Under the pieces are notes generated by a model that was not told where the DNA came from, ran no database searches, and saw only the letters and a list, made by a program, of their open reading frames with translations. From contig CM060732.1 in assembly GCA_030704615.1 (NCBI GenBank), positions 75,206,001 to 75,270,000 of the forward strand: 64,000 nt of DNA, written 5' to 3'. Positions within the stretch are counted from its first letter, which is position 1; every line of letters begins with the position of its first letter. This stretch comes from Takakia lepidozioides. Taxonomy: Eukaryota > Plantae > Bryophyta. Positions 1 through 64,000 of this stretch are shown piece by piece. A program made the position numbers and the translations under genes.

Positions 1-1174
1 CTTCTAGTTTCTCCCCCGTATTTATTTACAAGAAGGGAGTAGTATAAGAAGCATTGCTTATGTGTAACCACAAATTTGACAGACAGCAGAGGATCTGGCA
101 TGCCCACCATACGCAAAGTGTAGGTTGTGATATCATCAGGAGTGAGATTGGTGAGGAACTCCGAAGTTCCATAGAGTTTGCAGAATAAGCACAAACCAAA
201 ACTTCAGGTTAGGCACACTACTTTGCTGAGAAGAAGCTTAGGTGAGTTATTAGATTCCTTCAATCTCCCTGCTGCTTTATTTTGCCCATCTTTGCTATCC
301 TCAGGCCATCCCTCAATGCATGGATTCTTGACCACGACCGTAAGAGACATCCCACCGGATGCTCCTTTTCAAAACTGCAATTTTTCCACTTGGTGGGTGG
401 GCAATTAGTTGGGATAGTCTCAGCTGGTTCACGTCGTGTGTGTTTTCTTCTCGCCCATCCGGCATTTCACCATTTGAAGCGCTGAAGAGCAGCAGCTTTC
501 TATCTGTCTTCTCACATTTTCAAGAAGTGCAAGGTATGCACGTACGAGCACTTTATTCGGGATCGCCTTTTGGTCACACCAGAAATCTTAAAAGCAAGTA
601 CGCAGATATTGACTTGGAAATGTAGAACACAAAGCCGAACCCCACTGCACAATTACAAACTTTCAAGAAATAGGATTCTCAATTGGACGAAACAGGCATA
701 CTAAGCCTCAAATGTCTGCAACCTTCACTTTCATGATAGATCTTAACACGGTAGTTTACAAACAGTAAATACTGGGAACTGGTGCAACGAGATCGGTATT
801 ATTGTAAATGGTAGGCACTCTTGGCTTGTTGAGACATCCGCGAGAAAGGATCTGCACATGCTCGGAACAAGTAAAGAATAGTTAGAGATCAAAGTGCACC
901 CTTTCTTCTCCCTTTCTTTCAGTTTCGCCCAGATGCAACACTCACTTTCCAACAACAATATGCCCCCCCCATCATGCGCCTGGCCTACCGGAAAACATTC
1001 AATCTTCAACGATCTCCATCCCCCATTTCAAATTGCACCTGTTTCTGCACTTGATGTGATCACCTGTATATCTAAAAAAAAGGGACTTTTCATGCACAAC
1101 CCTGGTGGAGATGATGCAAACCATAACCCAGCAGATACCAAAAGAGAATAGAGGAACAGCACCGATCTGCAATT

Positions 1175-1384
1175 TCACTTAGTTTCACTAGCAGCGGTGC
1201 CCTCCTGAGTCTCTTGAGACTGCTCCTCTTCGGACTCCACCTTAGCGGGCAGGGTGACACCGGGCCAGGGCTTGCACAGGCAGAGCTTATCCTGCGGGAT
1301 TGTCTTGTACACGCTGGGTACGTGCTTGCCGCATCCAGCCCATGACGTCTGCCCACAGGTGGTACAACTCACCGGGTAACACAT
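1175..1384 (-). CDS. Small (69 aa) Cys/His-rich protein of unknown function, probably metal-binding
   Basis: Single-exon ORF from ATG 1384: MCYPVSCTTCGQTSWAGCGKHV...CLCKPWPGV with an acidic tail. The C-x2-C..W.GCG.H..C.C pattern resembles a small uncharacterised plant/fungal family (from memory). TATA-like TATATA at 1491-1496 and a GA/CA-rich leader. Confidence 0.75.
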   Translation of the reverse strand: MCYPVSCTTCGQTSWAGCGKHVPSVYKTIPQDKLCLCKPWPGVTLPAKVESEEEQSQETQEGTAASETK

Positions 1385-1757
1385 CTTGCCAGACTCTTTC
1401 ACAATCTCCTTCTCTCTCTTCGTGTGTGTTTGTGTGTGAGTAAGAAAGGTTGTCAGAGCAGGATGATCGGGAATAAGGAAGGACTAGTGATATATAAAGC
1501 TTTGGGGTGGTGCGTGCCAAGCATGGCAGGCTTTGGAGATATCATCCTTTTTGTTCTTGTCCCCTGGCTCCTTATCCGATCGAGCCTTGCTTGATGCCAT
1601 GCCATGCGTATTCGCACTTGTTTTCCTTTTGCTTGCCCATCCCATCATCCACGCCATCCATCTCAGATTTCCAAATGCACTGTCTCGTTCGTCGGTCTGT
1701 TGAAATCGAGCGTCGTTCCCGCAGAGATCGTGACGGGGAAGACGAGGTAGGGCTGCG
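1385..1757. promoter_or_regulatory. Short divergent (bidirectional) promoter region with TATA-like element
   Basis: 373 bp between two divergent ATGs (1384 on -, 1758 on +). TATATAAAG at 1491-1499. Confidence 0.45.
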
Positions 1758-2870
1758 ATGGCTTCCGGATGGACTAGATCGGCAGCCATGGGGACCCGAC
1801 ACAGTGATGGCACCCATGTAAGCTTTCTGGACAGGAGCTTGGATGCTCTGTGGGCCAGAACTAGGGCAAGGCAGCTGCTTGTAATCGTGGGTCTGCTCGT
1901 TACCCCTTTTATCTTGATATGGCGGTTTCCAGTATCGTCTCTAAGGATTCAGCTACAGGAAGTCAAAGGATCTGTTGCTATACCTGGGTCTGTGCTTCAT
2001 CCGACCTTGCGGATAAAGAATGGGACAGAATATGTGTGGCAGGTGCCTGCGAATCCCAAGGCTGTTCTCTTCCTTGCTCATGGATGCTCATGTCGAGCTA
2101 CGTTTTTCTGGGACAGGCATCCAAACTGCCCAACATGCTCAGGGCTTCCCGAGGAACGAGCTCTTGTCATCAGTGCCATTGAGAGAGATTATGCTGTGAT
2201 CGCCATCTCCAGTAGCGGTATTTGCTGGAATTCTGAGGACGACCTGGAGAACACCAAGAATATACTGCGTGACTGGATCCTGGAGCAAGGGTTGATGCAT
2301 CTCCCGGTCACCGGTCTGGGGGCTTCATCTGGGGGCTACTTCCTTTCTCTTTTTGCGAGGCATTTCCGATTCCAAGCAATTGTGAGCATGATCGCAGAAG
2401 GAAGTTTCCGTAATATTCCTGACAGGAGTTCCTATCCTTCCATGTTATTTGTTCACATGCCCAAAGATGCATTGACGGCAAGAAAGATTCGGACTGTGAT
2501 GAAGTTATTGAAAGAGGCTGGCATTGAGACTGAAGCAGAGTCGTGCATGGAATTTCCCATTACAAGTGACTACTTTGCTCAGCGAATTCCATACATTGAC
2601 CAGGAAACTTCAGGGAAGATTTTGGCAGCTTTACAAAGAAGCGGTCACGCAGATGACAAAGGGTTGTTAAAGAAGGATGGGCGGCGCATCGACTGGAAAG
2701 GTGCTTTGACTGAAAGAGATTTGCTGCTACTGAAGTCTTTCAAGCAGCCTAAATGGGAGCGTCACATACAAGAAGAATTGAATGTTGCCTATGCTTTCCA
2801 CGAATTTACCAGCCATCCATCTGAGAGGATATTTTCGTGGTTCGATCATCACATCTCTCACTCGGGCTGA
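1758..2870 (+). CDS. Alpha/beta-hydrolase-fold protein with N-terminal membrane anchor (370 aa, intronless)
   Basis: Hydrophobic segment LLVIVGLLVTPFILIW, oxyanion-type LFLAHGC, nucleophile elbow G-A-S-S-G-G (GxSxG), candidate acid in HMPKD and candidate His in AFHE. Confidence 0.8.
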   Translation: MASGWTRSAAMGTRHSDGTHVSFLDRSLDALWARTRARQLLVIVGLLVTPFILIWRFPVSSLRIQLQEVKGSVAIPGSVLHPTLRIKNGTEYVWQVPANPKAVLFLAHGCSCRATFFWDRHPNCPTCSGLPEERALVISAIERDYAVIAISSSGICWNSEDDLENTKNILRDWILEQGLMHLPVTGLGASSGGYFLSLFARHFRFQAIVSMIAEGSFRNIPDRSSYPSMLFVHMPKDALTARKIRTVMKLLKEAGIETEAESCMEFPITSDYFAQRIPYIDQETSGKILAALQRSGHADDKGLLKKDGRRIDWKGALTERDLLLLKSFKQPKWERHIQEELNVAYAFHEFTSHPSERIFSWFDHHISHSG

Positions 2871-3368
2871 ATCCAGCTAACATTCTCGAGGGGCGTGCGT
2901 GGAGTGGGCATGTGTATATTTCCTGGCCCTCGAATACACGCTTGAATCTCTCAGGTTTCGGAGAGCAAATCCTGCCGGACCGGGCAGGTTCGTAGACCCC
3001 TTCGTGTTCATTTCCGGAACAAGATGGCAGCAAGTGAGTGGAAAATCTTGGAGGAGTTTCTTCCTTCATCTGGCAGTCAGTGGCTCTTAAGTTTCGCATG
3101 GAAAAAACAGATACTCAAAAAACAGATGTTCAAGTCTTGCAATAAGTCCGGTAGGCCATGGTACCAGGTTCATGGGGCCACTCAGCAATTCTTACAGACT
3201 CGGTCACAAGTATATCTTGTTTGAGGAACCCTTGAATCCAAGAAGACATTCAATGGGGGATACTATGGTTCACCATTGAGTCAGGAACAGTGACATTAAT
3301 GTATCTTCGGGCTGTCCACTTGGAGCAAGCATACTCAAGGGATGTAATGCACCTGTCTATCCTCTGTG

Positions 3369-3493
3369 CTCTCTCTCTCTCTCTCTTCCGCTCAAACTGG
3401 GTGCAGATTCTACTATGTTCACAAGGCAACGGCATACAGCTTATGAGTACACCCCTCTCTCTCTCTCTCTCTCATGAACACACACACACACAC
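3369..3493. repeat. (CT)n and (CA)n microsatellites
   Basis: CT runs at ~3369-3386 and ~3456-3472, followed by a CA run at ~3477-3493. Confidence 0.85.
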
Positions 3494-4731
3494 AGACATC
3501 TGTTCAAGTGGGTATTGGTCTAGTAAAGCACAGCCAACATTTGTTGTGCTGGGACTCCATAAAGCTCTTGACCATGGCATCAGACTAAGAAAGCTGACCT
3601 GCAAAATCTGATCCAAAGGAGGTCAGAGTCCTACCTTCCAACCTGAGCCAAAAAAGGTGTATTACCTTAAGTTACTCTGATCCTGGAAAAGAAGGAAGGC
3701 GCCATTCTGCAGAAGCCAGCACAATGTAGAGGAGAGAAAGTAATTGTGATGCACCTCAATGGGTCTTGTATCATCTCTATTGAAACATTTTTTGCAAGCA
3801 AACACCTCAATCCGACAAGAGGGTAACACAAATACCAAAATTTATCATAGCATCACTCAAATGAGATGTATATATGTACCTACCTATACGCACAAGATGG
3901 GGTAACAGCCTGCACACCTCAGAAGCTGCCTCCAAGTAATAACATACTGATATAAAGCAACACACAATTCACAGGTGTTACACAGGTAGGTCGAAGACTG
4001 CAACTAGGAATCTCAAGTACTCCCATAAAACAGATATTTCAAAGCCAATAGATGCACTCTGATAAGGCTGGCACGAGTGCCTGTCGGGGCTTCCAGAGCT
4101 CCAATTCCATCCATATAGCAACACCAGCAAACCCTATTAATATTTTCACAACTTCAACACCATATGTTTCAATGGAAGTGTGCACTTTCTCCATTGCTCT
4201 GTTGATTAGCACACCAGCCCCTCCAAATTGTTTTACTGGATAATATAATAGCAAATATCGCAGCATTGAGGTAGGGATTCCTCAACTGGAATCACTCCAA
4301 TTTAAGTTTTGTTGATCAACTGTTCTTCCGGTTAAACTCCTGCTGATCAACTGCTTTCCCCTGTCGTAAATCAATTGTGCGAAGTCACTTGGTACTAAAT
4401 TCTGTGCACGCTCTTGCACTTCACGGTCGATAGATCTTTCAACATCATTTTTGTTTCAGTGTCTCCATCATGATCTGTGACAGCAGCAGCAGGATCATGG
4501 CCAGTATCTGCTAGCAGTCCCTTGTCACATCCAGGATTCTCGCAAAGTTTATTACTCAAGTCTCTTGCGATGTTTTGGCAAATCGATAAGTTTCTGGGAT
4601 GCACTGTTGAGGTTAAACATTGGTCCAGTTCAACAACAAACATGCTTCCTGCATCCCAATTGATGGAAACCAGGATTGACCGAAAGGGTCAGAGTGGATA
4701 AAACCGTCCACTGTGATACATGGCTGTCAGT

Positions 4732-7700
4732 TCAGGGCTTAGGCGCCTCCTTGGCTTGCAATAGAGGTAACACAGTTTTAAGAGAGACAGCCTGATCTGT
4801 TTCAAGCACGGTGCTGCCTAACCGCGTAGGTGGCCAATAGCGCACCACTGACCGCCCCAGTATGTTCTTCACAGGAAGTGGCCCCCTGTAATGACAATCA
4901 ACCACTTATATCAGGTTGTGTGAAGGGGTATAATGCCAGAAGATCTAGAACAATAGGCACCCTGTCCAAGTTTAGTCTCTCTATAATGCTCAAAAAAGTG
5001 TACAGCCAAAGGGATGTAGTATGCATAGTCTTTCTGCCTGACTAACATCCTATAAATATACATCGAACACCACTGACAAACCCACATCCAATCTGACACA
5101 CCTAGTCCAAAAATGGTCCTTCCAAGCTTGAGTAGCATCTCTTCGGCTCGTCTGTAAGATTTGAGGTGAGAGGCTAAGCCCCACCTGAACTCAGGCCCTA
5201 TAGTGATAAAACTACACCATCCACACTCTGTTCCATTCACAAACTTCACAGTTGCTGCACTTGCAAGGTGCGACAAAACACAAGATGGTGAAGTTGCATA
5301 CCAGACATGAGAATCATAGCTGTTGTTCCGATTGTCACCCATGACAAACACATGACCTTCAGGCACATACTGCCACACCCCAACCCAAAAAGAAAACCTT
5401 GACGGTCAATACAACCTTTCTTGACTCGGAACACCTCTAGAGCTGTACTGCAATTCGACTGTTTCAGTACTTTCTGTCATAGATCTTCAGGGCCAGTGGA
5501 CCTCCCACTGCTCCTGCCCTGAGGGAGTTCAAAGGCGACTCCTCTTAATCTTAGTCGAAGAGCTACCTAGTGATGTCCCCCATAGCCTTAACTCACAAAT
5601 ATACCATGGCCATAACAGTGAACTGTGAAGCTTCCAGAAGTTGCAAGCAAGCCAATATAAGTAACCCCTGACAACCACAGTTGACCTAATAGCAGGAAAG
5701 GTCAGGAGACAAGACACAAAGGATCAGAAACTCAAAACATGGGCACTTAGGCATGAGACACTCCTATGTTGAGATCTGACACCTGACTTCCTTAGTGCAC
5801 AGGACAAGCTAAATGGCACTTGTTTACTTTTCAAGACAAATGCTAAAAGTAATCTGTAGCCAACCTTAAGGAAAACATCCCGTCATGGAGCTTACAGGGC
5901 ATCGCCATGGGAGTCGATTCCCTTATAACAACATCGTGATGGTTTTCAATAGCCAGCCAGCAGCCGTCCTGAAGATAAGGTCTGATCGAGAGACTTGATG
6001 CCTAGACCATACCTAGTCACAGGTCTCTAAAATAAGGGGAGTAATGAGATCAATGGTTGCCAAGATACATACTATTTGTTTCATGTCATAGAAAGGCGGC
6101 TCGGCGATGAAGTCCTCATTTCTCACATGGCCGTTCACCACGAGTTTACCATTCAGCACCTGCATCCCAAGCCGTGACCAAACTACATTAGTTATGAATA
6201 CTAGGGCCCAATGAAACCTCATTCGCATGGAATTAGCAACTGAGCATCATTTGGCTGAGTCCCATTCTAACAACAAGTGCCACACATTCATATTCAGCTC
6301 TACCCTACACTCGTGTGCAACACCGGACCTTCCGGTACACCCATGACAAGAACTAGTTATCTTACTTAAGTGAATGCATGCATCAATCCACAAGATAAAG
6401 TCTATGATTGAAATTTGTGGTCCCAAAACATACTCAGAAGTGGAGGTTCATCTATCAAACTGAGGACACTCATAGCAAGACTGAACCTAACTCCATCAGG
6501 GATCAATAATTTTCCTTTCCCAAGTACATAAAGACACACATTCATCACATGTAGACAGAGCCAAAAATTGGTTCAGTCTATAAAACAGCTGCAAAGTCAG
6601 AGAACCATACAGGTGGAAGTAGCAAAACCTCCTTTTTCAATTTGGAAACAATTTCTTTAGTGACACACAACAGACACAAGACGGAGGCAAATTGAGAGAG
6701 GTGTGGTTCAGCAAATTCGGTGCACACATACATGTCACTATATCTTATGCACAGGTAGAAAAAGTCGTGGCGAAGTAACAGCATGCACAATACATTTGTG
6801 CCATATGTAGAGAATGACTCAACGCAGTAATGGTTGTCACTGGGATGCAGAACACAATGATTGGGAACTTGCATTTGCTTTCATCCACATACCTGCACAA
6901 GGTCACCTGCTTGTGCAACTATCCTTTTGATAAACACCTCCCCGGACTTATAACCCCTTTCCTGTAAGAGACAATCCACCATCCTCCAGTCAGCTATCGT
7001 GATCCCTGAACCACAACAGAGCCATAACAAGACAAGAGAACAATAACCTTCTGACTACAGATTTGCAGACAGTTTATGAAGTATTTGCAAATGTTGACAG
7101 GCACAAAATCGTCACCTTAAGAACTTCAGGTGCCTTGAAAATGACAATATCGTTCACACTGGGCTTCCTGAAATAATAAGACACCTGTCATGTCCACAAA
7201 TCGCACCGCCCATCAAATACAATTCATCAAACCTGTAATTGCCTCCCTGCTAAACTAAACTCCTTGCAATCATCTTGAACACGGCTTCTACAGCCAACCA
7301 CCAAAGCAGAACAAGGACTTAAGGCATGAGAACTGAGCCTATGTATCATAACAAAATCTCTAAGACGAAACCGCCACAACTGCTGGTCTGTGCAGGCATC
7401 TACACCGCAACTGCAGAGATGCTCAAATTTCAGCTTTCTGCTCTCAAGGTTCCATATATTAACCAGGAATTGATATTGCATCCCCTTAAGTGCAACTTAA
7501 ATCTCCTAATATGAAAGAAAGATCAGAATTGAATGTGGTAGGTAGGAAAACAGTCAAAAAAGGATACCTTGCAGGGGGCAGAGCAGATTGGTAGGTTATA
7601 ATGAGTAAAATGCACTGGACATGAGAACAAACATGACGAGTACACAGAAGCCTCAGCAACACATTCCATACTAGGGAAACAAGGAACTATACCTTCTCAG

Positions 7701-8616
7701 CAATGATGCGATCTCCAACCTCAAAAGTAGGATACATGGAGAGTGAAGGAATGAATCTAGGTTCCGCAATAAACCATCTGAAAAGCACCGAGATGGCAAA
7801 AGCTGCAATAATTGTCTTGCTGTCATCAGACGTAAGACTAACCCAATCAGGTAGCCAGCTAACCCTGTCGCTTCCTGCTTTAGTATCTTCTATCTTTGTT
7901 TCAGTGACCTCATTCTGGGAGCTTCTAAGACTATCGTTGGAGTCGAAATTCTCTGATCCTTCTCCACCCCAGCCGCCTCCTCCTCCTCCTCCTCCTCCGT
8001 CACCATCTCCCAAGGACAGGCCAGAGCTCTCCTCGTGATGCACATTGGCGCTGGAGCCGTCACTCAAGGCATTGAACGACACCAAAGACCTCCTGCCCTT
8101 GCCAGGCCAAGGAGATTGAAGAAACTCATGGCATGGCAACCTTTTCATGCCATCAATAAGAGGGAAACTAGGGATTCCTACCATACCGGCTCTGTGAGCC
8201 CTTGGAAAAGAAGCTGAAGGCACTGAAATCCTTCGATAAGTATGGGATTTGAAAGAATGTGTCTGCAAGATAGGTGAAATGTTTCTCGAAGATCCTGTTT
8301 TGACTGAGTTTGATATTAAAGAATTTGATTGACGGAGCCCACTCACAACAGCAGTTACTCCTGGCGTTTCTCCTCCAAATACCCCCGTCTCGCGAGCTCC
8401 TGGTGCTAATACCTCCTCCCATGCTTGACAAGACGAAGCTCGTATAGAGACAGGATGGTTAGGTCCAAGATTTGCGTGTTTGCCACATAGGCCCTTCCCC
8501 AATTTCGGCTTTGGCCACCGGAACTCCGTGTCCACACTCAAATGCTTCACACTCAGGTTACCATAAGTGTGATTCACCACAAAGTGTGAACAGGAGACAA
8601 CAACATGGACAGCCAT
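4732..8616 (-). CDS. PLSP1: Plastid type I signal peptidase / thylakoid processing peptidase (S26 family), 6 coding exons, 456 aa
   Basis: GT-AG exons 8616-7693, 7184-7116, 6961-6893, 6159-6073, 5369-5302 and 4885-4732 splice in frame (1371 nt). Catalytic Ser box [20 protein letters not shown], catalytic Lys in [19 protein letters not shown] and WGPLP boxes. Long transit-peptide-like N-terminus with the poly-Gly stretch typical of Plsp1. The family call is firm; PLSP1 versus TPP paralogue is less certain. Confidence 0.92.
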
Positions 8617-10486
8617 AACGAAAAGTTTCTGAAAGAAATTCCACGAAAGAGACAGTGCTCTGATTATGAATGCCAAGATAGCTAGGCTTACAAGGACAAC
8701 CCCATCGTGAATCAACCAGCAAGAACAACGGCTGTAGTTGAAAATCTCGCCGACGAAATCAGCCGAGCTTTGAAGACACAAACAACAGCTCTCCCATCTA
8801 TGTGCGTGCTTTCGTATCAGTGCGAGCGAGACGATAGAAACACACTTGAAAGAAAGAACCGCAAGTCCCACTTCACGCAACAAGAACGGAATGGACCAAG
8901 CGACCGGTCGGTAGCTTATCAGTGGAGGCTGTCAAACTCGTAATCGTCGGTCAAAGAATATCCCGCGACAGACGGATCACACAATGAGAATGAAGCAAGA
9001 TCCAAGGCACCAGTCCGACAACAAGAACAAGAACAAGAACAAGATGCAAAGGTGCGCAGAGTCGCGCAGCCTTTCGTGAGGCAGGCCCTCGTTCGCAGAC
9101 GCCAGAGAGCCTCGCACACACAGAGACAGTGAAAAGAGAGAGAGAGAGAGACGAACGCGTGCGCCAAAACCCCGCCCGCCATCGCCATCCATCCCGGCCA
9201 TCCAACGGCCCTGATTGCGTCGCGTTGACTCCGGATGGTCTTCACTCTCCACCGCTAATTTTATAATCACTATTATTACCAGGCATTAAATCCTATTTTT
9301 TGAAAAAACGAATTATCCCAAAATAAAATTTAAAAACTCACTTTATTGAATTTGTTTTATCATTTTGTAAGTGGGGACAGTGGGCATCAAGTCGTTTATT
9401 TAGTTGTGTAATTCAGTGACAGACATTTTTTAGGTTAGTTAACGGTTTCGCAATGGAGTGTGGACGAGTGGCACGATGGTAGATTATATGGTACATATAG
9501 TAAATAATATATATTTGAAAAAAGGAAGTATCGCAAGAAGCAGCCCGCTGGTAGCCTGGTGCAATATTTTTTAACAACCTTAGACAAGACAAGGAAGTTG
9601 TAGCTCGGAAGTGGTTGTGGGTTCAATATGGGGTCAACAGACACCATTATTTTCGCTTACTGTCATACCCGGCCCACCTTCTATCCCTCTTCTAAGGAAG
9701 GCAGAGTCCTGGGGATGAAGAGACACCATAATTTATGCTTCCTTCAAGAGGCGTCATCCTTTCAATAACCTGGTCTTGAGTTTTAATTGGATACCCCTCT
9801 CAAACGCAAGTGTTAGTACTCTCTTCCTAGTGGAGTATGAGTCTCTCCAAGCCTGATCTCTTGCTTTTGCTAATAATTTACGCGTTTTTCTCTCTACCTC
9901 TTGTCTCTATCTAAGCCCTCATGTGAGAGTTGTTAGAACATGAGCACACTTTTTAGCAATGCATGAGGGCAGAAAAATGGAGGCATGAGCACAAAAAACC
10001 GCAAAAGGGTACCATGGTTTCAGAGAATTAGAATATAAAGGACAAAAAGGGGCAGTAGCCGTAAGGCGAAGTGGCTCTTAGTTACGCCGGCTTCCGCCAT
10101 AGTCTTCTCTCTCTATATATATAAAGGCACATAGGGCGAATAGACTCTCTTACTCTATATTTATAAGTTCCATATATTCACAAAAATAATAATAATAATC
10201 ACAAATTGATATTCTGCAAACGAATAACACAGTAGGGAAAACAAAGTTTTTTTTTTTTTTAAACATAGTTACAATATCAACACCATCTAAAGCACACGAT
10301 AATCAAATAGTTAGTTCAACAATTTAATGTAGTAAAGCACACCACCGGTTTCGCCAGCAAAAGAAATCCAAAATCTAGATTTTCCAAGATTGTATTAAGG
10401 AAAATTGGATGACATCCTCATTGACGAGGTGTCACTTGAAGTCATCTTAATTTATTTTGCTAATAAATTTCTACACATATTGTTGC

Positions 10487-10745
10487 GGAAGATAATAGGA
10501 ATAATGTAAGAACTTAATGCAAGCGCGTCAGGACGGTCCAGCCCTGACACCCGTACCGCCGGTTCTTCGCCGCCGGCAGACATCAAAAGGCAACCGGCTA
10601 GGCTCGGTCAATCCCTCCCCACCCCCGCCCTCATCCCATCGGCGTCGTCGCCCCCTGCGTCGTCATTCTATGACACCAGTCCGCCGCTTCCAGCAGTCCG
10701 CCAGTTCCCTGTAACCCCCGCCCCGGGTTCAACCATCACCCCCAT
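10487..10745 (+). repeat. Left TIR, unique outer part (~260 bp)
   Basis: Reverse complement of ~28316-28574 with scattered mismatches. The mirrored ORFs 10517..10714(+) and 28344..28544(-) both read MQARQDGPALTPVPPVLR. Confidence 0.95.
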
Positions 10746-13700
10746 GTAACCCTCTGTAGCTCCGCCGAGTGTAACCCATACCACCATGTAACCCTCTGTA
10801 ACCCATATAACCCCATGACCCTCTGTAACCCTCACCACCATGTAACCCTCTGTAACCCTCACCACCATGTAACCCTCTGTAACCCATGTAACCCTCTATA
10901 ACACCGCAGAGTGTCACCCCCACCCCTATGTAACCCTCACTACATGTAACCCTCTATAACACTTTGCAACCCATGTAACCCTATGTAACCCTCTGTAACC
11001 CATGTAATCCTCTGTAACACCGCAGAGTGTAACCCTCACTCCATGTAATCCTCTGTAACCCTTTGTAACCCATGTAATCCTCTGTGACCTTCTGTGACCT
11101 TCTGTAACCCATGTAACCCTCTGTGACCCTTTGTAACCCTCACCACCATGTAACCCTCTGTAACACCGCAGAGTGTCACCCTCACCCGTATGTAACCCTC
11201 ACTCCATGTAACCCTCTCTGACCCTCTCTGACCCTCTATATCCCTCACCAGGTGTAACCCTTACCACCATGTAACCCTCTGTAACACCGCAGAGTGTCAC
11301 CCTCGCCACCATGTAACCCTCCGTAACCCTCACAAACCCTCTGTGACACCGCAGAGTGTCACCCTCGCCACCATGTAACCCTCCGTAACCCTCACAAACC
11401 CTCTGTGACACCGCAGAGTGTCACCCTCATCCCATGTAACCCTCACTCCATGTAACCCTCACAAACCCTCTGTGGCTCTGTAACCCATGTAACCTTCTGT
11501 AACACCGCAGAGTGTCGCCCTCACCCCTTATGTAACCCTCACTCCATGTAACCCTCTGTAACCCATGTGACCCTTTGTAACCCTCACCACCATGTAACCC
11601 TCTCTAACACCGCAGAGTATCACCCTCACCCGTATGTAACCCTCACTCCATGTAACCTTCTCTGACCCTCTGTAACCCTCACCACCATGTAACCCTCTGT
11701 AACCCATGTAACCCTCTGTGACCCTCTATATCCCTCACCAGGTGTAACCCTTACCACCACGTAACCCTCTGTAACACCGCAGAGTGTCACCCTCGCCACC
11801 ATGTAACCCTCTCTAACCCTCACAAACCCTCTATGACACCGCAGAGTGTCACCCTCACTCCATGTAACCCTCACAAACCTCTGTGGCTCTGTAACCCATG
11901 TAACCCTCACCACCATGTAACCCTCTGTAACACCGCAGAGTGTCACCCTCACCCCTATGTAACCCTTATTCCATGTAACCCTCTCTGACCCTCTGTAACC
12001 ATCACCACCATGTAACCCTCTGTAACCCATGTAACCCTCTGTGACCCTCTATATCCCTCACCAGGTGTAACCCTTACCACCATGTAACCCTCTGTAACAC
12101 CGCAGAGTGTCACCCTCGCCACCATGTAACCCTCCGTAACCCTCACAAACCCTTTGTGACACCGCAGAGTGTCACCCTCCTCCCCATGTAACCCTCACAA
12201 ACCCTCTGTGGCTCTGTAACCCATGTAACCCTCTATAACACCGCGGAGTGTCACCCTTACCCCTTATGTAACCCTCACTCCATGTAACCCTCTGTAACCC
12301 ATGTAACCCTCTGTGACCCTTTGTAACCCTCACCACCATGTAACCCTCTGTAACACCGCAAAATGTCACCCTCACTCCTATGTAACCCTCACTCCATATA
12401 ACCCTCTGTGACCCTCTGTAACCCATGTAACCCTATGTGACCCTCTATATCCCTCATCAGGTGTAACCCTTACCACCATGTAACCCTCTGTAACACCGTA
12501 GAGTGTCACCCTCACCACCATGTTACCCTCTGTAACCGTCACAAACCCTCTATGACACCGCAGAGTGTCACCCTCATCCCATGTCACCCTCACTCCATGT
12601 AACCCTCACAAACCTCTGTGGCTTTGTAACCCGTGTAACCCTCACCACCATGTAACCCTCTCTAACACCACAGAGTGTCACCCTCACCCCTATGTAACCC
12701 TTATTCCATGTAACCCTCTCTGACCCTCTGTAACCCTCACCACCATATAACCCTTTGTAACCCATGTAACCCTCTGAGACCCTCTATATCCCTCACCAGG
12801 TGTAACCCTTACCACCATGTAACCCTCTGTAACACCGCAGAGTGTCACCCTCGCCACCATGTAACCCTCCGTAACCCTCACAAACCCTTTGTGACACCGC
12901 AGAGTGTCACCCTCCTCCCCATGTAACCCTCACAAACCCTCTGTGGCTCTGTAACCCATGTAACCCTCTGTGACCCTTTGTAACCCTCACCACCATGTAA
13001 TCCTCTGTAACACCGCAGAATGTCACCCTCACTCCATGTAACCCTCTGTGACCCTCTGTAACCCTCTGTAACCCATGTAACCCTATGTGACCCTCTATAT
13101 CCCTCACCAGGTGTAACCCTTACCACCATGTAACCCTCTGTAACACCGCAAAGTGTCACCCTCGCCACCATGTAACCCTCCGTAATCCACACAAACCCTC
13201 TGTGACACCGCAGAGTGTCACCCTCATCCCCATGTAACCCTCACTCCATGTAACCCTCTGTGACCCTCCGTGGCTCTGTAACCCATGTAATCTTCTGTAA
13301 CACCGTAGAGTGTCACCCTCACCCCTTATGTAACCCTCTGTAACCCATGTAACCCTCTGTGACCCTTTGTAACCCTCACCACCATGTAACCCTCTGTAAC
13401 ACCGCAGAATGTCACCCTCACCCCTATGTAATCCTCACTCCATGTAACCCTCTCTGACCCTCTGTAACCCTCTGTAACCCATGTAACCCTCTGTGACCCT
13501 CTATATCCCTCACTAGGTATAACCCTTACCACCATGTAACCCTCTGTAACACCGTAGAGTGTCACCCCCATCCCTATGCATCCCTCACTCCTTGTAACCC
13601 ATGTAATCCTCTGTGACCCTGCGTAACCCGTGTAACCCTCTGTGACCCTGTGTAACCCATGTAACCCCATGTAACCCTCTCTGACCCTCTATAACCCATG

Positions 13701-14360
13701 TAACCCTTTGTGTCCCTCTATAACCCTCACCAGGTGTAACCTTCACCACCAGGTGTAACCCTCAGTAACCCTCTATAACACCGTAGAGTGTCACCCTCAC
13801 CCTTGTGTAACCTCACTCCATGTAACCCTCTGTGACCCTCTGTGACTTTCTGTAACCCTCACCAGGTGTAACCCTCACTAGGTGTAACCCTCACCACCAT
13901 GTAACCCTCCGTAACCCGTTTATCCCTCTGTAGCACCGCTAAGTGTCACCCTCACTCCATGTAACCCTCCCATGTAACCCTATGTCACCCTCTGTAACCC
14001 ATGTAACCCCATGACCCTCTGTAACCCTTTGTAACCCATGTAACCCTCTGTTATTCCGCGGGGTGTAACCCTCACTCCATGTTATCCTGCATCGTGTAAC
14101 CCCAATGTAAGCTTGTATCATGTTATCTCATATACCCCTCTCCGTGTAACTCCAGTTCCTCGTAACCCCATCATCCCTGTAACCCTCTGCACGTCAGCCC
14201 TTTAGCTCCGCCTCGTGTAACCCTCATTGTGCAACTCTCACATTGTAACCCCACCATGTAACCCCGATACTGTATCAATCCCCTCCATGTAACCCCCGAT
14301 TGTGTCACTCATAGCTCGTGTCACCCCGGATCCTTTATCCCCAACGCATGTCACCCCTGT
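10745..14360 (+). repeat. Left modular subterminal array, C-rich (CA)TGTAACCC(TC) units with higher-order modules
   Basis: Dense TGTAACCC/GTCACCC cores with recurring modules such as TGTAACACCGCAGAGTGTCACCCTC and CTCTATATCCCTCACCAGGTGTAACCCTTACC. Continues the inverted symmetry with the right arm and decays towards ~14360. Confidence 0.95.
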
Positions 14361-14590
14361 TCGTGTAGCCCCTTGGTGCCCGGCAAAAATTGGCGGGCTC
14401 CAAGAGGTGTCAGATATTTTGAATTCAAACCTGGGTTACACGATTCGGTGACATCAAAACCCACGTGTAACTCCATCATCGCTCGTCATTTTCACCAGGT
14501 GCGTAGACGACGTGCAGTCCCGAGGGCTCCGCTGCGTTGCCCGCGTGTGTTATTGCGATTTGTACTGTACTGGTGGTACTGTTGCTGCTA

Positions 14591-17500
14591 ATGGCATGTG
14601 CTGCCGCGAAGGTGCTAGACGAGGAACGCAAAGCAGCATTGGAATCAAATGGTTTGAAAGATGAGGCGGGAGAACTCTGTCATTTGCAGCATTTGGTATC
14701 TCATTTGAAATGCATCCTACAGCTGCCCATAGACGGGCTTTTCAATCACACAAACCTCCGTTGGATACGCCAGGTTTCCCAGGGAAAAGGGAAACGGATA
14801 TCCATCGAAGTAGCTGTCGTTCCATGGTCTCGCATTCCTGATTTTCTGGAGGGAGAAAGGAGTAGAGTGGATGGGAAGACCCAATTTTATGTTCAAGATC
14901 GAAGGTACCGTGAGTTGCCAGATTTGACAACACCGCGTGCAAACAGTTATCGTCAGTGGCATAAGTAAGTCACTTATGAGGGTTGTATAACATTCCCAGC
15001 CCCACTTCTTTCTGCTAGCCTAGCAAAGTCGTATATGGCGATAACCCTCCTCGCTTTATATGCTTTTTTTGCAGGTACCACTGCTGCTACGGCCCGATAG
15101 ATAGGCGCACAGACCCGCCGATTGTGAAGAAGAAAGAAAAACCGATAGCAGCCTCCGATAATCAAAAACCAGTCAAGCGAATCAGACGTAAGGCAGCGGA
15201 TTTCGGAGAGTCATACAAACGTGGGTGTACGTGTAGCTTCAAAGTTGGCCAGTGTTTTCTAGATTCAGAGTTGGCAATCATCACATACTTCCAGAAACAG
15301 CATGTGGATGCAAAAGGAAAGCCATGTCATGGTTCAGCTGACCCCTCTTCCCATTTCTCGCGATTCGTGCATGCCCCTCGTCTCAGCCAAGATATGAAAC
15401 AGTGGATCGTCGATAGTCTTCGCAGTGGCCTATCTCCAGCTATGATTATGACACAACACACTCAACAGCTCCAGGAAGCTTGTGCGTCTCAGCCAGGCAT
15501 GGAGTGGAGTCGCGATTGTTTCTTGTTCGAGTACGACGTGAGAAACATTGCCGACAAGCTTGCGATTGAGAGTTACAAAAAACATCCAGATGATGCACAA
15601 AGTGTATGTATGTGGGTCGATAGCAATCCTGAAAGCGTCTTCTTCTACCATGAAGAGACAGCGCCAGTGGCGGGTGATTTGAAGTTCGTAATTGGAATAC
15701 AAACGGAGTGGCAAAAACAGAAAATGATCGACCTGGGACACAACCGTGTGGTATCCTGCGATGCAACATTTGGGACCAACGAAAATAAGGTATTCGTGTC
15801 ACGCTTTACCTTTCATTGCATTCTGAAATGTGAGTGCCATGCAACTGTTGCCAATATTATAACACTCACCTTATTCATTTTTGTACCATTGCGACATTGC
15901 AGTTCCCAATGTATACCATGATGGTGTTCGACGAATGGCTCAACGGCATACCTGTTGCTTATATTATATCAGCGAGAAACAAAACGACTGACCTGAGCCC
16001 CTGGATGAAACGTCTTCGCGACCGACTTCTTCAGAGCAAACCAGATTGGAGGCCAAATGCTTTTGTTGTCGACGATGCAGACGCAGAAATCAATGCTATC
16101 AGGTACACGGCTAGAAGTGAGTCACATAGTAATTCACACTACAAGTTGCATGCACGAGGGGTTTCATGGATCGGGCTACACTGCTGCTAGTTACACTGAG
16201 AATCACAGTAAGAGTTAAACTGCCAGTTACACGAGGGGGTGCATTGCTGCCTGTAACACTTGGAGTTACACTGTCAGTTGCTTGAGGGGTTACATGGATT
16301 GGGTTGCAGTGCTGTCTGTTACACTGAGGGTTACACTATCAGTTAGACAGATGGTTATACTGCCTTGAGTTGGACGGAGGGTTACACTGCTGTGAGTTAG
16401 ACCGAGGGTTACACTGCTATGAGGTAGACAGAGGGTTACACTGCGAGTTACACTGGGAGTTACACGGCGTGTCATCCGCAGTCCTGCATGGATTAGGTTG
16501 CACTGCTATAGCATGTGAGTTACACTGGGAGCATCGCAGAGGGTTGTATGGGTTGGGTCGCTCTGAGAGTTACACGGTGTAACATGGATTGCGTTACAGC
16601 GCTGCGAGGGGTTATATGTGTTGGGTTACACTGCTGTGAGTTTCACTGATAGTTACATGACCAGATGCACGAGGGGTTACATGAGTCACACTACTAAGAG
16701 TGACACTTTGAAGAGTTACACTTCTACGAGTTACACTGCGAAGAGTTCCTCTGATAAGAGTTACACTGACAAGAGTTACACTGATGGATTGGGTGGCATT
16801 TGATGTGTGTGCGTGCAGGGAATCGTTTGGGGACGTAGCGATATTTCTATGCCTTTGGCATGTTCGCCGCGCTTGGCTGAAACATTCGTGGCGTAAGATG
16901 CCCGATCCATACACTCGCAATGCTGTTTTGAAACAGCTTGGCGACGTAATGTACGGCATTAACGCCTGTGTGGGAGTCACCCCAGAAGAGTGGGCGCTGA
17001 GCGACTGGAAGATTTGAATTATTCCTATCCGCTTGCGCGTGACTTCCTACGTTACATCAGAATGGAATGGGTCCCAAAACTGAGCATGTGGATCACGGGG
17101 GCTCGTTATATTCCCCACGCAAGTCAGGATACTAATGCCGCAATTGAATCTTGGCACGGAAATTTGAAGGCTCGTTTACGCTCGGGAAAGCAAAGGCTTG
17201 ATGGCAGGAGAATCGATTGGCTGATCAGCGAACTCGTGGGTCCTGTTCTAACCCACTATTGGTATAGAGATAACTTGAAATCGAAAGGCTTCAAAAGGAA
17301 TGTACGACAGGAGGAATTTATCAGTAATGTTGTTTGGACTGCAAGGGAGATCCCTGATGTCAATGTTCATTTGCCCACTGTTCCTGGTCATCCGGCGATT
17401 GTGGATAGTGTTCAAACGGCCGGTCGAAGCTACACAATCTATGCACCTGCGACCACCTGGGCTTGTTGCGATTGTCCATGGGCTTTGAAGGGTAACTTGT

Positions 17501-17964
17501 GCAAACATCAAATCCGCGTTCTTCAATTGATGAAGCCAAATCTGAAGGAAGGGCTTATTGTGAAGCTCTGTGGCACAAAGCTCGGGACCATTCATGGAGG
17601 TCTTCACATGTTGATGAAATCGGAACTTCCAGATATTGATGCAGAGGAGGAAGTTGTGAATCTAGCAGAGCCTACGGAGTGCTCAGCATCATCCCAGCGT
17701 GGTCGGCAGGAGCCATCGGATGTTTCATCAATTGAATCTGAGATGAAGTCCCTGTCGCTTCTTGGCAATGAGAGTGAAACAATGCGCAAACATTTGCTTG
17801 CCGAGCTTCGTTGTGTTCGTGGGAGGCTGTCCACTTTACAAGTTAGAATCGACAAAGGTCTGTTGCACCCTCTTCAAGCAGTTCCATTCATAAAAAATGA
17901 TGATGGAAACAACATGTCCCTTGCCAGGAAAGTAGATTTTGTAGACCGGTTCCGTAGTAAGTGA
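14591..17964 (+). CDS. MULE DDE transposase with SWIM zinc finger, 4 exons, one 1-bp frameshift near 17000
   Basis: GT-AG exons 14591-14964, 15075-15789, 15903-16102 and 16819-17964. Motifs YHCCYGP, KRGCTCSF, SCDATFGTN (D), VVDDADAE (D), CLWH (CxxH), TNAAIESWH (E) and SWIM CDC-x7-CKH. A missing base in TGGGCGCTG^AGCGACTG shifts the frame (true lesion or consensus error). Confidence 0.9.
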
Positions 17965-19340
17965 CCATTGAGTCCATTGGCAATGACACTTATTTTGTGA
18001 TCACCAAGTTTAATATGAAGTACATGTCTGTTCATGGGTTGTTATTCACTTTGCCATTCCATCCACATTCAACCTATGTAACCCACTCAATGGGACACCC
18101 ATGGGCCGGGGTGACACACCGCAGGGTTACACTGTCTGGGGTTTCATAACGTAACATAGCTCTACTTAGTGTAACTCGCATCTGTGGTACTCCACACAGT
18201 GTAACACAGATGAGTGTGAACCTCTTCAGTGTAACTCATTGTGGTGTAACTCCAAGTGTAACTGCAATGTAACTATCAACAGTGTAACCCAGTATGTAAC
18301 CCCATAGAATATTGCTGTCAGTGGTGTAACTCTGAGAATTATAAGTCGATGACTACAATGTGACTACAGGGTCTGGGTTAGTCTGCCGGGGTTACATGAC
18401 CCTTCAATACAGAGTGGGAAGATGCTGAAGTCGAGCACCTTTAGTCACCAACACTAGCCCCTGTATGTGTAACCCCTCTATGTGTAACCCAATTTGTGTG
18501 TAACCCATGGACGTGTAATCCATGAGATAGATAATCATTCCGTTCAACCTATGTTATGGACCAGTGTAGCCCTCCGGAGTGTAACTTGTTGTTGTGTAAC
18601 CCCAAGAAGTATGTATCCCGACCACATGTAACCCCCATTGATGTCACCCCATCGCATGTAACCCATTGTACAATTTGGGGTGCACGCTATAAACCCCGAT
18701 GCTACATCACCCCATCTTATGTATCCCCACGACACGTAGCCCTTGTATAGGCAACCCTGCCCACTTTCATTGTGCACAGTGTAACTTAGAACTGTGTAAC
18801 CCTCTTGAGTGAGTGTAACCCAGAGTGTTGTAACTCCAAGAAGTATGTAGCCCGACCAGATGTTACCCCCACACTATTGTGACCCCATCGTATGTAACCC
18901 ATTGTACATAGCCCTCATGTATGTAACCCCATGTAGTATAAATCTGAGAACTTCAGTGCACAAACACTTCAGTGCGAAAAAAATAAAAAATAAAACAAAT
19001 GCGCATAGTCGAGGTGGGGTTACATGCCACGAAAGTATACTGTTTCAGCAACGTGACCCTGACATAGCCAGGAAGGCCCAACCATGTAACCCTAGGCCCA
19101 TTGTATGTAACCCATAAGTGTAACCCCACGTTGTGAGACCCGGCATGGTGTAACCCATCACTTATGTGTGAACCCACAGAGTGTAAGCCCATTGCCCCAG
19201 GGCCCAAAGGTGTACCCAAGTACTTGTCTATGATTCCACTTCATGTAACCTTATAAGGTGTAAGCCCATTGCATGAAACCCAAACTGTGAAGTGTTACGA
19301 ACAAACCACATAGAAGCAAAAATGCATCAAGAGACGCTAT

Positions 19341-22300
19341 TTATTTCTTTGGCCATCTGACCAAGTCTTTGTCCATCTCGTCACACAGCCAACTAATCAT
19401 ATGAGTACGGGAAGCTATCATGGTTGACTCGTTGAACCAACTTGCAGTAAACGCCCGCCTATGACGGGTTCGATCTTCTGTGGTTTTCACATTGAACTTC
19501 CACTCCAAGTAAAATTGCACAAAACAAAGTGCATAATAGCCGCACTCCCAACAGCTCCGTTGCTGGGGGACACTGGCCTCAAACCATTCCATCCTCTCCA
19601 TGACGTAACTGAAGTCATCAGATCCAGGCATGAAATCAAAGAACGCTATGGCAAAATTTCGCAAAATTCCTTCAATGAGTTTGGGTCGGGCAATGGTTTT
19701 ATGGGAGTCCAAATGTACTATCCGACCTCGGCGCTCTAAAACAGCAACACTCCAGTGATCACTGCAACACAAACAAAGCCGTTACGTCAGAATAGAAAAA
19801 AACATCTCCAATGAAACCCATTGTGGTGTAACCCAGTAGTGTAACCCTTTGTACTGTAACTCTAAACGGTGTTACACAACTAGTCAGCAGTCACTAGTGC
19901 AACTCAGTCTAGAATAGAGGAGTGTAACCAACATGCTCAGTCAACGCTGAAATTACTTACTCGAAGACAATAGGGATGACAACCACGTCCACAAGATCTC
20001 GATTCTTTGTGAACACCATCCCTCGGGCATCCTGAGTGTACCATTCTTGCACCAACCCGAATAGCGTCTGCAGATCGTTACCATTGGTACGCATGACATG
20101 CCATTGGAAAGGAGCACAGATGACAAACTCAGGTGCAATAGCCTTAAACAATTTGGCCTCCAGAAGTTTGTTGTAACCCGAGAGCAATGCATCTGTGACA
20201 ATTGCTCTTATTTTATACATCGGCTCAAAATCTGTCTCTTCCAAGTAAAACTGTAACGGACTAGAAGCCAAGAAGGCATCGCCATAATAAAACTTCACTT
20301 CGGGCGCCCCAGGAGGGTCCGACACCATTTGAACTTTGTCAAGTACCGTTGTTTTAGTCTGCACAACAAACCGCACATTACGAACATTACGATGCATCAT
20401 ACAAGAGTTATAATCAATATTCAAAATCAGAGAGGATCAAAGTACAATGAGGTACCTCGAACGCTCCCGCAAGTGCTTGGCAAGGACCTCTTGCTGCTGG
20501 ACAGCGTCAACCTCCGAGATCCTTGCACTTTTGCCTTTCGGTTTGGTTCGCTGTTTTTTGGGTGCGACAAGAACAGATACTTCTTTGTCAGCGCTAGGGG
20601 GTTCAGCCAACCGCTTTCTTTGAGCAGGCGGCCGTTTTGACCTCCTGGGATTCTCTGCAACCCTGACAATGCCGCCGGTAGGGGGAATTTCTGAGCCAGA
20701 GGTGCCTTGTTCTGAGTTTGCTGCAAGTGCTGAAGACTGCACTCCCTCGTCTGAGACGTGCTGGGGAGGTGATTGACCAAGGGCAAAAGTGTCACAGCTC
20801 ACCTCCTCGGTGCTACCCCTGTCAGTGTCACCCTTCTGTTCAAACCCCTTGTCATGTTTCTTAGTGTCACCCTTCTCTTCGGCTACCTCCTCAGTGTCAC
20901 GATTCTCAGTGTCACCCTTCTCTTCGGCTTCCTTTTCAATGTCACCCTTCTCTTCGGCTACCTCCTCAGTGTCACTCTTCTTAGTGTCACCCTTCTCTTC
21001 GGCTACCTCCTCAGAGTCACGCATCTCAGTGTCACCCTTCTCTCCAGCTACCTTCTTAGTATCACTGGTCTCAGTGTCACCCTTCTCTTTGGCCGCATTA
21101 TCAGTGTCACTCTTCGCAGTGTCACCCTTCTCATCGAGTTCCTTCCCAGTGTCACTCTGCGTAACAATCTTATGTGTGTCACCCTTGGCAGTGTCACTCT
21201 TCTGAGTGTCTAGATGCTCTGCAACATCCTTCTCTTCGTGACTCTCCACAGTGAAACGCTTCTCAGTGTGACCCTGCTTTGTGTCACCCTTCCAACTGAC
21301 AACCTCCTCGGTGACACCCTTCCCCGTGTCACCCATGTCGATGTCACTCTTCTTTGCATCAACCTCCTCAATGCCATCCTTGATTGTGTCGCCCTTCTCC
21401 GCACCCTCCAAGACCATGTTGACTAGCGGAAGACCGTCATCCGTCGCGACTAGTGGCCGTGGCAAAGGAGTGTCACCTTCCACGACTAGTGGTAGTGGAA
21501 TGTCATCCATGACAGTGTTACACTCACTGACATCTACCATGTGGGTTGGCTGTGGGGTGTCACCCCTATCAGTGTAACCCATGTCAATGTCACTCTCAAC
21601 GGAAGTTGCAGTGTTCACGGGCAATGGTGTGTCACCCACGACAATGTCCCTCACGGCATTGTCAGCCACACCGGTATCCGCAGTGTCACCCTCAGGTGCA
21701 GTGTAACCCTCCTTCCCTATTGCTCCTCTCTGCACAGTGTCACCCTCAGGTGCAGTGTAACCCTCCTTCCCTGTTGCTCCTCTCTGCACAGTGTCACCCT
21801 CAGGTGCAGTGTAACCCTCCTTCCATGTTGCTCCTCTCTGCACAGTGTCACCCTCAGGTGCAGTGTAACCCTCGGTTTCAGGGCATCCTCCCCTTGCAGT
21901 GTCACCCTGCGCATCAATGGGACCCACGAAGGCTGGGTCATTCTGAGAGAGGTTGACCACATGATCCTGACAAATACTTACATTGCTGCATCGAGGGTTC
22001 AACCCAACATCTCTAGATTCAAAGTCATACACAGACTCTGGGTCAAGCGGGTCCCCGATTCTTCGATTAAGACCTTCAAAAGAAATGACTGGGGCTGCGG
22101 ACAAAGAGGTTCGCACTTGGGTGTTCCACCTTGATGTATCATCTTCAATATCAGTATCAGTATCAGAATTCATGGGCAAATCCCGCGTCAAGTCTGCTAG
22201 GTTCACCCCTAAGTGCAGCTGGGTTGAGTACAATTCACCAACCTGCGACAAAGATACAACGGTAGATTGACTTGGAATGATGTCCTCGTCATGTACATCG

Positions 22301-23800
22301 TCGCTCTGCGGGGCGGAAATTGGCCCATTGCTCGTCTGCGCGCCCCCTACGCCCCCTGTATCGCATTGTGGAGGGGCCCCATACACAACTTCGTGAAGCT
22401 CACGTTGAGCCTCAAAAAGGTTTTTGAACGCATTGGCGACTTGATTGGTCATGAGCTCGGACTCATCTGCATCGGGGAAAAGACAAAGGTTTTTAGTCGT
22501 GGAACGAGGTTTTTGAAAGTGCAAGGGTTACACTATGTAAGGGTTACACTGACTAGGACAAGACACTGGTTCGGATTACACGATGTGGGTTACACCACCC
22601 TGTTAGAGACAGTAGTTTGCAATAGGTTATACTACCATGGGTTACACTACTGAGATTACACAACGAGAGGGTAACAAATCTAGGGTAACACAGCGAGGGG
22701 TACCATTAGGGGTACACTGATTACAGGGTTACACACAACAAGGGTTACACTGAGTACAAGGTTCCACATAACGAGGGTTACACTGATTACAGGGTTACAC
22801 ACAACGAGGGTTACACTGAGTTACAAGGTTCCACATAGCGAGGGTTACAATGATTACAAGATTACACACAAAGGGGTTACACGACGAGAGGGGTGACAGT
22901 GGATGGAGTAACACTTACAGAGATACCTAGGCACTACAGACCCAAGGTCTCTCATATACTGGATGCCCAAACGCGCATTGAAGTCCATTTCTGTTAGTGA
23001 TTCGCTGAAGAGGCCACAACACCAAAGCTGGATAAACGATTCTCTCTGTTGGATCGCAAAGTGATGGGCGGCGCGACGACGGCTTGCCTTGCAAAACTGT
23101 ATAGCTCCGTTGATCTTAATTGACCGGTCACCCCACTCTTCTGTACTCAAACTCGATCTTAAGTCTTCGAGCTCAGAATCCAAGGTCGCAATTCCGTCAC
23201 CAGGATGTGCAAAGTACATCAGACTAAAGCCGTAATACTCATCGACCAGGTCCTTCACCTTTGAGGCCGTAAGAGCACTTTCCAGAAGTTCAGTCGTGAA
23301 CCCCAACCTGGGATGCGTTTGGGAAACTGACCTGCCATGATTTCTTACATCGTTGTGGGCCAGAATTCTCAAAAGGAGTGGTGGCGGTCCAATGTGCGGT
23401 TTGGTGAGATTCTCCATTTGACTGATCAATCCTTCGGCAAAATCACGAGTAAATTCCAACGGATCTGGAACAACCAAACCTTTGATTCCATCTACAGTAA
23501 TAGTGATGACAAGAGGATTTGAAGTTCTGGCATCGTCAAGGTCGGTATTGCCAACAGCTAGTTCGTCCATCGTGTCATCATCATGTGAGGCTTGGCTCTC
23601 TCGATGGACTCGTGTAAGTCTCCCACCTTTTTTCTTTTTCTGCTTTGGCATGTCAGGATGCCCAATGCTCTCTAAATACTCCTTCACCCGATTCAATTCC
23701 TCTATCATTAACGGACCATGATCCAGCTGGGCAGTAAACGCCTTGTGGGCAGCAACAAACACTGTCCATATCATCGCTTCTAAGATGATATCGAGCTCCC
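19341..23800 (-). CDS. MULE-borne Ulp1-like (C48) SUMO protease with long acidic repetitive N-terminal region; multi-exon, 5' exons uncertain
   Basis: The last two exons (~20358-19961 and 19761-19341) splice to IPIVFDDHWSVAVL (His), HLDS (Asp) and QQRSCWECG (Gln/Cys). Upstream same-strand ORFs 20437..22524 and 22854..23807 end in donor-like sites, but their splice phases were not fully resolved. Ulp1 cargo is established for plant MULEs (Kaonashi, VANDAL). Confidence 0.75.
20790..21910 (-). repeat. Coding tandem repeats inside the 695-aa ORF
   Basis: About 3.5 copies of a 54-bp unit (EGYTAPEGDTVQRGATGK) at ~21680-21905 and a degenerate ~45-bp unit (EEVAEEKGDTxxxDT) at ~20800-21200. Confidence 0.85.
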
Positions 23801-24060
23801 TGCGCAATACAGCGTGAGGGGTTACACCAGAGAAAAAGGTTACAGCACGAGGGGTTACACATGAAAATGGGTTACAAACAAGATGGGCTACACGGGGTTA
23901 CACAGAGGTGGGTTACACACCATAGGGGTTTTTAAAAGGGGTCCTCTGTAGGTGGGTTACACTCTGGGTTACACGCCACAGGAGAGACAGGGGGGGTAAC
24001 ACAAGGGGTTACATGGATAGACAACAGCCCAAAATTTGAAAAACAGAGAAATGGCAGAGA

Positions 24061-24490
24061 ATGTAACCCTCATTCCATGTAACCCTCTCTGACCCTCTGT
24101 AACCCTCACCACCATGTAACCCTCTGTGACCCTCTATATCCCTCACCAGGTGTAACCCTTACCTCCATGTAACCCTCTGTAACACCGCAGAGTGTCACCC
24201 TCGCCACCATGTAACCCTCACTCCATGTAACCCTCACAAACCCTCTGTGGCTTTGTAACCTATGTAACCCCTCTGTAACACCGCAGAGTGTCGCCCTCAC
24301 CCCTTATGTAACCCTCACTCCATGTAACCCTCTATAACCCATGTAACCCTCTGTGACCCTTTGTAACCCTCACCACCATGTAACCCTTTGTACACCGCAT
24401 AGTGTCACCCTCACCCGTATGTAACCCTCACTCCATGTAACCCTCTCTGACCCTCTGTAACCCTCACCACCATGTAACCCTCTGTAACAT
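24061..24490 (+). repeat. Internal C-rich block of the same TGTAACCC array
   Basis: ~24061-24202 is the reverse complement of ~26244-26385. Confidence 0.9.
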
Positions 24491-24644
24491 CATACACGTG
24501 TAAACTATCCGACGGCCGAATGGAGGTTTAAATAGAGGCCGAAACCCTAATTTGCTCTCTCCATCCGTTTTTCAGATTCCTAGCTCGCTCGTTTTTTGCT
24601 TTGGGGCATCAGCTTTCTGCAATTCCCATGGTGCCCAATCGGCT

Positions 24645-24980
24645 TCACACATCAATGCAAAAGATTTGTAGTTCATTCAGTTCAGTATGGTCATCCCAGC
24701 AACATACAAGACAACGCTTTCCGCGCAACGATCCGTCAAATCTATTACTACGGTTTTCTCTACGATTGATACGGTTGTCTCTATTCTTTTTCTTTCTCAA
24801 TGTCATTCTTGTTGTTTTGTCACCGTCCCCGATGGCTATGGTATTCCTAAGATCCGCATTAGGAAAGGGTTTTGTTTCTTTCGGCCTAGCCATGCAAGCA
24901 ACCGCTCATTTGACGGGGTGCCCATTCACTCTCCTCTCGTGTATCTTTTGTTCACACACCAGCCGGGGCAGCCTACTCAT
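24645..24980 (-). pseudogene. Degenerate inverted paralogue of the zinc-finger ORF at 25758
   Basis: NGHPVK*AVACMARPKETKPFPNADLRNTIA aligns with NRHIVDGTAACMARPKGTKPFPDAELKHAMA. In-frame TGA and indels upstream. Confidence 0.7.
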
Positions 24981-25757
24981 CGCTATTATGGATGCAATAC
25001 GTATCGAATCATGCGTGTTTTGCAAGCACTGTCAACCGGTTACATGTCTGATGGTTTATATGACTACCTCACGTGTGCTATGGTTACACACAGGGGGTTA
25101 CACGGTGTTTTCTTTCTCAATACATGCTAGCTTGGTAGACGGTTTAGTAATGGAGGTTTAGATGGGGTTGACATGTTTGATGGGTTACGTGGATGTTGCG
25201 CTCGCGGAGCCACATAGGCTAGGGTTACATGGGTGGGGCATTACATTGACCATGTTTACCTGGAGGTTGCATACTAATGGTTTGATATGATAGGGTTACA
25301 TCGATGTTGTGTTCGGGAGTCACATAGACTAGGGGTACATGAGGTTGTGACGAAGGGTTACACTCGACGTGCCTGGCATGCGGGTAACGGCCGGTTTGTC
25401 GCGCTCACAAGTGTAGGGTTACGGGTTACACTCCGCTATTCCGGGTGACACCGGGATTGCAACTCATACACGTGTGAGTCAGTGCGGATATAATTGATTG
25501 CAAGCCGCCAGATTTTAATGAACCGCCGTCTTTCGCTTAACCGACGTGCCTTTACGGGTGACATCTAGCTAGCTTCGTTCGTTCTTTGATCATTGTTCAG
25601 TTTTCCCCTTCTCGCAGCCTATCATATTCTTCCTGCACTCCTTGCTGTGGTCTCCCTGTTGTGCGTTCTTCGGAATTCTCTTGGTCTTGGTCTTTTCTTG
25701 TCTTGTCTTTTCTTGCTCTTGCTCTTCTCTTCTCTTCTGTCAGCTTTTTCTTTTGTC

Positions 25758-26303
25758 ATGGCTGATTGTTATTTGTTCCCTGGAGAGGCTACTATTCCAT
25801 TTGATCACTTGAAAAGGGATGGCGAACGAGTTCGCTTCTGGTACACTGAGCATGAGCATGCTACAATGATCACGTACTGCCACACCAGGTGTAGAGAGGC
25901 CAAGGTGGAGGGAGCAAAGGGCCGGCCTAAGTTCAAATGTCCTTATTGTGGGGCAGTAAAGGTAGATAAGAGCAGATTGAATCGGCATATTGTCGATGGA
26001 ACGGCCGCATGTATGGCCAGACCGAAAGGAACAAAACCGTTTCCTGATGCGGAGCTCAAGCATGCCATGGCTGTTGAAAATGTGATGAATTCTGTTCTAG
26101 CTTCTTCTGTTGATGCATATTATGCATGGATTCTGCAAAATAGGGTGGCTTTGGGTGAGATTGCAGATCCTATTGAAGTGCCTGCTGTTGTACCTTCTTC
26201 GGCTATTTCTGCTATAGAGGTTCCATCTTCTGGTGCTTCTGGTGAGGGTGACACTCTGCGGTGTTACAGAGGGTTACATGGAGGTAAGGGTTACACCTGG
26301 TGA
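25758..26303 (+). CDS. MULE accessory ORF (181 aa from ATG 25758) with a C2HC zinc-finger-like motif
   Basis: FKCPYC-x12-H-x7-C with the C2H2-like L..H spacing, preceded by a pyrimidine-rich leader. The last ~20 codons run into the right repeat array. Confidence 0.6.
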   Translation: MADCYLFPGEATIPFDHLKRDGERVRFWYTEHEHATMITYCHTRCREAKVEGAKGRPKFKCPYCGAVKVDKSRLNRHIVDGTAACMARPKGTKPFPDAELKHAMAVENVMNSVLASSVDAYYAWILQNRVALGEIADPIEVPAVVPSSAISAIEVPSSGASGEGDTLRCYRGLHGGKGYTW

Positions 26304-28315
26304 GGGATATAGAGGGTCACAGAGGGTTACATGGTGGTGAGGGTTACAGAGGGTCAGAGAGGGTTACATGGAATGAGGGTTACATACGGGTGAGGGTAAC
26401 ACTCTGCGGTGTTACAGAGGGTTACATGGTGGTGAGGGTTACAAAGGGTCACAGAGGGTTACATGGGTTACAGAGGGTTACATGGAGTGAGGGTTACATA
26501 AGGGGTGAGGGTGACATTCTACGGTGTTACAGAGGATTACATGGGTTACAAAGCCACGGAGGGTCACAGGGTTACATGGAGTGAGGGTTACATGGGGATG
26601 AGGGTGACACTCTGCGGTGTCACAGAAGGTTACATGGAGGTAAGGGTTACACCTGGTGAGGGATATAGAGGATCACAGAGGGTTACATGGGTTACAGAGG
26701 GTTACATGGTGGTGAGGGTTACAGAGGGTCACAGAGGGTTACATACGGGTGAGGGTGACACTCTGCGGTGTTACAGAGGGTTACATGGTGGTGAGGGTTA
26801 CAAAGGGTCACAGAGGGTTACATGGGTTACAGAGGGTTACATGGAGTGAGGGTTACATAAGGGGTGAGGGCGACACTCTGCGGTGTTACAGAGGGTTACA
26901 TAGGTTACAAAGCCACAGAGGGTTTGTGAGGGTTATATGGGGACGAGGGTGACACTCTACGGTGTTACAGAGGGTTACATGATGGTAAGGGTTACACCTG
27001 GTGAGGGATATAGAGGGTCATAGAGGGTTACATGGGTTATAGAGGGTTACATGGTGGTGAGGGTTACAGAGGGTCAGAGAGGGTTATATGGAATGAGGGT
27101 TACATACGGGTGAGGGTGACACTCTGCGGTGTTACAGAGGGTTACATGGTGGTGAGGGTTACAAAGGGTCACAGAGGGTTACATGGAGTGAGGGTTACAT
27201 AAGGGGTGCGGGTGACACTCTACGGTGTTACAGAGGATTACATTGGTTACCGAGCCACGGAGGGTCACAAAGGGTTACATGGAGTGAGGATTACATGGAG
27301 TGAGGGTTACATGGGGATGAGGGTGACACTCTGCGGTGTCACAGAGGGTTACATGGAGGTAAGGGTTACACCTGATGAGGGATATAGAGGGTCACAGAGG
27401 GTTACAGAGGGTTACATGGTGGTGAGGGTTACAGAGGGTCAGAGAGGGTTACATGGTGGTAAGGGTTACACCTGGTGAGGGATATAGAGGGTCACAGAGG
27501 GTTACATGGGTTACAGAGGGTTACATGGTGGTGAGGGTTACAGAGGGTCAGAGAGGGTTACATGGAATGAGGGTTACATACGGGTGAGGGTGACACTCTG
27601 CGGTGTTACAGAGGGTTACATGGTGGTGAGGGTTACAAAGGGTCATAGAGGGTTACATGGGTTACAGAGGGTTACATGGAGTGAGGGTTACATAAGGGGT
27701 GAGGGCGACACTCTGCGGTGTTACAGAGGGTTACATGGGGTACAGAGCCATAGAGGGTTTGTGAGGGTTACATGGAGTGAGGGTGATATGGGATGAGGGT
27801 GACACTCTGCGGTGTCACAGAGGGTTTGTGAGGGTTACGGAGGGTTACATGGTGGCGAGGGTGACACTCTGCGGTGTTACAGAGGGTTACATGGTGGTAA
27901 GGGTTACACTTGGTGAGGGATATAGAGGGTCACAGAGGGTTACATGGGTTACAGAGGGTTACATGGTGGTGAGGGTTACAAAGGGTCAGAGAGGGTTACA
28001 TGGAGTGAGGGTTACATACGGGTGAGGGTGACACTCTGCGGTGTTACAGAGGGTTACATGGTGGTGAGGGTTACATGGGTTACAGAGGGTTCAGAGGGTT
28101 ACATGGAGTGAGGGTTACACTCTGCGGTGTTACAGAGGGTTACATGGGTTACATGGGTTGCAAAGTGTTACAGAGGGTTACATGTAGTGAGGGTTACATA
28201 GGGGTGGGGGTGACACTCTGCGGTGTTATAGAGGGTTACATGGGTTACAGAGGGTTACATGGTGGTGAGGGTTACAGAGGGTCATGGGGTTATATGGGTT
28301 ACAGAGGGTTACATG
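26243..28315 (+). repeat. Right modular subterminal array, G-rich GGGTTACA units
   Basis: Reverse-complement counterpart of the left array with the same modules (GAGGGTGACACTCTGCGGTGTTACA etc.). Confidence 0.95.
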
Positions 28316-28574
28316 GGGGTGATGGTTGAACCCGGGGCGGGGGTTACAGGGAACTGGCGGACTGCTGGAAGCGGCGGACTGGTGTCGCAGAACGACAACG
28401 CAGGGGGCGACGACGACGCCGATGGGATGAGGGCGGGGGTGGGGAGGGATTGACCGAGCCCAGCCGGTTGCCTTTCGATGTCTGCCGGAGGCGAAGAACC
28501 GGCGGTACAGGTGTCAGGGCTGGACCGTCCTGACGCGCTTGCATTAAGTTCTTACATTATTCCTATTATCTTCC
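28316..28574 (-). repeat. Right TIR, unique outer part
   Basis: Reverse complement of 10487-10745, followed directly by the TSD. Confidence 0.95.
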
Positions 28575-28654
28575 TATTGTTGCAGTAGGTCAATAGCCAA
28601 CAATCAAGTGGGCGAAACAAAGCTAAGTAGGCGAAACAAAATGAACTATGACTA

Positions 28655-28979
28655 CCATACTCACCTAGCTTATTAGGCACCGTGCCTAATAATTCATAAA
28701 AATGGAATATTATTATGCAGATTTGTTTTTATTATTTAGGCACCTCACCTAGGGAATTTTCAAACATTAGGCATGTATTACAGTCGACCTTGGATAATAA
28801 TGAACAATTGTGTTCTTTCCACATATTTGGACATTTTGGTATTTTTCATAATTTTCGAGCAATTAGGTACTTCTCAAGAAAATTTTCCAAGTTTTAGGCC
28901 TATTTTCCAAAAATGTTCTAAATTTAATTAGGCACTTGATTTTGAATTAATTATTGCCTAATAAGCTAGGTAAGTACGG
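28655..28979. mobile_element. MITE, probably Tc1/mariner-pogo type (325 bp)
   Basis: 25-bp TIRs CCATACTCACCTAGCTTATTAGGCA / TGCCTAATAAGCTAGGTAAGTACGG (2 mismatches). Flanked by TA (28653-28654) and TG (28980-28981, possibly a mutated TA). AT-rich non-coding interior. Confidence 0.7.
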
Positions 28980-30796
28980 TGCTTTCACATGTTAGGGACT
29001 GCTACGAAATGACACATCACATGATAAAAAAATACAACAATTAATCATTAAGACCAAACACGTGTAGTTTATGCTCACATCAGGAAGCATTTCAAAAAGT
29101 TTCCCATTTCATATGGAGTGAGCAGATTTTAGTTTCGCCTTAGAATCTTCTATGAATATTCTTGGAGTTTTGGTATATCCTCTTATGCTGGCTTGAGCAT
29201 GCTCGCTGAGGCATGAGCCTACTATGCATATGCTACCCAACCTCCCTCATGGGCTCCCTCTTTTCCTTATTTGCTTTGCTTCCTTTTTGGTTCTTAAGTT
29301 CTCACCCTCTTGTGGGCTTGTTCACTGGCTGTGCCCCGTTGTAGAGCCTTCACGGCTCCTATCAAGGTTATTTTTTCCTCGCTCATCTTTTAATGCAATT
29401 TCAAGGCTACCATCCATTTTCTTTATTGGCCCTGCCCGATAGGGTAGGGACTACACATCAAGTTGGCCAAAGTGACCTTAACCTTATATCATGGGTTGTT
29501 CCCATGAGACTTAATGGGAACATGAAAGTTTTTAGTTCCCAATTGGGCACAAGTTACACTCATTTTTTCATTTTTTGTTGGCCTTGAGCAGTGACTACAT
29601 TAGCATGCATGAAGTACCTTATACCTCGAGTGGGTCCAGCTGGCACCGCTCCTTATGTTTTTAATGTCTTCTATTCGTGGCTGAATGTCTATGTATATTC
29701 ATCTATTCATAGATCAAATGATAATATGTGTTTATATCCCAAGTGTCACATATTCTTTATGGCCTCAGAATTTTGTGTGGCCTCGTCATAATGAGGCTGG
29801 TCAGACGATGGGGCCCGCCGTCTCATTAATATAGGAGCAAACTACTTTCATGCAGGGAGGACTTAGAATTTTTTTGGGATATGAAATTTACAACTACCTC
29901 CATGCAGGTAGTTTTAGGATTTTCTACATGAAGGTAGTGGCAAAACCAAGTTGAAACTACATGTATGAGAGTAGTTACATACCCACCACCTCCATGGAGG
30001 TAGTTGTAGTCAACGCCTACCACCGGATCTACACATTCAGGGAGTGGAACTCGAGACCTGCATCGCCAGATCGCCATCGACCTACCACCAAACCACAACC
30101 TCCATTCGTGACTACATAGTGCCGTTTCTTTCATATACTAGGGCTTCGCGTTGCTCCGCACTACTAACGACGAATTCTGAGAACTAAGTTCAATTTTTCA
30201 CAAAAAAGGGCTGGGTCATCCCCACGGTGTTTACATGCAGAGATCCCTTGTTTTGTTTTTTCCTGGAAGAAACATGGCGGATCTGCATCTCAACGTTCAA
30301 TTTTCACAAGCCACATCAATCAATAACAACATACCCAAATACCCTTCCATTTGCTATATGAACTTTCAAGCATCCACCGTGGGATTGGATCTTGGTGGGT
30401 TAAGGCTAGCTTTTGACAATATTCATGTAAGTTCATCAAGGGCTCCATCCAAAGCCACACCACGAGAAACAACAAACATGTCCAAATTTAAGATGTTGAA
30501 CAAACTTGTGCACAGGGCTGCCCCTCTCAGCAAGCTCATTAAAATTCGTATTCACTTCCATCTTCAAGCTTTGGAGAAGTTCCACCACCCAAACCCAGAA
30601 TTAGGACAGCACTCTGATTTCCATCCACTGTCACCAGAATCAGTCAAAAATCACCCCTTCAGTCAAGTGCAATTGTGGGTTGACTTCCTACCTTTGCCGG
30701 GTAGACCCCACTATTAGGAAATGGTGGATGGTCTGAGTAGCTACACAGATCAAGGAATGAAGCAAGACACTAGCATCTTTCCAAGAAAACATCCTT

Positions 30797-33700
30797 TCAC
30801 CAGTAATCACCACAAGAACAAATCCCATCTTCAAAGTGGTGGAAAGTAGTTAGCGTCCCATACAACAATTGCTCGGCCAACAATCTTTGAGATGAATTTG
30901 GTGGAGGTGTGGCAGTCTCCACACACTCGAAGATTCTTGATGAGTCATGCTGATCAGCCCAAAACCAATGGCAAGCTTCTCACTGTGGTGGCTAAGAGAA
31001 AATTCTTTTCCTCCACATCATGCAATAAAAAACGTGTGTCAGGCACATACCCCGCCTCCTTCATCTGCCCAGACAAACTTCTCAGCTCAGCATGGATTTC
31101 CTTAATTTTGGGATGCAACTTGTCATTTGGCTCCTTTTTAACCCCTCTGACCTTCATCATTCTTCTCACCTTTGCAGTATCATCCACTTGCCAGCTGCAA
31201 CATGGATGTTTGATATAGCACCACATAAGTCGTGGCATCCTGTTCATCCCACTTGAGGATAGATGTTGCCACACATTCAGCCATCTCCACATTGCCATGG
31301 ATTCTACAGGCACCAAGCAAGGCCTTCCACACCACAACATCTGGATTGATTGGCATTTTATTAATCAGGTCCACTGCCTCATCGAGTTGTCCCGCACGTC
31401 CAAGAAGGTCCACCATGCAGCCAAAGTGCTTCACTGTCAGATTGATACCATGATCTTCACTCAGGGAATCGAAGTAGCATCTTCCTTCATTCAGTAGGTC
31501 AGTGTGGCTGTAGGCAGAGAGAACACATATAAAGGTGATACTGTCCAGCTTCAAGCCTTTCTTTTACATTTCTTCAAATAGTTGTTGGACCTTCCTATGA
31601 CAACCATGTTGGGCATATCATGCGATCATCGCATTCCACGACACCACATTTCATTCAGCCATATTGTCAAATACTCCCTTTGCATCCTCATTGCAGTCAC
31701 ATTTCGCATACAAGTGAACCAGGGCAGTGTCCAAAATGACATTTGGTACAATTCCAGCTTTGATGATGTCACCATGAACCTCTTTGCCCTTTTCCAGGAC
31801 TGCCAGGCTTGCACACGCATTGCAAATGCACACAAACGTGATGTGGTCGGGCTTCACCCCTTCCCCCAGGCCTCCATCCCGCACCCCTGTTGTGCATATC
31901 CTACAAGCATGGCGTTCCATGACACCAAATCTCGTTCAGCCATATTGTTGAACACTCCCACCACATCCTCAATGCTCCCACATTTGGCATACATGTCTAC
32001 GACGGTATTGTTCAGAATCACATTTGGTACAATTCCAGCTTTGGCGATGCAACCATGCACCTCTTTGCCCTTTTCCAGGGCTGCCAGGCTTGCACATGCA
32101 TTGCAAATACAAACAAATCTGATGTGGTTGGGCTTCACCCCTTTGCGCAGAATCTGCTCATAGGTCTCAAAAGCATTCCTACCACACCCATGCTTGGTAA
32201 ATCTTGCCAACATTATATTCCACGTAATCAAGATCGTTGAGGCATTCTGTTGAATGCTTCCGCATCTTTTGCTCATAGGTCCCCAAAGCCTCCATCCCAC
32301 ACCCATGTTGGGCATATCCTGTGATCATCGCATTTCACGACACCACATCCCGTTCAGCCATGTTGTCAAATACTCTCTTTGCAACCTTCATGCTCCCGCA
32401 TTTCGCATACATGTCAACAAGGCTATTGTTCAAAATCAGATTTGGTACAACTCCAGCTTTCATATGTCAGCATGGACCTCTTTGCCGTTTTCCAGGGCTG
32501 CCAGTCGCGCACAAGCCTTGAGAATGCAAACAAATGTGACCTGATCGGGCATCACCCCTTGTTGTATCAGTTGATCATATGTCTCGAAGGCATTCCTACC
32601 ACAACCATGCTTGGTATATCCTGCTACCATATTGTTGAACACTAGACAGGCCTCCCTTACACTCCCATATTTGGCATACATGTTAACAAGGGCAGTCTCC
32701 CAATTACTGTATGACGAAACTCCAGCTTTGATAATGTCAGCATGGATATCTTTGCCCTTCTCCACGGCCACCATGCTGGCACCAACATTGAGAACACAAA
32801 TGAATGTGGCTTGCACACGCATTACAAATGCACACAAACGTGATGTGGTCGGGCTTCCCCCCTTCCCCCATCATGGACCTCTTTGCCCTTTTCCAGGGCT
32901 GCCAGGCTTGCACAAGCATTGCAAACGCTCACAAACGTGATGTGGTTGCATTTCACCCCTTCCCCCATCATTTGCTCATAGGTATGATCCAAGGCCTCCA
33001 TCCCGCGCCCCTGCTGTGCATACCCTGTAAGCATCACGTTCCATGACAACAAATCTCGTTCAGCCATATTGTTGAACACTCCCTCCACATCCTCAATGCT
33101 CCCACATTTGGCATACATGTCCACCAGGGTATTGTTCAGAATCACATCTGTACAATTCCAGCTTTGGCGATGCAACCATGCACCTCTTTGCCCTTTTCCA
33201 GGGCTGCAGGCTTGCACACGCACTGCAAACGCACACAAACGTGATGTGGTCACGCTTCACCCCTTCCCCCATCATTTGCTCATAGGTCTCCAAGTCCTCC
33301 ATCCCACGCCCTGCCGTGCATATCCTGCAAGCATCACGTTCCACGACAACAAATCTCGTTCGGCCATATTGTTGAACACTCCCTCTGCATCCTCAATGCT
33401 CCCACATTTGGCATACATGTCCACCAGGGCAGTATTCAGGATCACACCTGGTACAATTCCTGCTTTGGCGATGCAACCATGCACCTCTTTGCCCTTTTCC
33501 AAGGCTGCCAGGCTTGCACACGCATTGCAAACGCACACAAACGTGATATGGTCGGGCTTCACCCCTTCCCCCATCATTTGCTCATAGGTCTCCAAGGCCT
33601 CCATCCCACGCCCCTGTTGTGCATACCCCTGCAAGCATGGCGTTCCACGACTCCACATCTCGTTCAGCCATGATGTTGAAATTAACTCCCTTCATATCCT

Positions 33701-33987
33701 CGATGCTCCCACATTTCGCATATATGTCCACAAAGGGATTGTTCAGGATGACATCTGGTACAATTCCAGCTTTGACGATGTCACCATGGACTTCTTTCCC
33801 CTTTTCCAGGGCTCCCAGGCTTGCACACGCATTGCAAACGCACACAAATCTGATGTGGTTGGTTTTCACCCCTTCCCCCATCATTTGCTCATAGGTCTCC
33901 AAAGCCTCCCTACTGTGCATACCCTGCAAGCATCGCGCTCCACGACACCACATCTTGTTGAAAACTGCCTTTGCATCCTTAATACAC
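30797..33987 (-). pseudogene. PLS-class PPR-E-DYW RNA-editing factor, heavily frameshifted, 5' part cut off by a Gypsy insertion
   Basis: Repeated P-L-S triplets (TALVDMYAKCGSIEDA..VFNNMAERD..SWN.MLAGYAQ.G.G.EALETYEQM..EGVKPDHITFV). E domain VVWKALLGACRIHGN, GYVPDT, HSEKLAIGFGLI, RVCGDCH and terminal [15 protein letters not shown] at 30797-30840. Many indels split it into short ORFs. Confidence 0.92.
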
Positions 33988-34158
33988 TGTCGTGCGCATA
34001 CATATCGTACACAACTACATCGCTGTCCAAAACCACACAACACATAGTATACCACTAGTCCACCACTAGGCCAGCCACTAGTCCAACCACTAGGCTACAA
34101 CTAGTCAGTCACTAGGCTGCCACTATGCTGCCCACTATGGCAGTCACTAGTCCACACA
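33988..34158 (-). repeat. 3' LTR of Gypsy copy 1 (171 bp) with internal CTAGTGG-like mini-repeats
   Basis: Begins TG right after the PPT and ends ...TATGCGCACGACA. The last ~55 bp match 53081-53135, and similarity stops exactly after CA in both copies. Confidence 0.75.
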
Positions 34159-34418
34159 ATCGCCCCCCTAGCTGGTGCTTAGGTCCCTCTAAGTCCAGGT
34201 AGCCACAAGATGTGATAGTGACCATAGCCTCACTAAGTCCTCCACCACTATCCCTACTACACTCAAACTCGATAAATCAAGAGGTCGGGTGCAAGAGTTG
34301 CCCCATCGTTAGTCGCCGTCTTGCAACCTGTGAACTTGAGCTTGGGATCTCATGTATTGACTCCTATGAGCTTGGCCTCCCATGTCTTGTTAGCTGCCTC
34401 CAGTCATGTCCACTGCCA

Positions 34419-35480
34419 CTATCCCAAGCAGTGTGGACACAACCAATCTCCGTCAGGAACCTTCTCAAGAGGTGATGTCAAGCATCCCATATGCCAACCC
34501 TTTGAGCTTCGATCACACACCAGCATGGTGGCTGCCTCTTTGGCAGACCCACAGAGCATGCACCTCAAACTTGCAGGTACCACTGCCAAGTTTGGGTCAA
34601 CTTTGCCATCGACATTGGGAAGGTGACATGGCGCACAATTACGCACATGGTCCTTCCAAGTCATGCCATCCCGACCCTCCAAGATCAGGACCCCTGAGGG
34701 CAACATCTTTCGAACCCTCAGAATAACACACCCTGCAGTAACATCCAAAGTCGTAGGAGCAGTCTGCTGCAAATAAACATAGTCACCAGGGCTAAACCTC
34801 CGACCCCCAGGACGATATCCTCCACCACGTATAGTGGCATACCTCAACGTATCACGGTGTTGTGCAATGGCAAGGTTCTCAAAAGCCATGGGCATGACTT
34901 TCTTGAACAACTCTGTACGCTGATCACATGCACGTACCCACACGTCCGGATCGTCAAGGTTAAGGACTTGAGCAGTGTCCCTACGAATGGCTGCAGGCAA
35001 ATCCGGCTCTCGGCCAAAGAGAAGGAAATATAGTGAGAAGGAGGCAAGTGATGCTTGTTTGCTGAACCTGTAGCCCATGGCTAACCAAGGAACCTGAAGA
35101 TCCCAATCTCCTAGGTGTCCCTTCTGCAAGCCATACTTGCGCAAACCCCTCTTCACCATCTGAATAACTCTCTCTGCTAAGCCATCGGCCTCAGGATGAT
35201 CCCGAGAAGTGGTGCGGTGGTCTATCAAGGCTTTATCACACAAATTTTGAAACTCCCCCAAGAACTCTCTCCCTTGGTCCGTGAGTACCTCAGCTGGAGC
35301 ACCAAATCGGCTAAGCACACGATCCAAGAATGCATACGCAGCCCCCTCACTAGCCTTGTCAGGCAATGGAACCAACTCAATCCACTTGGAGAAGTGCTCC
35401 ACCATCACCAACACATATCTGTGGTGGCGCATAGTCAGTGGCAACGGTCCTGCGAAGTCAAGACTCCACCTGTAGCCCAA
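34419..35480 (-). CDS. Integrase core + SH3-like segment + C-terminal PHD finger (copy 1, continuous frame)
   Basis: SLDFAGP..VLTDQGREF..GLAERVIQ (D,D,E), then FSPGDYVYL, then CMLC..CDRS..WHMGCL.SPLEKVPDGDWLCPHC (one PHD Cys replaced by Ser). Confidence 0.9.
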   Translation of the reverse strand: MGYRWSLDFAGPLPLTMRHHRYVLVMVEHFSKWIELVPLPDKASEGAAYAFLDRVLSRFGAPAEVLTDQGREFLGEFQNLCDKALIDHRTTSRDHPEADGLAERVIQMVKRGLRKYGLQKGHLGDWDLQVPWLAMGYRFSKQASLASFSLYFLLFGREPDLPAAIRRDTAQVLNLDDPDVWVRACDQRTELFKKVMPMAFENLAIAQHRDTLRYATIRGGGYRPGGRRFSPGDYVYLQQTAPTTLDVTAGCVILRVRKMLPSGVLILEGRDGMTWKDHVRNCAPCHLPNVDGKVDPNLAVVPASLRCMLCGSAKEAATMLVCDRSSKGWHMGCLTSPLEKVPDGDWLCPHCLG

Positions 35481-36989
35481 TCCATGATTGGTAAATGATG
35501 CAACTGTGGTGTAGGGGCGTTGAATGAAGCACGCACCCTGTCACACACCATGCACCTAGCCACGAACTGTTGCACCTCTGTATGTATACCACGCCACCAA
35601 TACTGCCCTTGCAGTAAACTGTGAGTGCGTCGCACTCCAAAATGCCCCAACTCCTCATGGACATGTCGCACTAACCGTGCACGCTATGTGGGGTGAGGCA
35701 CAATCCTCACCCGACCATCCTCCCACACTCGAAGTAGGTGTATCCCTCCCACTTGAACCTCTTGGCTCGTTGCAGGATCTGATCCTCTCCCTGGCAGTCA
35801 CAGTGGCTGCCGTGTCTCCCGTGCGGAGGTAGTCCAACACAGCCGAATCCTCATGTATATCTCTGGCACCACTTGGCTCATCACTAGCCTCAGGGTCCTC
35901 AGACACTCCGTCTACAGTCATCCCTGTTGTAGGTCCAACCTGACCTCCCGATGCAAGATACACAAAAATGCAGATGCGTGCCATCCCGACACCATCTCCT
36001 CGTCCGTCTCACCATGCCACCGAGCTCCAGTGTCATCCTGCTGACTCATGCATGGATTACGACTCAATCCATCCGCATCCCGATTGACCAAACCTGGTTG
36101 ATGCACAACCTGAAAGTCATACTCCTGGAGTATGAGTGCCCACCATGCAAGCTTCCCCGTAAGCTTGTCTGACTCCATCAACCACTTGAGTGGCTGGTGA
36201 TCCGTGACAAGGGTGAAAAGATTGCCGTATAGATAGAAGTGTGCCACGGCCCACACTGCAGCTAAGCACTCTCCCTCATATGAGCTGTACTTAGCCTCTG
36301 CAGCGTTGTTCGAGCGGCTAACATAAGCCACCACTACAAACTCTCTTCCCTCATCATCCACCGTTGTGAGCACCGCTCCAAGCCACAGCATGCTCCAATC
36401 CGTATGCAGCTGAAAGGGACGCCCCCTGATAGGTCGTCTCAGGATAGGCGCCGAGGTCAACCTTGCCTTGAGCTCTTGAAAAGCTTGTTCCTACTCATCT
36501 TCTCACTGCCAATCCTGGTCCACCTTGGTCAGCTTGGTTAGAGCTTTTGCAATGGTACTAAATCCCTTGGCAAACCGTCAAACTGAAGGCAAAGCAATTC
36601 CTGTAAGCCCTCAGGAACCGCCGTATACGTCGTCTCTTCCTCCGGTGACAATGGGTCCAATGTCAGGCTCCCAATTGTCCTCCTGTAACTGCAACCTTAA
36701 GTCCAGTGGGCTTAGAGGTAGAGGACGCGTCCAGTGGTTGCTATGTTGCAACCTCTTGGAGCAGTACTCCCTGCCTGCTCAGTCAATGACAGGCCTCATC
36801 CTGCCCCATCATCTCATCCTCGAGGACCTCCTCAACCCGAAGAAGAATCCCAACCTCATCCATCACAGCCGCCTTGGCTGCCACCTCCCTCTGAACCTCG
36901 AGCACCTCCCACGGTGTGCCTGGATGCATGCACCCATGGTCCTCACATGCTCGCCCCCACTCACTGCCTGTACCGTCTCGGTAGGCAGA

Positions 36990-38000
36990 GAGACCATCGA
37001 GGGAAGTATACTCCGCACTCTGCGTTGCTCAGCCAGAGCCAAGCTGATAATCCAGGTCAAGCAATTGAGATCCATTGCTTGCCCCAACACTTGACGATGT
37101 GATGCCTCAGAAAGAGACGACACCGCCGTGGTACTAGTGGTAAAAACCATTGCCCGCTCACGCTCGTCAGCATTAGGCTCCACTAACTGCTGCAACTGAG
37201 CATCCCACAGGAGGCCAGGTCCACTATCCCGGAAAGCATGCGATCCTGGGAAGCTGAGCAGTGTAGGTAATGCTGACTCGGTGGTTGACACCACCTTGTT
37301 TACCATGGCCAAAGGCGACATGGTCATCGTGTCTCACACGCTGAGACTGCCTTCTGTGTCCAGAATGCTATCCACTGTGAGATGTGCTGGCCGCTGCACA
37401 ACCCATCAAATGCACGCTTGAGCAGTGCGGGTGACATCAGTTAGTCCACCATAGCCGTGGACGATGAGCCCGTGACCCCACTGTAGCTGCATCTAGCAAC
37501 ACTGCTGACCCAAGCCATGACCGGGACTTGATGCACACTGGCCATCACCCTGGCCCGAGAATCGCCCATCAGGGGCACATTCTCCAAGATGTATGCTGGA
37601 GATATAGCTTGACGAAGCTGCAAGTGGCGCCAAACCCGCACATCTCCCAAAACAGACCCGACCTCGAGTCTCGCAATCCATTGTCATGCCCAGCTGATGA
37701 ATGCCCTTGGCAGGGCCAACCTGCCACTAACCAGATCAATGGAGCCAACCCGCTCAAATCCTGCGCCCCAACAACGAAATGTCTGCTAGCAAGGCCTGCT
37801 GATATCCATGAATTGCAGACACTGACAACAACTCAGGGGGTACCGCCACCAACTGAGCAAAATGGCGAAGTGAAACACATCGTGCAGTCTCATCCCTCTC
37901 CACATACAGGTAACGCCGAACTCGTAATATGCCTGTAACACAGCAGCCAATCCGGTGCTGATCCCGCCACAAAGTCCAGGAAGAAAAATGCCTTCATCCG
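36990..38000 (-). pseudogene. C5 cytosine DNA methyltransferase domain (copy 1, frameshifted)
   Basis: Motifs IV (VAGWPCQG), VI (ENV), VIII (HRPR), IX and X are recognisable across frames. The motif I region near the gap is indel-rich. Confidence 0.88.
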
Positions 38001-38115
38001 GATACTGCCACACAATAGGTGTGGTGTCCAATGGAGACAACTGAGGAGGGTCCTGGGCTGCAATCACCGAACTCTCCTCCTCTCCTGACGTTACAAAAGC
38101 CTACACCCAGGCTTG

Positions 38116-38615
38116 NNNNNNNNNNNNNNNNNNNNNNNNNNNNNNNNNNNNNNNNNNNNNNNNNNNNNNNNNNNNNNNNNNNNNNNNNNNNNNNNNNNNN
38201 NNNNNNNNNNNNNNNNNNNNNNNNNNNNNNNNNNNNNNNNNNNNNNNNNNNNNNNNNNNNNNNNNNNNNNNNNNNNNNNNNNNNNNNNNNNNNNNNNNNN
38301 NNNNNNNNNNNNNNNNNNNNNNNNNNNNNNNNNNNNNNNNNNNNNNNNNNNNNNNNNNNNNNNNNNNNNNNNNNNNNNNNNNNNNNNNNNNNNNNNNNNN
38401 NNNNNNNNNNNNNNNNNNNNNNNNNNNNNNNNNNNNNNNNNNNNNNNNNNNNNNNNNNNNNNNNNNNNNNNNNNNNNNNNNNNNNNNNNNNNNNNNNNNN
38501 NNNNNNNNNNNNNNNNNNNNNNNNNNNNNNNNNNNNNNNNNNNNNNNNNNNNNNNNNNNNNNNNNNNNNNNNNNNNNNNNNNNNNNNNNNNNNNNNNNNN
38601 NNNNNNNNNNNNNNN
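38116..38615. other. Assembly gap (500 N)
   Basis: Run of exactly 500 N. The sequence after the gap does not continue the Gypsy element. Confidence 1.
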
Positions 38616-39060
38616 ACCACTAAGTACACTGGAAGGAAGAGAGTGGGAAGATATTCAGGTCATGTCAAGACATGGACAAGACCCATAAGGGTCATTGTCA
38701 ATAAAGACATAAACAGCCTTGATAGGCACTATCTCTCACATTTCCAGTCTTGTCAACTCATCCCCAAAAAGACACCATCCAATCCCCAAGACAAAACAGG
38801 GTGGGAGGGCGGGGTTTGTTCTTTGTGTGGGACAAAGATAAGATATTGTTGTCCTGTGCATGCTGCAAGGCCTCTTGTTCAGCGTACATATACCAGCAGC
38901 TTACCAAGTCAGCCATGAATTATGGCAGGTCATGCATCAGCCAAGGCAAAAGGACCAGCCTGCATTTTGTCAGAATCCTCAGTATCCCACCAAGCAGTCC
39001 AACTTGATCAGGGAGAAGAGGGGGCAACAATGAAAAAAATGGGTTGGGGGGGGGGGGGTG

Positions 39061-40960
39061 GTCAGATGGTGGGGTCAGCTGCGGCAATATGTCCAACACC
39101 AGATTCCTAAGTTAATCGACTCTATATCTTTGAAACAGACCGCCCACCCGACCTGTCAAACAGGCTAAGTCCTGCAGAAGACAGTAGAAGAGATTCTCAA
39201 GGACCTGGACCTGGAACCGCAAGTCTTCACACCTGCTGGTAATTCTGACTTAGAGCTGTAGTGTCCCACCATGTCTGTTGCCATGAGATTTTCTGATGAA
39301 ATGAAGTTAGGCAAAAACTCTTCCCTGAACTTGTTTCCAGTCAGTGACATGGGGAGGAAATCTTAGATGACCTCAAGGGTCTACCACTTCGCACTAGACT
39401 GAAATTTAAACTCGGGGCCGGAAGCCTCTCTCACCAAAGAGACGCTCTCTTCAAATCTATCAAGGGAATTGTGCATGTACCTCTATTTACTAACTTTGAA
39501 AGTCTCGAGGCTGAGCCAAAAGCCCAACCCCTTATGAGGCCTAGTGTTTTGATCTCACACACAACAGATTGATGCTTTTTGTGAAGGGATTTGTAGAGGA
39601 TATCTGGAAAACCTGGATTAATTCTATATTGAAGGTAGTCTTACTACAACTCATCCCCTGACAGAGGTAGGATCTGTCCCTTTTGTTTCCCCAAAGAGGG
39701 GCAACAAAGAAAACAGAGAAGTGGGGGGGAGGGAGTGAGTGAGCAGCAACAACTCCTTCTGTTCTACTCTCTTTTAAGCTCCCGACGAGATAAATTCAAG
39801 GTCAGCTGGTGGGTTCAGCTGCAACATATGTCCAACACTAGATGTCTTAAATTAATCGACTCTATAATCTTGGAAACAGGACCGCCCACCACCACCTGTC
39901 AAACAGGGTAAGTCCTGGTAGAAGACAGTAGAAGAGTCTCAAGGACCTGGACCTGGAACCGCAAGTCTTCACCCTGCTGGATAAATCTGACTTAGACTCT
40001 GTAGTGTCCAACCATGTCTGTGGGCAACCTGAAGACATTATTCATTTTCTGATACACTGTCCGGGGTTCTCTCACCAAAGAGACGCTCTCTTCAAATCTA
40101 TCAAGGGAATTGTGCATGTACCTCTGTTTACTAACTTTGAAAAAGTCGAGGCTGAGCCAAAAGCCCAACCCTTTCTGAGGCCTAGTTTTTGGGCAACTCA
40201 CACACAGCAGATTGATGCTGGTGTGAAGGGATTTGTAGAGGATATCTGGAAAACCCGGATTAATTCTATATGTGAAGGTAAGTCTTACTACCACGTCAGC
40301 CCCTGATAGAGAAAGGATCTGTCCCTTTTGTTTCCCCAGAGAGGGGGCAACAAAGAAAAACAGAGAATGTGGGGGGGGGAGTGACTGAGCAGGCAGCAGC
40401 CTGCTCAGTCACTCCCCCCCCCCCCCCCCCACCTTCTTTTCTTTTCTTTGTTGCCCCCTGATGTATCCCTCTCACTCCCTCTCTCTGTCTCTCTCTGTCA
40501 CTCTCTCCCTCTCCTTCTCTCTCCTTCTCTTCTGTGTTGCTCTCTTTTAAGCTCCCGACACCCTAAATTCAAGGTCAGATGGTGGGTTCAGCTGTAACAT
40601 ATGTCCAACACCAGATATCCTAAGTTAATTGACTCTATATCTTGGAAACAGGACCGCCCTGTGAAACAGGGTGAGCCCTGGGAGAAGAGAGTAAAAGAGA
40701 TTCTCAGGATCTGAATCTGGACCCGCAAGTCTTGACCTTGCTGGATAAAACTGACTTAGAGAGTGTAGTGTCCAAAGCCATGTCTGTTATCAGAAAATTG
40801 TCCGATGAAAATGAAGTTAGGAAGAAAACTTCCCTGAACCTGTTTCCAGTCTGTGACATGGGGGAGGACATCATGGATGCGCTCAAGGGTCTATCCACTC
40901 TTGCACCAGACCTAAATTTAAAAGTCAGGGCAGGAAGACTACCTTTGAACAGTAAACAGA
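39061..40960 (+). mobile_element. Three overlapping, rearranged 3' fragments of a non-LTR (LINE) retrotransposon
   Basis: The same block GTCAG(A/C)TGGTGGG(G/T)TCAGCTG...ATGTCCAACAC recurs at ~39061, ~39801 and ~40573. Translations RWWVQL.HMSNTRYPK, LKVRAGRLPLNS and CGQPEDIIHFLIHCPGFSHQR..WKTR resemble the post-RT and zinc-knuckle region of LINE ORF2. Confidence 0.65.
40342..40459. repeat. Inverted repeat / hairpin
   Basis: Perfect 24-bp arms 40371-40394 and 40399-40422 around loop AGCA, extended imperfectly by GGGGGCAACAAAGAAAA / TTTTCTTTGTTGCCCCC. Confidence 0.9.
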
Positions 40961-42060
40961 AGCAGAGAGGAAAGGGAGAGTGAAATTTCCCTGACGTACC
41001 TCTGCTGCTACTGGTGCTTGAAGCGAGCTGCTGCGGTGATGTCGCGGCTGCCAGCGGCGCGAGTCCCCGCCACTGCAGGGTGTCTCTCCCCGCTCACCAT
41101 GGCTCTCTCTCTCTCTTCCTCGTTAGGTCGCGCCTCTGCGCGGCGTTCCTACCAACAATGGAGAGAGACATCAGCCCGTGCTTAGGGCAAGAAAAAAGAC
41201 AGAAAGTGAGGGAGGAGGCGGTGCTTACCTTGGGCGTTGGAGCGGCATTGGGCAAACTCCTTGGGGCCTTGCGACCACCTCGGGCTCAGCAGCAGGTGCG
41301 TTTCTCCTCCACCCTAAACCCCACTCTCTGAACTACCTCTCTCCCAAAGAACAAACGAAAAAGGGAGGGGAAAGAGATGCTTCAAGCACTTAGGGGAAAA
41401 AAAAAGGCGCGGCACCCACGTGCAACGCCCGGCCCGTCGCACGCCTGCGCCCGCCCTTTTTTTGAAATGTAAAAGTGAATTTTGCAACGGTTGGGCGTCG
41501 TTTCTTGCGACCCCCGGCCATAAAAGTAAAAAAACACGTCGCCCCCCGCGACGGCTGTCCGTCGCGGGGTGCGACCACCAGGTAAAAAAACAAAAAAGAC
41601 TCGTCGTCCATTGCGACGCCAGGGTGTCGCAGGAGGCGACGGCCGACCTTTCTGGATTTAGGGTTTAGGGCCTTTTGGGTTTCTTAGTTTTTATTTTTAT
41701 TTTTTACTTTTTCATATGGTACTGGGTTAGGGTGTTTGCTTTTTTTTATGGTGCTAGGTTTTGGATTGGCAGTTTTGGTTGTCTGGGGTTAAAAGGATAA
41801 ACGGTGTAATTAGGATTCACATACCCAAAATGTGGTTCAATCTGAAATCGCAAAGCGCTGGGTCTCAACAAATTTTTCCATAGTGTGAGCATCCTAAAGA
41901 TAGAACGAGAGGAAGGATTTATTGTCTTGGGCTCTAGCACCATAGGGATGCTCCGCCTTTGGTTACCAATTTTGAAAGCCCCGAGGCTGAGGCATAGGGT
42001 TTTTTTGCCAACGGTTTTTGAGAAATTAAAGTGTTGGTGGTGTGTGTTAATTAGGATGGG

Positions 42061-42457
42061 ATGGTGAGGAAACATCGACCCGTCTCCCTCGAGGATGGGG
42101 AGGTAGTACCACACATCGATTGTGGCCCTAGAGTGACCATTTTTCGTGGCAAGGAGGCACCCATTGCACCTGATCCAATACAGGCTGCCGGGCACAATCG
42201 TAGAAGGGACCGGGGCCAATTTTCAGGTGATGCGGAGGATGTTGACACTCCGGGATCAAATCGGGCGCGCCGCGGGTTGCCCCCTCGCGGGCCACCCTGT
42301 CCAACCACGTCCACCTTTGACCCCCCCGACAGGATTGAGTGTTGGTGCACTAAGTGTTGGGAATGGATACCGCCGGGCGGCACCAGACCACCGAGGCGAC
42401 GACCGCATGTTGTCGAAAAACATTACAAGAAGAACAAGATTGCGGATGCGGCAAAGG
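42061..42457 (+). CDS. Probable first exon of the CACTA transposase (transposase-associated Cys/His domain)
   Basis: IECWCTKC...VVEKHY resembles the C.C.KC...V..H motif at the TnpD N-terminus. Ends at donor AAG|GTGAGT. Confidence 0.55.
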
Positions 42458-45453
42458 TGAGTGCTTTTCCCACCCCTCTCATTAACATTCATTCAAGGTA
42501 CATTTAGGTTTATCTAATAATATAGTATGATTGGTAAGCATACATGAATCAAAATTACGACGTAAGTATTGATGCGTTGTTCACTACGCACATTGTGGCC
42601 ACGACTTGATGCCCAAGCTCGCAATCACATTGCACACGAGGCATTTCGCGCCGGTCTACTTGCAGTTTCAGGGCAGGGTTGGTCTCACCTTGAGGGAGGT
42701 GTTGGAAGCCGTCTTTGACACGAAATCTGAACTGTGTACGGGCCATACGTTGGCACCGATATTCCACCGATACTTCAACATTCCAAAAGGATTTCAACAC
42801 CAAAGGGAGCACAAAAGTGCCTTATGTGAAATTCTGCAAGTGCTGGAAGAAGAGGCAGAAGAGGTACACAGATTCGAAGAATGAAGCAAGGCATCCGCAC
42901 CATACAGTGGGTTTCAAAAAGGAAATCAAGATTCGGTGGGCTATCTTTGCATCAAGCTTTGTGGGTCGACTTCCACAGGGGCTGTCAATGAAACAGCTTG
43001 CACATCTGAAGAAGGGCCCTGCACATCAGTCTGCATTCAGTGGATCTCAAAGAGTGGATGGTGCACTGCGTTCTCAAGAGTTGAAGGAGCTTTTCTCAAC
43101 AGCCGCCGCCAATCATGCAGTTCTGGTGGTTCTGACAATGAAAGAGAGACACATGGATTGTTGCAATTTTGTGGCAGCCCATGGGAGGATCCAATCTATA
43201 AAAACGCTGCGGAGACAAATGCAGTGGGAGGGATCACTTTGAATGGTTTTTTTTCTAAGGGCAGGTTGAGAGAGTGTTGTGGTGTACTAGACTTCCAGGC
43301 ATTCATTGTGTAATGGAGCGCGCCAACCCCGCTCTCCACCACAGGTGCTAGCAGTAGCTGCTGCATACCCTGAGGTCTCTCCCACTAGATGAGCCACTTC
43401 TCGGCGGCGCACAGTTGGTGCAACAGAGGAGGTTGCTCCATGCGAAATTGACCTGCTCTTGAGATCGCCCAAAGAAGTGTAGCGAAGGGATAGCTGGCAG
43501 TTTCAGGGCGCGCAGCACTGATGGCACTCAAGTGTGCTCTTGCTAGCATTTGGAACGCTCTCTATGCCCACATCTACAACCAGCTTCAGCTCCCAGTCCA
43601 CCCACATTTCTGCACCTTCCTCGCCATTTTCGGCCATCTGAGGAGCCTTGTTGCGACCAGTCCTAAAGGTAGTGTTGCCTCGTCCACCCTAACCTCCCGA
43701 CAGCAGCAGCTCCTGCTTCCATGGAGTTCCAGCAGAACATCGCCATTCCTTCCGTCTTCCAAACGTCGTGGCCTTTGTGTTGACATTGGCTTCACTTGCT
43801 TTAACCTTGAAAAAAAAAAAAAAAAAAAAAAAAAAACTATTATGAAGGTTTGAAGAGGAGTCCCAAGGAATTCTTAGGGAACCTGCAGTGAATCCCAACA
43901 GACGTGGGAACAGTTTTTAATGGTGAGAACGTTTTGGTGTTAATTTTTTTTTTTAAAAAAAAAAATGGCATTTTGATCTAATTTGAAGGATTCAGAGCCT
44001 GGTTGGTCATATCTTTGTCAAATGAGCTCCGTTTGACTCAGTTCTTGAGGGGATAGCTGCAGAAAGGGGAAATCTACCTATCTAGACCTGGTTTTTGTTT
44101 TTGGGACTCTGCTAAAAATCTATGGAATTTTTAGAGTGTGAGTGTGCCATGAAAGATCCACAATCCTGTCTCTAGAACCTGTGCTGGTCTATATGAGAGA
44201 CAAATTGGTGGATGTACTCCTTGCATGGCTGGGGGAAATGAGGACGTAATTGAAGGGCAGGTCTCTTCTCTTAGTCTGTGCACACAAGGTTTTGAGTGGA
44301 GAACAGTTGGACGAGTTGATTGCATACTGGGAGTCAGGCATTAGCAGTAGACAACAGACTGCTGTAGTTGGCATTGAGGGCCTCAATATCGCCTTGGACA
44401 GTCAGAACTCTGTTGGAGCCAGCAGTTCTGCAGCTGTAGGTGAAATACCAAAGTGGGTGAAAGCTAGGCTTGGAACACAGCCAAAGACAGCCCCGGGGAC
44501 CAAGGTGTTCAGCCACAAGGCCGTGGTGTACTGGAGCAGAGGAGCAGGAGCTACACAAGTTTGTGCAATCAGACATGGTTGCAGCCGGATACGCTCTGCA
44601 CAGGGCAACCACGAGCGGGGGTTCATCAGCAATGACATGTTTGTTGTGCGTGAAGGAGATGCAGTCATTCGCAATGAGGACACCCGCAACCGTCTCAAAG
44701 CTTTCGAGTTTGAGAGACTATCAGACCCTACCTTTGTTTTCTTTAGTGTTCAGTGAGCGGGAGATAGGGGAGTATTGCTTTGTCTCTACCTTGGCAGAAA
44801 GAGGAGGAGGGTTGGTTAGAGCGAGCTACTGTAGCTTGGGACAAGGTTAGTGGCAGGTTTCTGGACATAGATATACCTCCTACACCTTACCATCACGCAG
44901 AGCGAGGCACTTTGAGAGAAGTCTGGAAGTTGATAGCATAGATCAGGATTAGATCTTGCTTGGGCGGGCTTCTATTCTTCCCCTCCATCTCTGTACTATT
45001 TTCATTACCTTGTACTCGTAGTTGCCAAAGCCTCTCTTGGTGGAGGCCAGTCAGTCCGGGGTTTTGGGCTGGGATATTCTGCAGGATCAGCATTGCAGCT
45101 GGATTTTGGTGTGGGGGTGTTGATGTTTTGATTTCTTGTGTTTGGATCCCCCCCAACACCTGCATGCTTGACTGTGCGCCATGTTGGTTTTGTGTGGGCG
45201 CTTGCTTTCATAGGGATTAGGCCGGATTTGATCACCGGTCAATCCTAGAGTATGCTGTCGGTGGTGAGGCTGGAGTGATGACCAGCAAGACCACCAGTGT
45301 TTCTTCTATGGTGAGGCTGGGTTGATGACCAGCCAACCATAGGAGTTCTTGCGGTGGATGCAGGTGCAGGTGCCCTGAGCCATTGGGATATGACCCTTAA
45401 ACTGCAACAGGTGCCCACCCGTGTCACTATTAGATTAGTACTAGAGCCTTATA

Positions 45454-47070
45454 GTGTCACGTGGAGGAGGTGCACATTGTGAGTGTCATTACGGAGTTAC
45501 CCAGGGTTTTGAGGGGAGTACGGCTACAGGCAGTAACAGTGAGAGTGGGTTCACAAGACGAGGTATTCGGTTCAGACCACCTTCACCGCCACCCTCAATT
45601 ACTGTAGAGTCAGACACAGACTCGGAGGCTTCATCAACAGGTGTGCACTTTCATTCGCCATTGTTGTGGGACGACATGGAGGAGATGTATGGAGCTACCA
45701 AGGGGCCTCGTAGGTACTCTGGAGCTGTGGGCACAATCGAGTTGGATGACTTTATCCAGGAGTTCGACAGCTGGTGTGATTTGCAGCAGATGCGCAATCC
45801 ACAGCTATTCACCCCATTCATGGCGTGGAAGGGACTGTTCCAGCATTTGGAAGGCCCGCCTATGGACGATTACCACGAGTTCAGGCGAGGACATGAAGCA
45901 GAGATTGAGGAGTGGAGGATGTATTGGTCACCTGACTACGTCTCCATTACTCGAGGCACGACGCGACCAGTAGCTGCATCAGTACCAATAGCTCCCACTG
46001 CCAGCACTAGTAGTGGAGCAAGTAGTGCTGGTACTTCTGTAGGTGGTACCAGTTCAAAAGGTGCTACTACTCCTCCTGCCACGACTACAACACATGTGCC
46101 TAGATTCAACCCGGTGGTGGAGTTCTTCCAGGAGTTGCGGAGGAACTACCAAGGTGTACGGACTGAGAAGCTGCGAAGTTTGCAAGACTTCCAGCGCAAA
46201 CCCAGTGAGAGCCTGCGAGAGGCGTACACTCGTATGAGGCGCTTGATAAGTGTGACCCAAGGGGTTACTGAAGCTCAGGCAATCCAGTTTTGGTATGGAA
46301 TTCTGGACAAGGAGCTCAAGAGAAGGGTGCGAGATGCAACCTGTTACAAGCAGCCCAACCCACATTAGCAGATGTGTTTCTGCTGGCTGAGCGGATTGAG
46401 CTCAACATGGTGGAGGAGCGAGTTGTTACCATTGGATTTGGCAAGGACATGCCTGCACGAGGCGCAGCTGCCAGCCCACAGGCACAAGGTACTGCCCAGC
46501 AGCGTGGTCAGGGGGGCAAGGTTTCCCAGCCCAAGTTCCATGGAGCTTACAGGGGACCTCAGGTGCAGAGGCCCGTGGCATCTTTTGCAGGCCAACAGTA
46601 ACCAGGGGTGATATGTTGGACATGTGGAGGACCCCATGTCAAGAGAGATTGCCCAGAGAGTGGCAGAAGGCCGGCACAAGCACAGCCTGCACAGTTGCAG
46701 TGTGGGCATTGTGGCAAGTATGGGCATGGAGATGCCCAGTGTTATGACTTGCATCCTGAGTTGCGCCCAGGCCAGTTCCAAGGGAACAATGGTGGCCGGG
46801 GGCGAGGTGGACCAGCCCAGAGAGGACGAGGTGGTCAGGCACGAGGTGCAGGCCAAGGGCAAGCTTAACATGGCCAAGGACGCGGAGGTCAGGGTGTTGA
46901 TCAAGGCATGGCCAACCGGCTTCAGCAGCTAGAGCAGAGGCTCGCTGCCATGGCTATAGCTCAGGCGGTACCGGCTCCCAGGCGGGATGGTCCACCTCCT
47001 GCTCCTGAGGGAGGAGATATGGGAGGCATGGGATTTATGTGCAGAGCAGCACTACCACTAGAGCAGGTGG
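45454..47070 (+). pseudogene. Gag with two zinc knuckles (frameshift ~46345, TAA at 46599 and 46866)
   Basis: DDFIQEFDSWC and KLRSLQDFQRKPSESLREAYTRMRRL (capsid-like), CWTCGGPHVKRDC and CGHCGKYGHGDAQC, followed by an RGG-rich tail. Confidence 0.85.
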
Positions 47071-47639
47071 AGGTGCTGCAGCCGTGACTCGAGGAGCAGC
47101 ACGAGTTCCTGAGGCACGAGGTGCAGAGGTGGAATTGGATCCACAGCGTGGGGAGGCAAGCCGTCAGGCGAGGCTTCCTCAGTCATTCACATTGGCGGAG
47201 ACTGTATCGACGCCATCCATGGCACCTAGTTCTCGCCCGACTGTTACCGAGGCGGAGGTTATCATGCCATTGGGGAGAGCTACACGTGCAGCATTGACTC
47301 CTGCTGCCAAGGCTAGTGCGGCCGGTGTGTTATTGGGGGCAGCCACCTCTGTGTGTCAGGCCCCACTGTTCTCGGCAACAATGATTGCGACGCCGGGGGT
47401 AAGGCCAGCTGCAGTGTTCAGACTAGCAGCAACACTCTGTGAGAGTGGGGAGGTCATTTCATCTTCTGCGGAGTTAGTGGAAGGTGTAGTGGCAGAGGGA
47501 TCCTCGGATTTGAGGGTCAAGACTGCCACGGCTGCGCCCTGGCAAGCTGCAGCTGCCAGGTTGACGGAGCTGCCAGCTAGGCTAGCCTTTGAGCGCGCCA
47601 TGGTGACACCTGGAGTTGTCTTGTTAGACAACCAGGGAG

Positions 47640-48030
47640 GCATTTTCACTTTGAGTGGACCGGCAGGCAAGAAGTACCGGCCACTGCGGGTCTTGTTGGA
47701 CTCGGGAGCTCAGCCACTGATGTTGGGCAGAGCTGCTATTGCAGGTTTGGGCCTCATGGAGGCGGATATGGAGCCTTGCCCTTTCCAGATACAGACATCT
47801 CTGGGAGGATCAGAGCAGGCTCGGGGCATGACACGACATCAGTTGGCCATTAGACTGCAGCCGGATCACCCTATCGATGGCTCAGTAATGCGAGCCAAGG
47901 CCATTGTGACAGACGCAATCTCTTACGATGTCCTCGTTGGTGGGGCAGTGTTATACCCCATGGGCTTCACCCTGGACTTTTGGGAGGAGTCAGCATCCTA
48001 CGGGCCTGGATGGCAGTCAGGCGATGGTCG
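47640..48030 (+). CDS. Retroviral-type aspartic protease domain
   Basis: VLLDSGAQPLML active site and YDVLVGGAVL C-terminal motif, in the same frame as DNMT motifs I-IV (ORF 47039..48835). Confidence 0.9.
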
Positions 48031-48409
48031 CCATGCACAGCTCCCTGTGACATTCATTGGGGGTATAGCGGCTGCCCAGCGGGGCAAGATGCCAACACTA
48101 GCCGCCTTTATAGCTGCAGTTAGTTGGCCTGGAGAGTTGCTGGAAGGCAATGCCCATGCAGAGGATGTGCCACCTCCAGAAGAGCAGGATGACATGCATG
48201 GTATGGCGGAGTTGCCTGCCATGGTTGCTCACACTCCATTATGGGGTACGAGCAAGGATTTGCAGCAGGTTGCTGATCGACGGGTACAACAAGCCTGGGT
48301 AGAGGCTTTTTTTCCGTCAGGAGAGGAGGAGAGTGCGGGTATTGCACCAGGACCACCTCAGTTGTCGCCATTGGACACCACACCTCTTGTGTGGCAGCGG
48401 CCGGATGAA

Positions 48410-49380
48410 GGCATATGCTTTCTGGACTTGTTTGGCGGGATCAGCACTGGATTGGCTGCAGTGCTACATGCAGGTGTACGAGTTCGACGTTACCTGTATG
48501 TGGAGAGGGATGAGACTGCACGACGCGTCTCACTGCGCCATGTTGCTCAGATGGTGCAGCAGTACCCTGAGTTGTTGCTGGTGTCTGCAGTTCGTGGATA
48601 TCAGCAGGCCTTGCCAGCAGACATTGCGTTGCTGGGGGCGCAGGATTTGGAGCGGGTTGGCTCCATTGATCTGGTAGTGGCAGGTTGGCCCTGCCAAGGG
48701 CATTCATCAGCCGGGCATGGCAATGGATTGCGAGACTCGAGGACGGGTCTGTTTTGGGAGATGGTGCGGATTTTGCGCCACTTGCAGCTTCATCAGCTGT
48801 ATCTCCGGCATACATCTTGGAGAATGTGCCACTGATGGGTGATTCTCGGGCCAGGGTGATGGCCAGTGTGCATCAAGTCCGGTCGTGGCTTGGGTCAGCA
48901 GTGTTGCTGGATGCAGCTGCAGTGGGGTCACGGGCTCATCGTCCACGGCTTTGGTGGACTAACTTGATGCCACCCGCACTGCTCAAGCGTGCATTTGATG
49001 GGGTGCAGCGCCAGCACACCTCACCGTGGATGGCATTTTGGACACAGGGAGGCAGTCTCAACGTGTGAGACATAATGACCGTTCGCCTTTGGCAGTGGTC
49101 AACAGGATGGGTCACCCACGAGCAGCATTACCTACATGCTCAGCTTCCCAGGATCCCATGCTTTTCGGGATGTGGACCTGGCCTCCTGTGGGATGCTCAG
49201 TTGCAGCAGTTAGTGGAGCCTAATGCCGACAAGCGAGAGCGGGCTATGGGGTTTTCCACTGGGACCACGGCGGTGCCTTCTCTTTCTGAGGCATCACGTC
49301 GTCAGGTGTTGGGGCAAGCAATGGATCTCAATTGCTTGACCTGGATTGTCAGCTTGGCTATGGCTGAGCAACGTAGAGTG
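48410..49380 (+). pseudogene. DNMT3-like C5 cytosine DNA methyltransferase domain inside the polyprotein (four apparent 1-bp deletions)
   Basis: Canonical motif order: I FLDLFGGISTG (~48419), II YVERD, IV IDLVVAGWPCQ (48683-48697), VI YILENV (48820-48828), VIII AHRPRLWWTN (48937-48948), IX RERAMGF (~49234), X RRQVLGQAM (~49298). Confidence 0.95.
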
Positions 49381-49653
49381 CGGAGTGCACTTCCCTTGAC
49401 GGTCTCTCTGCCTACCGAGACGGTACAGGCAGCGAGTGGGGGCGAGCCGGTGAGGACCACGGGGTGTAGACATCCATGGCACACGTGGGAGGTGCTCGAG
49501 GTTCAGAGGGAGTTGGCAGCCAAGGCAGCTGTGATGGATGAGGTTGGGGATTCTTCTCGGGATGAGGAGGTTCTCAATGATGAGATGATGGGGCAGGATG
49601 AGGCCTTGTCATTGACTGAGCAGGAAGGGAGTACTGCTCAAGAGGTTGCAACA

Positions 49654-49662
49654 TAGCAACCA
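49654..49662 (+). promoter_or_regulatory. Candidate stop-codon readthrough signal TAG CAA CCA (UAG-CAR-YYA)
   Basis: Single in-frame TAG between the DNMT tail and the RT frame. Identical in copy 1 (36743-36735, minus strand). Confidence 0.7.
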
Positions 49663-52290
49663 CGGGACGCGTCCTCTACCTCTAAGCCCACTGGACTTAA
49701 GGTTGCAGTTACGGAGGACAATTGGGAGCCTGACATTGGACCCATTGTCACTGGAGGAGAGAGACAACGTATACGGTGGTTCCTGAGGGCTTACAGGAAT
49801 TGCTTTGCCTTCAGTTTGAAGGACTTGGGAACACTGAAGGGTCAAGAGATCCGTATTGAGTTGGCCACTGACACGCCAATCTTTCGGAGACCCTATAGAT
49901 ACAGTGACATGGAGAGGTCTTTGATTCAGATGAGGACTCAAGATCTCTGGGAGGCAGGTTTGGTGGAGCTCTCTAGTGGAGAGTATGCTTCAGCCACAGT
50001 GATGCCAGCTAAGAAGGATGTCTATGGCAATTGGACGGAGAGACGTATGTGCGGTGATTACCGGCCTGTAAATCGTCAGACCAAGTCCGATAGGTATGCC
50101 ATGCCGACACCAGAGGAGATCTTTGATGCCATTGGGCATTCCAAGGTCTTTAGCACGTTGGATTTACGATCCGGATATCACCAGTTGCCGATCAAGGAGG
50201 CGGATAAGCAAAAGACGGCATTCTGGGGGATCAATGAGCACGGGAAGGATTGCCTATACCAGTGGCGGTTCTTACCATTTGGGCTTAAAAACGCTCCCGC
50301 TGAGTTTCAAAGAGTCATGGACAGGATTCTAGCAGGGGTGGAGTTTGCTCGGTGCTACATAGATGACATCATCATCTTTAGTGCTACGGTGGAGGAGCAT
50401 GAGAGACACCTTCAGGGGGTATTTGAGTGCTTGAGGGCGCACGGATTGAAGTTACATCCGGGAAAGTGCAAGTTTTTCCACAACCAGATTGAGTATTTGG
50501 GACACATGATATATCCTGGAGGATTGGGGGTACAGCAGACTAAGGTAGGGTCCATTGCACAGGTTCCACGCCCCACGGATGTGAGCCGAGTTCGAGCTTT
50601 CATGAGGTTAGCAAACTATTACAGACGGTTTGTTAAGGGATTTAGTGCCATTGCAAACGCTCTAACCAAGCTGACCAAGGTGGACCAGGAGTGGCAGTGG
50701 GAAGATGAGCAAGAACAAGCTTTTCAAGAGCTCAAGGTGAGGTTGACCTCGGCGCCCATCTTGAGACGACCTATCAGGGGGCGTCCTTTTCAGCTGCATA
50801 CAGATTGGAGCATGCTGGGGCTTGGAGCGGTGCTCACACAGGTGGATGATGAGGGAAGAGAGTTCGTAGTGGCTTATGCTAGCCGCTCGAACAATGCTGC
50901 AGAGTCTAAGTATAGCTCATATGAGGGAGAATGCTTAGCTGCAGTGTGGGCCGTGGCACACTTCAGGTGCTATCTATACGGCAATCTCTTCACCCTTGTC
51001 ATGGATCACCAACCACTCAAGTGGTTGATGGAGTCAGACAAGCTTACGGGGAAGCTTGCACGGTGGGCACTCATCCTTCAAGAGTGTGACTTTCAGGTGG
51101 TGCATCGACCGGGTTTGGTCAATCGCAATGCAGATGGGTTGAGTCGCAATCCATGCACGAGCCAACAGGATGACACTGGAGCTCGGTGGCATGGTGAGAC
51201 GGACGAGGAGATGGTGCCCGGATGGCATGCATCTGCATTTCTGTGTATCTTGGCAGCGGAAGGCCAGGTTGGACCTGCAACAGGGATGACTATAGATCAA
51301 TTGTCTGAGGACCCTGAGGCCAGCGATGAGCAAAGTGGCGCCAAAGATATACATGAGGATTCAGTTGTGTTGGACTACCTCCGCACTGGAGACACGGCAG
51401 CCACTGTGACTGCCAAGGAGAGGGATCGGATCCTACAACGAGCCAAGAGGTTCAAGTGGGAGGGGACACACCTGCTCCGAGTGTGGGAGGATGGTCGAGT
51501 AAGGATTGTGCCTCACCCAATACAGCGGGCACGGTTAGTGCGCCATGCCCATGAGGAGTTGGGGCATTTTGGGAAGCGACGCACTCATAGTCTACTGCAG
51601 GGGCAGTATTGGTGGCGTGGTATGCACACAGAGGTGCAACAATTTGTGGCTAGGTGCATGGTGTGTGACAGGGTGCGTGCTTCATTCAACGCCCCTACTC
51701 CACAATTGCACCCTCTTCCGATCATGGGATTGGGCTACAGGTGGAGTCTTGACTTCGCAGGGCCGTTGCCACTGACCATGCGCCACAACAAGTACGTGTT
51801 GGTGATGGTGGAGCACTTCTCCAAGTGGATTGAATTGGTTCCATTGCCTGATAAGGCTAGTGAGGGAGCTGCGTATGCATTCTTGGATTGTGTGCTTAGC
51901 CAATTCGGTGCTCCAGCTGAGGTACTCACGGACCAAGGGAGAGAGTTCTTGGGGGAGTTTCAGGCTTTGTGTGACAAGGCCTTGATAGACCACCGCACCA
52001 CTTCTCGGGATCATCCTGAGGCCGATGGCTTGGCAGAGAGAGTTGTTCAGACAGTAAAGAGGGGTTTGCGCAAGTATGGCTTGCAGAAGGGACACCTAGG
52101 AGATTGGGACCTTCAGTTACCCTGGTTAGCCATGGGCTACAGGTTCAGCAAGCAAGCATCACTTGCCTCCTTCTCACCATACTTTCTTCTCTTTGGCCGA
52201 GAGCCGGATTTGCCTACATCCATTCGCAGAGAAGCTGCTACAATTCTTAACCTTGACGATCCGGACGTGTGGGCACGTGCATGTGAGTAG
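49657..52290 (+). CDS. RT - RNase H - integrase, uninterrupted frame
   Basis: RMCGDYRPVN, LDLRSGYHQ, LPFGLKNAPAEFQ, YIDD, FQLHTDWS, HEELGH..CMVC, SLDFAGP, TDQG and LAER. The frame is open from 49657, upstream of the annotated TTG start. The TAG at 52288 is CAG in copy 1. Confidence 0.95.
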   Translation, partial: QPRDASSTSKPTGLKVAVTEDNWEPDIGPIVTGGERQRIRWFLRAYRNCFAFSLKDLGTLKGQEIRIELATDTPIFRRPYRYSDMERSLIQMRTQDLWEAGLVELSSGEYASATVMPAKKDVYGNWTERRMCGDYRPVNRQTKSDRYAMPTPEEIFDAIGHSKVFSTLDLRSGYHQLPIKEADKQKTAFWGINEHGKDCLYQWRFLPFGLKNAPAEFQRVMDRILAGVEFARCYIDDIIIFSATVEEHERHLQGVFECLRAHGLKLHPGKCKFFHNQIEYLGHMIYPGGLGVQQTKVGSIAQVPRPTDVSRVRAFMRLANYYRRFVKGFSAIANALTKLTKVDQEWQWEDEQEQAFQELKVRLTSAPILRRPIRGRPFQLHTDWSMLGLGAVLTQVDDEGREFVVAYASRSNNAAESKYSSYEGECLAAVWAVAHFRCYLYGNLFTLVMDHQPLKWLMESDKLTGKLARWALILQECDFQVVHRPGLVNRNADGLSRNPCTSQQDDTGARWHGETDEEMVPGWHASAFLCILAAEGQVGPATGMTIDQLSEDPEASDEQSGAKDIHEDSVVLDYLRTGDTAATVTAKERDRILQRAKRFKWEGTHLLRVWEDGRVRIVPHPIQRARLVRHAHEELGHFGKRRTHSLLQGQYWWRGMHTEVQQFVARCMVCDRVRASFNAPTPQLHPLPIMGLGYRWSLDFAGPLPLTMRHNKYVLVMVEHFSKWIELVPLPDKASEGAAYAFLDCVLSQFGAPAEVLTDQGREFLGEFQALCDKALIDHRTTSRDHPEADGLAERVVQTVKRGLRKYGLQKGHLGDWDLQLPWLAMGYRFSKQASLASFSPYFLLFGREPDLPTSIRREAATILNLDDPDVWARACE

Positions 52291-52790
52291 CGTGCAGAGT
52301 TGTTCAAGAGAGTCATGCCCTGGCTTTCGAGAACCTTGCCATTGCACAACACCGTGATACGTTGAGGTATGCTACCATACGTGGTGGGGGCTATCGTCCT
52401 GGGGTTCGGAGATTCAACCCTGGTGACTATGTCTATCTGCAGCAGACTGCTCCTACGACCCTGGATGTGACTGCAGGACGTGTTATTTTGAGGGTTCGAG
52501 AGGTCTTGCCCTCATGCGTCTTGGTCTTGGAGGGTCGGGATGGCATAACTTGGAAGGACCATGTGCGTAATTGTGCGCCATGTCACCTTCCGAATGTCGA
52601 TGGCAGGATTGACCCAAACCTGGCAGTGGTATCTGCAGGTTTGAGGTGCATGTTGTGTGGGTCTGCTAAAGGGGCAGCCACCATGCTGGTGTGCGATCGA
52701 TGCTCTAGAGGTTGGCATATGGGATGCTTGACTCCACCTCTTGAGATGGTTCCAGATGGGGATTGGTTATGTCCACATTGCATTGGATAG
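52291..52790 (+). CDS. Integrase C-terminus with C4HC3 PHD finger (1-bp deletion near 52320)
   Basis: CMLCGSAKGAATMLVCDRCSRGWHMGCLTPPLEMVPDGDWLCPHC has all eight ligands. Confidence 0.92.
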
Positions 52791-53050
52791 TGGGAGTGGA
52801 TACAACCATGGAAGGCTAACAAGCAACGCAAGGCCCAGCTACTAGGAGACCTTGAACACACGAGATCCTGGCTCAAGTTCACAGATTGCAAGACGGCGAC
52901 TAACGATGGGGCTACTCTTGTACCCGGCCCCTTGGTCTATAGAGTTTGAGTACAATAGGGACAGTGATAGAGGACTTAGTACGGCTGTGGCTATTACATC
53001 TTGTAGCTATCTGGAGGTAGAGGGACCTATCCACCAGCTAGGGGGGCGAT

Positions 53051-53135
53051 TGTGACAGACTACTTTATTGTGCATATATGTGTGGTGTGGTTTGGACAGC
53101 GATGTAGTTGTGTAGCGATATGTATGCGCACGACA
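53051..53135 (+). repeat. 3' LTR of Gypsy copy 2 (85 bp)
   Basis: TGTGACAG...GCGCACGACA directly after the PPT. CACTA coding sequence resumes immediately afterwards. Confidence 0.72.
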
Positions 53136-56100
53136 GGATGTGCAAGCCATGGAGGATCTCTTAATGCATCATGTGGGCGCTGATGCATACCATGAAGAGG
53201 GAACCCGGCCAATCGATGATCCTGAAATGGCCCCCTCAAATGACATGGAGAGGGAGGGGAGAACTCCCTTGTACGAAGGGGCGAAAGTGAGTCGACTTTC
53301 AACAATCTTACTTTTGCTCAATCTTCAAATTTGATTTGACATAAGTAATGTTGGGATGTATGCCTTAATGCGAACTATTGCAGACTATATCCTTGCTCCA
53401 CACTTGAAACCCAAGATGCCACGGTCGCGGAAAGATGCGCGCGAAATCTTGGACTATGTGGGGATGGGCTATAAGATTTTTCATGCATGTCCATGTGATA
53501 AAACCCTATACTACGGAGAGAATTTGCATCTCACCAAGTGCCCAAAGTGCAAGAAACACCGATATCGAGATGATGTCCAAGGGAAAAAAGTACCACGCAA
53601 GGTATAAGCACCATTCCCCCTCGCATGGAGATTATTAGAGAGTAGTACTCATGCAAGATCTGATTGTGGTTTTGGAAGGAGTGAGTGAGGAGTGGAAGAA
53701 GCGACGTTTGGTTTTGACCATTCACACCCAAATGAGGGAGAGGCTGCATAAAGGGAAATACATAAGGTGTTGTATTATGTGTGCTAATGGGATGATTATA
53801 TGTGGGGGGCGTGGGGTATTTCATCCTAGAAAATGCATTACTTTCTGATCATCCCGCGATTGAGGGCACAGTACCGAAGCCCCAAATTGGCCAGACTCAT
53901 GAGATGACACGCCTCGCATCGGAGCCCCCCGAGAAAGGTGTGCGGGCCACACGATTCACAAACATGGAGGCATATTGAAGAGATGTGGCCTTTTCTCTTG
54001 GAGGACCCACGACATGTCCACCTCGGCTTCTCCTCGGATGGGGTCAACCCATTCTCTGTCTAGTCATGTAGTCATTCCACTTGGCCGGTGACCATGGTGA
54101 AATACAACATCCCTCCGTATCTTTCAATTAAAAAAGGTCATATCATGTTGGCTGCCATTGTGCCAGGTGAGTGTCCTCATTTCATGTTTATTATTGCCTT
54201 CGACTTTACATTAAACTTCTGATCTTTGACGCAATTCGGATGCAAGATTGATGAGTGACATAATCATGGAGTAAGACATGTAATTCATTTTGTAGTATAA
54301 TCTGCATATTGGTGGAGCATTGAAACAATGATGTGAATGTCTCAAAGGGAAAAAACAAGTGACAAACATGGACACGTACTTGCGACCTCTTGTTGATGAA
54401 CTTAAAGAGCTATGGAGGGGGGTCCCGGCATTGGATGCTTCGCTTGACCCTATGGCCGGACAATCTTTTCAGATGAGATGCATCTTGCTTTGGACAATGC
54501 ATGATTATCCAGGTATATTATGTTCCCCATGAACAACCCGCGTACATTCACTTGTCAATGCCGGATGAGGATGAGGATTGGGATTGATTGAAGTAGTGGC
54601 GACAGTCTTGTGCACCGTAGTGGGGTAGATGGCATTATGGGCCACACACATGACAACTTTTTATTTTTGCTAATGTGGCGGGATGTGTAGTACAGGACTA
54701 ACTGTTTGCTCAGGGCTAAGCACCAAGGGGTACCATGCATGCTTGCATTGTGGCGATGATCTTGATGCACATAGCTCCCGCCATCTTCACAAGATGGTGT
54801 ATCCCAACTACCGCAAATTTCTTCCTATGAGCCATCGATGGAGAAGAAGAGAGAAACACTTGTTTGATGGCAAAGATGAAGTACGTCCCCCCCCATGACA
54901 CCGTCCGGGCAGTTTTGGGAGGACCGACGGAAGGAGGCCCATGTGGGCACGGACGGTGAAGTGGACGTGCCCGGCATGAAACGACTTTTAATCTTCTACG
55001 AGTTGCCCATATTGGGCGGTACATATTTCACAAAAACACCGTCAATATCCCTATGCATGCATGTGATATTGCACATTTGGTATGCGTTGCATTGTCACTT
55101 TCACGTAAAAAAATTTGTGTAAGTCTTTGTAGGTGGGGATATATGTAGGACCTGAAGATTCGTCATCTTCTCCCATGCATATTGAGAAGAATGTCTACTC
55201 GTCCTTTTTTCAAGTTCTTCATGGCACGCCGGCAAAGAAGAGAGTGGCTGCAAAAGGAGATTCTCTCGGTGTTAGAAAGGAGCTTGAGGAGCAGGGTCGC
55301 ATGCGCCATCTATGGGCCGAACAAAATGGCGTGGACCCAAAGGGTGTTGTACGGTGGAAGTATAGGCGCGCACCTTGGCAATGGACAAAGGAGGAATACA
55401 AGAAAGTGATAGCCACCATAAGTGCTGTCCGAACACCAACTGGTTATGGGTCATCCTTCCGTACGAAGTTCAGCGAAGAAGACGGGGTCCATGGTTTGAA
55501 GTCTCATGACTACCACAATCTATTGCAAGACATCTTGCCCATTGCAGTACGTGGGACATTGACTCCCAAGTTTTGTGAGACAATCTATAGATTAGGAGGC
55601 TTGTTCCGGTGGATTTGCTCCAAAGAGTTGGAAGAAGCATATTTTCCACGCATGAAGAAGGAGGCGGTGGAGGTAATGTGTATGTTGGAGATGCACCTTC
55701 CTCCCTCCTTCTTTGACATCCAACTGCACTTGGTAGTGCACTTAGTGGAAGAGGCTTCGATTTCTCGGTGGATGTACTTCCTTGAGCGTTATATGAAGAC
55801 TTTGAAAGGATTTGTAAGACAAATGGCGCACCCGGAGGGTAGCATGGCGGAGGGGTATACGTTGCAAGAAGCTATGTTCTATTGCACGGAGTACATGGCA
55901 AGGGTGGATGAGGAATCCCCTCGGATGTGGAAGGAAGAGGAGGATGCATGAACCAAGGACATCGTTTTGCCCAAAAAATCGAAGATGGTAAAATTGCCGA
56001 CCTTGGTGATTGAGCAAGCGCATGACTTCATACCGAAGAACACCCTATCCATACATGAGTGGGATGCAAGATACAATAATCTTGTTCAGCAATGAGAGAA

Positions 56101-57103
56101 GGAGACGCTTGCATGGAGGCGGAACCATCCAAGGCCGGTTACTAGACGCCCACGACGAGGAGCGGGCCGCCGGAATGTTCCTTCACAAAATTTGCCCATG
56201 GAATTGCAGCCTCTAAGTTCATTCCAACAGTGGCTTCAGACTTCAGTTTATAACGCCGTTGCTGAAGGAGAGGTGGTTTCAAATTTGGTGCAAGACATTG
56301 CAAGGGGCCCCTCTCAATTCGCGACCTCATACACGGCGGTTTGGGTTCACGGTCGTCATTTCCGCATTCGTGCTCTTGACATGAAGCGCAAAACAACCTT
56401 TGATTATGGCTTGTGTGCCACATATTGGCAAGACTCTGTGTGGGGCAAGGGAGATACACGACCTGCTATGAGCAAACTTGAGTACATTGGAGAGCTTGAG
56501 AGCATACTCCAACTTCAGTATACAAGGTACCGGCCTCTTCTCTTCAAGGGAAGGTGGTTCCAGCCACATTTTGTGGGGCCCTCCGCAACACTAGTGCAAG
56601 ATGATTGTGGTTTCATGCGCATCAATGCAGATAGGTTCAACCCTACTCATCGTCCCTCCGATGAGCCTTTTTCACGGCCTTCAGACATGGAGCAAGTTTT
56701 CTTCTCCGATGACAAAACAAGAGGGGGGAATTGAAAGGTGGTTGTGCATGCTCAGCCAAGAAGAAGACGTATCTATCATGGTCTCGGATCTCCATGGGGT
56801 GAGGCAATTGCGGTGGATGGAGAGACTGGTCATAATGATGCTGATGATGGAGGTTGGGTAGAGGGGGTAGAAGAGGATGATGACGCCCCGAACAATGTAT
56901 CCTGGACCCTATATGATGAAGCTCTAGAAGATACGGATGTTGGAGAAGGAGACGAAGACACGGCCATTGACAACGAGGTGGAGGATGATTCGGAGGTGTC
57001 TTTTGAGAGCCGGGCCATTTATGACGATGACTTCGATGACGAAGAAGACTTGCAGCTTGATGAGAATGAAGAGGCTCCGGATGATGATGTTCAAGTTGAT
57101 TAG
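53136..57103 (+). pseudogene. CACTA TnpD/Tnp2-like transposase, multi-exon, several in-frame stops
   Basis: IFHACPCDKTLY..CPKC..RY, LGFSSDGVNPF, STWPV, YLRPLVDELKELW, WTMHDYP, STKGYHACLHC, MHIEKNV, GLKSHDYH, PPSFFDIQLHLVVHL, RWMYFLERYM, PEGSMAEGY and LFKGRWF..DEPF...QVFF. Stops at ~53332, ~53906, ~54061, ~55949 and ~56732. Confidence 0.92.
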
Positions 57104-57344
57104 ACACAAAATCAAAGCTATATAACAATTCTCGCACCGAACTGGACCCATCCCTTCGATTGATTGTACATGTACATGCATATTGTACTTTATTTCTATG
57201 ATTCATCAAATATGGCTGTGGCTAGTAGCCTTTCAAGAAAGAAGGCAGAGGCAATGAATATGTTGGAGCAACACATACAGATGTGGTATCAAGAGAATTA
57301 TCAAAATGAATATCACAATCTACAAGAAGGTCCACAACAACAAG

Positions 57345-58056
57345 CTAAACCATAAAGAAAAACAAACACCCTTCCCCCAGTACCATATGAAAAAAAAAAA
57401 AAACTAAGAACCCCCAAAGGCCCTAACCCTAAACCTAGAAAGCCCTGCCGTCGCCGCCTGCCACCCCACGCGTCGCCAACTGCGACGCGTTTTCTTGGGT
57501 TTATGAGGCCGGGGGTCGCAAACGGCGACGGCCGACCGTCACCAACTGCAACCGTTTTTTGAATGGATTTATGAGGCCGGGGTCGCAAACGGCGACGGCC
57601 AGCCGTCGCAAACTGTGACATGTTTTTTTTATTTTGTAAGAATAGGGCAGCCGGGCAGTTTGCGACGCCCAGCCGTCGCAGGGGCCTTTTGCCCTTCATG
57701 CTACCATGTGACGGCCGGGCGTCGCAAGAAAGGGCTGCAATGAAAGGGAAGACAAGAAATGGTTTTTTTTCCCGGCGTGCGACGACAGGCCGTCGCCAAA
57801 AAGGGCTGCCTTCTACCCTTCGCTGGGGGCGACACGTGGGCGTCGCACGGAAGGGCTACCATTTTCCCTTCATCACTCCGTGCGACGGCCAGGCGTCGCC
57901 GCCTGGCCCCGGCGCCAGGTTTCACTCCCGCGGGGTTTGTCTGCGACGGCTCGGCGTCGCAAACACGCTCCGCGGGGTTGACGTCGCACGCTCGGCGCCG
58001 CGCGGGGCGTGGGGGCGCAGCTGGCGTCGCAAACCCCCCCCCCATTTGCTGTAGTG
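57345..58056. repeat. CACTA right subterminal repeat region and TIR
   Basis: Many (T/G)GCGACG and CGTCGC(A/C) motifs in both orientations, a ~40-bp direct duplication at ~57500 and ~57569, ending in TAGTG. Confidence 0.88.
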
Positions 58057-59363
58057 TATGATGCCAATGCCCGACGACTATCTTTGTCACATGACTGAAA
58101 AAGCAGAAGTGTCCCAGCATCAGAGAGGAAATTATTGCAGAACCGGAACACCCAACTCCAGTAGTTGTCATCGAATTTATTCCAGCTTGGCGTCTTATCC
58201 TTCAGAAGAACTTCTGGCACAGCCTAGCCGTTCAGGATGTCGAGAATGACCATGTCAGCCGCATATATTTTCTGCACACCGCATACGAAGGTGGGACCGG
58301 TGCTCACCTGCAACATACATGTTCAATTTTAGAACGAAGAGAAGAATGTTTTCAAAGAAACAATGTTTAATACTGCAAATGACACTTACAGATGCAAAGG
58401 AAAGAAAATCAAATTCTCACCAGATTAAAGAAAGAGATCATGTTGTCCCAGGTAGGCGAAGGCACCCAAGTGTATCCTCTCAGCTTCCGACTCTGCATCA
58501 TCGCCAGCCATCCCTCATTGACAATCTTAATCTCCCCTGCCAAATCAGCACGGGAAGGGTGTGACCTGGCATCGAACACGCACTGAATTGTGCGGGTATA
58601 CCTTCCAACAGTGAAGTCCTTCTCCCTCTCCTTTTCCTTCTCCCTCTCCTTTTCTTTCTCCTTCCCCTTGTCCTTTTCCTTCTCCTTATCCTTGGACTTG
58701 TCTTTGTCCTTTGGCTTTGCTGGTGACCTGGCTATGACATCAGGAGCCTTGTCTTTTGGTTTGCGCCCCACCTTCTTGCCCTTTTGCGTTGTTTCCTGAG
58801 CATCAGGCTCCTTGGCAGCCAATATTGCTATGTTTCTTTGGTACTCCTCGTCATCCAGAGGTGCCAACATCTCAACATTATTGTTCAAATATTTCATGTG
58901 CTGCTCTTGAAAGGTCGTGTGCTCAGGTGGGTAGTCCAGGTACCAACCACAGTCTCTGAAGTGAGAAGGACTCCAGTCCTTCAATATCCCTGCAGTGTAC
59001 ATGGTTGGATCGTTTGCAGGGTCCGACCACATGTCAAGATAGTCTGGGATACCGCTGAGGTGATTTCCATCCATAAGCACATATTTCGTGTACCTGTGAA
59101 ACACGAGACAAAACCCAACCCACCAAAGCGTGAAGCGAGTAAGAAACAATCTCAAAGTTCCAGTGGCGACTATCAAATTGCAGAAAAAATTACGTTTCAT
59201 AGATATGCAAACCAGTATACTGCCAGTAGCACAGAATGAAAAAAACGATCAAGGAAATGAGTTGACAATTTTTAAACTACTTGCTTCCTTTTGTATTCTA
59301 CAGGGAAATATCCCTAACCTATTGGAAATCAGCCTATCAATGTAAAAGCACATTGCACTGAAA

Positions 59364-59614
59364 GTGAATGTCGGCAACGACATTCAGAAAACTCGAGCGA
59401 GGAACTTTGACTAAAAAATCAATGCACCATGCAAAACGTACAATAAATCTCAGAGGCTCACAACAGCTCTGGATGTGAATGTCGTCAACGACATTCACAA
59501 AATTCCATTCAAGAACACTACAAATACACCGAAGTTCCCTAATCCAGGTGAATGCAATCTCTAGCTTTGGAAGGACACAACCATAGAAGTGAATGTCGGC
59601 ACCGACATTCACTT
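59364..59614. repeat. Intronic palindrome cluster 1 (3 copies, ~111-114 bp apart)
   Basis: GTGAATGTCG-N4-CGACATTCAC at 59364, 59475 and 59589. Confidence 0.9.
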
Positions 59615-61488
59615 TGGATCTGTGATAACACTGCTAACAAAGCCTAACGATTTCTCACAAGAGGCAACACAGTTTCCAGCAGGACATTGCACCTGTACAC
59701 AACTCGCATCATGGCACACTCTTCCCCAACCTGACTATCAAAGTCGTTGGACCGGAAAATGTTACCATCATTTGAAAACTCTCGGAAAAAACAGTATCTC
59801 CAAGTGAGACCTCTCCACTTCCTTATGTATGCCTCCAATGTCATTTGAGGCAAGGAACAATAGAAATGTTCAAGTCCTTCAAAGTCTACTCGAACACAAG
59901 GATTGCGCGCTTCTCCAGCTGCAAAAGGTACATTTGTCAGATTTGCAAATAAGGTACTCATTACATTCATGAAGTCAACAAAGATGGAATTTCTTTGAAT
60001 ACACACCTGACTCCAAAATGTAGCCTTGTGAAGCCAGTTGTCAAACACAATGTCACTGATTCCCTCCACCTTTGTGCCAGGCTGTATAGTGCTCTTAGGG
60101 AACTGATTCAAGTCCTTCACTGTCTGATCAGAGTTCCAAATCTCCAGCCATCTTATTTTGGTTTGGGGGTCGACCATGGAGATGGCCAGCCGGTGTAATT
60201 TCTCCTACTACATCTCCGGGTGCACATGCTTGTCATAGTGAGATTTGATCTGCAGTATGAACTCCTCTCTAAGGCCAGGATCTACTATTCTAAGCTGCTT
60301 TGAGAAGGCGGATATCAAATTGGTTCTCCGGATTTCATACTCCTTTTTTATTGCTGCTTCCCCACCCTTTGATGTCCTATGTTCCTCTGTTGTGGTGCGG
60401 TAGTATTCGGATTTCGCCTTCTCAGCTGCCTCTGCCAGTTCTTGCTGCATTGATCAAAGTAGGGATGAGTACAAAATGAATTACAACATGTATTCCGAAA
60501 GACAAGTGAGTACAGGCTCGGCCTTACCGCATACATGTACTCCAGAAATGCCTCTCGAGTCAAAGAATACCAAGTGCCTGCAGCTCTTTCTGTTTCGCAC
60601 TTCTCGATTATATCGGGGTGGAGTACTATGCGAAAATCATCCAGCTTCATCAGACCAATTCTCTGAATTCGAAAGAGTGTGTGGACCAAACTTGTTGTCA
60701 CATGCGATTTCTCTGTCGATCTACAAAAAGAGTGGAAACAATGCATTGGTAAACATCGATTTTTGGTGGGATGAAAAAGACATTGAAGAGGCAATAGAGT
60801 CTCTAGGATGACTTACTTGTTCATGTCGTGCATAGCTGTAAGAAGCCTAGCGATGTCGTTTCCAGGATCCAGAACCATTGCCTCTACGACAACATGTTTG
60901 TCTTTGTCTTTTGAATGATGTTTCTGAATGTATCCCATCCATGCCAGCAATCGGTGGTTGCCGTCCCAGACGTAGAACATGTGGTTGCAGAATTGTTGGG
61001 TGTTTCTTCCCATCATGAGGCCCAACTCGAACTCCTCATTAACATCTTTCCAGCACTCATCCCACGTATCTGTGATCTCAGGAGACACCAATGTGCTTTT
61101 CCCATTTGTATCCGTCAGTGACACATAAAAAACTTGTGCACCAAGTCTGTATCCATGCACGAAATCAATTTCCAATTTTATAATGTCATGGGAAAGTGGA
61201 GGACGCACAACATACATAGATATCATCCGGCATAGTGGGATGTCAAGACGCCCTCCAGAGACGAGCATGTCCCTAATAACCTCCTGAGAGTTCACCTTTT
61301 GGAATGACATGAGTTCTTTCACCTTGTCAAGGTAGTGCACTTCAGGTACATCTGTTTCATCGCTGTTCTCCGAGCTCTTGGCAGACTCGTCCCCATCTCC
61401 AAAACCTTTTGCCTCTGTTCCTATATGCTTGGACTTCACAGTTTTCTGCACGATGCCATGCCAATCAGACACTGAGTTATGTGCAAAT

Positions 61489-62447
61489 AGTGAATGTCGG
61501 TACCGACCATCAGTCTGTCTTGTCTCAAATCAAAGTGAATGGCGGCAACGACATTCACAACCATCTACACAAACAAAGCTGATACACACGGATGCAAACC
61601 AAGACACCATGACTATATAGTGATGGTTGGTACCGACAATCACTATGTTTTTGGGCAAACAGGTACAGAATGGTTCTGAGCATTAGCGAACGGCGTTAAC
61701 GACAATAAAAAAACACTACATTTGAAATACCTACAAGATCGGTTTGGTGCAAGGAAGTATATCTCATAGTGATTGGCGACACCGACACTCACTTTAGTTC
61801 GAACAGAAAGTGAGTGCACAGGTCTATGTTTTCAAAAGAATGCGATTGACGTCAATCAAAGAGACTCCATTCTGATGATCGTTAAAGACAATCACTATTT
61901 CTTGTCTGTTTTGAATGTACTTTGCAATCATTTTTAGACATGAAGCTACAGTATGGTCTCAAGAAAGGTGATTGGCAGTACCGCCATTCCTCTTCCCTAG
62001 TCTTTTCAGCTTGAAACAGAGAAAATGTAAGACAATATGACTGAATATGACAACTATCACTCTCTCTCCATGCATGCAGGTACTGGAAGCTCACGAGATG
62101 AAGCGAATGGCGTTAATGACACTCACACTATACTAGAATGGAAAAAAAATTTGTTTGGTGTAAGTCAAGACTGGATCATAGTTACTGTCGACACCGACAC
62201 TCACTTTCTGTTGTATCAGAATGAGAGTTTTGAAATGAAAGAGAGTGACATTGCCGACAATCACAGGTTCCTGTTACAGAATGAAAGAGAAAGAGTGCTG
62301 GAAAGGCAAGCAGATTGACTCTTTGATCTTAAGAATAGTGAATGGTGGTACCGCCAGTCACAAACATACGGTATGGAAAACCATAAACATAGGAGTAGAA
62401 AGCAAATCAACATGACTTCATAGTGATGGTCGGTACCGACCATCACT
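61489..62447. repeat. Intronic palindrome cluster 2 (~12 variably degenerate copies)
   Basis: Copies start near 61489, 61535, 61619, 61686, 61768, 61873, 61968, 62103, 62180, 62241, 62337 and 62422. The last is the perfect 26-bp palindrome AGTGATGGTCGGTACCGACCATCACT. Confidence 0.88.
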
Positions 62448-63751
62448 TTTTAGGTCATTTCACTCACTCACTTCGTAGATCTGTAAGCAAGAAATTGAAG
62501 AGTGGAGAACACTTACTGGCGCCTTCTTCGGTTTTGAGTTTGGATCCCCTTCTGCAACTTTCCTCTTCCCCTTCACATCTGTCAAAATTCCTGTCTGCTC
62601 TAGGGTTTGTAGACCTTCTCCCGGTTCTGCGATCCCCGGACTTCCACCTCCTTCAGTTTCCTTGCGAATCATATCTTCTTCCACAGTCTGGTTTTCAACG
62701 CTCATTGTTCCCTCTGGCTGTGTGACAACTGCAGCCTCATTCTCGGTCTGCTCTTGTGTTGCAGTCTCCATGTTCACCTGCTGCCGTGGCCCTGTGTTCT
62801 CTATCAAACGACGCCTCGTCATTTTCTCTCTTGCTCTGAGTCTCTCTCTACGGGAAGTAAAATAAAGTGACTTCTTTCTCCTTCGTATCGTAGAGGGAAC
62901 CCTCTTCAGCTTAACTACCTCTCTCCCTCTAAGTGCAGAAACAAGAAAGACAAAGTGACTCTCGATTTCTTGCGGAGTTGCGTGCGTTGGGGATTGTCTC
63001 TAGAACCATCGGATTCCATCTCGCTCGACCGTTACACAAATGTCATTCTCTTATTAGTGCACCTGCCTGCCATTGGTGGACAGCTGTTCGTCTGCAATGT
63101 AGTTATCGATGTCTGACGTATATCGCCCAAAATGAACGGCTTGTCGTTTATTTTGGGGGTTTCAATAATTGAATATAACAACGACAAATATTATAAATGA
63201 ATACAATATTTTAAATAGAAAATTAGTTGGTCTGGCTGCTCAACTTCAATCAATGCCTATGCCATCAGAACCATGGCACCATGAAATATGGGGCCATCTG
63301 GCGCACAATCTCAGACAAATATATGTAAGTGAACGAGTGTTTAAGGACAAATTTCTGGATATTATACACATTCATCCTTGTAAGCCCACCCCACGTTCGT
63401 TTCACAGTTTGGACTTTCCACGTGCGCATGATCAATGATACTGTTATAAAGATGCATTTACTTCATCTGCTATCCCATCCTCAGATCCTCACAAGCACAC
63501 TTCTGAGAAGTTGGCTGGTTATTATGATAATTGATGACGTTCTGAATAAAGGTTTAACAGCTAACGAAATTGCTCCTAGGGATACTCTGTCTACAGGGCC
63601 CACATTAAGAGTAATTAAAATGGACGGCTGCATGTCTGGAAGAGCTTGATAGAGGCAAAAAATAACAAAATGTGCACAATCATCTTGTGTACTTTCTCCG
63701 CGATATTCTGTGCTCATTCTTCAACAATGTTTTGAAGACCTCAGTCAACAG

Positions 63752-64000
63752 ATTTCATTGAAGAGCTGCAATAGCAAGGGATCTTCGTACGAGAGGAGAC
63801 AAGAAGCAGAGTTCTTCTCTGACGATAAACCAGTGCCGTTCTCCAAGGAAGCCCTTGACAATGGATTCGCAATTGTTCTGGAACATGTCTTGGCTACCCG
63901 GTTTGAGCTTCAGAATGGCTCCATCTTCTTGGAGAAAGAGGTGTACGATTTGGACGGGAAGTTGTTGAAATACTCTTTCCAAAACCGTGATGAGACAGCT
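63752..64000 (+). other. Open reading frame running off the window end, unidentified
   Basis: Stop-free frame ISLKSCNSKGSSYERRQEAEFFSDDKPVPFSKEALDNGFAIVLEHVLATRFELQNGSIFLEKEVYDLDGKLLKYSFQNRDETA after a possible acceptor CAG. No motif recognised. Confidence 0.3.

Follow-up and report, generated by a model that had tools for sequence, protein, structure and literature searches.

The closest described system is KnitGypsy-Dnmt3 of Klebsormidium nitens, a Gypsy-type element that carries a non-permuted Dnmt3 under purifying selection (de Mendoza et al. 2018, PMC5890265) and has DIRS-like split repeats, A1 ... B A2 B. By that article's account its enzyme gave no methylation in yeast, in an assay that the authors call inconclusive; the SymbioDIRS-Dnmt3 enzymes of dinoflagellates, according to the authors an independent capture, are described there as the sole retroelement DNMT3s active in yeast, with de novo CG methylation. 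The green-algal Gypsy-7a_cRei (PMC9940879) has Gypsy enzymes and a PHD finger like the element described here, but it has LTRs, and no DNMT is among the features listed for it. DAM-LTR and EpiLTR elements (bioRxiv 10.64898/2026.05.21.726589) likewise combine Gypsy enzymes with a chromatin reader; EpiLTRs add methyltransferases, and the preprint places their DNMTs as sister to DNMT4 and states that they are distinct from the streptophyte Gypsy-DNMT3. Physcomitrium has host DNMT3 (PpDNMT3a/b) and CMT of its own (Yaari et al. 2019, PMC6453930), the host plant DNMT3 being described there as an MTase followed by DUF3444.

We analysed a stretch of 64,000 nt from Takakia lepidozioides (hereafter the window), which holds two decayed copies of a DNMT-bearing retroelement, A on the plus and B on the minus strand. 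A sequence-only reading had proposed a Gypsy element encoding its own DNMT3-like enzyme, with Klebsormidium as a precedent and no characterised land-plant case known to it. The precedent was borne out. Like KnitGypsy-Dnmt3 as published, the element has its DNMT between protease and RT, the Gypsy domain order, split repeats and signs of purifying selection; it differs in residing in a land plant, in a DNMT that closes ORF1 together with Gag, with a stop preceding RT, and in a C-terminal PHD finger (the term PHD has no occurrence in the main text or three searched supplement files of PMC5890265). It shares with SymbioDIRS-Dnmt3, as described, a retroelement-encoded DNMT3 and split repeats, whereas the latter uses a tyrosine recombinase in place of a DDE integrase with 4-bp target duplications. 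This kind of element is already known, and its occurrence in a land plant is new as far as the literature searched, in which we found no such description.

Layout of the two copies and of their ends

Copy A starts with a 5' non-coding part (43890-45675) whose left boundary is approximate. Contig depth in host runs, which is not a copy number, jumps between bins 43513-43883 and 43884-44254, from 793 to 178,376 in run X1 and from 0.5 to 197 in X5, with no jump at these bins in X6 or in X7, a run that may be RNA. No 5' A repeat with a TG end was found in copy A, nor does the window contain the A-repeat start that other host copies have. The gag region (45676-47060; PF03732, E 4e-4, and translation) encodes two CCHC knuckles (46614-46652 and 46701-46742) and is 56% identical to the Gag of Marchantia Mp_4g09160, in a frame interrupted by frameshifts and stops. 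An aspartic protease (47588-48058; LLDSGAQ, Asp at 47699) matches Pfam weakly in copy A (E 0.06) and better in an uninterrupted relative, L020 (E 2e-4). The DNMT domain follows at 48389-49368, and an in-frame stop, TAG CAA CCA (49654-49662), separates ORF1 from RT in a UAG-CAR-YYA readthrough-type context. ORF2 (49657-52290) encodes RT (YIDD at 50356), RNase H and an integrase with HHCC and rve core, as judged from motifs and from Pfam RVT_1, RT_RNaseH, Integrase_H2C2 and rve; its tail is truncated by a stop at 52288. The integrase C-terminal PHD finger lies at 52647-52781 (PF00628, E 2e-11), and a PPT-like G-tract then leads into a terminal repeat B ending in CACGACA (53041-53135), the A2-B2 block of full-length copies being missing.

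The in-frame fusion of DNMT and protease claimed earlier holds for motifs I to IV, which share ORF 47009-48835 with the protease; the rest is split by four 1-bp frameshifts (~48795, ~49010, ~49136 and ~49171). Other copies in the host runs differ at these places, and the frameshifts may be decay or assembly error.

Copy B (33988-38115) is 89-91% identical to copy A. It retains a DNMT (38013-37028), the stop (36743-36741), RNase H, integrase and PHD (Pfam matches rve and PHD) and a repeat B ending in CACGACA. The domain is thus present in both copies as proposed, with 14 small indels in B relative to the frame of a related locus, L002. The protease of copy B is not visible, its 5' part being lost in an N gap (38116-38615), and its RT is gone through deletion of the segment matching A 49823-50623. 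Its insertion site is a decayed PPR gene.

The ends of the element are split direct repeats, A...B-NN-A-B, with TG..CA termini. A B-NN-A junction occurs in 15 of the 29 loci having a 3' end, always with a two-base spacer, and the 4-bp target duplication is exact in 8 of 12 two-ended loci and has one mismatch in the other 4. Both window copies are short forms, and at one site recombination between B1 and B2 has removed A2 together with one B; the junction itself is visible in the host runs, where loose contig ends at 53136 (43 contigs in X1, four in X5, one in X6) continue into a two-base spacer and a TGTCA start. Interpretation of the 3' repeat as an LTR was considered and rejected: copy A is not flanked by direct repeats, there is no LTR pair, and relatives carry only A at the 5' end. 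No TGG was found within 8 bases past A1 in any of eight loci, a simple test for a tRNA primer-binding site that is compatible with non-standard priming, and no tRNA genes were found. A DIRS or Ngaro identity was rejected in view of the rve integrase, the absence of a recombinase match and the 4-bp target duplications. The 'Gypsy' label therefore holds in part: the PR-RT-RH-INT order, DDE integrase, TG..CA ends and target duplication are canonical Ty3/Gypsy features, yet the split-repeat ends do not fit Gypsy.

A DNMT3-type domain and its family

All the motifs named by the sequence-only reading lie within 48389-49368 in the non-permuted order I to X, including LFGGISTG (48428), GWPCQG with the catalytic Cys (48692), YILENV (48820), AHRPRLWWTN (48934), ERAMGF (49237) and RRQVLG (49297), along with YVERDE. 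The PF00145 search proposed earlier gave E 4.8e-10, over the curated cut-off. A family profile matched DNMT3A/B/C best (E 1e-18), ahead of DRM (3e-9), HhaI (1e-7) and DNMT2 (1e-5), and a Foldseek search with a model of the L020 domain (pLDDT 95) placed DNMT3 first (E 3e-19, TM 0.73/0.83 to 6f57); when the structures are aligned, identity with DNMT3A/B/C is ~21-23%. By profile and predicted fold, the domain is of DNMT3 type. DRM identity was rejected on the unpermuted motif order, DRM structures matching profile positions 6-136 only. The enzyme resembles host plant DNMT3 and animal DNMT3A/B/C in its non-permuted catalytic domain, with a predicted fold near DNMT3A, but it lacks DUF3444, PWWP and ADD and sits inside a polyprotein; the absence of a DUF3444 match led us to reject a host DNMT3 gene. 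It is intronless with catalytic residues present. Among 31 aligned sequences, 34-50% identical, the catalytic Cys is conserved in 30, the ENV Glu in 31 and the motif I Phe in 30; motif IV reads EC instead of PC in 5 of these 31 rows, and in 12 of 29 motif-scored post-protease rows.

Two copies of ~90% identity are insufficient to establish the DNMT as a family trait, as had been argued; homologues make the case. The same layout was found in Marchantia, Sphagnum, Closterium and Klebsormidium and in 80 metagenome loci, so that on sequence comparison the DNMT is a trait of a broad family that is present at high copy in moss and is not peculiar to this window. Rather than most members lacking the domain, among hits that were selected by RT and have 250 aa or more upstream of it the DNMT is found in 9 of 9 inside the clade and in 0 of 12 outside. 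That clade takes in 89 of 107 rows of the RT-RH tree, including the K. nitens element (SH 99), and a clade of 49 of 162 rows in the DNMT tree takes in all 35 post-protease rows (SH 97); both are FastTree trees with a midpoint root and without a host DNMT3 outgroup, and the RT-RH tree leaves out 23 of 130 candidate rows for short coverage. The K. nitens protein KFL_009030040 (PR-DNMT-RT-RH-INT), its DNMT 43% identical to that of a Marchantia member (E 2e-53), falls in the same clade as that member in both trees, which points to a common origin; it is presumably a KnitGypsy copy and was not found in the supplements of PMC5890265. In a sister radiation of 85 rows, the DNMT comes after RNase H and before integrase. 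In all, clustering at 50% identity gives 437 clusters that match the domain with E<=1e-30, and no relatives of the element were found in the viral contigs scanned.

Neutral evolution of the DNMT beside a constrained RT, which the earlier reading had named as evidence against itself, is contradicted by DNMT dN/dS values of 0.12 (L020/L022), 0.17 (L034/L041) and 0.10 (L034/L043), and is approached in two pairs of decayed copies, L002/L012 (0.86) and L002/L001 (0.85), in which RT is lower (0.59 and 0.35). Copy A against L001, L002 and L012 gives 0.14 with dS near saturation, and copies A and B give 0.46 (CI 0.30-0.75, computed without out-of-frame stretches), RNase H (0.16) and integrase (0.17) both being lower in that pair. 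From these ratios, the DNMT is mostly under purifying selection.

The stop between Gag-PR-DNMT and Pol

An in-frame TAG-CAR-YYA stop divides Gag-PR-DNMT from RT-RH-INT-PHD. We rejected a decay mutation as the origin of the TAG at 49654-49656, the stop being conserved: it is followed by CAR in 20 of the 21 closest loci, against 2.6% among all TAGs, these 21 loci being kin rather than independent and departing from YYA at the +6 base (CAACCC). L020 and L022 have TAG CAG TTA, which in L020 links two uninterrupted ORFs, and 6 of 7 Marchantia ORF1 models terminate 94 aa past the MDLN motif. The context is common to three lineages with saturated synonymous sites; in this host, its invariance refers to the two window copies. 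Since UAG-CAR-YYA is described as a readthrough motif (PMC3159437), Pol is likely reached by readthrough of the conserved UAG and the enzyme likely made at capsid level. No convincing RNA structure 3' of the stop emerged from three MFE folds, made without shuffles. The in-frame TAG is conserved in the window lineage and in the L001 and L020 types. Capsid-level expression is not universal, as an L034-type moss subfamily lacks the stop and encodes DNMT, RT and RNase H in a single unbroken ORF.

Possible roles of the enzyme

We slightly favour the view that this is a streptophyte lineage with Gypsy enzymes and split repeats, with Gag-PR-DNMT3 in ORF1 and RT-RH-INT-PHD in ORF2 via likely UAG readthrough, whose DNMT would be packaged at capsid level and would likely methylate the element's own cDNA before integration. 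Readthrough of a few per cent would keep Pol scarce and DNMT abundant, and the protease would release the enzyme within the particle. The internal B-NN-A junction could template both ends of the linear cDNA, replacing tRNA priming, and the two spacer bases would be those cut off in integrase 3' processing. CG methylation placed on the cDNA would let a new copy arrive pre-marked, and host maintenance methylation might then keep it quiet or let it pass as self. The earlier proposal of packaging has gained support: the ORF that encodes Gag also encodes the DNMT, and a conserved stop follows it. The proposed methylation of the cDNA or of the insertion site would be a further step. CpG/CHG depletion is 0.51 in the element, 0.57 in the host gene and 0.54 in the window, and the match to the window average leaves no compositional trace of self-methylation.

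The best PDB matches of the PHD finger are CHD4, PHF12, the KDM5B/5A PHD, ATXR5, DPF3, PHF21A, BAZ2A/B and UHRF1, whose PHD fingers prefer H3K4me0, and it resembles readers of unmethylated H3K4. In animal DNMT3, the ADD domain steers the enzyme to chromatin lacking H3K4 methylation; the PHD could do this job for the integrase. That the pair mirrors the ADD-MTase pairing is one argument for an enzyme active after or beside integration, which the PHD would guide to the target site, to the integrated element or, in trans, to other elements for methylation. Readthrough would also yield a minority of DNMT on the integrase-PHD polyprotein, and the DNMT stays near the integrase in the sister clade (RH-DNMT-INT) as well as in the subfamily that lacks the stop. 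We nevertheless consider this unlikely: most DNMT of the window lineage would come with Gag, away from the PHD, and genomic targets are likely served by a DNMT3 and a CMT of the host, as known from Physcomitrium (PMC6453930).

A non-catalytic role, in which the DNMT acts inside the particle as a coat or chaperone for cDNA or RNA, or shields cytosines from host enzymes, would suit a capsid-level quantity far beyond catalytic need, the frequent PC-to-EC change and the inconclusive Klebsormidium assay (PMC5890265); the near-invariance of the catalytic Cys, ENV Glu and SAM-binding motif I at such divergence makes it quite improbable. Methylation of element RNA was raised by the 2018 authors for LINE enzymes (PMC5890265), and an enzyme located with Gag and genomic RNA would be well placed for it, but the DNMT3 match far exceeds that to DNMT2, and we give this very little credence. 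A neutral captured host fragment with a TAG that arose by decay, suggested by two broken window copies and the dN/dS near 0.85 in two locus pairs, is largely refuted by retention of the DNMT from Klebsormidium and Closterium through liverworts and mosses, low dN/dS in three pairs, the missing DUF3444 and a stop context identical in three lineages.

Alongside the favoured self-methylation of cDNA, we advance a broader picture only tentatively and hold it to be rather doubtful as a whole: an unnamed, large green-lineage class that would be free of tRNA primers through its split repeats, steer its DDE integrase with a PHD that reads H3K4me0, and fill its particles with DNMT3 through readthrough, its copies being born methylated. 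In that case, bryophytes including Marchantia would have many de novo methyltransferases that belong to transposons but are mis-annotated as host genes, and these could write 5mC when the family is derepressed.

Since 2018 it has been a question why transposons encode their own silencing enzyme, and experimental manipulation of the known hosts is difficult. The finding extends an algal element design to land plants including Marchantia polymorpha, a genetic model in which activity, readthrough and cDNA methylation can be put to the test, as several of its annotated hypothetical genes are uninterrupted Gag-PR-DNMT ORFs. For stoichiometry, the conserved stop predicts equal abundance of DNMT and capsid. 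The split repeats at the ends, with their integrase footprints, suggest a replication route between those of DIRS and LTR elements, and finders of LTR pairs would probably overlook such elements. Bryophyte DNMT inventories and methylome studies may be confounded by element copies.

Layout and surroundings of the two copies

In copy A of the retroelement, on the plus strand, a protease is followed by a C5 cytosine methyltransferase (47039-49656), whose motifs were read in translation and which matches the PF00145 HMM profile (E 4.8e-10). As claimed from the sequence-only reading, the motifs come in the normal, non-permuted order (I, II, IV, VI, VIII, IX and X). The claim that the methyltransferase is in frame with the protease holds for motifs I-IV, which the protease ORF (47009-48835) takes in, but not for the rest, as four 1-bp frameshifts come after motif IV. 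The gag 5' of the protease is broken and has two zinc knuckles; RT, RNase H, integrase and a PHD finger (Pfam) are found 3' of a TAG at 49654. The second copy reported earlier is also present: copy B (33988-38115, minus strand) is 89-91% identical to copy A, lacks the RT and extends into an N gap. As assembled, neither copy is functional. The family is strongly repeated in the host, with 92,361 contig pieces of sequencing run X1 matching the window; X1 depth over the element is roughly a thousandfold that of the adjoining flank, a figure that is not a copy number.

Copy A is inserted in an element harbouring DUF4218/4216 (Pfam), which we take to be CACTA-type. The latter occupies 41000-42700 and 53136-63000, and another insert may be nested in it at about 42665-43880. 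Copy B interrupts a decayed PPR-repeat gene (30000-34090, minus strand). Because there are two insertion sites only, they prove no site preference. The best solved relatives of the PHD finger are those of CHD4, PHF12, KDM5A/B, ATXR5, DPF3, PHF21A, BAZ2A/B and UHRF1, and such fingers mostly bind H3K4 in its unmethylated state. The PHD of the element lacks the Trp that, two residues ahead of the His, forms the K4me3 cage of ING-type fingers.

Elsewhere in the window, an 18-kb element (10487-28574) is likely Mutator-like. Its long inverted ends consist of TGTAACCC-rich tandem arrays, it codes for a SWIM-domain transposase (15019-17964), and additional ORFs lie at 19957-23897 and 25590-26303. Adjoining the N gap, a non-coding or LINE-like sequence is present as three imperfect tandem units (38616-40900), possibly an assembly artefact. 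Host genes code for an alpha/beta-hydrolase-like protein (1734-2870) and an intron-split signal peptidase I (4900-8931). In a single-gene FastTree phylogeny, the former clusters with moss sequences (SH 99), as an early branch among them.

Methyltransferase type and distribution of the family

The feature is real and almost certainly represents a DNMT3-bearing element. The proposed DNMT3 type came first both with a five-row family profile, whose best match is DNMT3A/B/C (E about 1e-18), with weaker matches to DRM (3e-9), HhaI (1e-7), DNMT2 (1e-5) and DNMT1 (0.04), and in structural comparisons. An AlphaFold model (pLDDT 95) of the uninterrupted DNMT domain of the metagenome locus L020 yielded DNMT3 structures only among the Foldseek matches listed, the best with E 3e-19, TM 0.73/0.83 and 21% identity. 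In the aligned relatives, the catalytic Cys (30/31), the ENV Glu (31/31) and the motif I Phe (30/31) are conserved, and Glu replaces the Pro of the motif IV PC in 5/31. DUF3444, a mark of host plant DNMT3 in the available text of PMC6453930, was not among the Pfam matches.

The protease-DNMT query matched 27 long proteins, to which Marchantia polymorpha contributes ten (45-57% identity), Sphagnum fallax one and Klebsormidium nitens one. ORF2 (RT-RH-INT-PHD) matched proteins of Calypogeia, Riccia, Marchantia, Closterium, Klebsormidium and Tetraselmis and one Coleochaete transcript. Metagenomes yielded 315 related stretches, of which 80 were retained, with the order GAG-PR-DNMT-RT-RH-INT-PHD wherever visible. 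Domain order is shared by Marchantia, Sphagnum, Closterium, Klebsormidium and metagenome loci, in keeping with the suggested family trait. As the metagenome loci were picked by DNMT motifs, they are uninformative on DNMT-less members. In a less biased set of RT-selected matches with at least 250 aa upstream of the RT, the DNMT is present in 9/9 in-clade vs 0/12 out-of-clade matches. It was not seen in two in-clade members with 214-217 aa before the RT, which may be too short.

Sequence comparisons show mixed, mostly purifying selection on the DNMT. The dN/dS ratios across copies, a check proposed earlier, are low in three locus pairs (0.12, 0.17 and 0.10) but reach 0.85-0.86 in two decayed-copy pairs, vs 0.35 and 0.59 for the RT. 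The DNMT ratio is about 0.14 between copy A and three moss loci, with dS near saturation, and 0.46 (CI 0.30-0.75) between copies A and B, with 0.16-0.17 for RH and INT.

The DNMT profile collected 437 clusters at E<=1e-30 among 1.84 billion representatives. In a midpoint-rooted tree of 162 DNMT domains, without outgroup, one clade of 49 takes in each of the 35 post-protease rows (from Klebsormidium, Closterium, liverwort, moss and the window), and the other clade each of the 85 rows in which the DNMT follows RNase H and precedes the integrase (SH 97). This sister radiation (85/162 rows; e.g. P0283, P0303 and P0321), of order RT-RH-DNMT-INT-PHD, has its own DNMT clade, and many of its members harbour EC in place of PC in motif IV. 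The protein P0027 (RT-RH-DNMT-INT) has a C-terminal region presumably resembling an adenine methyltransferase, judging from its motifs, with no Pfam match. P0151, with a precomputed Dam domain (PF05869) and a PHD but no DNMT, is similar to the DAM-LTR elements of bioRxiv 10.64898/2026.05.21.726589. The family member P0211 (CAA9586175.1) was deposited as an uncultured Synechococcales cyanobacterium, a label that likely reflects metagenome bin contamination.

A conserved stop between DNMT and RT

In both window copies, DNMT and RT are separated by TAG CAA CCA, read in the frame of the RT. A stop followed by CAR occupies the same position in 20/21 of the closest loci (17 TAG, 3 TAA), the last one being deleted there; by comparison, across the loci as a whole, CAR follows 2.6% of TAGs. 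L020 and L022 have TAG CAG TTA, in a linker unalignable with that of the window, and L020 is made up of just two ORFs, both uninterrupted, with this stop between them. The readthrough consensus of tobamoviruses is UAG-CAR-YYA (PMC3159437). In Marchantia, ORF1 (Gag-PR-DNMT) ends 94 residues past the last DNMT motif in 6/7 examined gene models, as judged from protein models only. Readthrough of the conserved stop is predicted with good confidence. From the stop and its context we infer that, in the window lineage, the DNMT would be made together with Gag, and Pol by stop readthrough. A second moss subfamily (L034, L037, L041, L043 and kin) has a WEC catalytic motif, with EC at motif IV, no DNMT-RT stop and DNMT dN/dS of 0.10-0.17.

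Element ends, precedents and putative role

No LTR pair was found flanking copy A. In its relatives, split direct repeats mark the ends, with A1 at the 5' end and a G-tract, B1, two bases, A2 and B2 at the 3' end; the termini are TGTCA.G and CA.GACA. A PHD end is present in 29 loci; the 3' structure is complete in 15, breaks off at B1 in 12, both window copies among them, and is truncated by the end of the contig in 2. In the host's sequencing runs, further copies carry on beyond 53135 with a spacer and then the start of A. The B1-A2 spacer is always two bases long. Target duplications of 4 bp are exact in 8/12 loci with both ends and have one mismatch in 4/12, two pairs of these loci sharing a site. 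L037:6042-15711 and L069:536-9666 correspond to full and short forms at one insertion site; the short allele has lost A2 plus one B, which shows B1 x B2 recombination, the split-repeat equivalent of solo-LTR formation. A standard primer site after A1 is missing in 8/8 loci. In the proposed route, the internal B-NN-A junction would template both ends of a linear cDNA, which the integrase would trim, then insert.

The Klebsormidium precedent cited earlier is KnitGypsy-Dnmt3, a Gypsy-type element of K. nitens with Dnmt3 in Pol, DIRS-like repeats and Ka/Ks below 0.2 (de Mendoza et al. 2018, PMC5890265); in yeast no methylation was seen, in an assay that its authors call inconclusive. In their available text, PMC12344493 and bioRxiv 10.64898/2026.05.21.726589 cite 'streptophytes' back with no land-plant detail, and their supplements may list land-plant members; that of PMC11982613, PMC9940879 and PMC12885004 holds nothing on land-plant members, readthrough or the lineage's PHD. 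In the literature covered, mostly open-access papers, no land-plant member is described, in line with the earlier reading, nor are readthrough or a PHD for this lineage. The window element is a variant form of the already published retroelement-DNMT3 type. cDNA methylation was proposed as the role of the enzyme by de Mendoza et al. (2018, PMC5890265), and we lean slightly towards a DNMT that would catalytically methylate the element's own cDNA.

Follow-up and report, generated by a model that had tools for sequence, protein, structure and literature searches.

A conserved in-frame UAG between Dnmt3 and reverse transcriptase is a probable readthrough site in plant Gypsy-Dnmt3 retrotransposons

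Why retrotransposons keep cytosine methyltransferases is an open question (PMC5890265). In the closest described system, KnitGypsy-Dnmt3 of Klebsormidium nitens, the DNA methyltransferase (DNMT) has been described within the ORF of the Pol polyprotein (PMC5890265). The elements described here resemble KnitGypsy-Dnmt3, as it is portrayed there, in their Ty3/Gypsy order PR-RT-RH-INT, their unrearranged Dnmt3-like domain and their occurrence in streptophytes, but differ in that a conserved stop codon places the DNMT in the Gag ORF, instead of in the same ORF as RT. The main text of that report mentions neither a PHD finger nor readthrough at this place, and our matches included no named K. nitens sequence. 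First ORFs that combine Gag with protease are known from plants (PMC6317226). An initial annotation of the locus had pointed out that recoding normally sits between gag and pol; as a correction, a protease encoded within the Gag ORF is nothing unusual for Ty3/Gypsy elements of plants (PMC6317226).

The window, i.e. the whole 64,000-nt stretch of Takakia lepidozioides DNA that was analysed (contig CM060732.1, positions 75,206,001 to 75,270,000), contains two copies of the element with ~90% identity to each other (Table 1). Copy 2, on the forward strand, encodes in order Gag, two zinc knuckles, protease, C5 methyltransferase, a TAG, RT, RNase H, integrase and a PHD finger. The Ty3/Gypsy domain order Gag-PR-RT-RH-INT is present, with an unrearranged Dnmt3-like domain that carries motifs I, IV (PCQ) and VI (ENV) between PR and RT. 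Around the stop, copy 2 reads ACA TAG CAA CCA (49651-49662, with TAG CAA CCA at 49654-49662), and copy 1, on the reverse strand, also has TAG CAA CCA, at 36743-36735. Both copies are decayed. In a pairwise comparison of the region common to both, all other breaks were private, and none besides the stop was seen to be shared, as had initially been noticed. Numerous 1-nt indels and a deletion of 806 nt disrupt copy 1, and copy 2 has further private frameshifts in gag and in the integrase tail. The description of the TAG as interrupting an otherwise open frame holds in part: the frame of copy 2 is open at 49069-49653 and again at 49657-52287, but the upstream stretch amounts to 195 codons only, because copy 2 carries private frameshifts at ~48803, 49011 and 49140-49159.

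Table 1. Features of the two element copies in the window
Feature	Coordinates	Strand	Basis
Copy 1, partial, more decayed	34155..38115	-	~90% identity to copy 2
Gag capsid part, stop-to-stop ORF, frameshift at its end in copy 2	45445..46368	+	PF03732 E=4e-4, below Pfam cut-off; 49% identity to L001 ORF1
Two CCHC-type zinc knuckles of Gag	46614..46742	+	translation
Aspartic protease and N-terminal half of DNMT	47009..48835	+	LLDSGA 47693-47710; motif I 48425; PCQ motif IV 48683; PF00145 E=5e-10
C-terminal half of DNMT and 115-codon tail up to the stop	48670..49653	+	ENV 48817; motif X 49309; three private frameshifts in copy 2
In-frame conserved TAG closing ORF1	49654..49656	+	conservation across relatives
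CAA CCA, match to type I readthrough hexamer CAR YYA	49657..49662	+	motif as defined in PMC3159437
Predicted long-range RNA stem, 5' arm	49667..49684	+	prediction
Predicted long-range RNA stem, 3' arm, within T-G-G-E-R-Q-R codons	49752..49770	+	prediction
ORF2: RT, RNase H, integrase	49657..52290	+	first in-frame ATG is codon 85; TGA at 52288 private to copy 2
C-terminal part of integrase and PHD finger, frameshifted in copy 2	52287..52790	+	PF00628 E=2e-11; in frame in copy 1 and L049
Polypurine-tract-like run, then TG	53040..53052	+	common to copy 1

A second break in copy 2, between gag and protease near 47030-47070, had been assumed to be a lesion, and the relatives suggest that this is most likely the case. 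Matches run through it in a single frame in 31/35 covering loci (counted by eye), the intact relative L049 is continuous here, and in the closer relative L001, Gag through protease forms one frame of 957 codons. We also considered, and rejected, programmed frameshifting between gag and protease near 47050: no slippery heptamer was seen by eye, the single frame prevails in the same 31/35 loci, and L043 is broken elsewhere. No terminal repeat pair was found for copy 2, L049 or L001, and both window copies share a run followed by TG that resembles the polypurine tract of LTR elements. In a protein-family scan, the nine other ORFs of the window gave DUF4218, Peptidase_S26 and otherwise weak matches.

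To place the stop among relatives, we assembled 82 loci, consisting of the best 80 of 354 confirmed metagenome matches to the RT-proximal stretch and two loci from a genome collection. One of these has no RT match (L082), nine belong to the outgroup, three end before the site and one lacks it, leaving 68 that show it. Here, the codon is TAG in 58, TAA in nine and GAG in a single, decayed copy (counts that include duplicates, with 52 loci forming one family). CAG, which the initial annotation had named together with other sense codons as evidence against a leaky stop, occurs in none of the 68. Among viral contigs, no relative was found in 233 pattern matches.

The exact sequence TAG-CAR-YYA is present in 12/68 loci, and CAA CCC follows the stop in 42/68. 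Exact hexamers take all four YYA forms (CCA, CTA, TCA, TTA), encoding P, L or S, and the first codon is CAA or CAG, both CAR forms occurring across lineages. Between representatives of the ten lineages, TAG and the A at +5 are invariant (10/10) and the A at +9 is kept in 9/10, while the 30 columns upstream of the stop reach majorities of 0.3-0.9, mostly 0.4-0.6. By chance, CARYYA follows only one of 1069 other TAG triplets in the same 14 sequences. As the amino acid at the second codon varies, yet YYA is kept and the flanks have diverged, selection acts on the nucleotides. The proposed conservation of the hexamer thus stands in 7/10 lineages, which vary only within CAR-YYA, but not in the largest family (52 loci, 47 distinct), which reads CAA CCC ATG, with a C at +9 that falls outside the motif and an ATG immediately next. 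In L012 and L064-66, TAG or TAA takes the place of the expected CAR, which we tentatively read as C>T decay. The stop of the plant retroelement SIRE1 is reportedly also set in a CARYYA context.

Within the species, the ACA codon before the stop, reported as part of a shared context, is present in the window but proved to be a minority allele: GCA accounts for 76-93% of summed contig depth (49651 A>G; depth is not read as copy number). At positions 49652-49662, variants of ≥1% were absent both from 859 contigs of run X2 and from the single contigs available from X6, X10 and X11. This invariance adds little, with 7 variant rows in 101 nt and contigs that drop rare variants.

The lineages that keep the stop are only 52-75% identical in the RT-proximal stretch, with a synonymous difference of ~0.6, and their linkers differ by whole codons (44-55 codons between the stop and an F-A-F motif, 100-164 between DNMT motif X and the stop). 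A nonsense mutation in one dead ancestor, passively copied since, might be suspected from the decay of both window copies and most other loci. This explanation has practically no probability left and is already contradicted by the retention of the stop over such distances, by two relatives with both ORFs intact (L049 and L081) and by the recurrence of whole-length, separate ORF2 in clusters of 33, 15 and 226 members.

L049 displays the intact anatomy in one frame: an ORF1 of 1369 codons (Gag, knuckle, protease, Dnmt3), TAG CAG TTA, and an ORF2 of 1047 codons (RT-RH-INT-PHD). The best solved relatives of its DNMT domain are DNMT3A/B (E ~7e-8). In L081, ORF1 (1162 codons, 5'-open) and ORF2 (again 1047 codons) are separated by the stop as the only break. 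L001 has an extra TAG ahead of the DNMT, where the frame of L049 and L081 is uninterrupted. The downstream ORF2 shares the frame of ORF1 and is under coding constraint. Its first ATG is codon 48 in L001 and 117 in L049 and L081 (Table 1 for the window), which lies beyond conserved RT-proximal motifs. Codons 21-116, which precede the first ATG of L049 and L081, have a dN/dS of 0.03-0.08 in three pairs, comparable to RT, and codons 1-20 one of 0.28-1.4, i.e. weak constraint at the protein level. The constraint implies that the part ahead of the first ATG must be translated by some means other than AUG initiation.

This bears directly on whether RT-INT is produced as a protein of its own by ribosomes that terminate at the TAG and then re-initiate close by, at an AUG or a near-cognate codon. 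Start codons are available in several lineages: in the L004-type family an ATG directly adjoins the hexamer, L012 and L048 have one at codon 5, the other lineages offer GTG or TTG at +16..18 (NTG occupies this position in 7/10 lineages), and gene callers place the start of ORF2 there. However, +16..18 is GCG in the window and AAG in L001, and both the NTG and the G at +18 are accounted for by an arm of the predicted stem described below. Re-initiation also needs neither the common frame of ORF1 and ORF2 nor a CAR-YYA hexamer, and the first ATG as well as the low dN/dS ahead of it speak against it. We therefore regard it as a very unlikely explanation of the site; it may apply to the CAA CCC ATG family alone.

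Splicing as in Ogre elements, where the removal of an intron that covers the TAG or has it as its 3' end would join Gag-protease to RT in some transcripts, is very unlikely. TAG is a valid acceptor triplet, and gene models from Sphagnum and Marchantia (P0027-P0029, P0056) leave the site out, but these models are predictions whose joints lie at differing places. A CAG variant is absent from all 68 loci, the 30 nt upstream have a T content of only 0.13-0.40, and in 8/14 sequences an AG lies ≤12 nt upstream. Moreover, intact loci are stop-free and in frame on both sides, as opposed to the 274-bp spacer of Ogre. One X6 contig, considered RNA by guess only, crosses the site with no joint and is too weak as evidence.

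Highly improbable, too, is a promoter within the tail of ORF1, which would give rise to a separate RT-INT mRNA and make the stop an ordinary terminator. A weak promoter at the junction has been described in Tca2 (PMC2194720), and in a Coleochaete transcriptome, the protein P0020 appears as a separate 'complete' ORF. P0020 reads 91 residues upstream of F-A-F, so that it has no stop at the usual distance, which counts against the readthrough reading. An internal promoter would leave the CAR-YYA hexamer, the common frame and the constraint upstream of the first ATG unexplained.

Readthrough of the stop is thus the reading that we pursue, and folding of the downstream RNA points to a likely second part of its signal, which was missing from the initial annotation. 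When 160 nt from the stop were folded, offsets ~14-30 were predicted to pair with the T-G-x-E-x-R codons 80-125 nt downstream in 18/19 sequences; L048, the exception, had no such stem in this fold. The predicted stem begins 10-14 nt 3' of the stop and recurs in 9/10 lineages, with arms that differ by lineage (the window's group pairs a pyrimidine-rich with a purine-rich arm; in the L049 group, the arms are of mixed composition). With arm windows chosen after the folds, cognate arms pair at -18.7 vs -12.0 kcal/mol for non-cognate ones (within-clade permutation, 9/14400), and with the same windows, pairing beats synonymous recoding at p<0.05 in 8/10 lineages. Because of this choice of windows, 31 windows were scanned, of which only offsets 11 and 18 gave one common partner site in 9/10 lineages (≤4 for all others). 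The eight stop-less loci have no such partner (-7.5 to -11.4 vs -15.4 to -28.1 in stop-bearing ones).

Pair-level covariation in clade B (the L049 group) was not significant (56/500 shuffles, with a double change in 1/12 pairs). RNAalifold selected a shifted 3' partner in clade B and returned no long-range stem in clade A, the window's group, whose registers differ. When folding was limited to 90 nt 3' of the hexamer, z-scores were weak (above -2 in 9/10), since this length cuts off the 3' arm. Together, the models make it probable that the stem is real as region-level pairing, while its individual base pairs are putative. In Tca2, a conserved stop with a predicted structure failed in a reporter (PMC2194720).

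The stop-bearing loci form one clade in two quick, midpoint-rooted trees (SH-aLRT 100 and 99), one of which omitted 15/83 DNA rows (11 near-duplicates and 4 short ones). Being related in this way, the lineages do not represent ten independent gains. Outside the clade, PR-DNMT-RT-INT-PHD is a single protein (P0001, P0003-P0006, P0008), DNMT is fused to RT in the outgroup proteins P0001 and P0003-P0008, and in each of the six outgroup loci shown, the frame stays open between DNMT motif X and RT. The simplest history would be one gain of the stop in a single-ORF ancestor. Close relatives with a named host were found in Sphagnum fallax, Marchantia polymorpha, Calypogeia fissa and Coleochaete scutata. 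Judged by its sequences, the stop-bearing clade is a derived variant of the Gypsy-Dnmt3 kind and not the described KnitGypsy-Dnmt3 family.

Taken together, the stop and its hexamer are real, conserved and probably functional, and we propose that the TAG very probably is a programmed readthrough site after Gag-protease-Dnmt3. Most ribosomes would terminate here. A minority would insert an amino acid at the UAG, presumably tyrosine by analogy with TMV in plants (PMC2754532), and continue into a fusion through RT, RNase H, integrase and PHD finger. Readthrough would be aided by the CAR-YYA hexamer and probably also by the predicted long-range stem just 3' of it. The full polyprotein would be cut by the protease to release its domains, with DNMT and protease made at the level of Gag and RT and integrase at a lower one. 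The methyltransferase would be packaged in Gag-like numbers and could methylate new cDNA.

If readthrough holds, the clade has been selected to make as much DNMT as Gag, with RT at a fraction of that amount. This predicts a testable particle stoichiometry and a role that needs many copies of the enzyme. More tentatively, an ancestor of this clade of bryophytes and charophytes may have moved the recoding point 3' of a captured Dnmt3 by means of a two-part signal, a TMV-type hexamer and a long-range stem, so that particles carry the methyltransferase at capsid numbers and methylate their own cDNA or host DNA before PHD-guided integration. In this scenario, which we consider possible but somewhat doubtful, the element would regulate an epigenetic enzyme through translational recoding. 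In practice, the family stays hidden in bryophyte genomes because annotation pipelines cut such elements apart or bridge the stop with spurious introns.

Both Gypsy-Dnmt3 elements and readthrough in retroelements have been described before, whereas the position of the stop between DNMT and RT appears to be new: in the literature texts searched, we found no report of a stop at this place or of readthrough in a Gypsy-Dnmt3 element (a prior mention elsewhere is possible), the two papers that name such elements being silent on it in the passages covered, and no match for CARYYA combined with retrotransposon and stop-codon readthrough. Type I readthrough in TMV uses the same UAG-CAR-YYA with a polymerase downstream (PMC3159437, PMC2754532, PMC13517186). 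It is described as independent of downstream structure (PMC13517186), in contrast to the predicted stem here, and one of our families has CAA CCC. The 3' stems of alphaviruses and furoviruses are similar in having ~11-14 bp, a long loop and a start shortly after the stop, but go with UGA-CGG or UGA-CUA and spacers of 7-12 nt, according to PMC3159437; here, UAG-CARYYA is combined with a spacer of ~10-14 nt and lineage-specific registers.

Within retroelements, Tj1, Tosmo1-3 and Tcry1 (Ty3/Gypsy; bioRxiv 10.1101/2022.12.06.519325) and Tca2 (Ty1/copia; PMC2194720) are described as having one conserved in-frame stop and a single-ORF ancestor, but in a TGA-C context, at the Gag/protease boundary and with no methyltransferase. 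SIRE1, as cited in PMC2829016, is a plant LTR retroelement with stop suppression; it belongs to Ty1/copia, and its stop lies after pol and controls an env-like ORF. Ogre likewise has GAG-PROT in ORF1 and RT-RH-INT in ORF2, but divides them by a spliced spacer averaging 274 bp (PMC6317226), where the elements described here have a single in-frame codon. Next to these systems, the Gypsy-Dnmt3 stop would add a retroelement recoding site located 3' of both protease and an accessory enzyme, as well as the combination of a type I hexamer with a structure.

Thirty-three indels separate the two decayed Gypsy-Dnmt3 copies, copy 1 (window 34155-38115) and copy 2. Most of these are single bases, which may represent assembly errors instead of decay. 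Those that lie within 49300-50000 do not appear among the indels listed from public contigs.

The sequences flanking both copies, together with further features of the window, are collected in the table. The tandem array next to copy 1 perhaps lies inside the LTR of this copy. The transposase sequence, which we take to be CACTA-like, may have disrupted the 3' LTR of copy 2. The TGTAACCC-based satellite arrays are inverted in orientation and ∼15 kb apart, and neither of the two long ORFs has a Pfam match.

Further features of the window (PPT-like, polypurine-tract-like)
Feature	Window position	Strand	Details
Tandem array	31600-33980		units of ∼300 nt; directly after the PPT-like run of copy 1
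Decayed transposase sequence	53200-56000		DUF4218, E=2e-27; starts ∼150 nt past the PPT-like run of copy 2
TGTAACCC-based higher-order satellite	10700-13900, 24030-24490, 26220-28580		large arrays
Two long ORFs	20437-23897	-	696 and 347 codons; 15-nt repeats in the first

A near-complete, plant-type Gypsy-Dnmt3 element (L081:1-9285) is found within a genome record that bears a cyanobacterium title. The ends of L081 overlap by 127 identical bases, a pattern as in a circular assembly. L081 is likely a misbinned eukaryotic contig.

In the related loci L049 and L043, the 3' arm of the predicted stem pairs more strongly with part of the ORF1 tail, ∼185 nt before the stop, than with the 5' arm (-21.5 vs -18.7 and -24.3 vs -21.2, respectively). 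This stronger predicted pairing could reflect a competing fold, or chance.

The more distant relatives P0002, P0010, P0058 and P0060 have long extensions at the C-terminus or DNMT-like regions that are degenerate and give no Pfam DNMT match. At the junction of the L004-type family, the largest one and matched by the named Sphagnum fallax model P0027, the sequence reads TAG CAA CCC ATG (e.g. L004:3243-3260). Here, the hexamer is degenerate and an ATG follows immediately, and this family has possibly switched to stem-dependent readthrough or to re-initiation.
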